Sequence record: SRR31156797_4116
Reading direction: 5' to 3' (one strand)
Length of the DNA stretch: 41,455 bases
Translations under genes and position numbers: made by a program
Notes under the pieces: model-generated
Databases searched by the model: none
What the model saw: the letters and a program-made list of their open reading frames with translations, nothing else
Told to the model about the DNA's origin: nothing
In this document: positions 1 to 41,455 of the stretch, in pieces
Numbering within the stretch: position 1 is the stretch's first letter
Layout of the letters: each line of letters opens with the position of its first letter

Positions 1-23
1 TTCATAACCCAAAGGATTGCACA

Positions 24-1799
24 ATGGCTAAACCGGAGAACGGGAATGGGATAAACGGGAACACCGCCCTGAAAAACGGTAAAAAACGCAATGGCGCCTA
101 CTACTCCAGGCTGAATCGCAAATTCATTTTGCTGACGCTCATCTGTTCCGTTGTGCCGCTTCTCGTGGTGGGCTGGGGCATCAACATCCACTATGCCCGG
201 TTTGCCAAATCCCGGATGGTGGATTCTTTCCGGGACCAGATCGAAAATCATCGCAAAATCATAGAACTATTCCTGAATCAGCGCAGTTCCCTGCTCCAGT
301 TGATTGCCTATACGCACACTGAGCAATACTTGAGCGAGGTATCAAATCTCGCCCATGTATTTGAAACCATAAACAGGGAACATGGCGCCATTACCGACTT
401 AGGGCTGATCAATGAAGAAGGCCGTCATCTCGCCTACATCGGTCCATACGCTCTCATGGACAAGGATTACTCCCGGTCCTTTTGGTTTGGGGAAGTCATG
501 GAAAAAGATATTTACATCAGCGATATGTTCGAGGGATTTCGCAAGGTACCCCACTTTATTATGGCCGTTACCCGCGTTGAAAATGGGAAAAAATGGATTT
601 TAAGAGCCACCATAAACACGGAAGTTTTCCGTTCCCTTGTGGAAAACGTCAGGATCGGAAAGACCGGCGAAGTGTATCTCTTGAATCAGGACGGGATTTT
701 TCAAACAAGCCCTCGATTCATGGGGGAAATCATGAAAAAAACCCCCTTTGCCGTGGGCGCTTACCATAAGGGCATTCGAATTCACATCATAGAGGGTGAT
801 CCGAAACAACCTTTTCCCAAACAGTTAGTGGCCGACGCATGGCTTGAAGATCCTCACTGGCTATTGGTGGTAAAGCAAAACTACTCCGAGGCATTCAATG
901 CGGTTAACCATGCGAACTTTGTAACACTCATCTTTATCCATCTCAGTGCGCTCACCATCCTCATGGTCTCTTTTCTTACGGCAAGACACATGATCAAAGT
1001 CATCAAGAGGCGTGATGCGGAAGCGGATCAGCTAAATCGCCAACTGATGCAAACGGGAAAGCTGGCCTCGGTGGGGGAACTTTCCGCAGGTGTGGCACAT
1101 GAGATCAACAATCCTCTCGCCATCATTTTGACCGAAAGACAGATTCTGCTGGATCTGGCGGAATTCACCGAAAACCTGGACCCGGAGTTCAAAGGCCAAC
1201 TCTTAAGTTCACTATCACAGGTTTCCGTTCAAATACATCGCTGTAAACGGATTACCCATAACCTCCTGCGATTTTCGCGACGAACCAAATCGACCATTGA
1301 AACCATTGACCTCAATACCTTTATCGGAGAGGTCATCGATCTAATGGAAAGGGATGCCAGGACATCCGGCATTAAATTCATGCCCGATTTCCAGGAGAAC
1401 CTGCCTGAGCTTCTCAGCGATCCCTCTCAACTCCAACAAGTTTTTCTCAATATAATCACCAACGCCATTGATGCCCACGCCGGCATGCCTTACGGCACCA
1501 TCCGCATCGCGACCCGGTCTGATGATCAAAAGCAGGGAGAGACGGTAACCTTTACCGATAGCGGTTCCGGAATCGCACCCGAGATTTTAAACAAGATATT
1601 CGATCCTTTTTTTACCACCAAGGAAGTTGGCAAAGGGACCGGATTGGGTCTTTCGATCTGCTACAGCATTGTCAAACGGTTAGGCGGGGATATTACCGTT
1701 GAGAGTGAACGGGGAAAGGGGACTTCATTTACCATGTTTTTTCCTTATAAACCACCTGCAGACTTACAGGAAAGCCTGGCGGAGGCGCCAAACGACTAA
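24..1799 (+). CDS. Membrane sensor histidine kinase (two TM helices, periplasmic Cache-like region, HisKA + HATPase)
   Basis: H-box [12 protein letters not shown]-box [14 protein letters not shown] boxes DSGSGI / [17 protein letters not shown]; hydrophobic helices near residues 35-55 and 298-320. Confidence 0.93.
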
Positions 1800-1844
1800 C
1801 ACCCATTTCCATATTGCAATTTCACCCATGAAAGGAGGAAAAAA

Positions 1845-2315
1845 ATGAAAGGTTCAAAGATTCTGTTGGTAGACGACGAAGTGGTTTTCACCGGCAATAT
1901 GTCCAAGCTCCTTGCCGCCAGAGGATACCGCGTCGCAGCCGTGAATAGCGGCAACGGCGCCATCCGGGCCCTTGATAATGAGGATTTTGACGTGGTTGTG
2001 TTAGACCTGAAAATGCCGGGAATGGACGGAATCACCACCCTGAAAGAGATAAAGAAATTAGGGCTCTTTACCGAAACGCTCATCCTCACGGGTCATGGCG
2101 CCATCGACACCGCCTTGGAAGCCGTCAAATTAGGCGCATACGATTACCTGACCAAACCGTGCGAAATTAATGAACTGGTCAACAAGATAGAGGGGGCATG
2201 GGGAAAAAAGGATGAAGGGGTAAAAAAAGACATACAGGATAAAATCCGGAAAGTAGTGGAATCTCCGTTGGACGCTCTTGAGGTATTCCCCAAGGGTGCG
2301 AAGAAAAGAAGATAA
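1845..2315 (+). CDS. Single-domain response regulator (receiver) with a short C-terminal tail
   Basis: ILLVDDE, LDLKMPGMDG, LTGHG, YLTKP motifs; SD AAGGAGG upstream. Confidence 0.93.
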   Translation: MKGSKILLVDDEVVFTGNMSKLLAARGYRVAAVNSGNGAIRALDNEDFDVVVLDLKMPGMDGITTLKEIKKLGLFTETLILTGHGAIDTALEAVKLGAYDYLTKPCEINELVNKIEGAWGKKDEGVKKDIQDKIRKVVESPLDALEVFPKGAKKRR

Positions 2316-2329
2316 ACCGTATTCTGTTT

Positions 2330-2370
2330 AAAAAAACCCTTTGGGGGGATACTCCTTGGGGTTTTTTCTT
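2330..2370 (+). terminator. Possible intrinsic terminator after the response regulator
   Basis: AAAAAACCC...GGGTTTTTT imperfect hairpin ending in a T-tract. Confidence 0.4.
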
Positions 2371-2421
2371 GGCCAAGTCCCGCCTTAAAAGGATTTGGCG
2401 CAACTTGAAGGGAGCCCACAT

Positions 2422-3819
2422 ATGAAGGGGAGAATGAAAGTCATTGGATTCATCTCATTGGCCGCAACGCTGCTTTTTTGGTGCCGGCCGGCACTATCTT
2501 TAGCGACATCTGAAGATGTTTTAAAGCGGCTTGATAACCTGAGCAACATCATCCGGCAACAGCAAAAAGAGATTGAAAAATTAAAGCAAGAATTGAAGCA
2601 TCAAAGAAGATCGATTCAAGGGGAGCAGGAGATTCAAAAAGAGGAAATCAGGAAAGCGGTCAAGGCCGAAACAAAAGAAGTGGAAAAATCCTGGCAAGAG
2701 TGGGTTCCCAAATGGGTACGGAAGATCAAGATCAAAGGCGATCTGCGGCTCCGCTATGAAAGACTCTGGGACCGGGGGATGTTGAATGATAATGGAACCG
2801 AAGGGAAACAGGATGCGCGCGACAGGGGCAGGCTCAGGGTCAGGTTCTTCGTTGAGGCACCCATAACAGACGAGATAAAGACCTATTTCATGGTTACCAC
2901 CAACATGGCCACAAACCATGAGGCCACCACCACCAACGCGACCTTTGGGGAGGATTTTAACGACAAGGGGATCTACCTGGCCAGGGCCTATGCGGAATAC
3001 AAGCCGAATTGGCTCAAGGGATTGGGGCTTGGGGCCGGAAAATTCAAAAAGAATTTCTATAATACGGACATCATGTGGGACACGGACGTGAATCCGGAAG
3101 GTGTCTTTGAGTACTATAGATTCACGGGATCAAAGATTTTTCAGCCTTTTATTTACTTGAGCCAGATGGTGGTAAATGAAAACAACCGCACTCCCGATGC
3201 CATGCTCTATCTTAATCAGGCGGGTTTTAGCTGGGATATGGGTCCGATCCAATGGGTCCTTGCGGGAAGCTACTATAGCTGGAGCAACCTTAACGGCACA
3301 AAATGGATGCATGATGGGTCATATAACAAGAGTGGCGGAAATTCATTTGTGAAAGACCCGACCACCGGGAAAATAGATTACGAATATGGGTACAAACTAT
3401 GGGAAGGTATCTCCGAGATTGGATTCAAACTGGGTCCCTACCCCGTAAAGGTATTTCTTGACTATATTTATAATGCAGCGGACAACGTGCCGAGCAACGA
3501 AAACAAGGCTTATAATTTTTCATTTAAAATCGGCAATGAGGATAAAAAAGGTGCCTACTCCCTTTACTACAAATATGCCTACATAGAGCAAAATGCCGTT
3601 CTGGGTTGCGTAAACGACCAGGATTTTTACGGGGCCAACCGCAAAGGTCACAAAATAGCACTACATTACTGGCCGTACGCCAACACGCTTCTGCGGGCCG
3701 CCTTTTTCTATACAGACCCGGTATCCACGTGGCAGAAGGCGGGAAATCCTCTCTGGAACGCCGACCGGTACAAGATGCACGAGAACAGGCTGCAGATAGA
3801 TGTTGTCTTCAAATTTTAG
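2422..3819 (+). CDS. Putative outer-membrane porin (Porin_5-like) with signal peptide and N-terminal coiled coil
   Basis: Signal peptide, QQQKEIEKLKQEL coiled coil, IKIKGDLRLRYE and RDRGRLRVRF, WDTDVNPEG, C-terminal RLQIDVVFKF beta signal; ATG 2422 with GGAG SD preferred over the track's TTG at 2395. Confidence 0.8.
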   Translation: MKGRMKVIGFISLAATLLFWCRPALSLATSEDVLKRLDNLSNIIRQQQKEIEKLKQELKHQRRSIQGEQEIQKEEIRKAVKAETKEVEKSWQEWVPKWVRKIKIKGDLRLRYERLWDRGMLNDNGTEGKQDARDRGRLRVRFFVEAPITDEIKTYFMVTTNMATNHEATTTNATFGEDFNDKGIYLARAYAEYKPNWLKGLGLGAGKFKKNFYNTDIMWDTDVNPEGVFEYYRFTGSKIFQPFIYLSQMVVNENNRTPDAMLYLNQAGFSWDMGPIQWVLAGSYYSWSNLNGTKWMHDGSYNKSGGNSFVKDPTTGKIDYEYGYKLWEGISEIGFKLGPYPVKVFLDYIYNAADNVPSNENKAYNFSFKIGNEDKKGAYSLYYKYAYIEQNAVLGCVNDQDFYGANRKGHKIALHYWPYANTLLRAAFFYTDPVSTWQKAGNPLWNADRYKMHENRLQIDVVFKF

Positions 3820-3899
3820 CCCGCCCCCAAGGTTTACAACTCAACCGTCAACCCCCAAACGGGCCCTCATGGGGCCAGCCGGAAGGAGATCCATTATTT

Positions 3900-5615
3900 T
3901 CAGCGACCCAGATCAACAATCTTGAGCTGCACCTTTTCGTTTCCTTGCCATCGGTTTATTTCAGGCGAAAAAACCACATTCAGGCCGGTCCCCTTAAGCG
4001 GATGTCTGTTTCCCAGACCGAAGCCGATGGCATCAAAGGCCTGATCTCCTTGCCCCATCCGCAGCTTGAGATGACGATCACCCACGATCCGGGATTCAAA
4101 AACCTTTACGGAACGGGCCATAAAGACCGGTTCGGGATTCCCCTCGCCAAAGGGCGCCAGCGCTCTGATCTGATGAATGACATCCAGGGTGATATTCCTG
4201 AAAAGCAGTTCGCTATCCACATTAATGGTGGGAATTAAATCCTTTGCCAGAAGTTGTGCCCTGGCCTCTCTTTCCATCTCTTCTTTTAGCTTTTCCAATC
4301 CCGATTCCGGCAATGTGAATCCCGCCGCGTGGGAATGCCCGCCGAATCTATGGAAATATGGCGCCGCCTTTTTCATGGCACCGTACAGATCAAATCCGTC
4401 AATGCTTCTTCCGGACCCAACGGCAATACCGTCGCGAATGGCGGCGACCATGGCGGGTTTGTGATATCGGTCCACCAATCGAGACGCCACGATGCCCAGG
4501 ACGCCGGGGTGCCAACCTTCCGAGCTCAGAAGAATAATCCGCTGGTCGTCCATCCCCTCTTCGATCATAAGGATGGCCTGGTCAAGAATATCCCTTTCCA
4601 AGGACTGGCGTCTAAGGTTTGTCGCATCAATCTTGTGGGCCAAAACATCGGCTTCCCGATCCATTTCGGCCATGAGCACACGCAACCCCATGAGGGAATC
4701 CCCCATCCGACCCGGTGCGTTGAGGCGGGGGGCCACCCTGAAAGCCAGATCATCGGAAGAAACATCCGTTATGCCGACACCCGCCACATTCATGATGGCC
4801 CGAATTCCCGGCCATATGGAATGGGCCATGCGGGTCACACCACCGGAAACCAGGATTCGGTTCTGTCCCAACAACGGCACACGATCCGCCATTGTCCCCA
4901 GGGCCACGAGATCCAGATACTCTTTCAAATCCGGCTCATTTCGGGACTTGAACCATCCTTTTTTCCGCAACGCCGCTCGAAGTCCCACCGCCAGAAAAAA
5001 GGCCAGCCCGACGCCGGAAAGGGACTTAAACGGGAAAGAGCAACCGGGCTGATGGGGATTGATCACCGGACATCGGGGCCGAAATCCGGATGGAACCAGG
5101 TGATGGTCCGTAACGACCACATCCATCCCCAGACGTTTTGCCAGATCCACCTCCATGTCATTGGAAATCCCGCAGTCCACCGTGATGATCAAACCCGTCC
5201 CGTTTTCCTGAATATGTTTCACGGCCGCTTCATTCAGGCCATACCCTTCTTTCAACCGGTCGGGCACGTAAGTTGCGACGGAAAGTCCCAATTGCGAGAG
5301 GAAGATCGCCAGCAAGGCGGTGGCCGTTAGCCCATCGGCATCGTAATCGCCATAAACGGTGATTTTCTCATGCTCTTCCATGGCCAGGACAATGGATTTG
5401 ACGGCTTCATCCATTCCCTTCATGCCCATGGGGTCGATCATTTGAGATAGACGGGGAGACAAAAAGGACTGAATGGTATTTGTGTCCGTAAGGCCCCGAT
5501 TCACCAGAAGCTGTGCCTGAAGGGGCGTCACACCGGCTTCCCGGACGAGATGCGGCACCAGTGATGATTCGGGTTTTAATTTCCAGGTTTTGCGCCCGGA
5601 CAAGACGGTTTTCAT
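3900..5615 (-). CDS. recJ: Single-stranded-DNA-specific exonuclease RecJ
   Basis: YGDYDADG, ITVDCG, TDHH, ALGTMAD, APRLNAPGR, GSGRS, GGHSHAAG, LAPFGEGNPEP. Confidence 0.97.
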   Translation of the reverse strand: MKTVLSGRKTWKLKPESSLVPHLVREAGVTPLQAQLLVNRGLTDTNTIQSFLSPRLSQMIDPMGMKGMDEAVKSIVLAMEEHEKITVYGDYDADGLTATALLAIFLSQLGLSVATYVPDRLKEGYGLNEAAVKHIQENGTGLIITVDCGISNDMEVDLAKRLGMDVVVTDHHLVPSGFRPRCPVINPHQPGCSFPFKSLSGVGLAFFLAVGLRAALRKKGWFKSRNEPDLKEYLDLVALGTMADRVPLLGQNRILVSGGVTRMAHSIWPGIRAIMNVAGVGITDVSSDDLAFRVAPRLNAPGRMGDSLMGLRVLMAEMDREADVLAHKIDATNLRRQSLERDILDQAILMIEEGMDDQRIILLSSEGWHPGVLGIVASRLVDRYHKPAMVAAIRDGIAVGSGRSIDGFDLYGAMKKAAPYFHRFGGHSHAAGFTLPESGLEKLKEEMEREARAQLLAKDLIPTINVDSELLFRNITLDVIHQIRALAPFGEGNPEPVFMARSVKVFESRIVGDRHLKLRMGQGDQAFDAIGFGLGNRHPLKGTGLNVVFSPEINRWQGNEKVQLKIVDLGR

Positions 5616-6355
5616 TGGGGATCGGGGGTGAGGATTTTTTCGATGGCATCCACATCTTCCGGAACATCCACCTCAATGGAATCGTATATGCTTTCCGGAA
5701 CATTGATTCTGTACCCGTTCTCCAGGGCTCTCAACTGCTCCAGTTTTTCCAATGATTCAAGAACCCCTTCCGGCAGGGCGGTAAACCGGAGTAGAAAATT
5801 CATTCTGAAACAATAGAACCCCAGATGTTTGTAATGGACCCGGCCGGGATTCCCGTCACGGCAGAAGGGAATCGGGCATCGGGAAAAATAGAGGGCAAAC
5901 CCCCGGTTGTCCGTCACCACCTTTACATGATTGGGATTGGTTACATCATCCTCATCCCGAATTCGACATTTGAGGGTACTCATGGGGATGGATTCATCCG
6001 CCACCAGGGGCGCAATCATGGCGGAAACCACCTCGGGCTGAAACGCCGGCTGATCCCCCTGAATGTTCACCACCAGATCCCGATCCTTTACACCAACCAT
6101 CTGAGCGGCTTCGGCAATTCGATCCGTTCCGGACGCATGATCGCGCCCTGTCATTAAAGCCTTGCCGCCAAAACCCTTGACACATTCCAGGATACGGTCA
6201 TCGTCGGTGGCCACATAAACCGCTGAAAGCTCGGGACATGCCAGGGCCCGTTCGTAGGCATGCTGGATCATGGGTTTTCCATTAATCATTGCCAGGGGTT
6301 TTCCCGGAAAACGGCTGGACCGGTATCTTGCGGGGATAAAGGCGAATATGGTCAT
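5612..6355 (-). CDS. kdsB: 3-deoxy-manno-octulosonate cytidylyltransferase
   Basis: IPARYRSSRFPGKPLA, SGTDR, NIQGDQP, ALYFSR, LEKLEQLRALE. Confidence 0.97.
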   Translation of the reverse strand: MTIFAFIPARYRSSRFPGKPLAMINGKPMIQHAYERALACPELSAVYVATDDDRILECVKGFGGKALMTGRDHASGTDRIAEAAQMVGVKDRDLVVNIQGDQPAFQPEVVSAMIAPLVADESIPMSTLKCRIRDEDDVTNPNHVKVVTDNRGFALYFSRCPIPFCRDGNPGRVHYKHLGFYCFRMNFLLRFTALPEGVLESLEKLEQLRALENGYRINVPESIYDSIEVDVPEDVDAIEKILTPDPQ

Positions 6356-6364
6356 ATTATCGAC

Positions 6365-6736
6365 TCAGGGCTCCATATAGCTGGCGCATGCCGATTCGGA
6401 TTCCCACGCCGTCACCTTGCTCACCCGGACCCCATCCACATCCAGGCGATCCGAAAGGGTCTTGAAAATATGGCACGCGATGTTCTCGCTTGATGGCTCC
6501 ATGGACTCAAAGGCACCGATTTCGTTCAAAAATTTATGGTCCAGGTCGTCAAGAATCTTTTTTGTATGGTCTTTAATGACCCTGAAGTCCATGAGCAGCC
6601 CGTCATCTCCCAGTGCGTTTCCCACCAAGGTCACTTCCACCTTCCAGTTGTGCCCATGGAGATTTTCACATCCCCCCACCAGGGCACGCAACTGGTGGGC
6701 GGCCGCAAACTGGGAGGTTATTTTCAATTCATACAT
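6365..6736 (-). CDS. queD: 6-carboxy-5,6,7,8-tetrahydropterin synthase
   Basis: FAAAH, CENLHGHNW, DF, LDHKFLN, PSSENIA, WES; start placed at MYELK (6736). Confidence 0.93.
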   Translation of the reverse strand: MYELKITSQFAAAHQLRALVGGCENLHGHNWKVEVTLVGNALGDDGLLMDFRVIKDHTKKILDDLDHKFLNEIGAFESMEPSSENIACHIFKTLSDRLDVDGVRVSKVTAWESESACASYMEP

Positions 6737-6749
6737 CCCTAAATATCCT

Positions 6750-7070
6750 TTAGGCATCCTTTTCTTCTTTAGCTTCAGCCTCTTTTGTTTCCTCTTTCAA
6801 AGGCTCCTCATCCCCTTCGGCCTTCCCGCATTCAGAACACCTGCCGTCAACCATAATGCCGGTGCAGGTCCCGTCGGGACATAATACCCGATTGTCAAAA
6901 TCGATGTCTTCGTCATCACCGAAAAAGTTTTTACCCTGATGGACCGGTGGCGCCGATTCCTTCAGGGGTGTTCCGCATGACATGCAATAGGTTGCATCCT
7001 CATAAACGGTCTCTCCGCACTTCGGGCATGGGGATCCCGGAATCTCTTTGTCACAATGTGGGCATTTCAT
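6750..7070 (-). CDS. Double zinc-ribbon protein
   Basis: Several CxxC pairs (CPHC, CPKC, CMSC, CSEC) plus CPDGTC; first gene of the queD-kdsB-recJ run; SD AGGAG. Confidence 0.8.
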   Translation of the reverse strand: MKCPHCDKEIPGSPCPKCGETVYEDATYCMSCGTPLKESAPPVHQGKNFFGDDEDIDFDNRVLCPDGTCTGIMVDGRCSECGKAEGDEEPLKEETKEAEAKEEKDA

Positions 7071-7090
7071 CGCTAACCATCTCCTTTTCA

Positions 7091-7118
7091 GAGGTTCGAA
7101 GTTCAGGGTACAGGGTTC
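7091..7118. repeat. Degenerate heptamer tandem repeat, 4 units
   Basis: GAGGTTC GAAGTTC AGGGTAC AGGGTTC. Confidence 0.45.
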
Positions 7119-7262
7119 GGATTATAAGGAAAGGCAACCCTTGTGTCAAACACTACAAACACCCCGCATCCAATCCGCGAAACAAAACTTGAAAAATTCC
7201 GCCCGTGCCTGTATCAAAGAGGAACAAAATGGTGTTCTCGGAAAAGTTATTGAATCACCGAC

Positions 7263-7286
7263 CCCGTGGGTAAGCACGGGCTTTTT
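7263..7286 (+). terminator. Terminator-like hairpin in the leader of the PAS/GAF kinase
   Basis: CCCGTG-GGTAAG-CACGGG followed by CTTTTT. Confidence 0.4.
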
Positions 7287-7318
7287 CATTTTCCGTAGGC
7301 AATGGAGGGTTATCCTAA

Positions 7319-10195
7319 ATGGTTGAAGAGTTGACCTCAAAGGCGCTGAAGGAGAAAGTGACGGCGCTCGAATCGGAACTGGCTGAACTAAGGAACAGGG
7401 GAAAAGACCTTGAACGAGAAAAAAAAAGGCTTTCTCAAATCCTTCAGGAAACCGGAGTTCCCACCTTTGTCATTGACCGCAATCACATTGTGACCCACAT
7501 CAACAAAGCCTACGAAAATCTGACCGGAATTACCGCCGAAGAGATCCTGAACACCCGGAACCAATGGCTGGCGTTTTATCCCACAAAGCGACCCACCATG
7601 GCCGATCTCATCGTGGACCACGCGAATGAGGAGGAAATCTCCCGATACTACAAGGGCAAATACCGGAAGTCGGCCGTGTCTGAATCAGGTTTTGAATCCG
7701 AAAGACTCTTTCCCAATTTGGGGAAAGGCGGCAAATGGCTTTTTTTTACGGCCTCGCCTTTAAAGGATGAAGCGGGAAACATTACCGGCGCCATTGAAAC
7801 CCTTCAGGATATTACGGAGCAGAAAAATGCCGAGCATGCCTTGCGGGAGTCCAGAAAAGGGATGCGGTCTCTGCTCGATTTCGTACCCTACCCCATCATT
7901 GTCTGCAACCTGGACGGGAGTGTCTATTACGTCACACCGGCTTTCACGGAAACCTTCGGCTGGACCCTTGACGAACTGGAAGGGAAAACCATTCCCTACA
8001 CGCCCAAGGGACTGGAAGCGGAAACCCGGCAGATTCTAAAGGAGCTGCTGGAAACAAAGCTGGTACTGCGGCACATCACCAAACGGCTCACCAAAGACGG
8101 CCGCCTTCTGGATGTGGTTATGAGAGGCGTGATCTATTCCAAAGACCCCAATGAACCCGGGGGAGAGCTGGTACTGCTTCGGGACATTACCCGCGAGCGG
8201 AGAATTGCCCGAAACAACCGGGCCATGCTGAGAATCAGCATGGCCCTTCCGGAATATCCCGATCTGGAAAATCTCCTCGACTACATCAGCCGGGAAATCA
8301 AGGAACTCCTGGGAACCGAAGGCGCTCTGGTGGTACTGGTTGACGAGGACCGGGGTGAGCTTTTCTACAAGGGCGCGGCTTACGACGACAGCACGACCCA
8401 ACAGCGGATCAAGGAGATCCGCTTTCCCCTGGACAAAAGCGTTGCGGGAAAAGTCATCCGCACGGGAAAAGCCATTGTTGTCACGGATACGAAAAAAGAA
8501 CCCAGTTTCTATCCGGGCGTGGATGAAAAGCTGGGGTATCAAACCCGAAACCTGCTGGAAGTGCCTTTGAGAAGCGGTGACCGCATCATCGGAACCCTTT
8601 GCGCACGCAATAAAAAGGAAGGCGTCTTTGAGGAAACGGATGTTGAACTCCTCAATATGATCGCCGGCACCGTGGTGCTCTCCATTGAAAACGCCCGATT
8701 CTCAGAGGAGATCATTAACGCCTACAAAACCAATGAAGCACTCCTTCGCATCAGCACGGCCCTACCCGAATACCCCGATCTGGGAGAACTCCTGGACTAC
8801 GTGAGCAATGAGGTGAAGCGTCTTATGGATTCCGAAGGGGCACTGGTGACCCTTCTGGATGAAGAGAACAGGGAACTTTTCTTCATCGGTGCCGCTTACG
8901 ATGACATGGCGACCCAGAAAAGGGTGAAAGAGATCCGCTTTCCCATTGATAAACTCATCGCGGGTCAGGTCATTAAAACCGGCAAACCCATGATCATGCA
9001 TGATACCCTGACAGACCCCGCCATTCACCGGGAACGGGACAAAATCATGGGGTACCAAACCCGTAACCTTCTCCTGGTTCCCCTGAGAAGCAGGGATCGG
9101 ATCATCGGTGTCCTGTGTGCCATCAACAAGAAAAAGGGGAATTTTGACCAGGGGAACGTGGAACTTTTGAGTCTGGTGGCGGGAACCGTTGAACTCTCCA
9201 TTGAAAACGCCCGATTCTCCGAAGAAGTGAAAAAAGCTTACCGTGAAGTATCCAGTTTGAACCGGGCCAAGGACAAAGTGATCAACCACCTCTCCCATGA
9301 GTTGAAAACCCCCGTTTCCGTCCTTTCCGGATCGCTGAATATCCTTGCCAGAAAACTGGCCCTTCTCCCCGACAAAAAATGGGAAAACACCTTGGCCCGC
9401 GGTGAAAGAAACCTCGACCGCATCATTGAGATTCAAAACCAGGTGGAAGACATCATGCGGGAGCGGCACTTTGAATCCCACCACGTGCTGAGCCGGATGG
9501 TCGATTTGTGTGCCGACGAACTGGAAACCCTTGTGGCCGAACAGATCGGTGAGGGCGACATCGTCAAAACCATCCGAAAGCGCATCGATGACATCTTCGG
9601 AGCGGAGGAGAAGACGCCCCAACTCCTGGCCCTGGACGAGGTGGTTCAAAAGCGTCTGGAAACGCTCAAGCCACTGTTTTCCCATCGTAACGTTCAGGTC
9701 ATGGAAAACCTGAAACCCACACGTCGTATTTTCATCCCCCCGGAGCCGCTCCAGAAAGTCATTGACGGCCTGGTCAAAAATGCCGTTGAAAACACCCCCG
9801 ATGAAGGAAAAATAGAAATCACCGTGACCCAGACAAATGGCATGGTGGAGGCGGTGGTTCGGGACTACGGAGTGGGCATCATCGAAGATGCACAGAGAAG
9901 AATCTTTGAAGGCTTTTTTGCCACACAGGACACCCTGGCCTACTCTTCCAAAAGGGCTTTTGATTTCAACGCCGGCGGAAAAGGCGCCGACCTGTTGCGC
10001 ATGAAAATCTTTGCCGAACGGTATGGTTTTAAGATCAGGATGACATCCACCCGCTGTCCCTTCATCCCTCAAGAGACCGATCCATGTCCCGGCAAAATCA
10101 GCGCGTGCAGCCACTGCAACCGCCCGGAGGACTGTTTTGTTTCGGGAGGCACCACCTTTACACTTCAGTTCAGATCAGCCATCAATGAGGGTTGA
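7319..10195 (+). CDS. Cytoplasmic histidine kinase, PAS-PAS-GAF-GAF-HisKA-HATPase
   Basis: PAS ends TLQDITEQK and LLRDITRE; two GAF units ending SIENARFSEE; H-box LSHELKTP; LVKNAVE, DYGVGI, GGKGADL. Confidence 0.92.
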   Translation: MVEELTSKALKEKVTALESELAELRNRGKDLEREKKRLSQILQETGVPTFVIDRNHIVTHINKAYENLTGITAEEILNTRNQWLAFYPTKRPTMADLIVDHANEEEISRYYKGKYRKSAVSESGFESERLFPNLGKGGKWLFFTASPLKDEAGNITGAIETLQDITEQKNAEHALRESRKGMRSLLDFVPYPIIVCNLDGSVYYVTPAFTETFGWTLDELEGKTIPYTPKGLEAETRQILKELLETKLVLRHITKRLTKDGRLLDVVMRGVIYSKDPNEPGGELVLLRDITRERRIARNNRAMLRISMALPEYPDLENLLDYISREIKELLGTEGALVVLVDEDRGELFYKGAAYDDSTTQQRIKEIRFPLDKSVAGKVIRTGKAIVVTDTKKEPSFYPGVDEKLGYQTRNLLEVPLRSGDRIIGTLCARNKKEGVFEETDVELLNMIAGTVVLSIENARFSEEIINAYKTNEALLRISTALPEYPDLGELLDYVSNEVKRLMDSEGALVTLLDEENRELFFIGAAYDDMATQKRVKEIRFPIDKLIAGQVIKTGKPMIMHDTLTDPAIHRERDKIMGYQTRNLLLVPLRSRDRIIGVLCAINKKKGNFDQGNVELLSLVAGTVELSIENARFSEEVKKAYREVSSLNRAKDKVINHLSHELKTPVSVLSGSLNILARKLALLPDKKWENTLARGERNLDRIIEIQNQVEDIMRERHFESHHVLSRMVDLCADELETLVAEQIGEGDIVKTIRKRIDDIFGAEEKTPQLLALDEVVQKRLETLKPLFSHRNVQVMENLKPTRRIFIPPEPLQKVIDGLVKNAVENTPDEGKIEITVTQTNGMVEAVVRDYGVGIIEDAQRRIFEGFFATQDTLAYSSKRAFDFNAGGKGADLLRMKIFAERYGFKIRMTSTRCPFIPQETDPCPGKISACSHCNRPEDCFVSGGTTFTLQFRSAINEG

Positions 10196-10496
10196 TAGGG
10201 ATAACGGATTCTTCAGGTTTATCACCCGGCAGTGAGTTCCTGACGGTTACGTCGAACCCCATGGATTCCAGGCTTCCGATCCATTGACGGGCATCTTCCA
10301 TCCGGTCATAGGCCCCCACCATGAGAAGACATCGGTCATTTTCGTCCCATACCCAGCAGTACTCCAGGAACCGGATACCATGGGACTCCAGCTTCAGTCG
10401 CAGATCTTCTCTCTGTTGCTCCCTTTCATCGAAATCCAGACCTTCATAGGATGCCCATCGGATGCATACGTAATACATATCCTTAAACGCTTTCAC
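10182..10496 (-). CDS. Hypothetical protein, 104 aa
   Basis: Follows the SprT/DUF2786 gene by 7 nt in the same orientation; protein-like composition. Confidence 0.65.
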   Translation of the reverse strand: MKAFKDMYYVCIRWASYEGLDFDEREQQREDLRLKLESHGIRFLEYCWVWDENDRCLLMVGAYDRMEDARQWIGSLESMGFDVTVRNSLPGDKPEESVIPINPH

Positions 10497-10503
10497 AAAA
10501 ACC

Positions 10504-11613
10504 CTATTCCAGCAAAAGCCCCTTTTGATTTCCCTTTTGATGGATACCTTTTGAAATCACCAACTTTTGCCCCACTTTCTCACCGGCGTTCCGAACCTTG
10601 GCATTCTGTCGCAGGGGTTTTCCCCGATATGCAGTAATATGGGGATAACGGTAGGCGGCATATTTTTTTAACAGGGGATCTTCCATCTTAATGATCCCAA
10701 AACCTGTTGCAGAAGCACGTTGTTCAGATTGGCTGTTCAGCTTTTGCTCGAAACCTTCCAGAACACCGAGGGCGAAATCGGTGCGCCGATAGCGATTCAA
10801 CCCCCTGTTTCGGTTGTATTCCCGCCATTGGAATTCAATAAAACGGTTTACAAAATCGTACACATAACCGGCTATCTGCACATTCTTTTCCGTGCCGCTG
10901 ATCTCCAAAACACGCCCCATTTTCCCCTTTTCCATGACATAGGTGCTGACCCACAGGCAATAAACATAATAGAACTCACCCAACAAATATGCCAGACGGT
11001 GCTCTTCCCTGAAACGCCGCAGCATGGGTTCTCCCAGGAATACGCTTACGAAATTCCGATCCTGCTCAAGGCGAACCAGATCGATATTGTATTTGTCCAC
11101 CAGTTCGTGGGCCTTTGCCATGGCCGCTTCCGCTTCATGCTGATTTCGACTCTGGGCCAGACTCATGAGTTTTTGGATGCGCACCATCATTTTATCTTCA
11201 TGATTTTCGGAATCCTCCAACACCTTTTCATCCAGCAGTCTGAAGTTTCCCGAAGCGGCAGGATCGGCCCGGAGGTGGTAACACGCCTCTTTAAAGCAGG
11301 GACCGTGAGGGGGTTCATTGCGCGCCCCCAGAACCTCTTGGGCAAACTGATGGGCCATCTCATGCTTGAGCACCTGGCGAACCGCATTCCAGGAATGTTC
11401 CAGCACAAGGGACCGGCTCATGACGATCTCCCGGTTTTTCCCTGACCAATATCCCCACCGGTGATTCATATCTTGAATGGCAAACAGGGGTTTTCGCATT
11501 TGATCTTCATAGGAAGAGGGCAAAACCCACAGGGCCGTATCCCATTCACAGGAAAGCCCGTGAAGGATTCGATGTTCCAGGGATTCCTGTATTTCAATTG
11601 CGTTTGATTTCAT
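10504..11613 (-). CDS. SprT-like zinc metallopeptidase domain + DUF2786-like domain protein
   Basis: HExxH (KHEMAHQ) followed by PHGPCF; RIQKLMSLAQSRNQHEAEAAMAKAHELVDKYNI typical of DUF2786. Confidence 0.8.
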   Translation of the reverse strand: MKSNAIEIQESLEHRILHGLSCEWDTALWVLPSSYEDQMRKPLFAIQDMNHRWGYWSGKNREIVMSRSLVLEHSWNAVRQVLKHEMAHQFAQEVLGARNEPPHGPCFKEACYHLRADPAASGNFRLLDEKVLEDSENHEDKMMVRIQKLMSLAQSRNQHEAEAAMAKAHELVDKYNIDLVRLEQDRNFVSVFLGEPMLRRFREEHRLAYLLGEFYYVYCLWVSTYVMEKGKMGRVLEISGTEKNVQIAGYVYDFVNRFIEFQWREYNRNRGLNRYRRTDFALGVLEGFEQKLNSQSEQRASATGFGIIKMEDPLLKKYAAYRYPHITAYRGKPLRQNAKVRNAGEKVGQKLVISKGIHQKGNQKGLLLE

Positions 11614-11636
11614 AATTGTCCAAAGGTTGCAGTTGC

Positions 11637-11707
11637 CAGGGGGCAGTTATCAGGTTGCTGAAAAATGAGCTTCGAATTTCATCCTGTACACTGACAACTG
11701 TCCCCTG
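11637..11707. repeat. Imperfect 17-bp inverted repeat in a divergent intergenic region
   Basis: CAGGGGGCAGTTATCAG (11637-11653) vs CTGACAACTGTCCCCTG (11691-11707), 15/17 complementary. Confidence 0.6.
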
Positions 11708-11871
11708 CACACTATTTACAATTGAGGGTCGGCTTTTTCAATCATATTTTTTTGGGTCTCATGTCTGCTGAAGGGTTTAGGGTTCCCTATTCCCGCCCCT
11801 TGCCATATCATTCTTATTATAATACAGTTACTTGAAATTTGCTTTTAATGCAATCCCAGCGGGAGGTGAAC

Positions 11872-12987
11872 ATGAAAGAGATCCTCAAGCCCGGCATCAA
11901 CTGGCTCACCGTTTTCATCCCCATATCCTTTTTTATCAACTACCTGCCGACTCTAAAAAACGATATTGCCCTGTTTATCTGTTCCTGCCTGGCCATGGTG
12001 GTGCTCTCCAGTCTCATCAGCACGGCTACGGAGCAACTGGCCGCCCACGTGGGAGCCCGGATCGGAGGACTCCTCAATGCCACTTTCAGTAACCTGCCCG
12101 AAATCATCTTTGGAACCGTCGCCCTCCACCACGGTTTGAGCGAACTGGTAAAAGCGGCCATGACCGGCGCCATCATCGGAAATCTCCTGTTCGTCCTGGG
12201 CCACGCCATGTTGGCCGGAGGCCTCAAAAACGGGACCCAGCGTTTTTCAGTGCCCCGGGTGAGCGACTTTTCAACGGGGCTCATCATCGCGTCCCTGGCA
12301 CTCTTTATCCCCACGGTCTATCAGGAGGTTTCAAAGGGAGCTGCCGATGCCATGACCCATGACGAAACCATGATTCTTTCCCTCTGGATTGCCATCATGC
12401 TTTTTCTCTCCTACATCGGGAGTCTTTTGTATACCCTCTTTTCAAAAGATAAACAGACCATGGAAGGGGAAGATGATGAACCCACGGAGGAGATCCCACA
12501 GGACAAGCGCTGGAGTCTAAAGAAGGCCGGCATCATTTTAGGCGTCTCCAGCTTTCTCATCGCCGTTATTTCCGATTTTGTAGCCGGTTCCGTGACGGTG
12601 GTGGAAAAAGCATTCGGATTGACCCATCTCTTCATGGGGGTTGTGATCATTGCCATTATCGGAAATGTGGCGGCCCAAACCACCGCCGTCCGGATGGCCA
12701 TGAAAGACAAGATGAATTTGTGCATCGAAGTGGCCGTCAACGCCAGTTCACAGGTGGCGCTGCTGGTTGTACCGCTTCTGGTCTTTGCCTCCTACCTATT
12801 CGGGCACCCCATCAACCTCCATTTCGGATATCACGAAATCGTTGCCGTTGCAGGGGCGGTGCTGCTCACAACCCAGATCTGCCTGGACGGCAAATCCAAC
12901 TGGCTCAACGGACTCCAGATGCTCGTACTCTACACCATTATTGCGGTGCTGTTCTACTTTGCCCCTGAAATGGGAGGGGTGAAATAG
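11872..12987 (+). CDS. cax: Ca2+/H+ exchanger (CaCA/CAX family)
   Basis: GGLLNATFSNLPE, GAIIGNLLFVLG, acidic loop EGEDDEPTEE, SSQVALLVVP, DGKSNWLNG; ATG 11872 with GGAGG SD. Confidence 0.9.
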   Translation: MKEILKPGINWLTVFIPISFFINYLPTLKNDIALFICSCLAMVVLSSLISTATEQLAAHVGARIGGLLNATFSNLPEIIFGTVALHHGLSELVKAAMTGAIIGNLLFVLGHAMLAGGLKNGTQRFSVPRVSDFSTGLIIASLALFIPTVYQEVSKGAADAMTHDETMILSLWIAIMLFLSYIGSLLYTLFSKDKQTMEGEDDEPTEEIPQDKRWSLKKAGIILGVSSFLIAVISDFVAGSVTVVEKAFGLTHLFMGVVIIAIIGNVAAQTTAVRMAMKDKMNLCIEVAVNASSQVALLVVPLLVFASYLFGHPINLHFGYHEIVAVAGAVLLTTQICLDGKSNWLNGLQMLVLYTIIAVLFYFAPEMGGVK

Positions 12988-13037
12988 GATTGCGGATTAC
13001 CAAATTGGAGAGCTGAAATAGCGTACTGGAGAGTTTC

Positions 13038-14753
13038 ATGAGAAAACACCCTGTAATTTCGAGAAACCTGTTCTTCATGTGCCTGCTTTCATTTTCAGTG
13101 GGCATTATTGCGGGCTTGGGCGCATGGGCCTTTCGAATGCTCATCGGGTTGGTTCACAATGTTCTGTTCCTGGGTAAATTTCAGTTCTATTATGATGCAA
13201 ATGTTCATACGCCCGAAAACCCATGGGGACCCGGTGTCATTCTGGTGCCGGTGATCGGAGCGTTCATGGTTGCGTGGCTGGTGAAAACCTTCGCCCCGGA
13301 AGCCAAGGGTCACGGTGTCCCGGAGGTAATGGACGCGGTCTATTACAATGATTCCAAAATCCGCCCCGTGGTCGGTCTCATCAAAGCGGTCGCATCGGCC
13401 GTCTGTATCGGCAGCGGCGGCTCGGTGGGCCGTGAAGGACCCATCATCCAGATCGGCGCCTCATTCGGATCAACCCTGGGGCAGATCCTCAAACTTCCCC
13501 CGCGGCAGATTGTAACCTTGATTGCCGCGGGCGCCGCCGGGGGCATTGCCGCCACATTTAATGCACCCCTGGGAGGGCTGGTATTCGGAATAGAACTCTT
13601 ACTGGTCAGTATCAACGCCAGAAACATTCTTCCGGTGACCATTGCCAGCGTTACCGCCACCTATATCGGCCGAGCCCTTTTAGGGGTTGAACCCTCTTTC
13701 TATTTCCCCGCCCTAACGCCGCTGGACCTTCACCTGAGTTCCGTATGGGACCTCCTTCTTTTCGTACCCTTCGGGATTATCATGGGGCTGGTTTCAACCC
13801 TTTTCGTCCGCGGCATTTACTGGGCCGAAGACCGCTTTGATGCCATGCCGGGCAACACCTACACCCGACATCTATCGGCCATGTTCGCCGTGGGCGTAAT
13901 GATCTGGCTCTTCATGGGCCACACCGGGCATTATTATGTTCAGGGTGTTGGATATGCCACCATTATGGATATTTTAAAAGCCGTCCCTCTGGATCCCCGG
14001 CTTTTAATTCTGCTCTTCTGTTGCAAATTTGTGGCCACCTGCCTCACACTCGGTTCCGGCGGTTCGGGGGGTGTTTTTTCCCCATCCCTTTTCATGGGCG
14101 CCACCATGGGTGCACTGGTCGGCCATTTCGGCGCAACTCTTTTTCCCGGCATCGGCATCGATCCCGTGGACTTTGCCATCGCCGGAATGGCGGCAGGCGT
14201 GGGCGCCTCCACCGGTGCAATCATCACCGGGGCCGTCATGATTTTGGAGATGACCCAGGATGCAAATGTGGTTATGCCCATCATGATTACCTCCGCCTTC
14301 GCCTATGGGATACGCAAATGGCTGTCGCCCGGCAGCATTTACACCCTGAAACTTCTCCGGCGGGGACATATTGTCCCTGAAGGCCTACAGGCGGCCATGA
14401 GCGAATCCTTGACGGTGCAGGACATCATGGCAAAAACATACACAACCGTTGACGCGGAAGCACCCCTTAAGCCCTCTGAAAAACCCGTGCTGGTGACATC
14501 GGGGGAAACCATCGTCGGCGTGGTTCCGCCCCATACCGGCGGAAGCAGGGCAAAATTGATCAGCAACCGTCATTATATCATGACACCGGAGAAAAACCCC
14601 ATAAACGATCTTCTGAGAGAAATGCGTAGCAGCGGCGCAAAATTCGCGCTGGTGACGGGGACTCCCGGCAACCCCATGACCCGTGAAATAATTGGCATCG
14701 TCGCGGAAGGCGAGGTTGCCGCCAGCACAATGCGGGAAGCGGAATTAAAATAA
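13038..14753 (+). CDS. ClC-family chloride channel / Cl-/H+ antiporter with degenerate CBS tail
   Basis: GHGVPE, GREGP, FNAPLGG, GGVFSPS motifs. Confidence 0.93.
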   Translation: MRKHPVISRNLFFMCLLSFSVGIIAGLGAWAFRMLIGLVHNVLFLGKFQFYYDANVHTPENPWGPGVILVPVIGAFMVAWLVKTFAPEAKGHGVPEVMDAVYYNDSKIRPVVGLIKAVASAVCIGSGGSVGREGPIIQIGASFGSTLGQILKLPPRQIVTLIAAGAAGGIAATFNAPLGGLVFGIELLLVSINARNILPVTIASVTATYIGRALLGVEPSFYFPALTPLDLHLSSVWDLLLFVPFGIIMGLVSTLFVRGIYWAEDRFDAMPGNTYTRHLSAMFAVGVMIWLFMGHTGHYYVQGVGYATIMDILKAVPLDPRLLILLFCCKFVATCLTLGSGGSGGVFSPSLFMGATMGALVGHFGATLFPGIGIDPVDFAIAGMAAGVGASTGAIITGAVMILEMTQDANVVMPIMITSAFAYGIRKWLSPGSIYTLKLLRRGHIVPEGLQAAMSESLTVQDIMAKTYTTVDAEAPLKPSEKPVLVTSGETIVGVVPPHTGGSRAKLISNRHYIMTPEKNPINDLLREMRSSGAKFALVTGTPGNPMTREIIGIVAEGEVAASTMREAELK

Positions 14754-14817
14754 AAAGAGGTACATCACCGATTTCCCCATGTAAATTCACACGAAAATGT
14801 ATGATGCCGTTTTTATC

Positions 14818-14840
14818 TTGACAATTGAATATGCATTTGT
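14818..14840 (+). promoter_or_regulatory. Candidate promoter (-35 TTGACA) overlapped by an AT-rich imperfect palindrome, possibly a metal-responsive operator
   Basis: TTGACA 14818-14823; ACAATTGAATATGCATTTGT (14821-14840) is 16/20 self-complementary; no clean -10. Confidence 0.45.
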
Positions 14841-14918
14841 TTGTTATGAAAAACGACACTGGGTTTCCGGCAAAAGATATTCTGATTTTTCCGTTCTTTT
14901 TTTGTGGGGGGTGCTGAA

Positions 14919-17303
14919 ATGTCAGGCGAAGATCCAAACAGACCGATGAAAAGCCCGGAACCCATGCAACTTGATGTTGAAGTAATACATGAAAAAGCGC
15001 CCCCGATGCCAAAGGGAATGGAACTTTCCGAGCGCACCCTTTCATGCCGGATCATGCATTCCATTCGCGGCCGGCTTCGCATTACCCTTCCCCTCTTGAA
15101 ATTCAAAAAGGACCCCATTAACTCCCTCCGGCATTACCTGTCCGCCATGAACCGGATTGAGAAAGTAGAGAGCAATTTCCGTTGCGGCAGCCTGACGATC
15201 CACTATGAATTTCCAAAGACCAATAAATCCGAAATCCTGGAAAAAATTGAAGGTTTGACCTTGAATGAGCTGGACCGGATGGCGACGGACCTGCCGGCGG
15301 TCCGGAAGGAAGAGCATGAAGTATCCCTGTCATACCTTAAAGGGGCCGCCGGTGCGGTGGGTTTAAGTCTTCTCCTGGCCGGCGTTCCGGGGCTCGCCCT
15401 GGCGGTGGTTTATCCGTTTCTGATTTTCATCTGCCTCCCCATCTACAAACGGGCCTACCGCTGCCTGCGATATGAACGCCGGCTGAATGTGGATTTCCTG
15501 GACGCCAGCGCCCTCACGGTGGGCATGTTAACCGGAGACGTCATCAATGCATCGCTCATGGTGATGCTCATCCACCTGGGCGACTATATCCGGGACCTGA
15601 CCGCCGCCAGTTCCCAACGGACCATCCGAAAGCTCCTTGACTTCCAGGATAACTACGCCTGGGTGCTCAGGGAGGGGGTGGAGGTTCAAATTCAGGTCAA
15701 GGATATTGTGGAAGGAGACGTGGTGGCCCTCAACACGGGCGACCTCATTCCCGTGGACGGTGAAGTCATTGAAGGGGAATTGATCGTCGATCAACAGGTT
15801 TTAACCGGCGAATCGCTTCCGGCGCACAAAGAAGTGGGCGACAAGGCATTCGCCTCCACCGTCATCAAAGACGGAAATGCTTACATCAGGGCCACCCGTG
15901 TGGGCGATCGTACCAAAGTGGCCCAGGTGGTCCGCCTGGTGGAGGAGGCACCCCTCTATGAAACCAAGATCCAGAACCATGCCGAAAAGTTCGCCGATCG
16001 GCTGGTGGCACCTTCACTGATCTCCACCTGCTTGATCTTCGCGGGAACCATGAACGTGGCCCAACTGGCGGCCATGCTGACGGTTGATTTCGGCACGGGC
16101 GTCCGCGTGGCGGCGCCCACTGCGGTCCTCTCCTCCATGATTACCTCCGCGTCAAACGGCATATTGATCAAAGGCGGAAGTTATCTGGAAAAACTGTGTC
16201 ATACGGACACCATCATATTTGATAAAACCGGAACGTTAACCACCGGCATCATCCACGTGGAGGACCTGGTATCATTCAACGGATATGGGAATCCGGAACT
16301 CTTGAGTTATGCCGCCACCGCCGAAATGCAGATGACCCATCCCATTGCCGAAGCGGTGGTCCGACACGCCACGAACCTGGGCATTCCCCTGAAAAATCGA
16401 AAGGGCGTCAAATATGTTGTGGGGCGGGGCGTACAGGCGGATATCGAAGGGAAACAAACCCTGGTGGGAAGCCTGAGGCTCATGCGGGAAAACGGCGTGC
16501 ATATCCATTCGTCGGTACTTGAAAGAAGGGATAGGCTGGTTGATGGGGGGAAAGCCTGTCTTTATGTGGCCATCGATAACAATTTCGGCGGCATTATCTC
16601 TTTCAGGGACCAGGTCCGGAAAGAATCCAAACAGATGATCGACCAACTTCACCGGGTCGGCGTCAAACAGGTCATCATGCTCACCGGGGATGTGGAACAG
16701 GTGGCCAGGCCGGTGTGCGACGCCCTCGGCATTGACAAATGCCATGCCGAAATGCTACCGGAACAGAAGGCGGAAGTGGTCAAAGACCTCAAGGAAAAAG
16801 GGCACACAGTCGCCTTTGTGGGTGACGGCATCAACGATTCCGTGGCCCTGTCCTATGCCGACATCGGCATTTCCGTCAAAGGCGGCGCCGATATCGCCAA
16901 GGAAACGGCGGGGGTCATTCTTTTAAACGAAAACCTGCTCAACATTCCGAAAGCCTTTGAAATCAGCAAACAGACCATCGGACTCATCAAGGAAAGCTAC
17001 TGGATTGTGGGGACTTTCAATGTGTTTGCCTATGCCCTGGCGGCGTTCGGATTGGCTTCACCGGTACTCACCACGCTGATCAGCAACGGTTCCGCAGTGG
17101 TGGCGTGCATCAATGGCATGAAACCGATAATTCGCATGAAGCTGGGCGCCGGTGGGAAAAAGCAACCGGATGTCGTATTAACGCAACAGATTGGAAAACT
17201 CAGGCTGTCCGGTGGCAAAAAGGATGATTCACCACAGAGGGTGGAAGAGATTCCGTATCACCGGGATGAAGAGGCTCATCCCGGTGAAATGGTAATTCAC
17301 TGA
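14919..17303 (+). CDS. fezB: P1B-type ATPase, FezB/P1B-6-like, with N-terminal HMA-like domain
   Basis: LTGES, DKTGT, THP, MLTGD, GDGIND; DFGTG where CPC normally lies; ISNGSA in the last TM; N-terminal HSIRGRLRI domain lacking CxxC; gene symbol rests on motifs and context. Confidence 0.8.
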   Translation: MSGEDPNRPMKSPEPMQLDVEVIHEKAPPMPKGMELSERTLSCRIMHSIRGRLRITLPLLKFKKDPINSLRHYLSAMNRIEKVESNFRCGSLTIHYEFPKTNKSEILEKIEGLTLNELDRMATDLPAVRKEEHEVSLSYLKGAAGAVGLSLLLAGVPGLALAVVYPFLIFICLPIYKRAYRCLRYERRLNVDFLDASALTVGMLTGDVINASLMVMLIHLGDYIRDLTAASSQRTIRKLLDFQDNYAWVLREGVEVQIQVKDIVEGDVVALNTGDLIPVDGEVIEGELIVDQQVLTGESLPAHKEVGDKAFASTVIKDGNAYIRATRVGDRTKVAQVVRLVEEAPLYETKIQNHAEKFADRLVAPSLISTCLIFAGTMNVAQLAAMLTVDFGTGVRVAAPTAVLSSMITSASNGILIKGGSYLEKLCHTDTIIFDKTGTLTTGIIHVEDLVSFNGYGNPELLSYAATAEMQMTHPIAEAVVRHATNLGIPLKNRKGVKYVVGRGVQADIEGKQTLVGSLRLMRENGVHIHSSVLERRDRLVDGGKACLYVAIDNNFGGIISFRDQVRKESKQMIDQLHRVGVKQVIMLTGDVEQVARPVCDALGIDKCHAEMLPEQKAEVVKDLKEKGHTVAFVGDGINDSVALSYADIGISVKGGADIAKETAGVILLNENLLNIPKAFEISKQTIGLIKESYWIVGTFNVFAYALAAFGLASPVLTTLISNGSAVVACINGMKPIIRMKLGAGGKKQPDVVLTQQIGKLRLSGGKKDDSPQRVEEIPYHRDEEAHPGEMVIH

Positions 17304-17308
17304 TATAC

Positions 17309-17317
17309 TGTTATAAT
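17309..17317 (+). promoter_or_regulatory. Extended -10 promoter element upstream of the small membrane protein genes
   Basis: Perfect TGnTATAAT (TGTTATAAT), 17 nt before ATG 17335, with SD GGAG 17325-17328 between. Confidence 0.5.
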
Positions 17318-17334
17318 GTGGGGGGGAGATCAAT

Positions 17335-17574
17335 ATGGGTGCATTTTTCTGGGGCATGGTCGGCGGCGCTATGGTTCTTCTGGCCAACAAAAGAAAGGGT
17401 CTTCAGTCGGCCGCCGCTTCGGCCGGTAAAGCCGGCCAGGGGATTGTTTCAGGATTTCGATTTTGCACGGGTGAGGTCATTGAAAACCTGAGAGATCTCG
17501 TGGCGGAAAGCAAATTGGAATTTGAAGCGGAAAAGGCTGCGCTGGATGAGGTCAGGCTGCATGATAAACAATAG
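17335..17574 (+). CDS. Small single-TM FezA-like protein 1
   Basis: N-terminal GMVGG hydrophobic helix; C-terminal DLVAESKLEFE. Confidence 0.75.
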   Translation: MGAFFWGMVGGAMVLLANKRKGLQSAAASAGKAGQGIVSGFRFCTGEVIENLRDLVAESKLEFEAEKAALDEVRLHDKQ

Positions 17575-17606
17575 AAATATTCCACTAATGTAAAAAGGAG
17601 GTCGTC

Positions 17607-17834
17607 ATGGAAGAAATTGCATTGGGTATTGTGGGTGGTATTGTGGTGGTGGCGGTGGTAACAAAAACAAAGATACTTCGGGGAGCGGCCAAGAAGGTCA
17701 TCAAAACCGGATATGCACTGTCCGGTGCGTTGGCCGCGGGCGGTGCGTCCGCCATGGACTCCGCCAAAGATCTGATGGCTGAAAGCAAAGCTGAATTTGA
17801 AGCGGCCCAGACTGCCAAGGCTGAAGTCGCCTAA
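17607..17834 (+). CDS. Small single-TM FezA-like protein 2 (DUF5132-like)
   Basis: GIVGG helix, LRGAAKKVIKTG, DLMAESKAEFE; SD AAGGAGG. Confidence 0.8.
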   Translation: MEEIALGIVGGIVVVAVVTKTKILRGAAKKVIKTGYALSGALAAGGASAMDSAKDLMAESKAEFEAAQTAKAEVA

Positions 17835-17879
17835 GTTTTATGATAAAGATACAAAAGGTTTTACAAGGAAGAATCGGAA

Positions 17880-17926
17880 CCATCCGGAAACAGGTGCTCT
17901 TAAGGCATGTTTTCGGATGGGTTTTC
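17880..17926 (+). terminator. Stem-loop / probable terminator after the two small genes
   Basis: CCATCCGGAAACA (17880-17892) pairs with TGTTTTCGGATGG (17908-17920), followed by GTTTTC. Confidence 0.6.
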
Positions 17927-18063
17927 GTTGACTTGATTCATTAACGGAACAAACTTGTTTCGTAAAGCACGCTGAAGCGCCCCGTTGTGTTTCCGGTTGC
18001 CTGTTTTCAAGCTGAGTCTATCAGGCGTGCCCAATAGCTGATAACAAAAAAAATGGGGTAAAA

Positions 18064-18618
18064 ATGGAAATAGCACATCAGCTTCCCGGGAGGGTTCGGG
18101 TCAGAATACCCGGGCTCACGTCAGAAGGCTACCGGAGAGAACTGGTTGAGAGACTGTCAAATGATGACCGCATTTCAGGCCAGCGTATCAGCTCAGCCTC
18201 TAACAGCCTTATTGTATCCTACGATCCGTTACGCATTCAAACCGAAGATCTTCTGTCCCTGCTGTCCGAGGGGAAACCTTCCAAGTCGCCCAAATCCCGA
18301 AAAAGCCCCGGTTTAAAAGCCGGAAAAACCAAGGTTGCCAAAAAGGTTTCCCCTTCCGGACCGGGCGAAAAAGCCAAGGTCAAGGCAAAAAAGGCTCCCG
18401 TTCAAAAATATTTCAAGCCTGCGGTTTCCACCGGCGTTCAGGAAAAGATCCGAAACATCATCAGTAAAGAGGATCCTCAAAAGCCCTGGAGCGACGGGAA
18501 AATTTCAGGGATGCTGAAAGCCGAAAAAATTGAAATCGCTCGCAGAACCGTGGCCAAATATCGGGAGATGATGGGCATACCGTCTTCCAACAATCGGCGA
18601 AAACAGGATGTATCTTAA
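18064..18618 (+). CDS. HMA-like domain + Lys/Pro-rich linker + sigma-54 C-terminal (RpoN-box) DNA-binding domain fusion
   Basis: N-terminal HQLPGRVRVRI...SNSLIVSYDP; C-terminal EDPQKPWSDGKI...IARRTVAKYREMMGIPSS. Confidence 0.85.
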   Translation: MEIAHQLPGRVRVRIPGLTSEGYRRELVERLSNDDRISGQRISSASNSLIVSYDPLRIQTEDLLSLLSEGKPSKSPKSRKSPGLKAGKTKVAKKVSPSGPGEKAKVKAKKAPVQKYFKPAVSTGVQEKIRNIISKEDPQKPWSDGKISGMLKAEKIEIARRTVAKYREMMGIPSSNNRRKQDVS

Positions 18619-18698
18619 ACGGCACGGATATTTTTTTTACCTGAGATGGTTCAGATAATTTGCCTGGGCTGAATAAAAAATCAAGGAGATAATTGTAA

Positions 18699-18929
18699 AT
18701 GGAATTGATTCTTTCAGGAATTATCGGAGGGGTGATTGTTCTCATGTTTATGAAATTCGCCCCGAAGAAATCGATCCTGAAACTTTTGCTGAAAATGTTT
18801 CTCGTGGTAAGGGACTATCTTTTATCCATCATCGGGGAGGGGTTGGAAAAATTTAAGGACCTCTTTGCGGAGAGCAAGGCCGAATACGAAAGGGAAAAAG
18901 AAGCGGAAAAAGAAGTTCATATGGATTAA
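18699..18929 (+). CDS. Small single-TM FezA-like protein 3
   Basis: GIIGG helix; DLFAESKAEYE; SD AAGGAG. Confidence 0.75.
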   Translation: MELILSGIIGGVIVLMFMKFAPKKSILKLLLKMFLVVRDYLLSIIGEGLEKFKDLFAESKAEYEREKEAEKEVHMD

Positions 18930-18936
18930 AGCAATC

Positions 18937-19581
18937 ATGAAAAATATGAAAATCAAGCTGAAGGTAATTCATTTCATTTCAGGCAGAGCAAGAATAAAAG
19001 TTGATTCAGGATTTGATCCCAAAGTTTTCTTCTATGTGCTTGAAGCCGGATTACGGGAAATCCGTGAAATTAAAAAGGCCGACCTGAATCCTTATTCTCA
19101 ATCGATCACCGTTTTTTTCAGAAATGACGTTGATATAGAGACAATTTTGAAGGAACTGAGGCGTGTCCTCACGGACATCGCCAATGATCCTGAGTTTCCG
19201 AATCGAATGGAAGATATCAAAGACGCTTTGACCTATGGTGACAAGGCCGGAATGAATGTGGTTGTGCGTGATAAGATCCTCAATGTTTCACATAACCTGG
19301 ACCAGGCCGTCAGGCACATGTCAGGAAACACCGTGGACATGCGGACCGCCGTGCCGGTGTCTTCCGTGGCCACAGGCATTGCCGCTCTTGTTCTGGCACC
19401 CGGTTGGGCAACACCCGCCTGGCTTGTTCTGCTGACCTTCGGCATTACCTCATTTCATCTGCTGAAACATGATCACCGGGAAACGGACGCTCCGGTTAAC
19501 CCGTTACTTTCAAAAACAGTCCGGCCCGAACCCATGAAGCTTATTGAAAAAGCGCCGTCAAGTTCACCTGAAACGCTTTAG
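18937..19581 (+). CDS. FezC-like protein: HMA-like N-terminal domain + two C-terminal TM segments
   Basis: HFISGRARI...NPYSQSITVFF; C-terminal DMRTAVP...TPAWLVLLTFG; start moved to ATG 18937. Confidence 0.7.
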   Translation: MKNMKIKLKVIHFISGRARIKVDSGFDPKVFFYVLEAGLREIREIKKADLNPYSQSITVFFRNDVDIETILKELRRVLTDIANDPEFPNRMEDIKDALTYGDKAGMNVVVRDKILNVSHNLDQAVRHMSGNTVDMRTAVPVSSVATGIAALVLAPGWATPAWLVLLTFGITSFHLLKHDHRETDAPVNPLLSKTVRPEPMKLIEKAPSSSPETL

Positions 19582-19657
19582 GCCCATTTTTAACCACTCA
19601 TTTTCCCCCGGCCGAACAAACGGCCAAAAGATCCGGTTGCCCATAGAAAGCCTGACG

Positions 19658-20740
19658 ATGGTTATGGCCACGATAAAGGAATACTTCCAGGCTGCTCAGC
19701 GGGAAAAAGCCACCGATATCTATTTCAGCGTCGGCTCTCCCCCATTGTTAAAGATAAACGGTGGATTGCATCCCCTTAAGCCCCATCCGGATTTAAGTAA
19801 AGCGAAAATAGAGATGCTTGCCCGTGAAGTACTTTCACCGGAGAATCTGTCTGAGTTTGAATCCCGCCGGGAGGTGATCTGCGCCCGTACAATCGATGGT
19901 CTGGGGCGCCTGCGGATTGTTCTTTCAGATGCACGCAAGGGGCCCTGCATGGTCTGTCGTTTAATCCCCTTGAACATCCCCGAATTTGACAGCCTCGGTT
20001 TGCCATCCCTCCTGAAGCACGTGATTTCAGCCGGCACGGGCCTCATGCTGGTCATGGGCAATGCAGGGTCGGGGAAAACCGCGACGCTGGCATCACTCAT
20101 ACAGCATATCAATAACACCAGGGAAAAATCGATTTTAACCATCGAATCACCCGTGGAATATGTGCAACCCCATAACCGATCCCTTATGGAACCGATCCGA
20201 CCCCGGAAAAACGGCATGTTGTTGGACAAGAGTGCTTACAGCAGTCTTTTTGGAACAGCGGATGTGATGGTTATCGATGGTCTTCCGTTTGAAGAAACCA
20301 TTTCTCCGGCCCTTACCGCCGCCGCCGAAGGGCTTCTGGTTCTTGCGGCCCTGGAGACAAACGGCGGGGTGGCGGAAGTCCTGGCCCGTATTATCAATGG
20401 CGTTTCCGCCGCAAAACAAGGATACAGAAGAAGCCTGCTTGCACGCACATTGCGCGGTGCCATATGGCAACACCTTTTACCCCTGAAAGACGGTTCGGGC
20501 TTCACTCCGGCAGTTGAGGTTCTTATAAATGACCCTGTCATCTCACGCCTTATGGGCCAAAAAGGAAATCTCCATCTGCTCCGACCGGCCATGGCCGCAG
20601 GGCGATACAAAGGGATGCAGACCATGCACCAGGCACTGGAAGCCCTGAAACGACAGTCAATTGTGCAGGAGGACATCATGGCCGCTTTTGAAAATGAGAT
20701 CCTGAAATATTATGTGTCTCCCATCAAAGGCAGTTTCTGA
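19658..20740 (+). CDS. Divergent PilT/PilU-like ATPase 1
   Basis: ATDIYFSVGSPP, RLIP, Walker A GNAGSGKT, TIESPVEY, GMQTM; Walker B Glu and His box absent. Confidence 0.8.
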   Translation: MVMATIKEYFQAAQREKATDIYFSVGSPPLLKINGGLHPLKPHPDLSKAKIEMLAREVLSPENLSEFESRREVICARTIDGLGRLRIVLSDARKGPCMVCRLIPLNIPEFDSLGLPSLLKHVISAGTGLMLVMGNAGSGKTATLASLIQHINNTREKSILTIESPVEYVQPHNRSLMEPIRPRKNGMLLDKSAYSSLFGTADVMVIDGLPFEETISPALTAAAEGLLVLAALETNGGVAEVLARIINGVSAAKQGYRRSLLARTLRGAIWQHLLPLKDGSGFTPAVEVLINDPVISRLMGQKGNLHLLRPAMAAGRYKGMQTMHQALEALKRQSIVQEDIMAAFENEILKYYVSPIKGSF

Positions 20741-20768
20741 TCCGCCGTTATGGGGTAAAGGAGGATTC

Positions 20769-21851
20769 ATGGGGAAATCAAAGCAATCGCCACACGGCAA
20801 ATCCGGATCAATAATTGAGGCCCTGTTTATCCTGGCCAGGAAAAAAGAGGCCTCGGATCTCTACCTGACCACCGGGGATCATCCGGTTTTGAAAATCCAC
20901 GGCAAACTGGAAAGGCTTAAGGAATATCCGGTCCTTGCGGAGAGCAGAATCGAGGAACTCTTTTACGCGGCACTCTCCCCCGCTCAAAAGCAGGATTTTG
21001 AAAATCGGATGGAACTTGAATTGACCTATGCAACCGAATCGGCAGGAACCATCCAGATCATTTTATATGCCGCCGAAGACGGGATCGGCGCAGCATGCCG
21101 ATTGATTCCTTTTGAGATTCCATCCCTTGGGGATATGGGGCCCATTGAATCCCTTGAGAAAATACCTTCTTTCGACCGGGGATTGATTCTCATTACCGGT
21201 AAGGCCAATTGTGCCAAAGCCATCACCATCGCATCGATCATCGACCACATTAATACCCATTCAAATAAGAGCATTGTTACCATGGAGGATCCGATCCGAT
21301 TTGCCCATAAATCCAAATCCTCCCTCATCTTTCAGCGTGAAATGGGTCTTCACGTGAATAGCTATACGGACGGTCTAAAAACGGCCATGCGAAGCGACAT
21401 GGACGTCATTTACTTCACTGAAATTGACGGTCCGGAAACCCTCATCATGGCCATGACCGCAGCTGAAAGTCACCTGGTGCTCACCACCAGTATCAGTTTT
21501 GGAAGCGTGGCCTGGGCCATTCGCAAGCTTTTCGACTTCTTCCCAAACGATCGGCAGGAATATGTCCGCACGCATCTATCACGGGTTTTGCGGGCGCTGA
21601 TCTGGCAACACGTCATTCCCGTGGAGGGGCACACCGACACGAAGATCGCCATGGAAATCATGTTTAATAACGAAAAAATTGCCGCCTTGATTCAGAATGG
21701 TAAATTACACAAGGTCCACGGTGAAATCCAGAAAGGCTCCGAGGGGATGCAGACCATGCACAGCAGTTTATCCAGAATGGGAGAAATCGCCATAGACATC
21801 TGGAAATTGATGGCAGCCGATGTGGGAACGACACTCCTTTTCGCCATTTAG
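20769..21851 (+). CDS. Divergent PilT/PilU-like ATPase 2 with degenerate Walker A
   Basis: ASDLYLTTG, GLILITGKANCAKA, TMEDPI, QREMG, MRSDMDVIYFTEID, GMQTM; SD AAGGAGG before ATG 20769. Confidence 0.8.
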   Translation: MGKSKQSPHGKSGSIIEALFILARKKEASDLYLTTGDHPVLKIHGKLERLKEYPVLAESRIEELFYAALSPAQKQDFENRMELELTYATESAGTIQIILYAAEDGIGAACRLIPFEIPSLGDMGPIESLEKIPSFDRGLILITGKANCAKAITIASIIDHINTHSNKSIVTMEDPIRFAHKSKSSLIFQREMGLHVNSYTDGLKTAMRSDMDVIYFTEIDGPETLIMAMTAAESHLVLTTSISFGSVAWAIRKLFDFFPNDRQEYVRTHLSRVLRALIWQHVIPVEGHTDTKIAMEIMFNNEKIAALIQNGKLHKVHGEIQKGSEGMQTMHSSLSRMGEIAIDIWKLMAADVGTTLLFAI

Positions 21852-21885
21852 CGCCATGCCTATGCCAGCTCCGAGGAAAAGACAA

Positions 21886-22641
21886 ATGTTGACAACAACC
21901 GATTTCAGCATAAAACATTCCATTTCCGGCCGTCTCCGCATCACATTTCCCGCCCTGGTATCGAAGAAAAATCCGACCCGGCGCTTAACAACCCATTTAT
22001 CCAAGCAAAAAGGGATAGACCATGTGCGGTCCAACCATTTCTGCGGCAGTATAACCATCCACTACAATCCTGAAATCTCTGAGAAACAGCATATCCTGGA
22101 CATGATAAGGGATGTCCGGTGGAATGATCTGGTCCCGCCGGATGTTCCCATTGCCGGGGTTATAAAGCAGAAAGCCGTCAAGCATCCTCCCCTCCGAAAC
22201 CACAGGAAAAAGAAAGGTATCCGCAGGCTCTGGAATGTGGCGGGCAGCATATCCATGGGCGTCGGCATCGTGGGCGTCTTTCTTCCATTGCTCCCCACCG
22301 TTCCCTTATTCTTGCTGGCCGGTTTCTGCTACTGGAGAGGCTCGCCCGGATTTTACAACCGCCTCATCAATTTTGGGTCAATGGGTCGATTGATCGATAA
22401 TTTTCGAAAGGGGAAGGGCCTTCCGGCCAAAATGAAATCCCGCGCCATTGTATTCATGTGGATTTCCATGGCAACCTCAATGATTTTCTTTGTGAACAGC
22501 AGCACCCTCAGAACGGTCATGGTGCTGCTCGGCATCGGTGTAACCCTCTATATTCTGAAGATCAAAACAGCTGATCCGGATATTTATCCCCTTGAACATG
22601 GACAGATTTCCGCAAAGATCGATCCGGTCAAAGGTGAATGA
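21886..22641 (+). CDS. HMA-like domain fused to a YbaN/DUF454 membrane domain
   Basis: HSISGRLRI...SNHFCGSITIHY; then GIVGVFLPLLPTVPLFLLAGFCYWRGS, typical of DUF454; start ATG 21886 with GAGG SD. Confidence 0.8.
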   Translation: MLTTTDFSIKHSISGRLRITFPALVSKKNPTRRLTTHLSKQKGIDHVRSNHFCGSITIHYNPEISEKQHILDMIRDVRWNDLVPPDVPIAGVIKQKAVKHPPLRNHRKKKGIRRLWNVAGSISMGVGIVGVFLPLLPTVPLFLLAGFCYWRGSPGFYNRLINFGSMGRLIDNFRKGKGLPAKMKSRAIVFMWISMATSMIFFVNSSTLRTVMVLLGIGVTLYILKIKTADPDIYPLEHGQISAKIDPVKGE

Positions 22642-23318
22642 CCTCAATGGTTTCAAAGACCTATGCCACCTTAATCAATCCGAGAATCAGGCTCGTTCTT
22701 GCCGTGGCAATCGGTTTGGGTGCCTATCTGGTTCTCCCGCAAGGCACAAAATTTGAAATCCGATTACTTCTGGCCTGGGACCTTGGGGTACTTTTTCTGC
22801 TTGGCGTTATCCTCATGATGATGAAAAAAGCCGATGCGGAATACACCATGCACCGTGCTCAGATTCAAGAGCCGAGCAATATGGGAACCCTGACATTGAC
22901 GGTACTCATTTCCGGCGCATCCATGGTGGCCATTGCTTTCATGCTGAACGACGGCAGGCATTGGAAGGAGAACCCGGCCAATTTACATCTGGGGCTTTGT
23001 ACCGTTGCCATCTTCTCCGCCTGGTTTCTGCTACATACGTTTTTTGCACTGCATTACGCCCGCCTCTATTATGATGAGACGGGTAAAAGGTCATCAGGAA
23101 ATTATAAGGGAGGGTTGGAATTTCCAGGCGGTAAGCTCGTGGACTACTGGGACTTCATGTATTATTCCTTTACCATTGCAATGTGTTACCAGACTTCCGA
23201 TGTATCCATATCAAACGCTCCCATGCGGAGACTAACACTGATTCATTCAATTCTTTCCTTCATCTTCGTAGCCTTGATTATCGGTCTGGTGGTCAATGTG
23301 GTTTCCAATCTTGCCTGA
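22638..23318 (+). CDS. DUF1345 family membrane protein
   Basis: LHTFFALHYARLYY, GLEFPG, DYWDFMYYSFTIAMCYQTSDV; ATGA overlap with the upstream gene. Confidence 0.88.
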   Translation: MTSMVSKTYATLINPRIRLVLAVAIGLGAYLVLPQGTKFEIRLLLAWDLGVLFLLGVILMMMKKADAEYTMHRAQIQEPSNMGTLTLTVLISGASMVAIAFMLNDGRHWKENPANLHLGLCTVAIFSAWFLLHTFFALHYARLYYDETGKRSSGNYKGGLEFPGGKLVDYWDFMYYSFTIAMCYQTSDVSISNAPMRRLTLIHSILSFIFVALIIGLVVNVVSNLA

Positions 23319-23326
23319 CGGTCTTC

Positions 23327-24634
23327 ATGGGAATCCAGTGTAGAAATGATAAAATACCTTCCCCGAACCGCATCGGTTTAAAGCCCTGGATCATCTGGGG
23401 GTCTGCCGCCCTCTTCTTTTTCTATGAATATCTACAGCGGGTAGCCCCCAGCGTCATGGTGCCGGATCTCATGGGCGCATTTCACATTGAGGGCACCGCC
23501 ATGGGGGAGTTGGGAGCATTTTATTACTACGCCTACGCCGTTCTGCAAATTCCCGTGGGCGTCCTGGCAGACCGATACGGCCCCCGACGGCCGCTTGTGA
23601 TGGCGGCGATGTTGTGTGCGGGGGGGAGCTTTCTCTTTGCCGCAGCCCAGGGACTGGGGGCGGCCGAACTGGGTCGCCTCCTCATCGGTGCGGGATCGGG
23701 TTTCGCCTTTGTGTGCTGCCTGAGACTTGCGGCAAACTGGTTTCCCGAAAACCATTTCGGATTGCTTGTGGGTCTCACCAACATGCTGGGCATGGTAGGG
23801 GCCATCAGCGGAGAAGCGCCCCTGGCAGCCATGGTCCATCATCTTCAATGGCGGGGAACGTTCTATTTTCTGGGGGCCCTTGGCATTACCCTGGCCGTAC
23901 TCATTCTTGTGGTTGTCCGAGACCGCCCAGAACCGAGAACCGGAATCCGGGGGTTCCAGGAAGGGGGCTGGAGCAGTCTGTTCAATGATCTGAAGGTGGT
24001 CATGGGAAACCCGCAAAGCTGGTTCAACGGTATTTATGCGGGATGTATCAACGCCCCCCTGGCGGCCTTCGGAGCACTCTGGGGAGTCTCCTTCATGACC
24101 GGGGTTTACGGACTTGATACCGAGGCAGCCGCCGCATCCATTTCCATCCTTTTTGTGGGCTGTATGCTGGGCAGCGCATTTCATGGGTGGATTTCGGATT
24201 TTCTGGGGAAAAGAAAACCACCCATGATCATGAGCGGGATCTTTTCTCTCGCTATTATGCTGGCGATTCTTTACATTAAAGGCATGTCCCTTTTTGCGGC
24301 AAATGCGCTTCTGTTCACTTTGGGTTTCATGGGGCAAGGTCCGGTCATCGCCTACGCCGCCGGCCGCGAGGTCAATCCGTCAGCGGCCGCCGGAATTTCC
24401 TCCGGCCTGATCAATACCCTGCTCATCGGTATGGGAGCTGTTTCCCAGGCTATGGTGGGTTGGCTCCTGGACCGTCACTGGACCGGAACCACACATAATA
24501 GTGAGCTGCTCTATACGGCTGCGGATTTCCGGTTTGCCATGAACATACTGATTGTCCTGTTGGTAATCGGCAACCTTTCCAGTTTCATGATCCGGGAAAC
24601 CCATTGCCGGCAGATAGGGGACCCCGGCAATTAA
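23327..24634 (+). CDS. Major facilitator superfamily transporter
   Basis: FFFYEYLQRVAPS, GVLADRYGPRR, GRLLIGAG, GWISDFLGKRKP; about 12 TM helices; start approximate. Confidence 0.9.
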   Translation: MGIQCRNDKIPSPNRIGLKPWIIWGSAALFFFYEYLQRVAPSVMVPDLMGAFHIEGTAMGELGAFYYYAYAVLQIPVGVLADRYGPRRPLVMAAMLCAGGSFLFAAAQGLGAAELGRLLIGAGSGFAFVCCLRLAANWFPENHFGLLVGLTNMLGMVGAISGEAPLAAMVHHLQWRGTFYFLGALGITLAVLILVVVRDRPEPRTGIRGFQEGGWSSLFNDLKVVMGNPQSWFNGIYAGCINAPLAAFGALWGVSFMTGVYGLDTEAAAASISILFVGCMLGSAFHGWISDFLGKRKPPMIMSGIFSLAIMLAILYIKGMSLFAANALLFTLGFMGQGPVIAYAAGREVNPSAAAGISSGLINTLLIGMGAVSQAMVGWLLDRHWTGTTHNSELLYTAADFRFAMNILIVLLVIGNLSSFMIRETHCRQIGDPGN

Positions 24635-24664
24635 TTTTAATAAACCATTGGGAAAGGACGTCTC

Positions 24665-26098
24665 ATGCTGACGAATTCAAGCAAAAACCTCTGCCTCTTC
24701 CACATCCTCGACGGATTGCGTCAAGGGCTCAGTAGCTTCTCCGGTCCCAGCCGGGCCGCCGTCATCTTTGCGGAAAAACCCCATGATCCCATTTCCGTCT
24801 ACGACCCACAGGATCTTCTCCGGGGGCATGAACCCATGCTCAAGGAAATCTATCTGGATACGGGCAAATGGCATGAAAATTCAGAAATAACTGAAGGGAT
24901 AAAGCATTTGGGCCAGATTTTTCCGGAAAAAAATCTTGAACTCTCGGGCCTCATTTCCAGAGGGGCCAGAACGCGATCCGTATTTTACCAGATGTGGTTC
25001 ACGGAACATCACCCGGACGTCTGCTCCATCGGCCCCACCGAAAGGTGGCTTGAGCATGCGGCATTCCTTCTTTCCCTTGATTTTACCATTGAAGGACCCT
25101 ACTACTCAGCCACATCGGGATACCTTTTACGGGAGTACGCCACCCACGCCGTGCGCGATTACATTCTGGATGAACTCTGCATCATGTTTGGGTGGGATAT
25201 CAAAATTTTTGTGCTGCCCATCCTGGATGCCATCCTGGGCATCTCAAAAACCCGGGAAGAAGGCGCCTGGCCCAGGGGCAAACTGGTTTTTATTTCGCCG
25301 GAAAATTTTTCCGAGGTTGATTTTCTGGTGCGCTTTCCGCCCAATGAACGACCCAGCCTCAAAAAACATAAACATGTACGAAAACTACTTCAGGCCGTGG
25401 AACATTCCGATCGCAAACTCATTTCCTTCGGGAATCATGTGGTGGGCATCGCGGCAGGCGAGATGCCGAAACGGAGATCCACGGCATATTTTCAAGGGGA
25501 TTTCGGTTTTCTGAGGCTTTCGGGGGAACCCATTTGCAGCTTTTCAGACGGCAAGGTCTATTCTTCCACCCAGAGGCCTAACCTGGTGAACCTGGAAGAG
25601 GCCCTTCTGGAATTTCCCATGGATACTTCCATCAGACACTCCCTTTTCAGAATCGTCACCACCATCGTTTACGGCGCGAGCAAGGAGAAGCATGGCTGCA
25701 CCCTGGTCATCGATCTCACCCCCGTTGCGGTAACCCTTTCGGGACAGCAGCTGGAAAACCCCGTGGATCTTCAAAAAAGGCCGCTGCTGAGCCTGGCCAG
25801 ATCCCTGGCAAAGCTGGATGGGGCCCTTCACCTGAGAGAAGACCTTCACCTCCACGGTTTTGCCTGTCTGCTGCACGGAGGCGCCGTTCCCGGGGAAGAT
25901 CGCGCACGAGGCGCCCGTTTCAACTCAGCCCTACGTTTCAGTGCCGAACACCCCAAGGTCATTGTGGTGGTGGTTTCCTCGGACAGGCCGGTTTCAGTGA
26001 TTCAAGAGGGCGTAGAACTCTCAGCCCAGTGCGAATGGGAGCCCTTTTCCAAATTACTCCAGCCACCCCCCTCCCTTGCAAAATGGATCGCATCGTAA
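24665..26098 (+). CDS. DisA_N/diadenylate-cyclase-like domain protein with long N-terminal (putative sensor) region
   Basis: HGCTLVID, LAKLDGAL, RGARFNSALRF, VVVVSSDRPVSV. Confidence 0.75.
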   Translation: MLTNSSKNLCLFHILDGLRQGLSSFSGPSRAAVIFAEKPHDPISVYDPQDLLRGHEPMLKEIYLDTGKWHENSEITEGIKHLGQIFPEKNLELSGLISRGARTRSVFYQMWFTEHHPDVCSIGPTERWLEHAAFLLSLDFTIEGPYYSATSGYLLREYATHAVRDYILDELCIMFGWDIKIFVLPILDAILGISKTREEGAWPRGKLVFISPENFSEVDFLVRFPPNERPSLKKHKHVRKLLQAVEHSDRKLISFGNHVVGIAAGEMPKRRSTAYFQGDFGFLRLSGEPICSFSDGKVYSSTQRPNLVNLEEALLEFPMDTSIRHSLFRIVTTIVYGASKEKHGCTLVIDLTPVAVTLSGQQLENPVDLQKRPLLSLARSLAKLDGALHLREDLHLHGFACLLHGGAVPGEDRARGARFNSALRFSAEHPKVIVVVVSSDRPVSVIQEGVELSAQCEWEPFSKLLQPPPSLAKWIAS

Positions 26099-26134
26099 AA
26101 GTAAACAGCAATGGGCATTTTGGAACGATAAACC

Positions 26135-26187
26135 TGTGGAAGCGGCTTTCCAGCCGCGAACAGTCGCGGCGAGACGCCGCTCTCACA
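26135..26187. repeat. REP doublet (REPIN-like): two inverted palindromic units
   Basis: TGTGGAAGCGGCTTTCCAGCCGCGA (26135-26159) and an inverted unit whose reverse complement is TGTGAGAGCGGCGTCTCGCCGCGA (26164-26187); 4-nt spacer. Confidence 0.7.
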
Positions 26188-26244
26188 TGTTCCATGCCAA
26201 ATCAGCGTCCAGAATGAGAATTGCCGAGGTTGGAAGAAACTTCC

Positions 26245-26289
26245 TTGACATCCCGATCGGACAACTATATATTGCCATAATTGCATATA
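26245..26289 (+). promoter_or_regulatory. Sigma-70 promoter of arsR with overlapping candidate ArsR operator
   Basis: TTGACA 26245-26250, 17-nt spacer, TATATT 26268-26273; imperfect inverted repeat TATATTGC...GCATATA. Confidence 0.7.
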
Positions 26290-26298
26290 GGGGTTCAA

Positions 26299-26643
26299 AT
26301 GAAAAAGTTCACGGAGGTTATGAAAGCCCTTTCCGACCCCAACCGGGTCAGAATCATAAAGATGCTACAGCACCGCTCCATGTGTGTGTGTGAGCTTCAG
26401 GCTGGATTGGGTATTTCTCAGCCCACCGTATCCAAGCATCTGAAAATACTCGAAGGGGCAGGCTTGGTTGATTTCAAAAAAGATGGGCTGTGGGTAGACT
26501 ATTTTCTCTCTGATGGAAGTGGCAGTCCATACGCCGGAGTCCTTCTCGGTAACCTGAGGCACTGGCTTGAAGACGATGAGGCGGTTTCCCGGCTTATCAA
26601 CAAACTTCCCTCCATTAGAAGAGAAGACATCTGCAAAAAGTAA
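26299..26643 (+). CDS. arsR: ArsR/SmtB family transcriptional repressor
   Basis: KALSDPNRVRI, MCVCEL, SQPTVSKHLKIL, GLWVDY; ATG 26299. Confidence 0.92.
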   Translation: MKKFTEVMKALSDPNRVRIIKMLQHRSMCVCELQAGLGISQPTVSKHLKILEGAGLVDFKKDGLWVDYFLSDGSGSPYAGVLLGNLRHWLEDDEAVSRLINKLPSIRREDICKK

Positions 26644-26658
26644 TTTTTTTTACGCTTA

Positions 26659-26671
26659 ATATATTTCCATA
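26659..26671 (+). promoter_or_regulatory. Second copy of the candidate ArsR operator
   Basis: ATATATTTCCATA vs ATATATTGCCATA at 26267-26279 (12/13). Confidence 0.5.
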
Positions 26672-26726
26672 TGGCGATTCATAAATACATAATACGGTCA
26701 TCGGCCGTTGGAAGGAAGTTCGAATC

Positions 26727-27899
26727 ATGAAGGAAAAATGGAAACTGCTGTTAATCATACTGATCTTCTGCGCGGCCTACTATGTGCCCTGGGCAAGTCC
26801 CGCGATTCGCCGATCAGGCCTGGAAGCCTTTATGATGCTCCAGGAATACGCCCGTGAACATGTCCTCACCTGCCTCATTCCCGCCTTTTTCATCGCGGGG
26901 GGGATTGCCGTATTCGTAAGTCAGGCTTCGGTACTCAAATACTTTGGCGCAACCGCCAAAAGAATTCTCTCCTATTCGGTGGCCTCGGTTTCGGGGACGG
27001 TCCTTGCCGTCTGTTCCTGTACTGTGCTACCCCTTTTTGCCGGGATCTATACGCGTGGCGCCGGCATCGGCCCGGCAACGGCGTTCCTCTATTCGGGTCC
27101 GGCCATCAACGTGTTGGCCATCGTGCTTACGGCCAGGATCCTGGGATGGGAGCTGGGGTTGGCCCGGGCCATGGGCGCGATTCTTTTTGCCGTCATTACC
27201 GGTCTGCTGATGGCCTTCATCTTCAGAAAAGACGATGCGGAGCGGGCTAAAGGGGAGATGTTCCTGCCGGAGGACGAGGGAACGGGCAGGACTCTTGCCC
27301 AGGACGCACTGTTCATGCTCACCATGGTGCTGATTCTGATCTTTGCCGCTTTTGCCAAACCGGCCGAAGGGTCCAGCGGGCTGTGGCCGGCCATATTCGC
27401 CGCCAAATGGTACATCACGGCGGGACTCCTGATTGTGTTGGGGTTCATGCTGAAGACATGGTTCATCAAGGAGGAACGTATCACCTGGGTCCAATCCACC
27501 TGGGGCTTCATGAAACAGATCTTTCCCCTTCTGGGTGCGGGCGTTCTCGTGGCGGGATTCATGCTGGGAAGGCCCGGACATGCCGCCCTGATTCCCGACC
27601 AGTATATCGCGGGGCTCGTGGGAGGGAACTCCCTGTGGGCAAACCTCTTTGCTTCGGTTTCAGGCGCTCTCATGTACTTTGCGACCCTCACGGAGGTGCC
27701 GATCCTTCAGGGGCTCATCGGAGCCGGCATGGGAAAAGGTCCGGCCTTGTCCCTGATGCTGGCGGGTCCGGCCCTGTCCCTCCCCAACATGTTGGTGATC
27801 GGAGGTGTCATGGGTGTTAAAAAGACAGCGGTTTTCTGCACGATCATCGTAATTCTGAGCACCATTGCGGGAATGACCTATGGGGTAATCGCCGGTTAA
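26727..27899 (+). CDS. arsP: ArsP/DUF318 family permease
   Basis: EHVLTCLIPAFFIAG, AVCSCTVLPLF, FLYSGPAIN, MYFATLTEVP, LAGPALSLP. Confidence 0.85.
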   Translation: MKEKWKLLLIILIFCAAYYVPWASPAIRRSGLEAFMMLQEYAREHVLTCLIPAFFIAGGIAVFVSQASVLKYFGATAKRILSYSVASVSGTVLAVCSCTVLPLFAGIYTRGAGIGPATAFLYSGPAINVLAIVLTARILGWELGLARAMGAILFAVITGLLMAFIFRKDDAERAKGEMFLPEDEGTGRTLAQDALFMLTMVLILIFAAFAKPAEGSSGLWPAIFAAKWYITAGLLIVLGFMLKTWFIKEERITWVQSTWGFMKQIFPLLGAGVLVAGFMLGRPGHAALIPDQYIAGLVGGNSLWANLFASVSGALMYFATLTEVPILQGLIGAGMGKGPALSLMLAGPALSLPNMLVIGGVMGVKKTAVFCTIIVILSTIAGMTYGVIAG

Positions 27900-27960
27900 A
27901 CCTCAATGGACCGTTCAGAAGAGGTAAAATTTATAGAGTCCTGAAAGCGGGAGAGGATAG

Positions 27961-28668
27961 ATGCTGGAATCATTTTTTCTGACCATAAATGCGTGGATTG
28001 CGAGCGGCACGGTCATCGCCGCATTAGGTTGTTTTATCTGGGGCATGATCAGCGTGGTGTTCAGCCCCTGTCACTTGGCGTCCATCCCTTTGATCGTCGC
28101 CTACGTGGGCGGGCAGGAGACGCTCCTGAAACCGAGACAGGCCGCCTACTATTCCGTGGCCTTTACCGCGGGGCTCTTTATCACCATCGCGCTCATGGGA
28201 ATCATCTGTGCCTTGTTGGGACGAATGCTGGGAGACGTGGGCAACTACTGGCAGATCCTCATTGGACTGGTTCTGGTCTGGGTCGCACTGGGCATGCTGG
28301 GCGTTCAGAAATGCTCCATGAGCGGGAATCTCCTCTACAAACTCAACTTTCGCGGCATGTTCGGCGCCCTGGCCCTGGGGCTTGCCTACGGGGTCCTTTC
28401 CGGTTCCTGCACCTTCGGGTTTATCGCGCCCATCCTTGCCATTGTAACGGTCCAGGAAAAAGTGGTCACGGGGCTCCTGTTCATTATCCTGTTTGCCATC
28501 GGCCATTGTCTGCCCATTGTGGTGGCGGGCAGCTCCACGGCAGCGGTAAAGCGCGTGATGGAAAGCAGCCGCTGGCAGGGGGCCGGCAACTGGTTTCGAA
28601 AAGGGGCCGTGGCTCTCATCGGAGTCTTAGGCCTGTATTTTATGGTAACCCCATTTCTTTCAATCTAA
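27961..28668 (+). CDS. ccdA: CcdA/DsbD-type transmembrane thiol-disulfide electron transporter
   Basis: FSPCHLASIPL and GSCTFGFIAP, six TM helices. Confidence 0.88.
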   Translation: MLESFFLTINAWIASGTVIAALGCFIWGMISVVFSPCHLASIPLIVAYVGGQETLLKPRQAAYYSVAFTAGLFITIALMGIICALLGRMLGDVGNYWQILIGLVLVWVALGMLGVQKCSMSGNLLYKLNFRGMFGALALGLAYGVLSGSCTFGFIAPILAIVTVQEKVVTGLLFIILFAIGHCLPIVVAGSSTAAVKRVMESSRWQGAGNWFRKGAVALIGVLGLYFMVTPFLSI

Positions 28669-28735
28669 GGTCTCGGAATGAAGAAGATATATCACAAAAT
28701 AAAAGGATTTGCCATGAAAACGGTCGATTTCATGG

Positions 28736-30823
28736 TCATTTTCCCTCTAAGACTTCCTTAAGTTTCTCCGCTAATGTTGCAAACGAAAACGGTTTTTGAA
28801 TAAAATCCCGAGCACCTGCATCCAGGATGTCTTGCGCAGGGCCTTCCACGGTGAATCCGCTGGAAACAATCACCTTAAGATTCGGGCGTGCTTTCATGAT
28901 AAGCGGATATATTTTTCCGCCTTCCATATCAGGCAGCTTTATATCCAATAGAGCAAGATCGATCCAGCCATCAAAGGTTTCGGTTAACCGAATGGCCTCC
29001 TTTCCGGTCTTGGCGACAACCACCCGGTAACCTAACAATCCTAACATCTTTTGAACAACTTCAACAACCACGTCTTCATCTTCAATGAGCAGGACCGTTC
29101 CTTTACCCTTGACAGGTTCAATCTTTGCCTTTTCCTCTTTTCTTTTTTCAACCGCCACTGACGGCAGGTAGATTTGGACCAAAGTGCCTTTGCTTAATTC
29201 AGAATCAACAGCTATCCAACCATCATGATTTCTAACAATTCCATACACAGCCGCCAACCCCATCCCGCGGCCTTGAAATTTAGTGGTAAAAAAGGGTTCA
29301 AATATCCTCGATTTTGTTTCTTCATCCATCCCCTTGCCGTCATCCTCGACAGTGAGACAAACATAGGGACCAGGCTTAAGATCTGGATGCTGTTTTGTGA
29401 AATTCACGTCGATATCTTTGCTTTCGGCAGTTATTCGGATAAGGCCCACACCTTCCATGGCCTCGTTTGAATTGGTCAATATGGCAGACAGGACCGTCTG
29501 CAGTTGAGTATGGTCGGCCTTAACGTACAAAATATCTTTTGGAAAAACCGTTTCCACCCTGACTTTATCGCCGAGACCATGTTGCAGGATTTGCACTGTT
29601 TCTTTGACAAAATCTTCCAAATTCAGATCTTTGGATCGATATTTCCCTCCCTGTGCATAAGCCAACAATTGGTCGGTCAAACGGGACATGCGATGACAGG
29701 CACGCTTCATTGTGCCAAAACATTTGGCTTGCTTCTCATCTTCGGGAAACTCCAATTTAAGGAGTTCAATATTCCCGACAATCCCCATCAGGGCGTTGTT
29801 AAATTCATGGGCCACACCACCGGCCAGAGTTGCTATCCCATCCATCTTCTTTGAGTGCTGCAATGCCGCTTCAAGTCGGAATCTATCCGTAATGTCATCG
29901 GTTATCTCAACAATTCCGACCATATTTCCATTTTCATCAAATACCGGCTCAACCCTAACATCCCATACACGTCCATTTGATAAATGTCGTATGGCTTGTA
30001 CCGGTTGCTTGTGTTTGAGGATTTCCGTTGCCGGACAGTCCCCACATGGCGCTATGGGATCATCCCCCCAAAATTCAAAACATTTATGCCCGACCACTTC
30101 TTCAAGGGATTTATTGATGGAAGCAAGACCGGCTTTGTTTATCCACATTATTTCACGATTTGCATTAACGAGTCTCACATTTGTTGTCATTCCATGAAGG
30201 ATGGCCTTTTTTTCCGCCTCGCTTTCCTTTAATTTCCTTTCCACCTGTTTACGCTCAATGATTTCCTGTTGAAGCTGTTGGTTGGTTTTCGTTAACGTCG
30301 CAGTGCGGTTTTTCACCAATTCGTCAAGATGGTCGCGATGTTTTCTGACCTCTATCTCTGAAGTCAACCGATCGGCGGTTGTGCCGATCAGGCGAGCGAT
30401 CGCCAAGTAGACATTGAGCAGTTCCTTGGGAATGGGTCCGGCGGTTCCATGACCCACCAGTATTACATGGGTAACCTGGTTTTTCTGTGTGATCGGCAAA
30501 AATGCCACGGAGATGGGATGGGGATTGAAAACAATCCGGGACGTGAGAAAGCTACTCTCCAGTACCTCAGCAATCGCTTTTTTTATCTCCGGCCCAAAAT
30601 TATTTTGCCCGGAAACTTGATTGGAGAATATCCAATGACGTTCTTCAATTTCCCCATCCGCCCGGCGGTTTCCCAAGGCACACAGATCGGCTCCGAAAAA
30701 ATTTACCAGTACTTTACTTGACTCACTCCAAATATTCTGCTGAATGGTAAGACCGGCAAGATACTGGGCTGTCTTCATAAAGGCATTCATGTAATCCCGT
30801 TGACCGGGCAATATTTTTTTCAT
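28736..30823 (-). CDS. Hybrid histidine kinase (GAF-like N-terminus, coiled coil, PAS, HisKA, HATPase, receiver)
   Basis: GGVAHEFNN, EDDGKGM, EPFFTTKFQGRGMGL, LLIEDE, LLDIKLP, FIQKP. Confidence 0.93.
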   Translation of the reverse strand: MKKILPGQRDYMNAFMKTAQYLAGLTIQQNIWSESSKVLVNFFGADLCALGNRRADGEIEERHWIFSNQVSGQNNFGPEIKKAIAEVLESSFLTSRIVFNPHPISVAFLPITQKNQVTHVILVGHGTAGPIPKELLNVYLAIARLIGTTADRLTSEIEVRKHRDHLDELVKNRTATLTKTNQQLQQEIIERKQVERKLKESEAEKKAILHGMTTNVRLVNANREIMWINKAGLASINKSLEEVVGHKCFEFWGDDPIAPCGDCPATEILKHKQPVQAIRHLSNGRVWDVRVEPVFDENGNMVGIVEITDDITDRFRLEAALQHSKKMDGIATLAGGVAHEFNNALMGIVGNIELLKLEFPEDEKQAKCFGTMKRACHRMSRLTDQLLAYAQGGKYRSKDLNLEDFVKETVQILQHGLGDKVRVETVFPKDILYVKADHTQLQTVLSAILTNSNEAMEGVGLIRITAESKDIDVNFTKQHPDLKPGPYVCLTVEDDGKGMDEETKSRIFEPFFTTKFQGRGMGLAAVYGIVRNHDGWIAVDSELSKGTLVQIYLPSVAVEKRKEEKAKIEPVKGKGTVLLIEDEDVVVEVVQKMLGLLGYRVVVAKTGKEAIRLTETFDGWIDLALLDIKLPDMEGGKIYPLIMKARPNLKVIVSSGFTVEGPAQDILDAGARDFIQKPFSFATLAEKLKEVLEGK

Positions 30824-30835
30824 CGCTCTCTTTTT

Positions 30836-32434
30836 TCACATGGGTTGAAGATACAGATTTTCAAAGAAAATATCGTCAAAATCATGACATTGCGACAGAT
30901 TAACAATTTCCGTCTTGTTTCCGAGATTTTTCAAACAATTAACGGCATCAGGCGATAGAAGCATGTCCTCACACCCGGCCAAGGCTGTGTTTCCACAAAG
31001 TTCAACAAGATCCGGATCAATCATGGGCAATAACCCAATCGCCTGAGCATTTGCAACATTCAGGAAACGGCCAAAAGTTCCGCCAACGCAAATGCGCCGT
31101 AAATTTTCACACCGCATACCTGCCTGCGCCAACAAAATTTGTATACCCGCGCCAATGGCAGCCTTGGCGCGCTGAAATACGTCCACGTCCCGTTTGGTTA
31201 AAATGATGTTCCGGTCGTCCCGCAGGAGCGAAAATCCTTCTTTGGGAATTGTTGGCGAAAAGCGTCCCAGGTTGGTCAGGCTGCCGTTTCCGAGCAAGCC
31301 GGCAATGAGATCCACCAAGCCTGATCCACATAATCCGTAAGGCTTACTGCCTGAGATGATTGAATAATTAAATATCCCATCCTTCAAGCGGACGGCATAG
31401 ATGGCCCCTGGTTCCACCGGCAGTCCGCAGCCGATGCCACACCCCTCAAATGCAGGGCCGCCGGCTGCGGAAGTGGCCCGCAAAACCTGTCCGTCCCACA
31501 ATGCGATCTCCGAATTAGTGCCGAAATCAATAAAAAGGCTGCCACCCCCGTTTTCCGTCAGATGCGTGGTCATAACACCTGCAAGCAGATCGGAACCGAC
31601 AAACCCCGCCAAGGGTGGTATCACCTCTATCCCCGCCTGGGGATGGAGGCCCCAGGATTCGGCCCAGGATTCAGTATCCGTCGGTAGGCAATCAATGGCA
31701 CTCATCCAGTGGCTCGGTTGAAGCAGCAATCCATGATTTCTTCCTGATAACAACGCCAGCATTGCCGTATTTCCAACCAGAATCAGACGTACCACTTGCT
31801 GAAGATTCATCCCTTCCCTGGTGGCCATATCCATAAGCCCCTCTTCAATGGCTTTGAATGCCCGTTGGCCCAGAATCCGCGCTTGCTCGTGGGATTCGGA
31901 GGCAGCCACCAACCGTGTCATCACATCCGAACCAAAGTCCATTTGAGGATTAAGGGCATAACGGCCTCCCAGGCATTGACCGCTATACAGTTCATGGAGA
32001 GAAAGATTTACATGGGTCGTTCCCAGATCCACCGCCACACCGTAGGGATTTTCCATGGGCCATGGCATCTCTTTTAAGGAAAAACCGGAAGACCGCCTGA
32101 TACGCCGTATCTCCCCATGGGAAAAGCTTTTCCAGCCTGATTCCCGGGCGGGTGCAAGGATCACCATTTGAAAATCCTGCGCTGCCGTTGCCTGGCATGC
32201 CAGGCGTATTCCTTTGGCAAGTTGTGTGCTACCCAGGTGCATTTGTTCATTTGGCGTAGGTTCACTCACCTTTCCCGCTTCAATTCGGACACGGCACAGG
32301 CCGCAGGCTCCCTGCCCTCTGCACCCTGATCGAACCCCAACATCGGCCGCATCCAGGATATCACGGAGGGGCTGGCCGGAAATAAAAGGGATACGACGCG
32401 CCCCTTCTTCCGATATAACGGTTAGCTCCGGCAT
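30836..32434 (-). CDS. Corrinoid reductive activator (RACo/RamA-like; 2Fe-2S + ASKHA ATPase)
   Basis: CRGQGACGLC...RLACQ; VDLGTT, GSDVMTR, GFVGSD, IDFGTNSE, AAGGPAFEG, GLCGSG. Confidence 0.9.
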   Translation of the reverse strand: MPELTVISEEGARRIPFISGQPLRDILDAADVGVRSGCRGQGACGLCRVRIEAGKVSEPTPNEQMHLGSTQLAKGIRLACQATAAQDFQMVILAPARESGWKSFSHGEIRRIRRSSGFSLKEMPWPMENPYGVAVDLGTTHVNLSLHELYSGQCLGGRYALNPQMDFGSDVMTRLVAASESHEQARILGQRAFKAIEEGLMDMATREGMNLQQVVRLILVGNTAMLALLSGRNHGLLLQPSHWMSAIDCLPTDTESWAESWGLHPQAGIEVIPPLAGFVGSDLLAGVMTTHLTENGGGSLFIDFGTNSEIALWDGQVLRATSAAGGPAFEGCGIGCGLPVEPGAIYAVRLKDGIFNYSIISGSKPYGLCGSGLVDLIAGLLGNGSLTNLGRFSPTIPKEGFSLLRDDRNIILTKRDVDVFQRAKAAIGAGIQILLAQAGMRCENLRRICVGGTFGRFLNVANAQAIGLLPMIDPDLVELCGNTALAGCEDMLLSPDAVNCLKNLGNKTEIVNLSQCHDFDDIFFENLYLQPM

Positions 32435-32438
32435 AAGG

Positions 32439-33452
32439 TTATCCCTTCCTACGTGCGGCGGAGACCATGGCAGCTATGTTTTCCGGTTTTGACTCCGGTG
32501 GAATTTCGCATCCGGATGAAAGGATAAAACCGCCACGATTAGCGAACCGGTCCAGCAACCTGGACGACGCATCCGCAATGGCTTCAGGCGTTTCGTCAAC
32601 AAATGAGAGGGGTTTGATGTTGCCGCTGAGGCAGATTTGCGGGATTGCCTGAAGAGCATCCAAAGGGTCGACACAATAATCAAAATTGGCGATATCCACT
32701 CCGGCCCGGGGGTAGAAAGGCAACACAGGCGCAATTGGGCCGGCAGTATGAAGCCAGTTGGCGACAGCTCCCGTTTGCTTAAAGGCTTTAAATAGCTGTT
32801 GGAGGCGAGGGAGAACAAATTCGCGGTAGAACTGCGGCGGAATGACGGCAGGGGAAGAAGACGGATCGAATACAATGGGAAGATGCGCTCCCGTCTCTAT
32901 CTGCGCTATTCCGAACCGAATGACCACCTTGGTGGCAAAATCCAGGAGACCGGCAAATCGCTCAGGCTCATCAATGGCAAGGTAGAGGGCTGTTTCCATA
33001 CCCAGCAATTGGGTTGTCAGGGTCATCGGCCCCGTCACACAACCGACCACCAGCACATCATCCCCCACCGCCTGCCGTAAGCGTTTCACCGCTTTGAGAA
33101 GCTCAGGCATGCGAGCGGCCTGACGAGGATTGGGCGTCGAAAGGCCCTCAATGTCTGCGCCGCCGGAAAGTGCATGGGATTTGATATCCGGGTACTGGTT
33201 TGCTCGATAGTTCAGATTGGAGCCCACTGCCTCAGTTTCAACGCTCACATCCATTAAAGCAAAGACGGCATCGTAATCATAACGTTTCAGGGCCTGTATC
33301 TGGCAGCGTGCCAGCAAATCGCCATCCTGAACATAGTCCCCCAGGGCGACCCCGGCAAGGGTGGCGGCATGACCGAAAACCTGGGCGATCACCGGCACTC
33401 TGTCGGGTGTCTTGAAATTCACGGCGGCCTTAACCCGTTCAATGCTTTTCAT
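32439..33452 (-). CDS. Uroporphyrinogen-decarboxylase-fold (MtaA/CmuA-like) methyltransferase
   Basis: PDRVPV, VETEAVG, GPMTL, FDPSSS, GNIKP, FILSSGCEIP; start 33452 has a GGAG SD. Confidence 0.88.
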   Translation of the reverse strand: MKSIERVKAAVNFKTPDRVPVIAQVFGHAATLAGVALGDYVQDGDLLARCQIQALKRYDYDAVFALMDVSVETEAVGSNLNYRANQYPDIKSHALSGGADIEGLSTPNPRQAARMPELLKAVKRLRQAVGDDVLVVGCVTGPMTLTTQLLGMETALYLAIDEPERFAGLLDFATKVVIRFGIAQIETGAHLPIVFDPSSSPAVIPPQFYREFVLPRLQQLFKAFKQTGAVANWLHTAGPIAPVLPFYPRAGVDIANFDYCVDPLDALQAIPQICLSGNIKPLSFVDETPEAIADASSRLLDRFANRGGFILSSGCEIPPESKPENIAAMVSAARRKG

Positions 33453-34089
33453 TGCCATCTCCTGTAATTTGTTCGAGATAGCCTGCACCGTCGAAAGCGG
33501 TCTCGGCTAGGAAATCAACGTTTAGGGTCGCGGCGGAAGCTTGCTTTAGCGCCGCGCCGCCAGCCACTATTCTGATATGATCGAGCCCCCGCCCGGCCAG
33601 TCTTTCCCTCAACATGCGTACTTGAGGATTTACCGAGGTGATGAGGCCGCTGACCCCGATGGCCAGGGCCCCTTCCCGTTCTGCCGTATCGACCAGCCTT
33701 TCGACGGGACAATCCCTGCCGCAGTCCGAAACCCGGTATCCTTTTGCCGTCAAAACCATCTTGACTATGTTCTTGCCCAAGTCATGGATATCACCCTCCA
33801 GGCTCCCAAGGACAACGGCGCCCTTTGTGTCGGGTGAAGGGGCCCCCGGCGGATAAAGCGCTTTCATAACACCCATAACCGCGCGCCCGGAAAGCATAAT
33901 TTCCAGCAAGTTGAACTGCTCGACAGTGCATTTGGCATCCAACCGGGTCATTGCCGCTTCCACCCCCTCAATAATGATTTGCCTATGTTCCATACCGAGG
34001 TCAAGAAGATTCCTGGCTGCGGTGACTGCCTGAACCTGATCGCCATCAAACAAAGCCTTTACCAACAAATTCATGGTGGGATTCCCCAT
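33439..34089 (-). CDS. Corrinoid (cobalamin-binding) protein
   Basis: DxHxxG motif GDIHDLGKNIV, VSGLIT, VAGGAA; ATG 34089 with GGAGG SD. Confidence 0.92.
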   Translation of the reverse strand: MGNPTMNLLVKALFDGDQVQAVTAARNLLDLGMEHRQIIIEGVEAAMTRLDAKCTVEQFNLLEIMLSGRAVMGVMKALYPPGAPSPDTKGAVVLGSLEGDIHDLGKNIVKMVLTAKGYRVSDCGRDCPVERLVDTAEREGALAIGVSGLITSVNPQVRMLRERLAGRGLDHIRIVAGGAALKQASAATLNVDFLAETAFDGAGYLEQITGDGNEKH

Positions 34090-34223
34090 TATTTCCTCCC
34101 GCTTTTTGAGGGTGGTGACATGATCCCATAACAATCGGATGGACAGAGGGTACCACAAATCCATCCCCCGTCAAGATCCGAATTGAGGCGACAGCACTTC
34201 TCATTACAAATTCAATAAGTTTT

Positions 34224-34245
34224 GAAAAAAACATGGCGTCATGTT
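34224..34245 (-). terminator. Possible weak terminator after the ABC operon
   Basis: Minus strand AACATG-ACGC-CATGTT followed by a T-run. Confidence 0.35.
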
Positions 34246-34337
34246 GACGAAAAACCCGTCCATGGCGAAAGCAAACAGGCCGGCACGCGCCGGATCGATG
34301 GGTCTGAAATGTTGAATTGTCAGGGTAAAAAGAGAGA

Positions 34338-35075
34338 TTAGAGCCCCAGAAATGCCGAACGAAAGAGGTCGCTGTCAAGAAGTTCCCGGCCGGTCCCCTC
34401 GCCCGTGATCCTACCCGTTTGAAGAATATAGCCGCGGTCAGCCAGATCCAGGGCCTCCCGGACGTTTTGTTCTACCAGCAGAATGGTGATCCCCTCCTCT
34501 TTGAGGCGCCTCACCGTATCCAGGACTTCATCCACCAAGATGGGAGCCAGTCCCAGGGACGGTTCATCCAGCATGAGGATCCGGGGATTGCTCATGAGCC
34601 CCCTGCCGATGGCCACCATCTGCTGCTCACCCCCTGAAAGGGTTGAAGCAGCCTGGTTCCGACGTTCTTTCAACCGGGGGAAAAGGGTGTAGATCATGCC
34701 GATATTTTCCTGAATCTTTTTTTTGCTGTTTAAAACATATGCGCCCAAAGACAGGTTTTCTTCCACGCTCAACGGTTTAAAGAGCATCTTTTCTTCCGGC
34801 ACATAGATGATTCCCATGCGGACGATTTCTTCCGTGCGGAGCTTCTGAATTTCAGTTCCTTGAAACTTGATGATTCCTTCAAAAACGCGCTGGCTTCCCA
34901 TGATGGCGCGAAGCAATGTTGACTTCCCCGATCCATTGGCACCCACCACACAGACCGTCTCTCCCGGCTTCACACTCACGGATACACCCTGCAGCACGGG
35001 GAGGCCGGAATAACGGACCTTGATGTTTTCCACTTCAAGAATGTAGCGGCTCATGGATTGATCTCGCTCCACCAT
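34338..35075 (-). CDS. livF: Branched-chain amino acid-type ABC transporter ATP-binding subunit
   Basis: GANGSGKS, LSGGEQQM, LMLDEPSLGLAP, LLVEQN. Confidence 0.93.
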   Translation of the reverse strand: MVERDQSMSRYILEVENIKVRYSGLPVLQGVSVSVKPGETVCVVGANGSGKSTLLRAIMGSQRVFEGIIKFQGTEIQKLRTEEIVRMGIIYVPEEKMLFKPLSVEENLSLGAYVLNSKKKIQENIGMIYTLFPRLKERRNQAASTLSGGEQQMVAIGRGLMSNPRILMLDEPSLGLAPILVDEVLDTVRRLKEEGITILLVEQNVREALDLADRGYILQTGRITGEGTGRELLDSDLFRSAFLGL

Positions 35076-35819
35076 TTAGGAATTCAAGCCCTGGGCTTCG
35101 GCATACCGTTCTCCCAGATACGCCTTAATAACCCGCGGGTCTCTTGAAACCGTATCGGGATCTCCTTCGGCGATCTTTTCGCCGTAGTCCAGAACGATCA
35201 GCTTGTGGCTCACATTCATGACCAGTTCCATGACATGTTCAATTAAAATGACCGTAATGCCCATCCGGTCATGCACATGCCGTATGCTGGCCATGATCTC
35301 CTCTATCTCACTGGGGTTTAATCCGGCCGCAACTTCGTCCAGGAGAAGCAATTTCGGCCCGGAACCGATGGCCGTTGCCATGGTCACCCGTTTCTGGGCC
35401 GCCACGGGAAGTTCGCTCACCAGGGCATGGGAAAGATCTTCAATGGCCAGATCTTTTAAAACCCCCATGGCTTTTTGCCTGGCACGCGTTCGGGATCGGG
35501 TTCCCATGAAACACCCCACCATGACATTTTCAAGAACCGTTAAATCCCCCGCGGCCACATACACCTGAAAAGTTCGCGCCAGACCCCGGCGCGCCACTTC
35601 GTGAGCTTTGAGGGCGGTAATATCCTCCCCGTCAAAGATAATTCCGCCGGAGGTGAGGGTGTGAAGTCCTGAAATACAATTAAAAAGGGTGGTCTTTCCG
35701 GCGCCGTTGGGTCCGATGAGGCCGATCAACTCCCCCCGCTCAACCGAAAAGGAGATATCGTTGTTGGCCCGGAGCCCCCCGAAATCCTTGACCAGGTTAT
35801 GAACTTCCAGAAATGCCAT
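35076..35819 (-). CDS. livG: Branched-chain amino acid-type ABC transporter ATP-binding subunit
   Basis: FGGL, GPNGAGKTT, ARTFQ, LLLDEVAAGLN, IEHVM, VIKAYLG. Confidence 0.93.
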   Translation of the reverse strand: MAFLEVHNLVKDFGGLRANNDISFSVERGELIGLIGPNGAGKTTLFNCISGLHTLTSGGIIFDGEDITALKAHEVARRGLARTFQVYVAAGDLTVLENVMVGCFMGTRSRTRARQKAMGVLKDLAIEDLSHALVSELPVAAQKRVTMATAIGSGPKLLLLDEVAAGLNPSEIEEIMASIRHVHDRMGITVILIEHVMELVMNVSHKLIVLDYGEKIAEGDPDTVSRDPRVIKAYLGERYAEAQGLNS

Positions 35820-35822
35820 TGT

Positions 35823-36830
35823 CTACTTTCGTCTCTTTCGTCTGATTTTTTCAACAATGCCCCATACACCTCTCGGTTCAAAGGCGGAGATGAGCATGAT
35901 AATGATGGCGTAAAGGATCAGGTCGATCCCCACCAGCCCCGCCTGGGCCCCCAGCCATTCCTTGAGATAGCTTTTCAGCGGAATCAGGATACCGGCTCCG
36001 ATGATGGGCCCCCACAAAGAACCGGCGCCCCCCAGCATGGCCATGAGGGCGATGAGGATGGAGATGTCCAGGCTCATGGTGTCTTCGGGCTCGATGTTTT
36101 TCACATAACAGGCATGAAACGACCCCACCATGCTGACAAATGCCGTGGCAATGGCATAGGTCTTGATTTTGGCCCAGTGAACATTAATGCCCAGGGATCG
36201 GGCCACGTCCTCGTTGTCCTTGATGGAACGAAGCTGAAATCCCAGTCTCGATTTGCGAAACCAGTTGATGTAGAGGATGCCCAGGAAGAAAAACCCCAGA
36301 ATCACGTAAAAATAGTAGATATCATCCCTGAAGAGAAGGCGCATAAAATCGGGGGGAGGGAATTCTATGGGTGAAATTTCAATGCCCCTGGAAGCCCCCA
36401 CAAAGTCCCAAACCTCAAAAAGGTCCTTTAACACCAGGGAGGTGGCGATGGTGGCGATGGCAAAATAGTGCCCCTTGAGACGGAACAAAGGATAACCGAT
36501 GATAAAGGACCACCCCACGGAAAGGCACATGCCGATGGGCATGGAGACCCAGAACGGCACGTCCCAGCGAATGAGCATCACCGCCGTTGTATAGGCGCCG
36601 ATGCCCACGTACTGGGCTTTTCCCAGATCCACCTGACCGCCGTAACCGCCGATGGTGTTCCACCCCATGCCGTAGAGGGAAAACATGAGGAACTGGATCA
36701 TGGTACTCATGGCAAAAGAGGAATGGGGGAACAGGGGAAAAGCGATAACGGCCAGGCCCACGGCACCCGCCACGATCAGGTCGATGCGGGGAGAATCCGA
36801 AAAATCGAGGGCATTCTTTATTGCTTCCAT
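35823..36830 (-). CDS. livM: HAAT ABC transporter permease
   Basis: WNTIGGYGGQ, RLKGHYFAIAT, LGGAGSLWGP; start at MEAIK (36830). Confidence 0.9.
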   Translation of the reverse strand: MEAIKNALDFSDSPRIDLIVAGAVGLAVIAFPLFPHSSFAMSTMIQFLMFSLYGMGWNTIGGYGGQVDLGKAQYVGIGAYTTAVMLIRWDVPFWVSMPIGMCLSVGWSFIIGYPLFRLKGHYFAIATIATSLVLKDLFEVWDFVGASRGIEISPIEFPPPDFMRLLFRDDIYYFYVILGFFFLGILYINWFRKSRLGFQLRSIKDNEDVARSLGINVHWAKIKTYAIATAFVSMVGSFHACYVKNIEPEDTMSLDISILIALMAMLGGAGSLWGPIIGAGILIPLKSYLKEWLGAQAGLVGIDLILYAIIIMLISAFEPRGVWGIVEKIRRKRRK

Positions 36831-37732
36831 CCAAAGAGACCCCGTGGTCTGAACACGACGATGAGAAAATACGCCACATAGACCCACATGTACTTAAAGG
36901 ACGTCATGGGGACATCCATCATCCATTCGGCATCAAAGGTGTAGGTGAAAAAATCCCAGAACCCGGGGATTTCCGTAATGAGACCCACCACGAGCCCCGC
37001 GAAAAAAGCGCCCGGGATACTCCCGAACCCCCCCAGGGCCACAATGGCAAAGGCGATCATGGTGAAGAGCAGCCCGATGAAAGGATTCACCGACCAGAAA
37101 TTAACGAGAAGTGCACCTGCAATGGTGACCGATGCCCCCCCCACACCCCATGCCAGGGCGTTCATCCGCTCCGTGGGAATCCCCATGTAACGCGCCCCTT
37201 GGGCATCCAGCGCCGTGGCGGTCAGAGCCTTCCCCACACGGGTCCGGTTCATGATCAGCCATACGGCAAAAAAGGCGGCCACGGATAATCCCGCGGCCGC
37301 CAGTTTAGTGGCCGGAACGATGATGCCCATACCCATGTCAAAACTTTTGCCCACCAGGAGACCGGTATGCACGGCACGGTCCTCGGAACCGAAAATGAGC
37401 AGCGCCAGGTTTCGCAAAAACAGCATGAGCCCGAAGGTCCCCAGCAGTTGAGCCACCATGGGGCCTCTTAAAACAAATTTAATGAACCCGAAGTAGCAGA
37501 TAATCCCCAGAAGGAATCCCACCAGTGCCGCCGCAGGCAGGGTGAAGAGCGGATCGATCCCCAACCCCTGGGCCGTCAGGAGACCCGTATACATGCCGAT
37601 CATCAAAAATTCGCCGTGGGCGAAATTGACAATGTCCATCACCCCGAAAATGATGGTCAAACCCAAAGCCACCAGGGCCAAAATCATGCCGATGAGCAAC
37701 CCGGCAAAGAGGGAGCCGACAAGGATGTCCAT
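36818..37732 (-). CDS. livH: HAAT ABC transporter permease
   Basis: ALGLTIIFGVMDIVNFAHGEFLM, LGGFGSIPGA, FRPRGLFG. Confidence 0.93.
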   Translation of the reverse strand: MDILVGSLFAGLLIGMILALVALGLTIIFGVMDIVNFAHGEFLMIGMYTGLLTAQGLGIDPLFTLPAAALVGFLLGIICYFGFIKFVLRGPMVAQLLGTFGLMLFLRNLALLIFGSEDRAVHTGLLVGKSFDMGMGIIVPATKLAAAGLSVAAFFAVWLIMNRTRVGKALTATALDAQGARYMGIPTERMNALAWGVGGASVTIAGALLVNFWSVNPFIGLLFTMIAFAIVALGGFGSIPGAFFAGLVVGLITEIPGFWDFFTYTFDAEWMMDVPMTSFKYMWVYVAYFLIVVFRPRGLFGWKQ

Positions 37733-37742
37733 TATGATATCT

Positions 37743-37826
37743 GCTATTAGCTGTTAGCTGTTAGCCGTTAGCTGATAAATTCCGCTGTATGGTACAGCTA
37801 ATTGCTAACGGCTAACAGCTAATGGC
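37743..37826. repeat. Heptamer-repeat (GTTAGCY) inverted repeat forming a long stem-loop
   Basis: Left arm GCTATTAGCTGTTAGCTGTTAGCCGTTAGCTG; right arm CAGCTAATTGCTAACGGCTAACAGCTAATGGC. Confidence 0.8.
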
Positions 37827-37831
37827 TTTTT

Positions 37832-39145
37832 TTAAAATCCGGCAAAGGGGAAGATCATATCCGCTGAGGAAACATCAAAGGGGTAAACGATTTCCAGATC
37901 AATTTTCCCCTCTTTGTTTTTCTGGTACTGGCCGATGAGGCCGCTTCCCAGAATGTTCTGACCCATTTCATTTCCAGTGGTGGCGAACTTGATCCCCTGC
38001 CAGGGAACCACCAACTCCTTACCGGGGATATAAATGGCATTGGCCGCCGCCTGGATATGGGCCGGTTTTTTGGAACCGGCTTTTTCCAGAACCGCCACCC
38101 AGGTTTGAAGACCCGTAAAGGCACGGGCGGAAGCGCCGCCCAGGTCGTTGCCGGTCTTCTTTTTGTACATGTCATTCACTTGCCCTGCCAGTTTCTTGAT
38201 CTCCACCACCTTGGGCAGAAATACGGTTCGCGTGAGTATCCCCGAGATGCTGTCCCCCAGGGTCTGGCGAAATTCCGGCTTTTCAAAACCCGCATCCTGG
38301 CCCCAGATAACTTTGGGTCGCGCCTTTTGGGCCTTCAAGGTTTTGACCATTAAAATAGCGTCCGATGTGTAAGAGGCAAACAGCATCACATCCGCCCTGG
38401 AGGACTTCAAAGACCGTACCTCGCTGGAAAGATCCGCGGACTTGGCCGCATACAGGAGTGATTTCCTGAGTTTAAATCCATACTCCTTACTGAAATCCTT
38501 GATCAGTTCAGACACATGGCTTCCCCATTCGGTTTTTTCGCAGGCGGATGCCACAGTGATGATGGCCTTTTTGGGAACGGCCTTAACCCCTTTTACCTTT
38601 CCTTCGGTGAGGCCCACCAGCAGTTCAAAAAGATCCTTGGTAAACCATTTATCATGGGGGGTGGTGCGCCAGAACCATTTAAAGCCCCTTTCGGTGAGGG
38701 CCGGTGAGGTGGAAGAACCATTGATCATGGGAATGCCGTACTGCTCGCATACGGCGCTGACCGTCTTGGTGACCGAACTGAAATAACACCCCAGAATACC
38801 ATCCACCTTGTCGTCCAGAATCAGCTTCTTGGCCTGGTCCGCACCCAGGGTTGGATTCCCCTCATGATCCTTGAAAATGAGCTTGATTTTGGCACCCCCA
38901 AGGCTCTTGACACCACTGTTTTGCGCCATGGTCATGGGCAGATCGGCCATCTTGTTATTGGCGATCTCGGCCGCCAGCTCGGCGCCGGCCCGGAGTTCAC
39001 GACCGGCGGCCGCGGCACCACCGGTCAGCGGGTATATGACGCCGATCTTGATCTCTTCAACGGCCCATGCACCGCCAGGCGCCAGAAAGATCACCATCAA
39101 CATTACGGAAAAAACGGAAAAACAGGATTTGACCAATGCTTTCAT
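37832..39145 (-). CDS. livK: HAAT ABC transporter periplasmic substrate-binding protein
   Basis: Signal peptide ending AWA, IKIGVIYPLTG, GCYFSSVT, LTERGFKWFWRTTP. Confidence 0.88.
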   Translation of the reverse strand: MKALVKSCFSVFSVMLMVIFLAPGGAWAVEEIKIGVIYPLTGGAAAAGRELRAGAELAAEIANNKMADLPMTMAQNSGVKSLGGAKIKLIFKDHEGNPTLGADQAKKLILDDKVDGILGCYFSSVTKTVSAVCEQYGIPMINGSSTSPALTERGFKWFWRTTPHDKWFTKDLFELLVGLTEGKVKGVKAVPKKAIITVASACEKTEWGSHVSELIKDFSKEYGFKLRKSLLYAAKSADLSSEVRSLKSSRADVMLFASYTSDAILMVKTLKAQKARPKVIWGQDAGFEKPEFRQTLGDSISGILTRTVFLPKVVEIKKLAGQVNDMYKKKTGNDLGGASARAFTGLQTWVAVLEKAGSKKPAHIQAAANAIYIPGKELVVPWQGIKFATTGNEMGQNILGSGLIGQYQKNKEGKIDLEIVYPFDVSSADMIFPFAGF

Positions 39146-39200
39146 TTGTTGATACCTCCTTTTAGTTGGGGCGGAAGCCCATGGTTTGTGATTAATCAGG

Positions 39201-39989
39201 TTAAAGCAGTGTCAGGGTTTCATCCCTCTGATCCGAAATAAACATGTGCCCCGGTGCATGGGTGATGATCAGGGGCAGATCCGCTGAAACGGCGGCCAGG
39301 GTGGTGGTCACCCCACAGGCCCAGAATACGGGAATTTCATCGGGAAGGATGGTCACCGGATCTCCGAAATCGGGTTTATCAATGTCGTCAATGCCGATTT
39401 CCTCCGGGAAACCCATATGTACGGGCGCCCCGTGGGTCTGATTAAACCGCGTGGTGACCTGTATGGCGCGTATGGCCTCCTCCCGTTTCATGGGCCGCAT
39501 ACTCACCACCAGGGGAGAACTGAAAGGCCCGGCGGGAATGCAGAGGCGATTGGTAATATACATGGAAACATTACAGTCTTCCTCAAGATTCCTGACGGGA
39601 ACCCCGGCACTCAAAAGCGCACTTTCAAAAGAGAAGCTGCAGCCAAAAAGGAAGCTGACCAAGTCGTTTCGAACAAAGTTGCCCACCTCAAAGGCGTCTT
39701 CCTTGAATTCACCATTTTCGTAAATTTTGTACCGGGGAAGATCGGTCCGAAGATCAGCACCCGGTGCAATTTTCGGTTCCCACGCCCCCGGCTCCAGCAC
39801 ATCCAGAACGGGGCAGGGTTTTGGATTTCGAATGCAGAAAAGCAGGAAAGAAAAGGCTTCCGCCTTCGGAAGCATGACGAGGTTGGCTTGAACATATCCG
39901 GGGGCAAGACCGGTGGTGGGAATCTGCCATCGGCCCTTCCGAATCAGTTCCCTTACATGGCGAGGTAAACGCATCTCATTTTTTGACAT
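39201..39989 (-). CDS. DUF1445 / YcsI putative hydro-lyase (D-glutamate cyclase family)
   Basis: GYVQANL, RNPKPCP, DLRTDLPRY, GCSFSFE, HGAPVH, VFWACGVT, THAPGHM. Confidence 0.9.
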   Translation of the reverse strand: MSKNEMRLPRHVRELIRKGRWQIPTTGLAPGYVQANLVMLPKAEAFSFLLFCIRNPKPCPVLDVLEPGAWEPKIAPGADLRTDLPRYKIYENGEFKEDAFEVGNFVRNDLVSFLFGCSFSFESALLSAGVPVRNLEEDCNVSMYITNRLCIPAGPFSSPLVVSMRPMKREEAIRAIQVTTRFNQTHGAPVHMGFPEEIGIDDIDKPDFGDPVTILPDEIPVFWACGVTTTLAAVSADLPLIITHAPGHMFISDQRDETLTLL

Positions 39990-40099
39990 TTATTCAACCT
40001 CCTCCTTTATCTTACCATATTTCCTTAATAAATCTAGCTTTTTTCTCAGGTTTCCGCATGGAATCCATATCCCCATGCCAGGGAAATCCAAAGTGGGTC

Positions 40100-40129
40100 T
40101 TGACAGCCAAATCATTGTCCACATATAAT
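40100..40129 (+). promoter_or_regulatory. Consensus sigma-70 promoter
   Basis: TTGACA 40100-40105, 18-nt spacer, TATAAT 40124-40129. Confidence 0.7.
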
Positions 40130-40139
40130 GGGTAACATT

Positions 40140-40691
40140 ATGGCTATTTCACTATTGAGCAAAGAAAATACAGGTCTCGTCATTGTGGACATGCAGGAAA
40201 AGCTCATGGGCGTCATGGGCCGGCGGGAACGCGTGGTCGACAGGGTATCTAAACTCCTTGACTTGGCCCGGGTCTTCCAATTGCCCGTCATCTTAACCGA
40301 GCAAAATCCCAAACATCTGGGGTCCACCCTGCCGGCGATCCGGGAATTCCTGCCCGCTTACGAACCCATCGAAAAGCTCCATTTCAACTGTTGTGACGTA
40401 GATGCCTTTAATGACATGGTCGAAAAAAAGGGGCTTCGAAATATTATCCTCACAGGGGTTGAAACCCATATCTGCGTATTCCAGACATGTGTCTCTCTTC
40501 TGGACAGAGGTTACAGGGTTCATGTTCCCCATCACGCCGTCGACTCCCGAACGGAAAGCAACCGGCATATGGGCCTGTCGCTCATGCAGAAAGCCGGCGC
40601 CACCATCACCTCCACCGAGACAATCATCTTTCAAATCCTCAAAAAGGCCGGCACATCGGAATTTAAAACGCTTCTAAAAATCATCAAATGA
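40140..40691 (+). CDS. Isochorismatase-like (YcaC-related) hydrolase
   Basis: IVDMQEKL, TEQNPKHLG, GVETHICVFQT, VDSR; ATG 40128 overlaps the -10, so 40140 is preferred. Confidence 0.9.
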   Translation: MAISLLSKENTGLVIVDMQEKLMGVMGRRERVVDRVSKLLDLARVFQLPVILTEQNPKHLGSTLPAIREFLPAYEPIEKLHFNCCDVDAFNDMVEKKGLRNIILTGVETHICVFQTCVSLLDRGYRVHVPHHAVDSRTESNRHMGLSLMQKAGATITSTETIIFQILKKAGTSEFKTLLKIIK

Positions 40692-40802
40692 CCTTTTCCG
40701 GCCTGAAGTAAAAGCTGAATCCCATCTAAAATTTCACTCCAAAAAAGCAGCAAACCCTTCGAATAAATCCCATGGCTTTTCATAATACGCCAAATTTTTT
40801 CC

Positions 40803-40831
40803 TTGACGCGTAGTTACGATACAGCTATATT
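40803..40831 (+). promoter_or_regulatory. Candidate sigma-70 promoter for bamB
   Basis: TTGACG 40803-40808, 17-nt spacer, TATATT 40826-40831. Confidence 0.6.
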
Positions 40832-40951
40832 GTAGTCATTTCAGACCGAGCATCCTGAGAAACCGTTTCATGTTTAAAGGTATTTTCCGGTTCAGCATTA
40901 ATAGCTTATGAATCCACGGTACGGATTCAGGTAATTTAGAAGGGGAAAAAA

Positions 40952-41455
40952 ATGAGGTACGCAGAAACTGGGTTTAATTTAGAAATTGATCTATCCCGAG
41001 GAAGCATTGAGAGGGTAGCAACCGACCCTAAAGACACCGCGCTTTATCTGGGGGGTCTCGGAACGAACGCAAAAATTTTGTGGGATAGGGTTCCCCCTGA
41101 AGTTGAACCTTTTTCTCCCGAAAATCTACTCATATTCAGTGCCGGTCTCTTGTGCGGCACACCGGCGACGGGTTGTAACCGTACCATTGTATCCACCATT
41201 TCTCCTCAGACGAAACTCATGGCATTTTCCATGATGGGAGGTTTTTTTGCGCCGGAATTGAAATACGCCGGTTATGACAAAATAGTCCTTAGCGGCAAAT
41301 CCCCCGATCTGGTTTATCTGTGGATAAAGGATGACAAAGTTGAAATTCGGGATGCCTCCCACCTGCATGGCAAAGGGTCCGTTGAAACGGCTGAGATTCT
41401 CAGAGAGGAACTAAACGAACCGAAAGCCCAGGTGGCGGCCATCGGCCTGGCCGGT
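40952..41455 (+). CDS. bamB: Tungsten-containing AOR-family protein, class II benzoyl-CoA reductase subunit BamB-like (5' part, runs off the window)
   Basis: Not in the ORF track; manual translation gives MRYAETGFNLEIDLSRGSIERVATDPKDTALYLGGLGTNAKILWDRVPPEVEPFSPENLLIFSAGLLCGTPATGCNRT...ELKYAGYDK...AAIGLAG, matching the BamB N-terminus as I recall it. Confidence 0.85.
   Translation, partial: MRYAETGFNLEIDLSRGSIERVATDPKDTALYLGGLGTNAKILWDRVPPEVEPFSPENLLIFSAGLLCGTPATGCNRTIVSTISPQTKLMAFSMMGGFFAPELKYAGYDKIVLSGKSPDLVYLWIKDDKVEIRDASHLHGKGSVETAEILREELNEPKAQVAAIGLAG

Follow-up and report, generated by a model that had tools for sequence, protein, structure and literature searches.

The DNA analysed here, a stretch of 41,455 nt hereafter called the window, carries a twelve-gene cluster that we interpret as a ferrosome-related module for the sequestration of a hard cation, probably Ca2+. 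We give this reading a probability of roughly 45%; calcium as the probable cargo is read solely from motifs and neighbouring genes. An initial annotation had described nine co-oriented genes as an expanded ferrosome (fez)-like cluster. All nine are present on the + strand, and among them were recovered, as described, a P1B ATPase with DFGTG in place of CPC and an Arg-rich N-terminal HMA-like domain, three small GxxGG membrane paralogs, an HMA protein with TM segments, an HMA-RpoN box fusion and an HMA-YbaN fusion. Position 14818, where the cluster was first taken to begin, is intergenic, about 90-100 nt 5' of the pump start codon, and its end at 22641 is the stop codon of the HMA_2-DUF454 gene. 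The unit exceeds these nine genes, as CAX and ClC genes upstream and a DUF1345 gene downstream also belong to it. To judge by their orthologs, five of the genes probably start later (at 14919, 18937, 19658, 20769 and 21886); with these starts the cluster reads as follows:

11839..12987, + strand: CAX-family cation/H+ exchanger (TIGR00378, 292 bits, cut-off 211; aligned with VCX1, 4k1c, and YfkE, 4kjr)
13038..14753, + strand: ClC-type H+/Cl- exchanger or channel, extended at its C-terminus (Voltage_CLC, 304 bits)
14919..17303, + strand: P1B-type ATPase, R-rich CoBaHMA/HMA_2 domain at its N-terminus (TIGR01525; reading frame open from a GTG at 14904)
17335..17574, + strand: small protein 1, N-terminal GxxGG and C-terminal KDLxAESKxEFEAE helix (paralog alignment; hhalign)
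17607..17834, + strand: small protein 2, paralog of small protein 1, N-terminal TM helix (paralog alignment; hhalign)
18064..18618, + strand: CoBaHMA/HMA_2 domain, disordered Lys/Pro-rich linker and sigma-54 RpoN DNA-binding domain (Sigma54_DBD, 73.6 bits)
18699..18929, + strand: small protein 3, paralog, N-terminal TM helix (paralog alignment; hhalign)
18937..19581, + strand: CoBaHMA/HMA_2 domain with a C-terminal two-TM hairpin, FezC-like architecture (HMA_2, 32.3 bits; open from 18865)
19658..20740, + strand: PilT-like protein 1 (T2SSE, TIGR01420; open from 19544)
20769..21851, + strand: PilT-like protein 2 (T2SSE, TIGR01420; open from 20712)
21886..22641, + strand: fusion of a CoBaHMA/HMA_2 domain with a YbaN-like (DUF454) membrane domain (DUF454 109.6 bits, HMA_2 44.1 bits; open from 21820)
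22638..23318, + strand: DUF1345 membrane protein (194.7 bits; 4-nt overlap, ATGA, between its start and the stop of the gene before it)

The pump scores 486 bits against TIGR01525 (cut-off 346), contains E1-E2_ATPase and Hydrolase domains, and begins with an HMA_2 domain (33.6 bits, cut-off 30) whose N-terminus reads H-x3-GRLRI. According to the fez preprint, an R-rich N-terminal domain is also a feature of FezB and its relatives. At the usual CPC position in TM4 the pump has TVDFGTG, and in TM6 SNGSA, compared with D[Y/F]SCA and HNxxT in P1B-6 ATPases; neither published FezB/P1B-6 motif is retained. Both segments are devoid of Cys and His. The TM4/TM6 ion-site motifs offer oxygen ligands only (Asp, Thr, Ser, Asn), together with a conserved TM5 Asn, whereas FezB has Cys and His at the matching places in TM4 and TM6. 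Fourteen diverse clade members all share D395, N706, S727 and N728, and nearly all share T398. The site offers a single carboxylate, few for a divalent ion, which counts against Ca2+ as cargo, and to our knowledge no P1B ATPase is known as a Ca2+ pump.

A FastTree phylogeny of 133 rows placed 72 DxGTG-type sequences (support 99) as sister to 43 rows with the FezB motif (99), the pair being joined at 100. In a quick IQ-TREE analysis of 53 rows, the 29 DxGTG rows fell on one side of a branch (SH-aLRT 99), and the window pump lay in a seven-row clade (100) that takes in a protein named for strain YQR-1. On these trees the DxGTG pump clade is the sister of FezB and was previously unnamed. Considering that both P1B-6 motifs are replaced and that the pump falls in this large sister clade, we rejected its identification as FezB. 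The pump also falls apart from the ordinary Cu/Zn/Cd exporters; the nearest large neighbouring clade carries the FezB motif.

The three small proteins (79, 75 and 76 aa) begin GMVGG, GIVGG and GIIGG, with G7 and G10 invariant; small protein 1 matched DUF5132 weakly (16.7 bits, under the cut-off of 25). Alignment by hhalign to the DUF6110 proteins whose genes immediately precede canonical FezB (probability 90%, E 1.6e-6, 68 columns) identifies them, at the level of sequence profiles, as remote homologues of those proteins. The HMA_2 protein with two hydrophobic segments (residues 138-166), whose Atlas neighbours are HMA_2 proteins of ~200 aa, shares the architecture of FezC. The fez-like label holds as a statement of evolutionary relatedness (sister-clade pump, DUF6110 homology, FezC architecture); the pump itself is not FezB.

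The same small proteins invite comparison with the mycobacterial PacL/CtpC 'effluxosome', a platform in the cell membrane with no organelle. In such a scheme the GxxG proteins would chaperone and cluster a P-type exporter, while CAX and ClC would be exporters under shared regulation that serve cation homeostasis or detoxification. Both of these transporters usually reside in the cell membrane, which makes an efflux assembly there possible. PacL is small, has a TM helix with a conserved GxxG, is always operonic with a P-ATPase and forms membrane patches, but is reported in Actinobacteria only; the R-rich motif is present in CtpC, and a cyanobacterial CAX exports cellular Ca2+ (Microcystis paper). 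A small protein encoded upstream of canonical FezB gave a weak DUF1490 match (E 0.013, under cut-off), but the window's small proteins gave none, even at E up to 10. An efflux platform would also leave at least three CoBaHMA hairpin or DNA-binding proteins and the PilT-like pair unexplained. Moreover fez, the closest experimentally studied homologous system, forms internal vesicles, and one carrier species contains intracellular carbonate granules. We consider the efflux platform unlikely.

The literature describes the CoBaHMA signature as a conserved His plus basic residues, and the window domains carry it, with H/G/R/R invariant in alignments A3, A5 and A8. In the sigma-54 fusion protein the HMA_2 match falls just short of the cut-off (29.0 against 30 bits), the sigma-54 part matches PDB 2o8k (E 1.9e-13), and the RpoN box ARRTVAKYRE is kept in 17 of 18 fusion-family rows. 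AF2 pLDDT is ~90 over residues 1-67, drops below 50 over 71-112 and recovers to ~86 over 123-181. Judged from these matches and the predicted model, the sigma-54 part comprises the DNA-binding domain of RpoN, intact and preceded by a disordered basic linker. HMA_2-DUF454 orthologs occur in 13/13 loci having the PilT pair; this fusion is not new, being known beside the Microcystis calcyanin gene.

The two PilT-like proteins belong to the PilT family by T2SSE (58 and 54 bits) and by TIGR01420 (247 and 260 bits, both under the cut-off of 319), but catalytic motifs are missing from both in 13/13 loci. Protein 1 has an intact P-loop and has lost the Walker B Glu, Asp box and His box, as have all 13 orthologs. 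Protein 2 retains the Walker B Glu and has a degenerate P-loop (GKANCAKA) and no second His in the His box. The pair had been annotated as motor-like ATPases; being catalytically degenerate, it is not obviously a motor.

Gene order is the same in 13 further region-spanning loci from two phyla, with pumps 65-89% identical, and a fifteenth locus (L130) carries the cluster rearranged. Such recurrence shows that the genes did not come together by chance. Across both phyla and through rearrangements, the pump travels with two or three small GxxG proteins, membrane proteins that join CoBaHMA to a hairpin, and the two PilT-derived proteins, usually with a CAX-family exchanger as well; the same parts, rearranged, occur in G274. 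The module is kept in Desulfobacterota MAGs and magnetotactic Nitrospirota, Ca. Magnetominusculus being among its bearers. Pump orthologs occur in 4/81 sampled genomes of the family of G001 and 4/61 of the order of G003, and this patchy spread within each lineage fits a mobile accessory module.

One further reading, very improbable, takes the PilT pair, sigma-54-domain protein and flanking transporters as neighbours of a pump operon that share no function with it. In its favour, a 229-nt gap lies 5' of the sigma-54-domain gene, a conserved promoter-like block is found upstream of the pump only, and the sigma-54 domain and ClC are confined to the Desulfobacteraceae form of the cluster. Against this, 13/13 spanning loci, from two phyla, have the PilT pair together with the pump, and the pair stays linked after rearrangement (upstream in L013, divergent in L130), and a full-length close PilT2 was found in 1/401 sampled Desulfobacterota genomes, the cluster-carrying G001. 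In addition, the pump's CoBaHMA domain is present in every extra protein but the PilT pair.

Ion-handling genes recur around the pump. A CAX-family gene is present in 14/16 clade loci, the lineages of the two phyla differing (~35% identical). The window CAX has GNVAAQ in place of GNAAEH in the alpha-2 motif, so that the second Ca-binding Glu is gone, as is the His next to it; 5/5 Desulfobacteraceae copies lack both. In the window and in L001, L003 and L011 the gene immediately 5' of the pump encodes ClC, and L002 has a ClC fragment; the Nitrospirota loci lack ClC. Seven Nitrospirota loci have a YrbG-like Na+/Ca2+ exchanger. Of the nine Nitrospirota loci, five have carbonic-anhydrase-like genes, which fall into two unrelated families, and four have none; the CsoSCA-like matches are weak (23-27 bits, cut-off 21.5). 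A carbonic anhydrase was looked for across the 41-kb window and not found. DUF1345 occurs in the window, L001, L003, L011, L014 and L130, and beside a distant DxGTG pump in L050 that also adjoins a GDT1 cation/H+ antiporter and a beta-carbonic anhydrase (112 bits). Another distant DxGTG pump (L049) adjoins PPK2. From these genes, the content points towards calcium and carbonate, not iron.

A true iron ferrosome, with the DxGTG pump loading Fe2+ into a lipid-bounded iron-phosphate granule as FezB does, plus lineage-specific accessories, is a minority possibility. The position of the pump beside FezB with an R-rich domain in common, the FezA/DUF6110-like and FezC-like proteins, and anaerobic sediment hosts, of which the magnetotactic ones handle much iron, would all suit it, and PPK2 in L049 could fit a phosphate mineral. 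The fez preprint suggests that related R-rich P1B ATPases may have the function of FezB; it also reports Feo, Fur, DtxR or ferritin-type genes as frequent beside fez clusters, but none of these was found in the scanned flanks of any locus. This absence, the replacement of both P1B-6 motifs with loss of the TM4 Cys and TM6 His, and the recurrence of Ca exchangers and carbonic-anhydrase-like genes instead argue against an iron cargo. It does speak against calcium that iron is what the closest characterised relatives store and that the hosts, like the bacteria that form ferrosomes, are anaerobic. As the initial annotation had noted, the PilT pair, sigma-54 fragment and YbaN fusion are not among the fez parts described in the preprint sections consulted, and our literature search found no paper naming ferrosomes together with PilT or DUF454.

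The accessory set (cax, DUF5132-like proteins, CoBaHMA-DUF454) matches the calcyanin neighbourhood of calcifying Microcystis. There, ccyA is a marker gene for intracellular amorphous calcium carbonate (iACC), surrounded by cax, two DUF5132 genes, a CoBaHMA(PF19991)-DUF454 fusion and a CoBaHMA-only protein, and of these, cax, DUF5132 and DUF454 show co-expression with ccyA. A crude pattern search found no calcyanin-like (GlyZip)3 ORF in the window or 14 loci. The Nitrospirota magnetotactic strains MYR-2 and YQR-1 form intracellular Ca-Ba-Mg carbonate granules, and the protein named for YQR-1 is a pump with the DFGTG/SNGSA motifs that shares 66% identity with the window pump and 84.5% with that of L009. 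This link concerns one species, through its pump protein, and the text of Liu et al. does not mention the cluster.

In a calcium-type sequestration module, the pump would use ATP to move a hard divalent cation, most likely Ca2+ and possibly also Ba2+, Mg2+ or Mn2+, from the cytoplasm into a membrane-bounded lumen. In line with the role proposed for Fez proteins, the small GxxG and CoBaHMA hairpin proteins would cluster the pump and shape or stabilise a vesicle or patch of membrane. Protons and charge arising from pumping and mineral precipitation may be handled by CAX and ClC, both H+-coupled exchangers, with bicarbonate supplied in some Nitrospirota relatives by the neighbouring carbonic-anhydrase-like enzymes. 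The PilT-like pair could form a nucleotide-binding, catalytically impaired ring that, instead of working as a motor, serves the cytoplasmic side as scaffold or switch, and the CoBaHMA-linker-RpoN protein would bind DNA, either tethering the compartment to the nucleoid or linking transcription at -24-type elements to the state of the compartment. The assignment of a cargo is least secure for the Desulfobacteraceae version in the window, where CAX lacks one Ca-binding Glu and no carbonic anhydrase is nearby. Since the pump is devoid of iron-type binding residues and adjoins calcium-handling genes, the cluster may build a calcium-mineral compartment.

A run of twelve genes, all in the same orientation, occupies 11.8-23.3 kb of the window; the intergenic spacing is mostly 7-80 nt, with one 4-nt overlap and one 229-nt gap. 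Comparison with orthologues shifted five start codons in the cluster downstream. The initial annotation had described nine genes at 14818-22641 as an expanded ferrosome (fez)-like cluster. Every element in that inventory is present and the nine genes stand, but the unit is larger and comprises twelve genes.

Genes of the cluster in order, with model scores where a cut-off applies
Gene 1, 11839-12987, + strand: CAX exchanger (TIGR00378, 292 bits, cut-off 211)
Gene 2, + strand: ClC exchanger
Gene 3, + strand: P-type ATPase, the pump (TIGR01525, 486 bits, cut-off 346)
Genes 4 and 5, + strand: small proteins 1 and 2
Gene 6, + strand: HMA_2 and Sigma54_DBD protein
Gene 7, + strand: small protein 3
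Gene 8, + strand: HMA_2 protein with two transmembrane (TM) helices
Genes 9 and 10, + strand: two PilT-family proteins (PilT1 and PilT2)
Gene 11, + strand: HMA_2 and DUF454 protein
Gene 12, + strand: DUF1345 protein

The remainder of the window consists of ordinary Desulfobacteraceae-type genes. An MFS transporter at 23183-24634 lies between the DUF1345 gene and a diadenylate cyclase, as it does in the related locus L003. Because L001, L011 and L014 retain no more than a remnant match of about 46 codons, we regard the transporter as variable and outside the conserved unit. The diadenylate cyclase (24665-26098), which has DACND and DACNH sensor domains, is also found downstream of the cluster in L001 and L011; it weakly matches an NCBIfam anti-phage protein model (69 bits, cut-off 630). 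Further downstream on the same strand, 26281-28668 encodes an ArsR-family regulator, an ArsP_1-type permease and a DsbD_TM protein. A corrinoid methyltransferase set on the - strand (30836-34164; RACo-type activator, URO-D/MtaA-like methyltransferase and B12-binding protein) adjoins branched-chain amino-acid ABC transporter genes. In L014 a 5.7-kb insert between CAX and pump (L014:1390-6519) encodes FUSC, an outer-membrane efflux protein and a HlyD-type adaptor. Membership of a magnetosome island was considered and rejected, as Pfam searches found no magnetosome genes in the window or in the flanks of L006 and L013.

A scan of one genome per prokaryotic species returned 14 related loci. Five are in Desulfobacteraceae/Desulfobacterales MAGs, with pumps 77-89% identical to that of the window, and nine are in Nitrospirota (65-67% identical), whose carriers include Ca. 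Magnetominusculus xianensis, M. dajiuhuensis and several magnetically enriched MAGs. By tblastn and profile searches, the gene order in Desulfobacteraceae is CAX-(ClC)-pump-small-small-(HMA_2/RpoN)-small-HMA_2/TM-PilT-PilT-HMA_2/DUF454-(DUF1345), and in Nitrospirota (YrbG)-CAX-pump-small-small-HMA_2/TM-HMA_2/DUF454-PilT-PilT, with the PilT pair relocated upstream in L013. All 13 loci that span the region contain the PilT pair, and 14 of 16 loci have a CAX-family gene. A third Desulfobacterota lineage, represented by genome G274, has a pump 68% identical to the window's and retains three small genes, the HMA_2/TM and DUF1345 genes, and a divergent PilT and HMA_2/DUF454 pair. Beside this recurrence in order and content, the reading of the genes as unrelated neighbours appears highly improbable.

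The distribution of the module is patchy. Pump orthologues were found in four of the 81 genomes sampled from the family of the Desulfobacterota genome G001 and in four of the 61 sampled from the order of the Nitrospirota genome G003, and the close PilT2 type was present at full length in one of 401 sampled Desulfobacterota genomes. A pattern for the D-x-G-T-G motif (DxGTG) found in TM4 of the pump matched 13 of 401 Desulfobacterota genomes, about as many as a reversed-pattern control, and the matches were ATPases only in G001 and G274. The same two genomes alone were found in a pump protein search of 301 genomes in which the best three candidates per genome were scored. In public data, relatives of the pump form about 58 protein clusters at an identity of at least 61%, all derived from MAGs or metagenomes and annotated merely as heavy-metal or Cu ATPases.

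The pump scores far under the cut-offs of the CopA and ZntA equivalog models. Its N-terminal HMA_2 domain (33.6 bits) contains the R-rich motif (RxRxR) as GRLRITLP, which its authors describe as a FezB feature common to related P1B ATPases (10.1101/2020.01.10.902569). TM4 is TVDFGTGVRVAAP and TM6 is TLISNGSAVVACINGM; the TM4 motif is DFGTG, present in all orthologues, and not the D[Y/F]SCA of FezB and other P1B-6 ATPases, while TM6 has SNGSA and not HNxxT. Searching 1.84 billion representative proteins with the pump gave 79,443 matches at E <=0.001, of which the best 150 were aligned. Among the 130 rows of the classified subset, TM4 D-x-[GAC]-T-G with an [SN]NG[ST]-type TM6 occurs in 61, the published FezB/P1B-6 motifs or near variants in 49, and a CPC-type pump with an R-rich domain in 12; eight were odd.

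Trees were drawn from the best 150 of the 79,443 matches and the loci, using FastTree (133 rows) and IQ-TREE in quick mode (53 rows, LG+C20), and the wider DxGTG family was sampled through the metagenome loci L049, L050, L051 and L095. Both trees recover the DxGTG group with a support of 99 (72 rows in FastTree, 29 in IQ-TREE), the 29 rows standing together on one side of a branch with an SH-aLRT of 99. When the FastTree topology is rooted on the CPC-type rows, the DxGTG group is sister to the main FezB-motif clade (100). The window's pump falls within a small, long-stemmed subclade (100) together with the other Desulfobacterota copies, those of Nitrospirota and a protein named for strain YQR-1. 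As judged from these trees, the pump belongs to the sister clade and lies outside the FezB clade. The expectation that the ATPase would group with FezB and not with ordinary exporters is thus split, because the pump is outside the ordinary exporters yet lacks a P1B-6 placement.

Asp395, Asn706, Ser727 and Asn728 do not vary in a 14-sequence alignment (37-64% identity), and Thr398 hardly does. These residues are all oxygen ligands, and FezB has Cys and His at the matching TM4 and TM6 positions. From coordination chemistry, we infer that the pump has shifted toward a harder cation.

The three small paralogues and their Nitrospirota counterparts share a hydrophobic N-terminal segment with invariant G7 and G10, a basic middle region and a C-terminal KDLxAESKAEFE helix. 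A metagenome scan yielded 79 loci, comprising 30 with FezB-motif pumps, four of the DxGTG type and 45 of other types. In the FezB-motif loci the pump gene is immediately preceded by one of about 75-110 codons, and one protein encoded at this position matches Pfam DUF6110 at 125 bits. In a profile-profile comparison (hhalign), the window-type small proteins matched the DUF6110 proteins upstream of FezB over 68 columns with a probability of 90% and an E of 1.6e-6, in support of the Fez homology suggested for them in the initial annotation. Weak sub-threshold matches also tie these small-protein families to DUF5132 and to DUF1490 (PacL). For DUF5132, small protein 1 reaches 16.7 bits against a cut-off of 25, and a small protein of L049, which the small-protein HMM found at E 5.6e-7, exceeds the cut-off with 37.1 bits.

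Three proteins besides the pump contain an HMA_2 domain, one of them with a FezC-like two-TM C-terminus. HMA_2 (PF19991) has been equated with CoBaHMA, a domain first described at the N-terminus of calcyanin, recognizable by a conserved His ahead of beta-1 together with basic residues in beta-1/2 (10.1101/2024.07.07.602159; PMC8890360). All four window domains bear this signature, with His, Gly and Arg-x-Arg invariant. The invariant residues are H52, R57 and R59 in the pump alignment, H5, G9, R10, R12 and R14 in that of the RpoN fusion family, and H11, G15, R16 and R18 in that of the DUF454 fusion. Going by these motifs, the HMA_2 domain of the window is CoBaHMA and corresponds to what the fez preprint calls the 'R-rich motif' (10.1101/2020.01.10.902569). 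The pump of G274 (L130:3215-5986, 923 aa) has two tandem HMA_2 stretches at its N-terminus.

A second CoBaHMA cluster is present in cluster-bearing Nitrospirota genomes, at L015:7510-11952 (G003) and L016:4752-9378 (G005). It comprises two HMA_2 proteins, a related small GxxG protein and a P2-type ATPase of 1037-1053 aa, which has TM4 I/VPEGLP and its own N-terminal CoBaHMA domain. Since CoBaHMA is here carried by a P2-type ATPase, the domain behaves as a portable tag for different pumps. The authors of the CoBaHMA work are reported to hypothesize that the domain binds anionic lipids.

PilT1 and PilT2 match PilT structures in the PDB in full-length fold and domain order (5fl3, E 9e-51; 2ewv, E 5e-52), and score 246.7 and 259.8 bits with TIGR01420, under its cut-off of 319.1. 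The P-loop SGK[ST] of PilT1 is kept in 12 of 13 orthologues (AGKS in L010). In all 13, Asp-Gly replaces the Walker B Gly-Glu, and neither the Asp box nor either His-box histidine is retained. The His box of PilT2 is intact in none of its 13 orthologues; the P-loop is degenerate in the five Desulfobacteraceae copies, and the Walker B Glu is Asp in the eight Nitrospirota copies. Neither protein has the intact motif set of a PilT/PilU retraction ATPase, and there are no pilus genes near the cluster. From these substitutions we infer a ring that would bind nucleotide but be slow or inactive, acting as a scaffold or switch. The description of the pair as 'motor-like' is therefore too strong; with catalytic motifs degraded in 13 of 13 orthologues, these proteins are probably not motors.

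Structural alignment of the last ~60 residues of the CoBaHMA-RpoN fusion protein with RpoN domains that recognize the -24 element gives 47-50% identity. A match at E 1.9e-13 links residues 126-179 to the RpoN domain of Aquifex, whose structure was determined on -24 promoter DNA. The RpoN box, ARRTVAKYRE, is intact and occurs in 17 of 18 aligned family members. AlphaFold predicts an HMA fold at residues 1-67 (pLDDT ~90), a disordered Lys/Pro-rich linker at 71-112 (pLDDT <50) and a helical domain at 123-181 (pLDDT ~86). In Foldseek comparisons, the helical domain aligns with sigma-54 structures (1.9 Å over 57 residues) and the N-terminal domain with HMA domains (1.2-1.6 Å). The match to the 160-position Pfam DNA-binding model is confined to positions 102-160, and TIGR02395 gives 71 bits against a cut-off of 277. 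Region I and the core-binding domain of sigma-54 are absent, the C-terminal RpoN domain alone being present, and the protein cannot be a sigma factor. DNA binding is probable, with a role either in tethering to the nucleoid, by analogy with the PHB-granule protein PhaM, or in regulation through competition at -24 elements. The full-length relatives of the fusion, about 49 in number, are all from Desulfobacter-type MAGs or metagenomes; the Nitrospirota counterpart has the CoBaHMA domain and a basic tail, without the RpoN domain.

A search for sigma-54 sites (TGGCAC-N5-TTGCW, up to two mismatches) gave 20 matches against 21.8 expected, with none evident upstream of or near the cluster, and the promoter-like count in a promoter/terminator scan was not above chance. 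A block of ~40 nt with TTGACA upstream of the pump gene (14790-14840) is probably the operon promoter. It is conserved in the four closest loci only, and this conservation is uninformative because the four are too closely related. Riboswitch searches of the window and five loci returned nothing at gathering score except one tRNA in L009, the Ca. M. xianensis locus, and nothing meaningful at E up to 1 in 11400-18800.

The available text of the fez preprint describes the ferrosome parts as the P1B-6 ATPase FezB, the GxxxG small proteins FezA, FezE and FezG, and FezC, an HMA protein with two TM helices (10.1101/2020.01.10.902569). The window cluster resembles this system in the R-rich/CoBaHMA N-terminal domain of its P1B-type pump, in the small hydrophobic GxxG proteins that adjoin the pump (three paralogues here, with DUF6110 homology at profile level), in its additional R-rich proteins, one of them with two TM helices, in its anaerobic hosts, and in having a pump clade that is the immediate sister of the FezB-motif clade. 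It differs in the TM4 and TM6 motifs and in its extra degenerate PilT pair, CoBaHMA-DUF454, CoBaHMA-RpoN, DUF1345, CAX and ClC proteins; PilT and CAX genes are absent from all 30 canonical FezB-motif loci examined in metagenomes. Fez-type systems, in the broad sense, are further characterized by lipid-bounded iron-phosphate granules and iron-linked expression. At the level of its genes, the cluster is fez-related and is not a FezB system. Of the 'fez-like' label, the relationship holds through the sister-clade pump and the DUF6110-like small proteins, but the equation with a FezB system fails on the TM4 and TM6 motifs. One of the FezB-motif loci, L071:1920-8500, encodes after its pump a second HMA_2-tagged ATPase of the CPC/NPMLA type, which may be the FezH of the fez preprint.

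Iron genes are frequent beside fez clusters (10.1101/2020.01.10.902569). In contrast, no Feo, Fur, DtxR or ferritin gene was seen near the window cluster or elsewhere in the flanks scanned (the window, L006, L013, parts of L014 and L130, and 42 flank ORFs from ten loci). The cargo is probably not iron, and a true iron ferrosome, which the likenesses to fez would favour, seems unlikely to us.

The neighbouring transporters bear on what the cargo may be. CAX is found in both phyla, the two lineages being only ~35% identical; a YrbG-like exchanger is present in seven Nitrospirota loci and an SDF-family symporter in seven loci. LCIB-type carbonic-anhydrase-like genes occur in L006, L008 and L009 (41-46 bits) and CsoSCA-like genes in L012 and L013 (23-27 bits). 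Two longer metagenome loci have distant DxGTG pumps: beside one lie a GDT1 cation/H+ antiporter, a beta-carbonic anhydrase and DUF1345 (L050:2222-6190), and beside the other a polyphosphate kinase 2 (PPK2), EcsC and DUF445 (L049:6924-7961). The magnetotactic Nitrospirota MYR-2 and YQR-1 contain intracellular Ca-Ba-Mg carbonate inclusions, and a protein labelled YQR-1 is a pump with the DFGTG and SNGSA motifs that shares 84.5% identity with its Ca. M. xianensis counterpart. Our leading reading, to which we give a probability of roughly 0.45, is that the cluster would be a ferrosome-like module for a hard cation, most likely Ca2+.

Several observations stand against calcium. The Desulfobacteraceae CAX has SNLPE/GNVAAQ (window 11839-12987, also L001, L003 and L014) instead of the canonical GNAAE/GNAAEH, and the alpha-2 Glu and His are lost in all five full-length Desulfobacteraceae copies. 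Because GNVAAQ replaces GNAAEH, one of the two Ca-binding glutamates is missing; the Nitrospirota CAX keeps the alpha-2 Glu in all copies (GNAAEH, with GNAAEN in two). The window has no carbonic anhydrase. The link to YQR-1 involves a single species and the pump sequence alone. No calcyanin-like ORF was found: a crude glycine-zipper regex for the calcyanin (GlyZip)3, applied to the ORFs of 100 aa or more from the window and L001-L014, returned one unrelated repeat protein only. We also know of no P1B pump for Ca2+.

The accessory genes recall the cyanobacterial calcyanin locus. Next to the iACC marker ccyA, Microcystis has cax together with genes for a CoBaHMA-only protein, a CoBaHMA-DUF454 fusion and two DUF5132 proteins; expression of cax and of the DUF5132 and DUF454 genes accompanies that of ccyA (10.1101/2024.07.07.602159). 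In Fischerella, ccyA is near CAX, two cation ATPases and a carbonic anhydrase (10.1101/2024.07.07.602159; PMC8890360). Matched by domain description to the available text, the window cluster likewise combines cax, DUF5132-type small TM proteins, CoBaHMA-DUF454 and CoBaHMA-only proteins, and its domains share the His and basic-residue signature with calcyanins. Within the co-located set, CAX is present and the CoBaHMA-DUF454 fusion scores 44 and 110 bits, while DUF5132 is matched only weakly. Unlike the calcyanin locus, the cluster has a CoBaHMA-tagged P1B-type pump as its core gene, and its hosts are anaerobic Desulfobacterota and Nitrospirota, not cyanobacteria. A word-based search with the CoBaHMA-DUF454 protein returned the same clade only, with no cyanobacterial match.

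The cluster could instead be a cell-membrane efflux platform of the PacL/CtpC kind. In the Mycobacterium effluxosome, too, the gene for a GxxG small TM protein lies beside that for a P-type ATPase, and PacL organizes the ATPase into membrane clusters (PMC13043812); the R-rich motif is common to CtpC and the window's pump (10.1101/2020.01.10.902569). Unlike PacL, however, none of the three window small proteins matches DUF1490 at E up to 10. As described in the available text, PacL is reported only from Actinobacteria, and its systems act at the cell membrane and have neither a CoBaHMA hairpin nor PilT-like proteins (PMC13043812). We consider an efflux platform of this kind improbable.

A bolder and rather doubtful extension of the calcium reading is that the cluster might supply the genes, so far missing, with which anaerobic bacteria (magnetotactic Nitrospirota and some Desulfobacteraceae) build membrane-bounded intracellular granules of Ca(-Ba/Mg) carbonate. 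It would then be a calcium counterpart of the ferrosome, with ancestry in common with the fez genes and an accessory toolkit in common with the cyanobacterial calcyanin locus. A P1B-type ATPase re-tooled to an all-oxygen ion site would load the lumen, and H+-coupled CAX and ClC would clear the protons released by carbonate precipitation. A ring of the two PilT-derived pseudo-ATPases may scaffold the organelle, which the CoBaHMA-RpoN protein may tie to the nucleoid.

To our knowledge, no genes for intracellular carbonate formation have been identified outside cyanobacteria. The study that found the Nitrospirota carbonate granules pointed only to generic permeases. Among the open questions in the available text of a 2026 review of bacterial compartments is how the ferrosome membrane invaginates without a dynamin-like protein in the fez operon. 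A literature search, which covered few subscription papers, found no description of the DxGTG pump clade, the PilT pair or the RpoN fusion. The locus is a concrete, conserved candidate bearing on both problems, with a FezB-sister pump that lacks soft-metal ligands, a calcyanin-type accessory set, and a pump relative in the calcifying YQR-1. It also brings new protein partners, the degenerate PilT pair and a CoBaHMA fusion predicted to bind DNA. More generally, CoBaHMA and a small GxxG protein may be a kit that can be attached to different P-type pumps, the P2-type example included.

Follow-up and report, generated by a model that had tools for sequence, protein, structure and literature searches.

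The RpoN domain of sigma-54 is familiar as a component of a sigma factor. In the window (i.e., the whole stretch of DNA analysed here, 41,455 nucleotides from sequence record SRR31156797_4116), one gene encodes this domain without the rest of the factor and joined to an HMA-type domain, of a kind common in gene clusters for metal pumps and ferrosome-like structures. The question raised by this locus is, then, what such a protein might do. Judging from its sequence, the fusion probably either connects a membrane machinery with the chromosome or obstructs sigma-54 promoters. It is a small conserved protein of some sulfate-reducing bacteria, and among the papers listed in a literature search there was no description of a natural conserved protein which uses the RpoN domain alone, nor any paper joining ferrosomes with sigma-54.

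Architecture of the fusion protein

The gene and its parts are the following:

18064..18618, + strand: HMA_2/RpoN-domain fusion gene, 184 aa, ATG start (ORF list and Pfam)
18064..18270, + strand: N-terminal HMA_2-type domain, aa 1-69, with the R-rich strand HQLPGRVRVRIP and without CxxC
18271..18408, + strand: disordered Lys/Pro/Ser/Ala-rich linker, aa 70-115 (pLDDT and charge count)
18409..18615, + strand: sigma-54 RpoN domain, aa 116-184, a helical bundle with a conserved YFKPAVS just before it
18538..18567, + strand: RpoN box ARRTVAKYRE, aa 159-168 (codon arithmetic and homologue alignment)

The original prediction had read a three-part protein of 184 aa in this ORF, and the ORF list, Pfam, AlphaFold2 and Foldseek all agree with it; codon arithmetic likewise places the RpoN box at 18538-18567 and the KYF motif from 18406, as it had stated. 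In Pfam, the C-terminal part is recognized as Sigma54_DBD (PF04552; E 1.9e-20, 73.6 bits, cut-off 22.8), with fusion residues 122-180 matching profile positions 102-160 of 160, that is, the last third only. Three other parts of sigma-54 are missing from the Pfam matches of the fusion: (i) Sigma54_AID (region I, PF00309), which is found in the full-length control P0244; (ii) the core-RNA-polymerase-binding Sigma54_CBD (PF04963); and (iii) the ELH-HTH responsible for reading the -12 element (PF04552 positions about 1-100). The full-length model TIGR02395 gives 71.2 bits, versus a cut-off of 277.35 bits, and covers only model positions 375-434 of 434. Since the core-binding and activator-interacting regions are missing, the fusion is unable to act as a sigma factor or to recruit RNA polymerase, in agreement with what had been claimed for it.

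The AlphaFold2 model contains two confident domains, residues 1-69 (pLDDT about 90) and 115-183 (about 86-90), joined by residues 70-113 with pLDDT <50. In Foldseek, the C-domain resembles sigma-54 RpoN domains (rmsd about 2.1 A over 55 residues, 47% identity) and the N-domain resembles the HMA domains of MerP, ATP7B and CopZ (rmsd 1.4-1.6 A over 58 residues, target TM about 0.7), although, the domains being short, all the Foldseek E-values are above 0.001 (0.009-0.05 for the HMA matches). A profile search against the PDB retrieves 2o8k/2o9l for the C-domain at E 7.7e-19, with residues 11-62 of 2o8k aligned to fusion profile positions 123-174, together with 2ahq, 2mt3 and residues 415-475 of E. 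coli sigma-54.

Regarding the N-domain, HMA_2 (PF19991) matches residues 1-63 with 29.0 bits, just below the 30-bit cut-off. It has neither Cys nor CxxC in the window, and its GRVRVR at residues 9-14 corresponds to the RxR/RxRxR motif. According to the model, it is a ferredoxin-like HMA fold lacking the CxxC metal site. The linker carries +16/-1 charges in 46 aa.

Conservation and distribution of the family

The homologue search returned 49 full-length protein clusters at E <= 8.7e-34, followed by a gap down to the next match at 2.8e-13, and the family match is therefore beyond chance. Identity among these 49 clusters ranges from 49 to 83%, which excludes a single contaminating sequence as the origin of the homologous loci, and 35 of them carry a precomputed PF19991 match. 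The fusion is present in 18 metagenome loci and five genomes, and the ESM Atlas holds one 50-member cluster with the same architecture; hence, the protein is not confined to its source assembly, a possibility that the original prediction had left standing. Five of the 209 genomes examined from the order contain the fusion, and it is these five that contain the cluster marker HMA2_238.

In the homologue alignment, the conserved columns of the N-domain are H5, Q6, L7, G9, R10, R12, R14, D34, R36, S48 and D54, the first seven of them at least 90% conserved, and none of them is Cys. Many homologues have two N-domain Cys (at the DYC and ACNSL consensus positions), but not in conserved columns. The RpoN box is at least 90% conserved at each position in 31 aligned homologues, and the fusion shares its box, letter for letter, with the resident sigma-54 in three related genomes. 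Over 13 pairs, dN/dS is 0.12-0.29 for the N-domain, 0.08-0.27 for the C-domain (with two comparisons saturated) and 0.24-1.66 for the linker. Both folded domains are under purifying selection, and the dN/dS comparison proposed for the homologues thus came out in favour of a maintained protein (0.08-0.29 over the two domains).

The linker is the variable part: among 41 family members, its length goes from 17 to 58 aa and its net charge from -6 to +22. Linkers of the window's clade have a net charge of +13 to +22 over 46 aa, while those of P0030, P0033, P0035, P0038 and P0039 have -6 to +3. The idea of a basic linker as a universal DNA-binding tail was rejected, given that several members have acidic or short linkers.

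In the three related genomes tested, a full-length rpoN lies elsewhere, alongside the fusion, which is what the original prediction had asked to see. In the tree, 19 fusion RpoN domains form one group (support 100/99) separated by a branch of 0.56 from the rpoN of Desulfobacterales, and they are not copies of the resident rpoN. The five host genomes encode 20-42 sigma-54 activator domains each; consequently, -24 sites should be numerous and dispersed in these hosts.

Nine relatives (P0128, P0271, P0130, P0140, P0154, P0268, P0269, P0162 and P0166) have the same N-domain followed by long K/A/P-rich basic tails, with no RpoN domain. They were found on short contigs, and none appears in 31 metagenome loci, in the 209 genomes of the order/class or in a 401-genome sample of the phylum; a word-index search with P0128 returned P0271 and one fusion as the sole matches. 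As regards other short RpoN proteins, databases contain many "sigma-54" fragments of 100-135 aa. Two sets of candidates for a second fusion family were rejected: (i) P0053, P0059 and P0086, which are C-terminal fragments of rpoN; and (ii) P0153, P0180, P0243 and P0260, singleton chimeras of unrelated N-termini with rpoN 3' ends.

The surrounding gene cluster

The fusion gene is located within the following set of features:

14904..17303, + strand: P1B-type ATPase with N-terminal HMA_2, heading the cluster; ATG start probably at 14919
17335..17574, + strand: Gx1, hydrophobic GxxxG N-terminus (GMVGG), then a helix with DLVAESKLEFE; syntenic
17607..17834, + strand: Gx2, GxxxG (GIVGG), DLMAESKAEFE; 82-97% identical in distant loci
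17880..17920, + strand: conserved hairpin with GTTTTCG after it, located between Gx2 and the fusion gene
18699..18929, + strand: Gx3, GxxxG (GIIGG), DLFAESKAEYE, directly 3' of the fusion gene
18865..19581, + strand: HMA_2 protein whose C-terminal region is hydrophobic, start probably at 18937; PF19991 32.3 bits; present in the same 5 of 209 genomes as the fusion
19544..20740, + strand: PilT-like ATPase 1, T2SSE; TIGR01420 246.7 bits versus a cut-off of 319.1
20712..21851, + strand: PilT-like ATPase 2, T2SSE; TIGR01420 259.8 bits, under the cut-off
21820..22641, + strand: HMA_2 and DUF454 membrane protein; PF19991 44.1 bits, PF04304 109.6 bits
22638..23318, + strand: DUF1345 membrane protein, the last of the conserved cluster genes; PF07077 194.7 bits, syntenic

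The fusion gene is flanked by Gx2 and Gx3, in unchanged order, in five genome loci and in 13 of the 13 metagenome loci examined, some of these loci being near-duplicates. In every locus long enough to tell, it occupies the same place in one syntenic cluster composed of the P1B-ATPase, three small GxxxG proteins, further HMA_2 proteins, two PilT-like ATPases, DUF454 and DUF1345. Pfam identifies four HMA_2 domains within this one cluster.

The P1B-ATPase has E1-E2_ATPase, Hydrolase and HMA_2 (33.6 bits) matches in Pfam, and a TIGR01525 match of 486 bits. Its TM4 reads VDFGTGV in 10 of 10 loci, it has SNGSA in the window, and its membrane site contains neither Cys nor His. A conserved TTGACA-type element lies 5' of its gene. 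With hmmscan at E <= 10, Gx1 only matches DUF5132 (weakly, E 0.008), Gx2 has no match and Gx3 has matches at chance level; in Pfam, no Gx protein matches a family of the PacL/DUF6110 type. Gx3 has a mean column identity of 91% over 14 loci. Concerning the two PilT-like ATPases, Walker A is intact in 8 of 8 loci for the first one, whereas the P-loop of the second is degenerate in the window's clade (GKANCAKAI in the window).

Upstream region and sigma-54 sites

One further feature lies just upstream of the fusion gene:

18025..18031, - strand: GGCACGC, a -24-like half-site 33 bp upstream of the fusion start codon, within a conserved non-coding block

Among the 19 distinct sequences upstream of the fusion gene, 15 have GTGCC at -36 to -51. 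Of the seven copies of GGCACGC in the window, that at 18025..18031 is the only one within the cluster. The motif is not enriched (seven seen versus 4.46 expected, with 15 of 100 shuffles reaching seven) and, judging from the sequence, the half-site is a candidate -24-like element to be taken as a lead only. A full -24/-12 scan found no sigma-54 promoter in the intergenic regions of the cluster, and the 15 window sites which match at least 9 of the 12 consensus positions stand at chance level (about 14.7 expected). The window has no gene for a sigma-54 activator.

The hairpin at 17880..17920, whose arms CCATCCGGAAA...TTTTCGGATGG are conserved in the upstream alignment, may be terminator-like or attenuator-like. 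The fold of the leader has a z of -1.24, and an Rfam scan of 14600-23500 gave a single match, at chance level.

Possible roles of the fusion

The fusion is tentatively regarded here, with a likelihood somewhat short of even, as an adaptor that couples a ferrosome-like or effluxosome-like platform to DNA in the role of a nucleoid tether. Such an adaptor would have two heads: (i) a C-terminal head, the autonomous sigma-54 RpoN domain, which would bind double-stranded DNA at -24-type (TGGCAC) sites, probably aided in the window's clade by the histone-H1-like basic linker; and (ii) an N-terminal head, the R-rich and Cys-free HMA_2, i.e., the same module that is carried by the P1B-ATPase and by two or three membrane proteins whose genes are neighbours. 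By means of the latter, the fusion would dock on a membrane platform or vesicle made by the ATPase and the three small GxxxG scaffolds. The outcome would be a physical bridge from a ferrosome-like or effluxosome-like structure to the chromosome: a nucleoid tether consisting of one protein, in the manner of PhaM/PhaF/PhaH/AlgP but equipped with a reading head that is sequence-specific, which might serve for the spacing of the structures and for their inheritance. Tethering would inevitably bring with it, as a side effect, occupancy of sigma-54 promoters.

As far as DNA binding is concerned, the C-domain starts and stops at the same points as the 63-aa fragment whose structure was solved with -24 DNA, and its conserved box is that of the resident sigma-54. 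The low dN/dS of both domains, next to the broad linker range, counts in favour of the adaptor reading. Docking on cluster products, which the genomic context suggests for the HMA_2 head, is in line with the fixed place of the gene between Gx2 and Gx3, with the shared occurrence of the fusion and HMA2_238, with the four HMA_2 domains in the cluster and with the precedents of the PacL scaffolds and the R-rich motif of fez clusters. The layout seen in PhaM, PhaF, PhaH and AlgP, the strongly basic linker of the window, the nine relatives which have basic tails in place of the RpoN domain and the many sigma-54 activator domains of the hosts argue for tethering as well.

Other observations argue against it. 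The Gx proteins have no PacL-type Pfam match, but only the weak DUF5132 one. The "compartment" that the original prediction had invoked stands by analogy: the cluster has parts like those of ferrosomes, but its ATPase does not carry the published FezB signature. A basic linker is not found in all members, and the linker can be as short as 17 aa. Furthermore, known nucleoid tethers are non-specific, and a sequence-specific head with an affinity of about 100 nM fits a regulator at least equally well. Finally, the conserved -24-like half-site just 5' of the gene suggests autoregulation, typical of transcription factors.

The second reading, which is judged rather unlikely, is a natural, sequestrable "RpoN roadblock". 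The free fusion, sitting on -24 elements, would be a competitor of the sigma-54 holoenzyme, both at numerous promoters and at the promoter region of its own gene, while docking on the platform would remove it from DNA; how active the sigma-54 regulon is would then depend on the state or the amount of the platform. This resembles the membrane sequestration of repressors, such as that of Mlc by PtsG. In its favour, the isolated 60-aa RpoN domain lowered about 700 transcripts in Pseudomonas aeruginosa, as reported in PMC5626770, and the fusion has the box of the resident sigma-54 in hosts rich in sigma-54 activators. The GGCACGC 33 bp 5' of the start codon in the window and the GTGCC in 15 of the 19 distinct upstream sequences also speak for it, and of the family's parts it is the RpoN domain that is invariant, while linker charge is variable. 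Nonetheless, the gene is in the middle of the operon, between scaffold genes, and not at the edge of the cluster nor divergently transcribed. In addition, the cluster has no detectable sigma-54 promoter, the window has no activator gene, and GGCACGC is unenriched; conservation of the upstream site may have another cause, such as a leader or a promoter. The relatives with unspecific basic tails also point to bulk DNA binding. On balance, the nucleoid tether is slightly favoured over the sequestrable natural roadblock.

Both functions might also be combined, in that a -24 head on a docking module would pin a ferrosome-like compartment to scattered sigma-54 promoters and gate the sigma-54 regulon according to how much of the protein the compartment retains; this is considered unlikely. 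If true, it would represent a sequence-addressed organelle tether, in which organelle inheritance and global transcription are coupled via one 184-aa adaptor.

A third reading, a stand-alone metal-sensing repressor in which the HMA_2 domain binds metal and alters how strongly the RpoN domain binds DNA or how it oligomerizes, with no platform or organelle involved, is improbable. The HMA fold of the N-domain and the position of the gene within a P1B-ATPase cluster agree with it. Of the "metal-responsive" character that had been proposed for the fusion, what stands is the Cys pair of many homologues; this pair is not conserved, and the N-domain encoded in the window has no Cys or CxxC at all. 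Besides, the long disordered linker offers no obvious allosteric path, and the presence of the same domain on four cluster proteins fits an assembly module better.

Lastly, it is very improbable that the fusion is an assembly chimera, or a functionless 3' leftover of a duplicated rpoN fused to a neighbour, for although the singleton chimeras and short fragments mentioned above do exist in databases, the 49 full-length clusters of 49-83% identity, their occurrence in metagenome loci, genomes and the ESM Atlas, dN/dS values well below 1 in both domains, fixed synteny and the separate tree group of the RpoN domains all argue against it.

With the adaptor reading again in mind, two recent reviews indicate where the cluster may matter. 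One of them gives no positioning system for ferrosomes (PMC13052382), and the other asks how ferrosome membranes are shaped and whether ferrosome-like structures serve other cargo (PMC13463818). The window cluster offers candidates for positioning, membrane shaping and other cargo, namely the predicted DNA-binding adaptor, the two PilT-like ATPases and the P1B-ATPase with its Cys- and His-free membrane site.

Comparison with known systems

The RpoN domain of sigma-54 (2O8K/2O9L, 2AHQ, 2MT3) is homologous to the C-domain of the fusion and agrees with it in its boundaries and in every letter of the RpoN box, but region I, the core-binding domain and the ELH-HTH are replaced in the fusion by HMA_2 and the linker. 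According to PMC5626770, which cites Doucleff et al., a 63-aa RpoN fragment binds -24 DNA with a Kd of about 109 nM, and the C-part retained by the fusion corresponds to a piece of 60-63 aa that is reported to bind the -24 element unaided and, on artificial expression, to block sigma-54 promoters. An engineered version already shows that such an RpoN fragment acts in vivo (PMC5626770): the molecular roadblock RpoN*, an isolated RpoN domain of about 60 aa, is described as binding -24 sites and lowering transcription in vivo, with about 700 transcripts lowered in P. aeruginosa and a weaker effect of an RpoN-box Tyr mutant (Lloyd et al., 2017). RpoN* is synthetic and free-standing, whereas the fusion is natural and conserved, has a docking-type domain attached and is encoded inside a membrane-ATPase operon.

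The fez clusters of ferrosomes resemble the window cluster in three respects: (i) the R-rich N-terminus of the P1B-ATPase; (ii) the small hydrophobic GxxxG proteins; and (iii) the R-rich soluble or membrane proteins. In Grant et al. (10.1101/2020.01.10.902569), the R-rich motif is described on FezB, CtpC and soluble and membrane proteins of fez clusters, and the FezB signature is given as D[Y/F]SCA in TM4 and HNxxT in TM6. The window ATPase has DFGTG and SNGS, respectively, at these places and, lacking that signature, it makes the name "ferrosome" an analogy only for the window cluster. The likeness of Gx1-3 to FezA is at motif level only (GxxxG in an N-terminal hydrophobic stretch). Instead of DUF4405, FeoA and DUF2202, the window cluster contains the two PilT-like ATPases, DUF454 and DUF1345. 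The main text of that preprint, supplementary tables aside, mentions neither RpoN nor DNA binding, and the single "sigma" in it belongs to Sigma-Aldrich.

In effluxosomes, Gly-zipper small membrane proteins cluster P1B-ATPases: the PacL proteins of Mycobacterium, small GxxG membrane scaffolds, are reported to bind the CxxC-less N-terminal domains of CtpC and CtpG (PMC13460109). They provide a model for the docking of HMA_2 heads on Gx1-3. Unlike the role proposed for the fusion, no DNA-binding component of effluxosomes is described in the accessible text of that paper.

PhaM, PhaF, PhaH and AlgP, which constitute a functional class and not a homologous family, have their N-terminus on the granule and their C-terminus on DNA, with histone-like tails in PhaM and PhaF (PMC13052382). 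Like them, the fusion would combine an N-terminal cargo part with a C-terminal DNA part, both roles being predicted in its case. The K/A/P/S-rich histone-like stretch of the window's clade resembles the tails described for PhaM, PhaF and AlgP; in other members of the fusion family, it is neutral or acidic. There is no sequence kinship between these proteins and the fusion: they are reported to bind DNA non-specifically and to serve PHB or polyphosphate granules, while the fusion has a sequence-specific head derived from a sigma factor, and its presumed cargo is a membrane ATPase platform or vesicle.

Architecture and structure of the fusion protein

The ORF at 18064-18618 (+) starts with ATG and encodes 184 aa. 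Residues 1-63 score 29.0 bits against HMA_2 (PF19991), one bit below the gathering score of Pfam, and residues 122-180 match Sigma54_DBD (E 1.9e-20), with an alignment restricted to positions 102-160 of the 160-position profile. Pfam detected no activator-interacting and no core-binding domain of sigma-54 in the fusion, which reaches 71.2 bits against the NCBIfam rpoN equivalog (cut-off 277.35 bits) in a match confined to the last 60 positions of the model. The RpoN box, ARRTVAKYRE, corresponds to residues 159-168 (18538-18567).

An AlphaFold2 model, built with 31 homologues as input, is composed of (i) a confident domain at residues 1-69 (pLDDT ~90); (ii) a disordered segment at residues 70-113 (pLDDT <50); and (iii) a confident helical domain at residues 115-183 (pLDDT 86-90). 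When compared with the PDB using Foldseek, the C-domain resembles sigma-54 RpoN domains (~2.1 A over 55 residues, 47% identity) and the N-domain the classical HMA domains of MerP, ATP7B and CopZ (~1.5 A over 58 residues), with E-values all >0.001 for both domains because they are short. A profile search of PDB sequences gave as top match 2o8k/2o9l (E 7.7e-19), a structure of the 63-aa RpoN domain from Aquifex in complex with the -24 promoter element, followed by 2ahq, 2mt3 and residues 415-475 of E. coli sigma-54. Pfam, AlphaFold2, Foldseek and the PDB profile search thus bear out the original prediction of an HMA-like domain joined to an isolated RpoN domain in this ORF; its placement of the box and its claim that the core-binding and activator-interacting regions are absent proved equally correct.

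Gene cluster around the fusion

The fusion gene sits in a one-strand cluster with the following members.

Genes of the cluster (coordinates, strand, product)
14904-17303 (+), P1B-ATPase with an N-terminal HMA_2 domain
17335-17574 (+), Gx1, small protein with a hydrophobic GxxxG N-terminus and a DL.AESKAE[FY]E helix
17607-17834 (+), Gx2, of Gx1 type
18064-18618 (+), fusion
18699-18929 (+), Gx3, of Gx1 type
18865/18937-19581 (+), HMA_2 protein with a hydrophobic C-terminus
19544-20740 (+), PilT-like ATPase 1
20712-21851 (+), PilT-like ATPase 2
21820-22641 (+), HMA_2 + DUF454 protein
22638-23318 (+), DUF1345 protein

This order is kept in five genome loci (L001, L002, L003, L108, L109) and, as far as contigs reach, in 13/13 metagenome loci examined, which were drawn from the 18 fusion-bearing loci among 31 returned (the five omitted were repeats or lay on short contigs). 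Not every locus counts as independent: L119, L120 and L002 share their layout, and the contig of L127 is as long as that of L108. Synteny persists where the fusion is only 49-54% identical (L128, L129, L108, L109), and some loci have an extra HMA_2 gene before the DUF454 gene. Three genomes carry loci ~83% DNA-identical to the window and syntenic with its 10.2-26 kb region.

The two adjacent PilT-like ATPases both score below the pilT_fam cut-off. Walker A is intact in ATPase 1 (8/8 loci), and the P-loop of ATPase 2 is degenerate in the clade of the window (GKANCAKAI in the window, L002 and L125, but GKSNSGKTT in L108). The pair might act as a motor for membrane remodelling or for extraction. 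Immediately downstream of the cluster, separated from it by an MFS gene in the window, comes a diadenylate cyclase carrying the sensor domains DACND and DACNH (24665-26098, +), whose position is kept in L002, L003, L119-L123, L125 and L130. A Na/Ca exchanger and a CLC channel flank the cluster in close relatives, not in the genome G082; upstream of them, a 369-aa protein combines SprT-like, DUF2786 and DUF7168 domains (10504-11613, -).

Family, selection and origin

A word-index search with the fusion gave 131 proteins out of 297 candidates. The best 49 clusters match it over approximately its full length (E <= 8.7e-34, 49-83% identity, 135-243 aa), followed by a gap in E-value to 2.8e-13, where sigma-54 C-termini begin. 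A precomputed PF19991 match exists in 35/49 of these clusters, and the source annotations of the homologues read "hypothetical protein" or "sigma-54". An exhaustive HMMER search of 1.84 billion representatives yielded nine proteins with E-values of 1e-30 or lower, namely three fusions (P0010, P0048 and P0029, the last partial) and six tandem RpoN-domain proteins, with no other non-fusion match and no longer protein carrying both HMA_2-type and RpoN domains. In the ESM Atlas, a cluster of 50 members bears an automatic name that reflects the HMA_2 + RpoN architecture.

In an alignment of 31 members, both domains are conserved and the linker varies in sequence and length. Across 13 locus pairs (Nei-Gojobori), dN/dS is 0.12-0.29 in the N-domain, 0.08-0.27 in the C-domain (two comparisons saturated) and 0.24-1.66 in the linker. 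The original prediction would have fallen with a fusion unique to one assembly, which the 49 full-length homologous clusters show not to be the case, and the low ratios in both domains (<=0.29 and <=0.27) answer its question about selection across homologues.

In a maximum-likelihood tree of 86 distinct RpoN domains, 19 fusion domains form one group (support 100/99; stem length 0.56) which adjoins rpoN of Desulfosarcina-type Desulfobacterales and is separate from the rpoN genes resident in three host genomes; the tree has few columns (68), a midpoint root and rpoN rows chosen as the most similar to the fusion. This grouping, the stem and the distance from resident rpoN suggest a single origin and no recent copying of the host gene. 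The RpoN domain of the resident full-length rpoN (L081-L083, genomes G001-G003) is itself distant from the rpoN of other Desulfobacterales, its branch being long (1.08).

Four singletons (P0153, P0180, P0243, P0260) join unrelated N-termini (patatin-like, HPF-like, HPr-kinase-like or TetR-like) to the 3' end of rpoN; as probable chimeras of assembly or gene calling, they provide a negative contrast to the conserved fusion.

Resident sigma-54 and distribution

An intact rpoN elsewhere, which the original prediction had named as a point to confirm, is present in 3/3 related genomes, in each as a single 509-518 aa frame whose Sigma54_DBD is complete, and the fusion and these resident sigma factors have identical RpoN boxes. 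Each of five fusion-bearing genomes has 20-42 matches to the sigma-54 activator AAA+ domain and, in consequence, they rely heavily on sigma-54. Both the fusion and HMA2_238, an HMA_2 protein used as cluster marker, occur in the same 5/209 genomes of the host order (the class is the same set), and in a phylum sample of 401 genomes the fusion N-domain was found in G001 only, plus one ATPase N-terminus. Hence, the family is narrow and strictly tied to its cluster.

Predicted DNA-binding half, linker and relatives

For the last 60 aa of Aquifex sigma-54, a Kd of ~109 nM on the -24 element is reported (PMC5626770, citing Doucleff et al. 2007). According to the same article, this peptide changed ~700 transcripts when used in P. 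aeruginosa as a "molecular roadblock", and a Tyr mutant of its RpoN box was weaker. The fusion keeps exactly that unit, with an unchanged recognition helix, and therefore DNA binding at TGGCAC-type sites would be expected; judging from its domain content, it cannot bind core polymerase.

In the clade of the window, the linker is K/P/S/A-rich and strongly basic, with +16/-1 charges in 46 aa, and is similar to histone-H1-like tails. Among 41 members (3/44 distinct sequences with odd N-termini were skipped), its net charge ranges from -6 to +22 and its length from 17 to 58 aa, which makes the RpoN domain rather than the linker the constant element predicted to bind DNA.

Nine relatives from six clusters, all on short contigs (P0128, P0271, P0130, P0140, P0154, P0268, P0269, P0162, P0166), have the same N-domain (M.IVHQLPGRVR...) followed by long K/A/P-rich, histone-H1-like basic tails without an RpoN domain; P0271 differs from P0128 by a repeat expansion. 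Proteins of 303-671 aa with 4-9 tandem RpoN-like domains (P0121-P0126, P0129, P0132, P0266), for which no published description was found, include some degenerate boxes, and P0121 begins with a lipoprotein-like signal.

Possible roles of the fusion

The fusion is real, conserved, directly testable and confined to a small clade; its function is what we infer. The most likely reading, advanced tentatively, is that of an adaptor which would contact the HMA_2/GxxxG/ATPase platform or vesicle at one end and the chromosome at the other. The position of the gene inside a structural operon, its strict co-occurrence with the cluster, the flexible linker and the existence of the tail-only relatives argue for it.

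Its main rival, possible but on balance doubtful, is that the fusion is primarily a regulator, a natural roadblock of sigma-54 promoters whose free level is set by sequestration on the platform. The DNA head is sequence-specific, the Aquifex peptide provides an engineered precedent, and a conserved non-coding block of ~90 nt (17965-18050, +) lies upstream of the fusion gene, with AAAGCACGCTG ... GCGTGCC(C)AA[AT]AGCTGATAAC. This block includes GGCACGC (18025-18031, -) 33 bp before the ATG, and GTGCC occurs at -36 to -51 in 15/19 distinct upstream sequences of fusion genes. However, GGCACGC is unenriched in the window (7 observed vs 4.46 expected) and the cluster contains no full -24/-12 promoter; the operon appears to start at a conserved TTGACA-type element upstream of the P1B-ATPase. 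In any case, the roadblock and the adaptor are compatible, not exclusive. A conserved hairpin with a U-tract (17880-17920, +) is also found between Gx2 and the fusion gene; the hairpin and non-coding region has no Rfam match and a fold z-score of -1.24.

A stand-alone metal sensor is improbable, as there is no conserved Cys. Finally, a family of 49 clusters, purifying dN/dS in both domains and a single supported tree group leave hardly any room for an artefact or decay product.

Comparison with known systems

Among the papers listed in the literature search, none dealt with a natural RpoN domain, whether on its own or fused, and none joined ferrosomes with sigma-54; the main text of the ferrosome preprint contains no mention of RpoN or DNA-binding, its only "sigma" being Sigma-Aldrich (10.1101/2020.01.10.902569). 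As described there, ferrosome (fez) clusters encode (i) FezB, an ATPase of the P1B-6 class that has the motifs D[Y/F]SCA and HNxxT and, at its N-terminus, an R-rich motif; (ii) small GxxxG proteins such as FezA; and (iii) further soluble and membrane proteins carrying the R-rich motif. The window cluster is similar in having four R-rich HMA_2 domains and three GxxxG proteins. By contrast, its P1B-ATPase fails the FezB signature as given in that text: it reads VDFGTGV in TM4 (10/10 loci) and SNGS in TM6 (window), and the absence of both Cys and His at these motif positions points to something other than a soft transition metal as its substrate. It may be the "second ATPase with distinct sites" (FezH) that the preprint text mentions without motifs.

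In Mycobacterium effluxosomes, a review reports, the pumps CtpC and CtpG are clustered by small GxxG membrane scaffolds (PacL), which bind their N-terminal domains lacking CxxC (PMC13460109); the R-rich motif is also reported on CtpC (10.1101/2020.01.10.902569). Gx1, Gx2 and Gx3 do not match any PacL-type Pfam family. By analogy with PacL binding and the R-rich CtpC, HMA_2 would be an assembly or docking module and Gx1-3 its likely scaffolds. Single-protein nucleoid tethers and promoter roadblocks are both known kinds; the fusion would be one or the other, built from an unexpected part.
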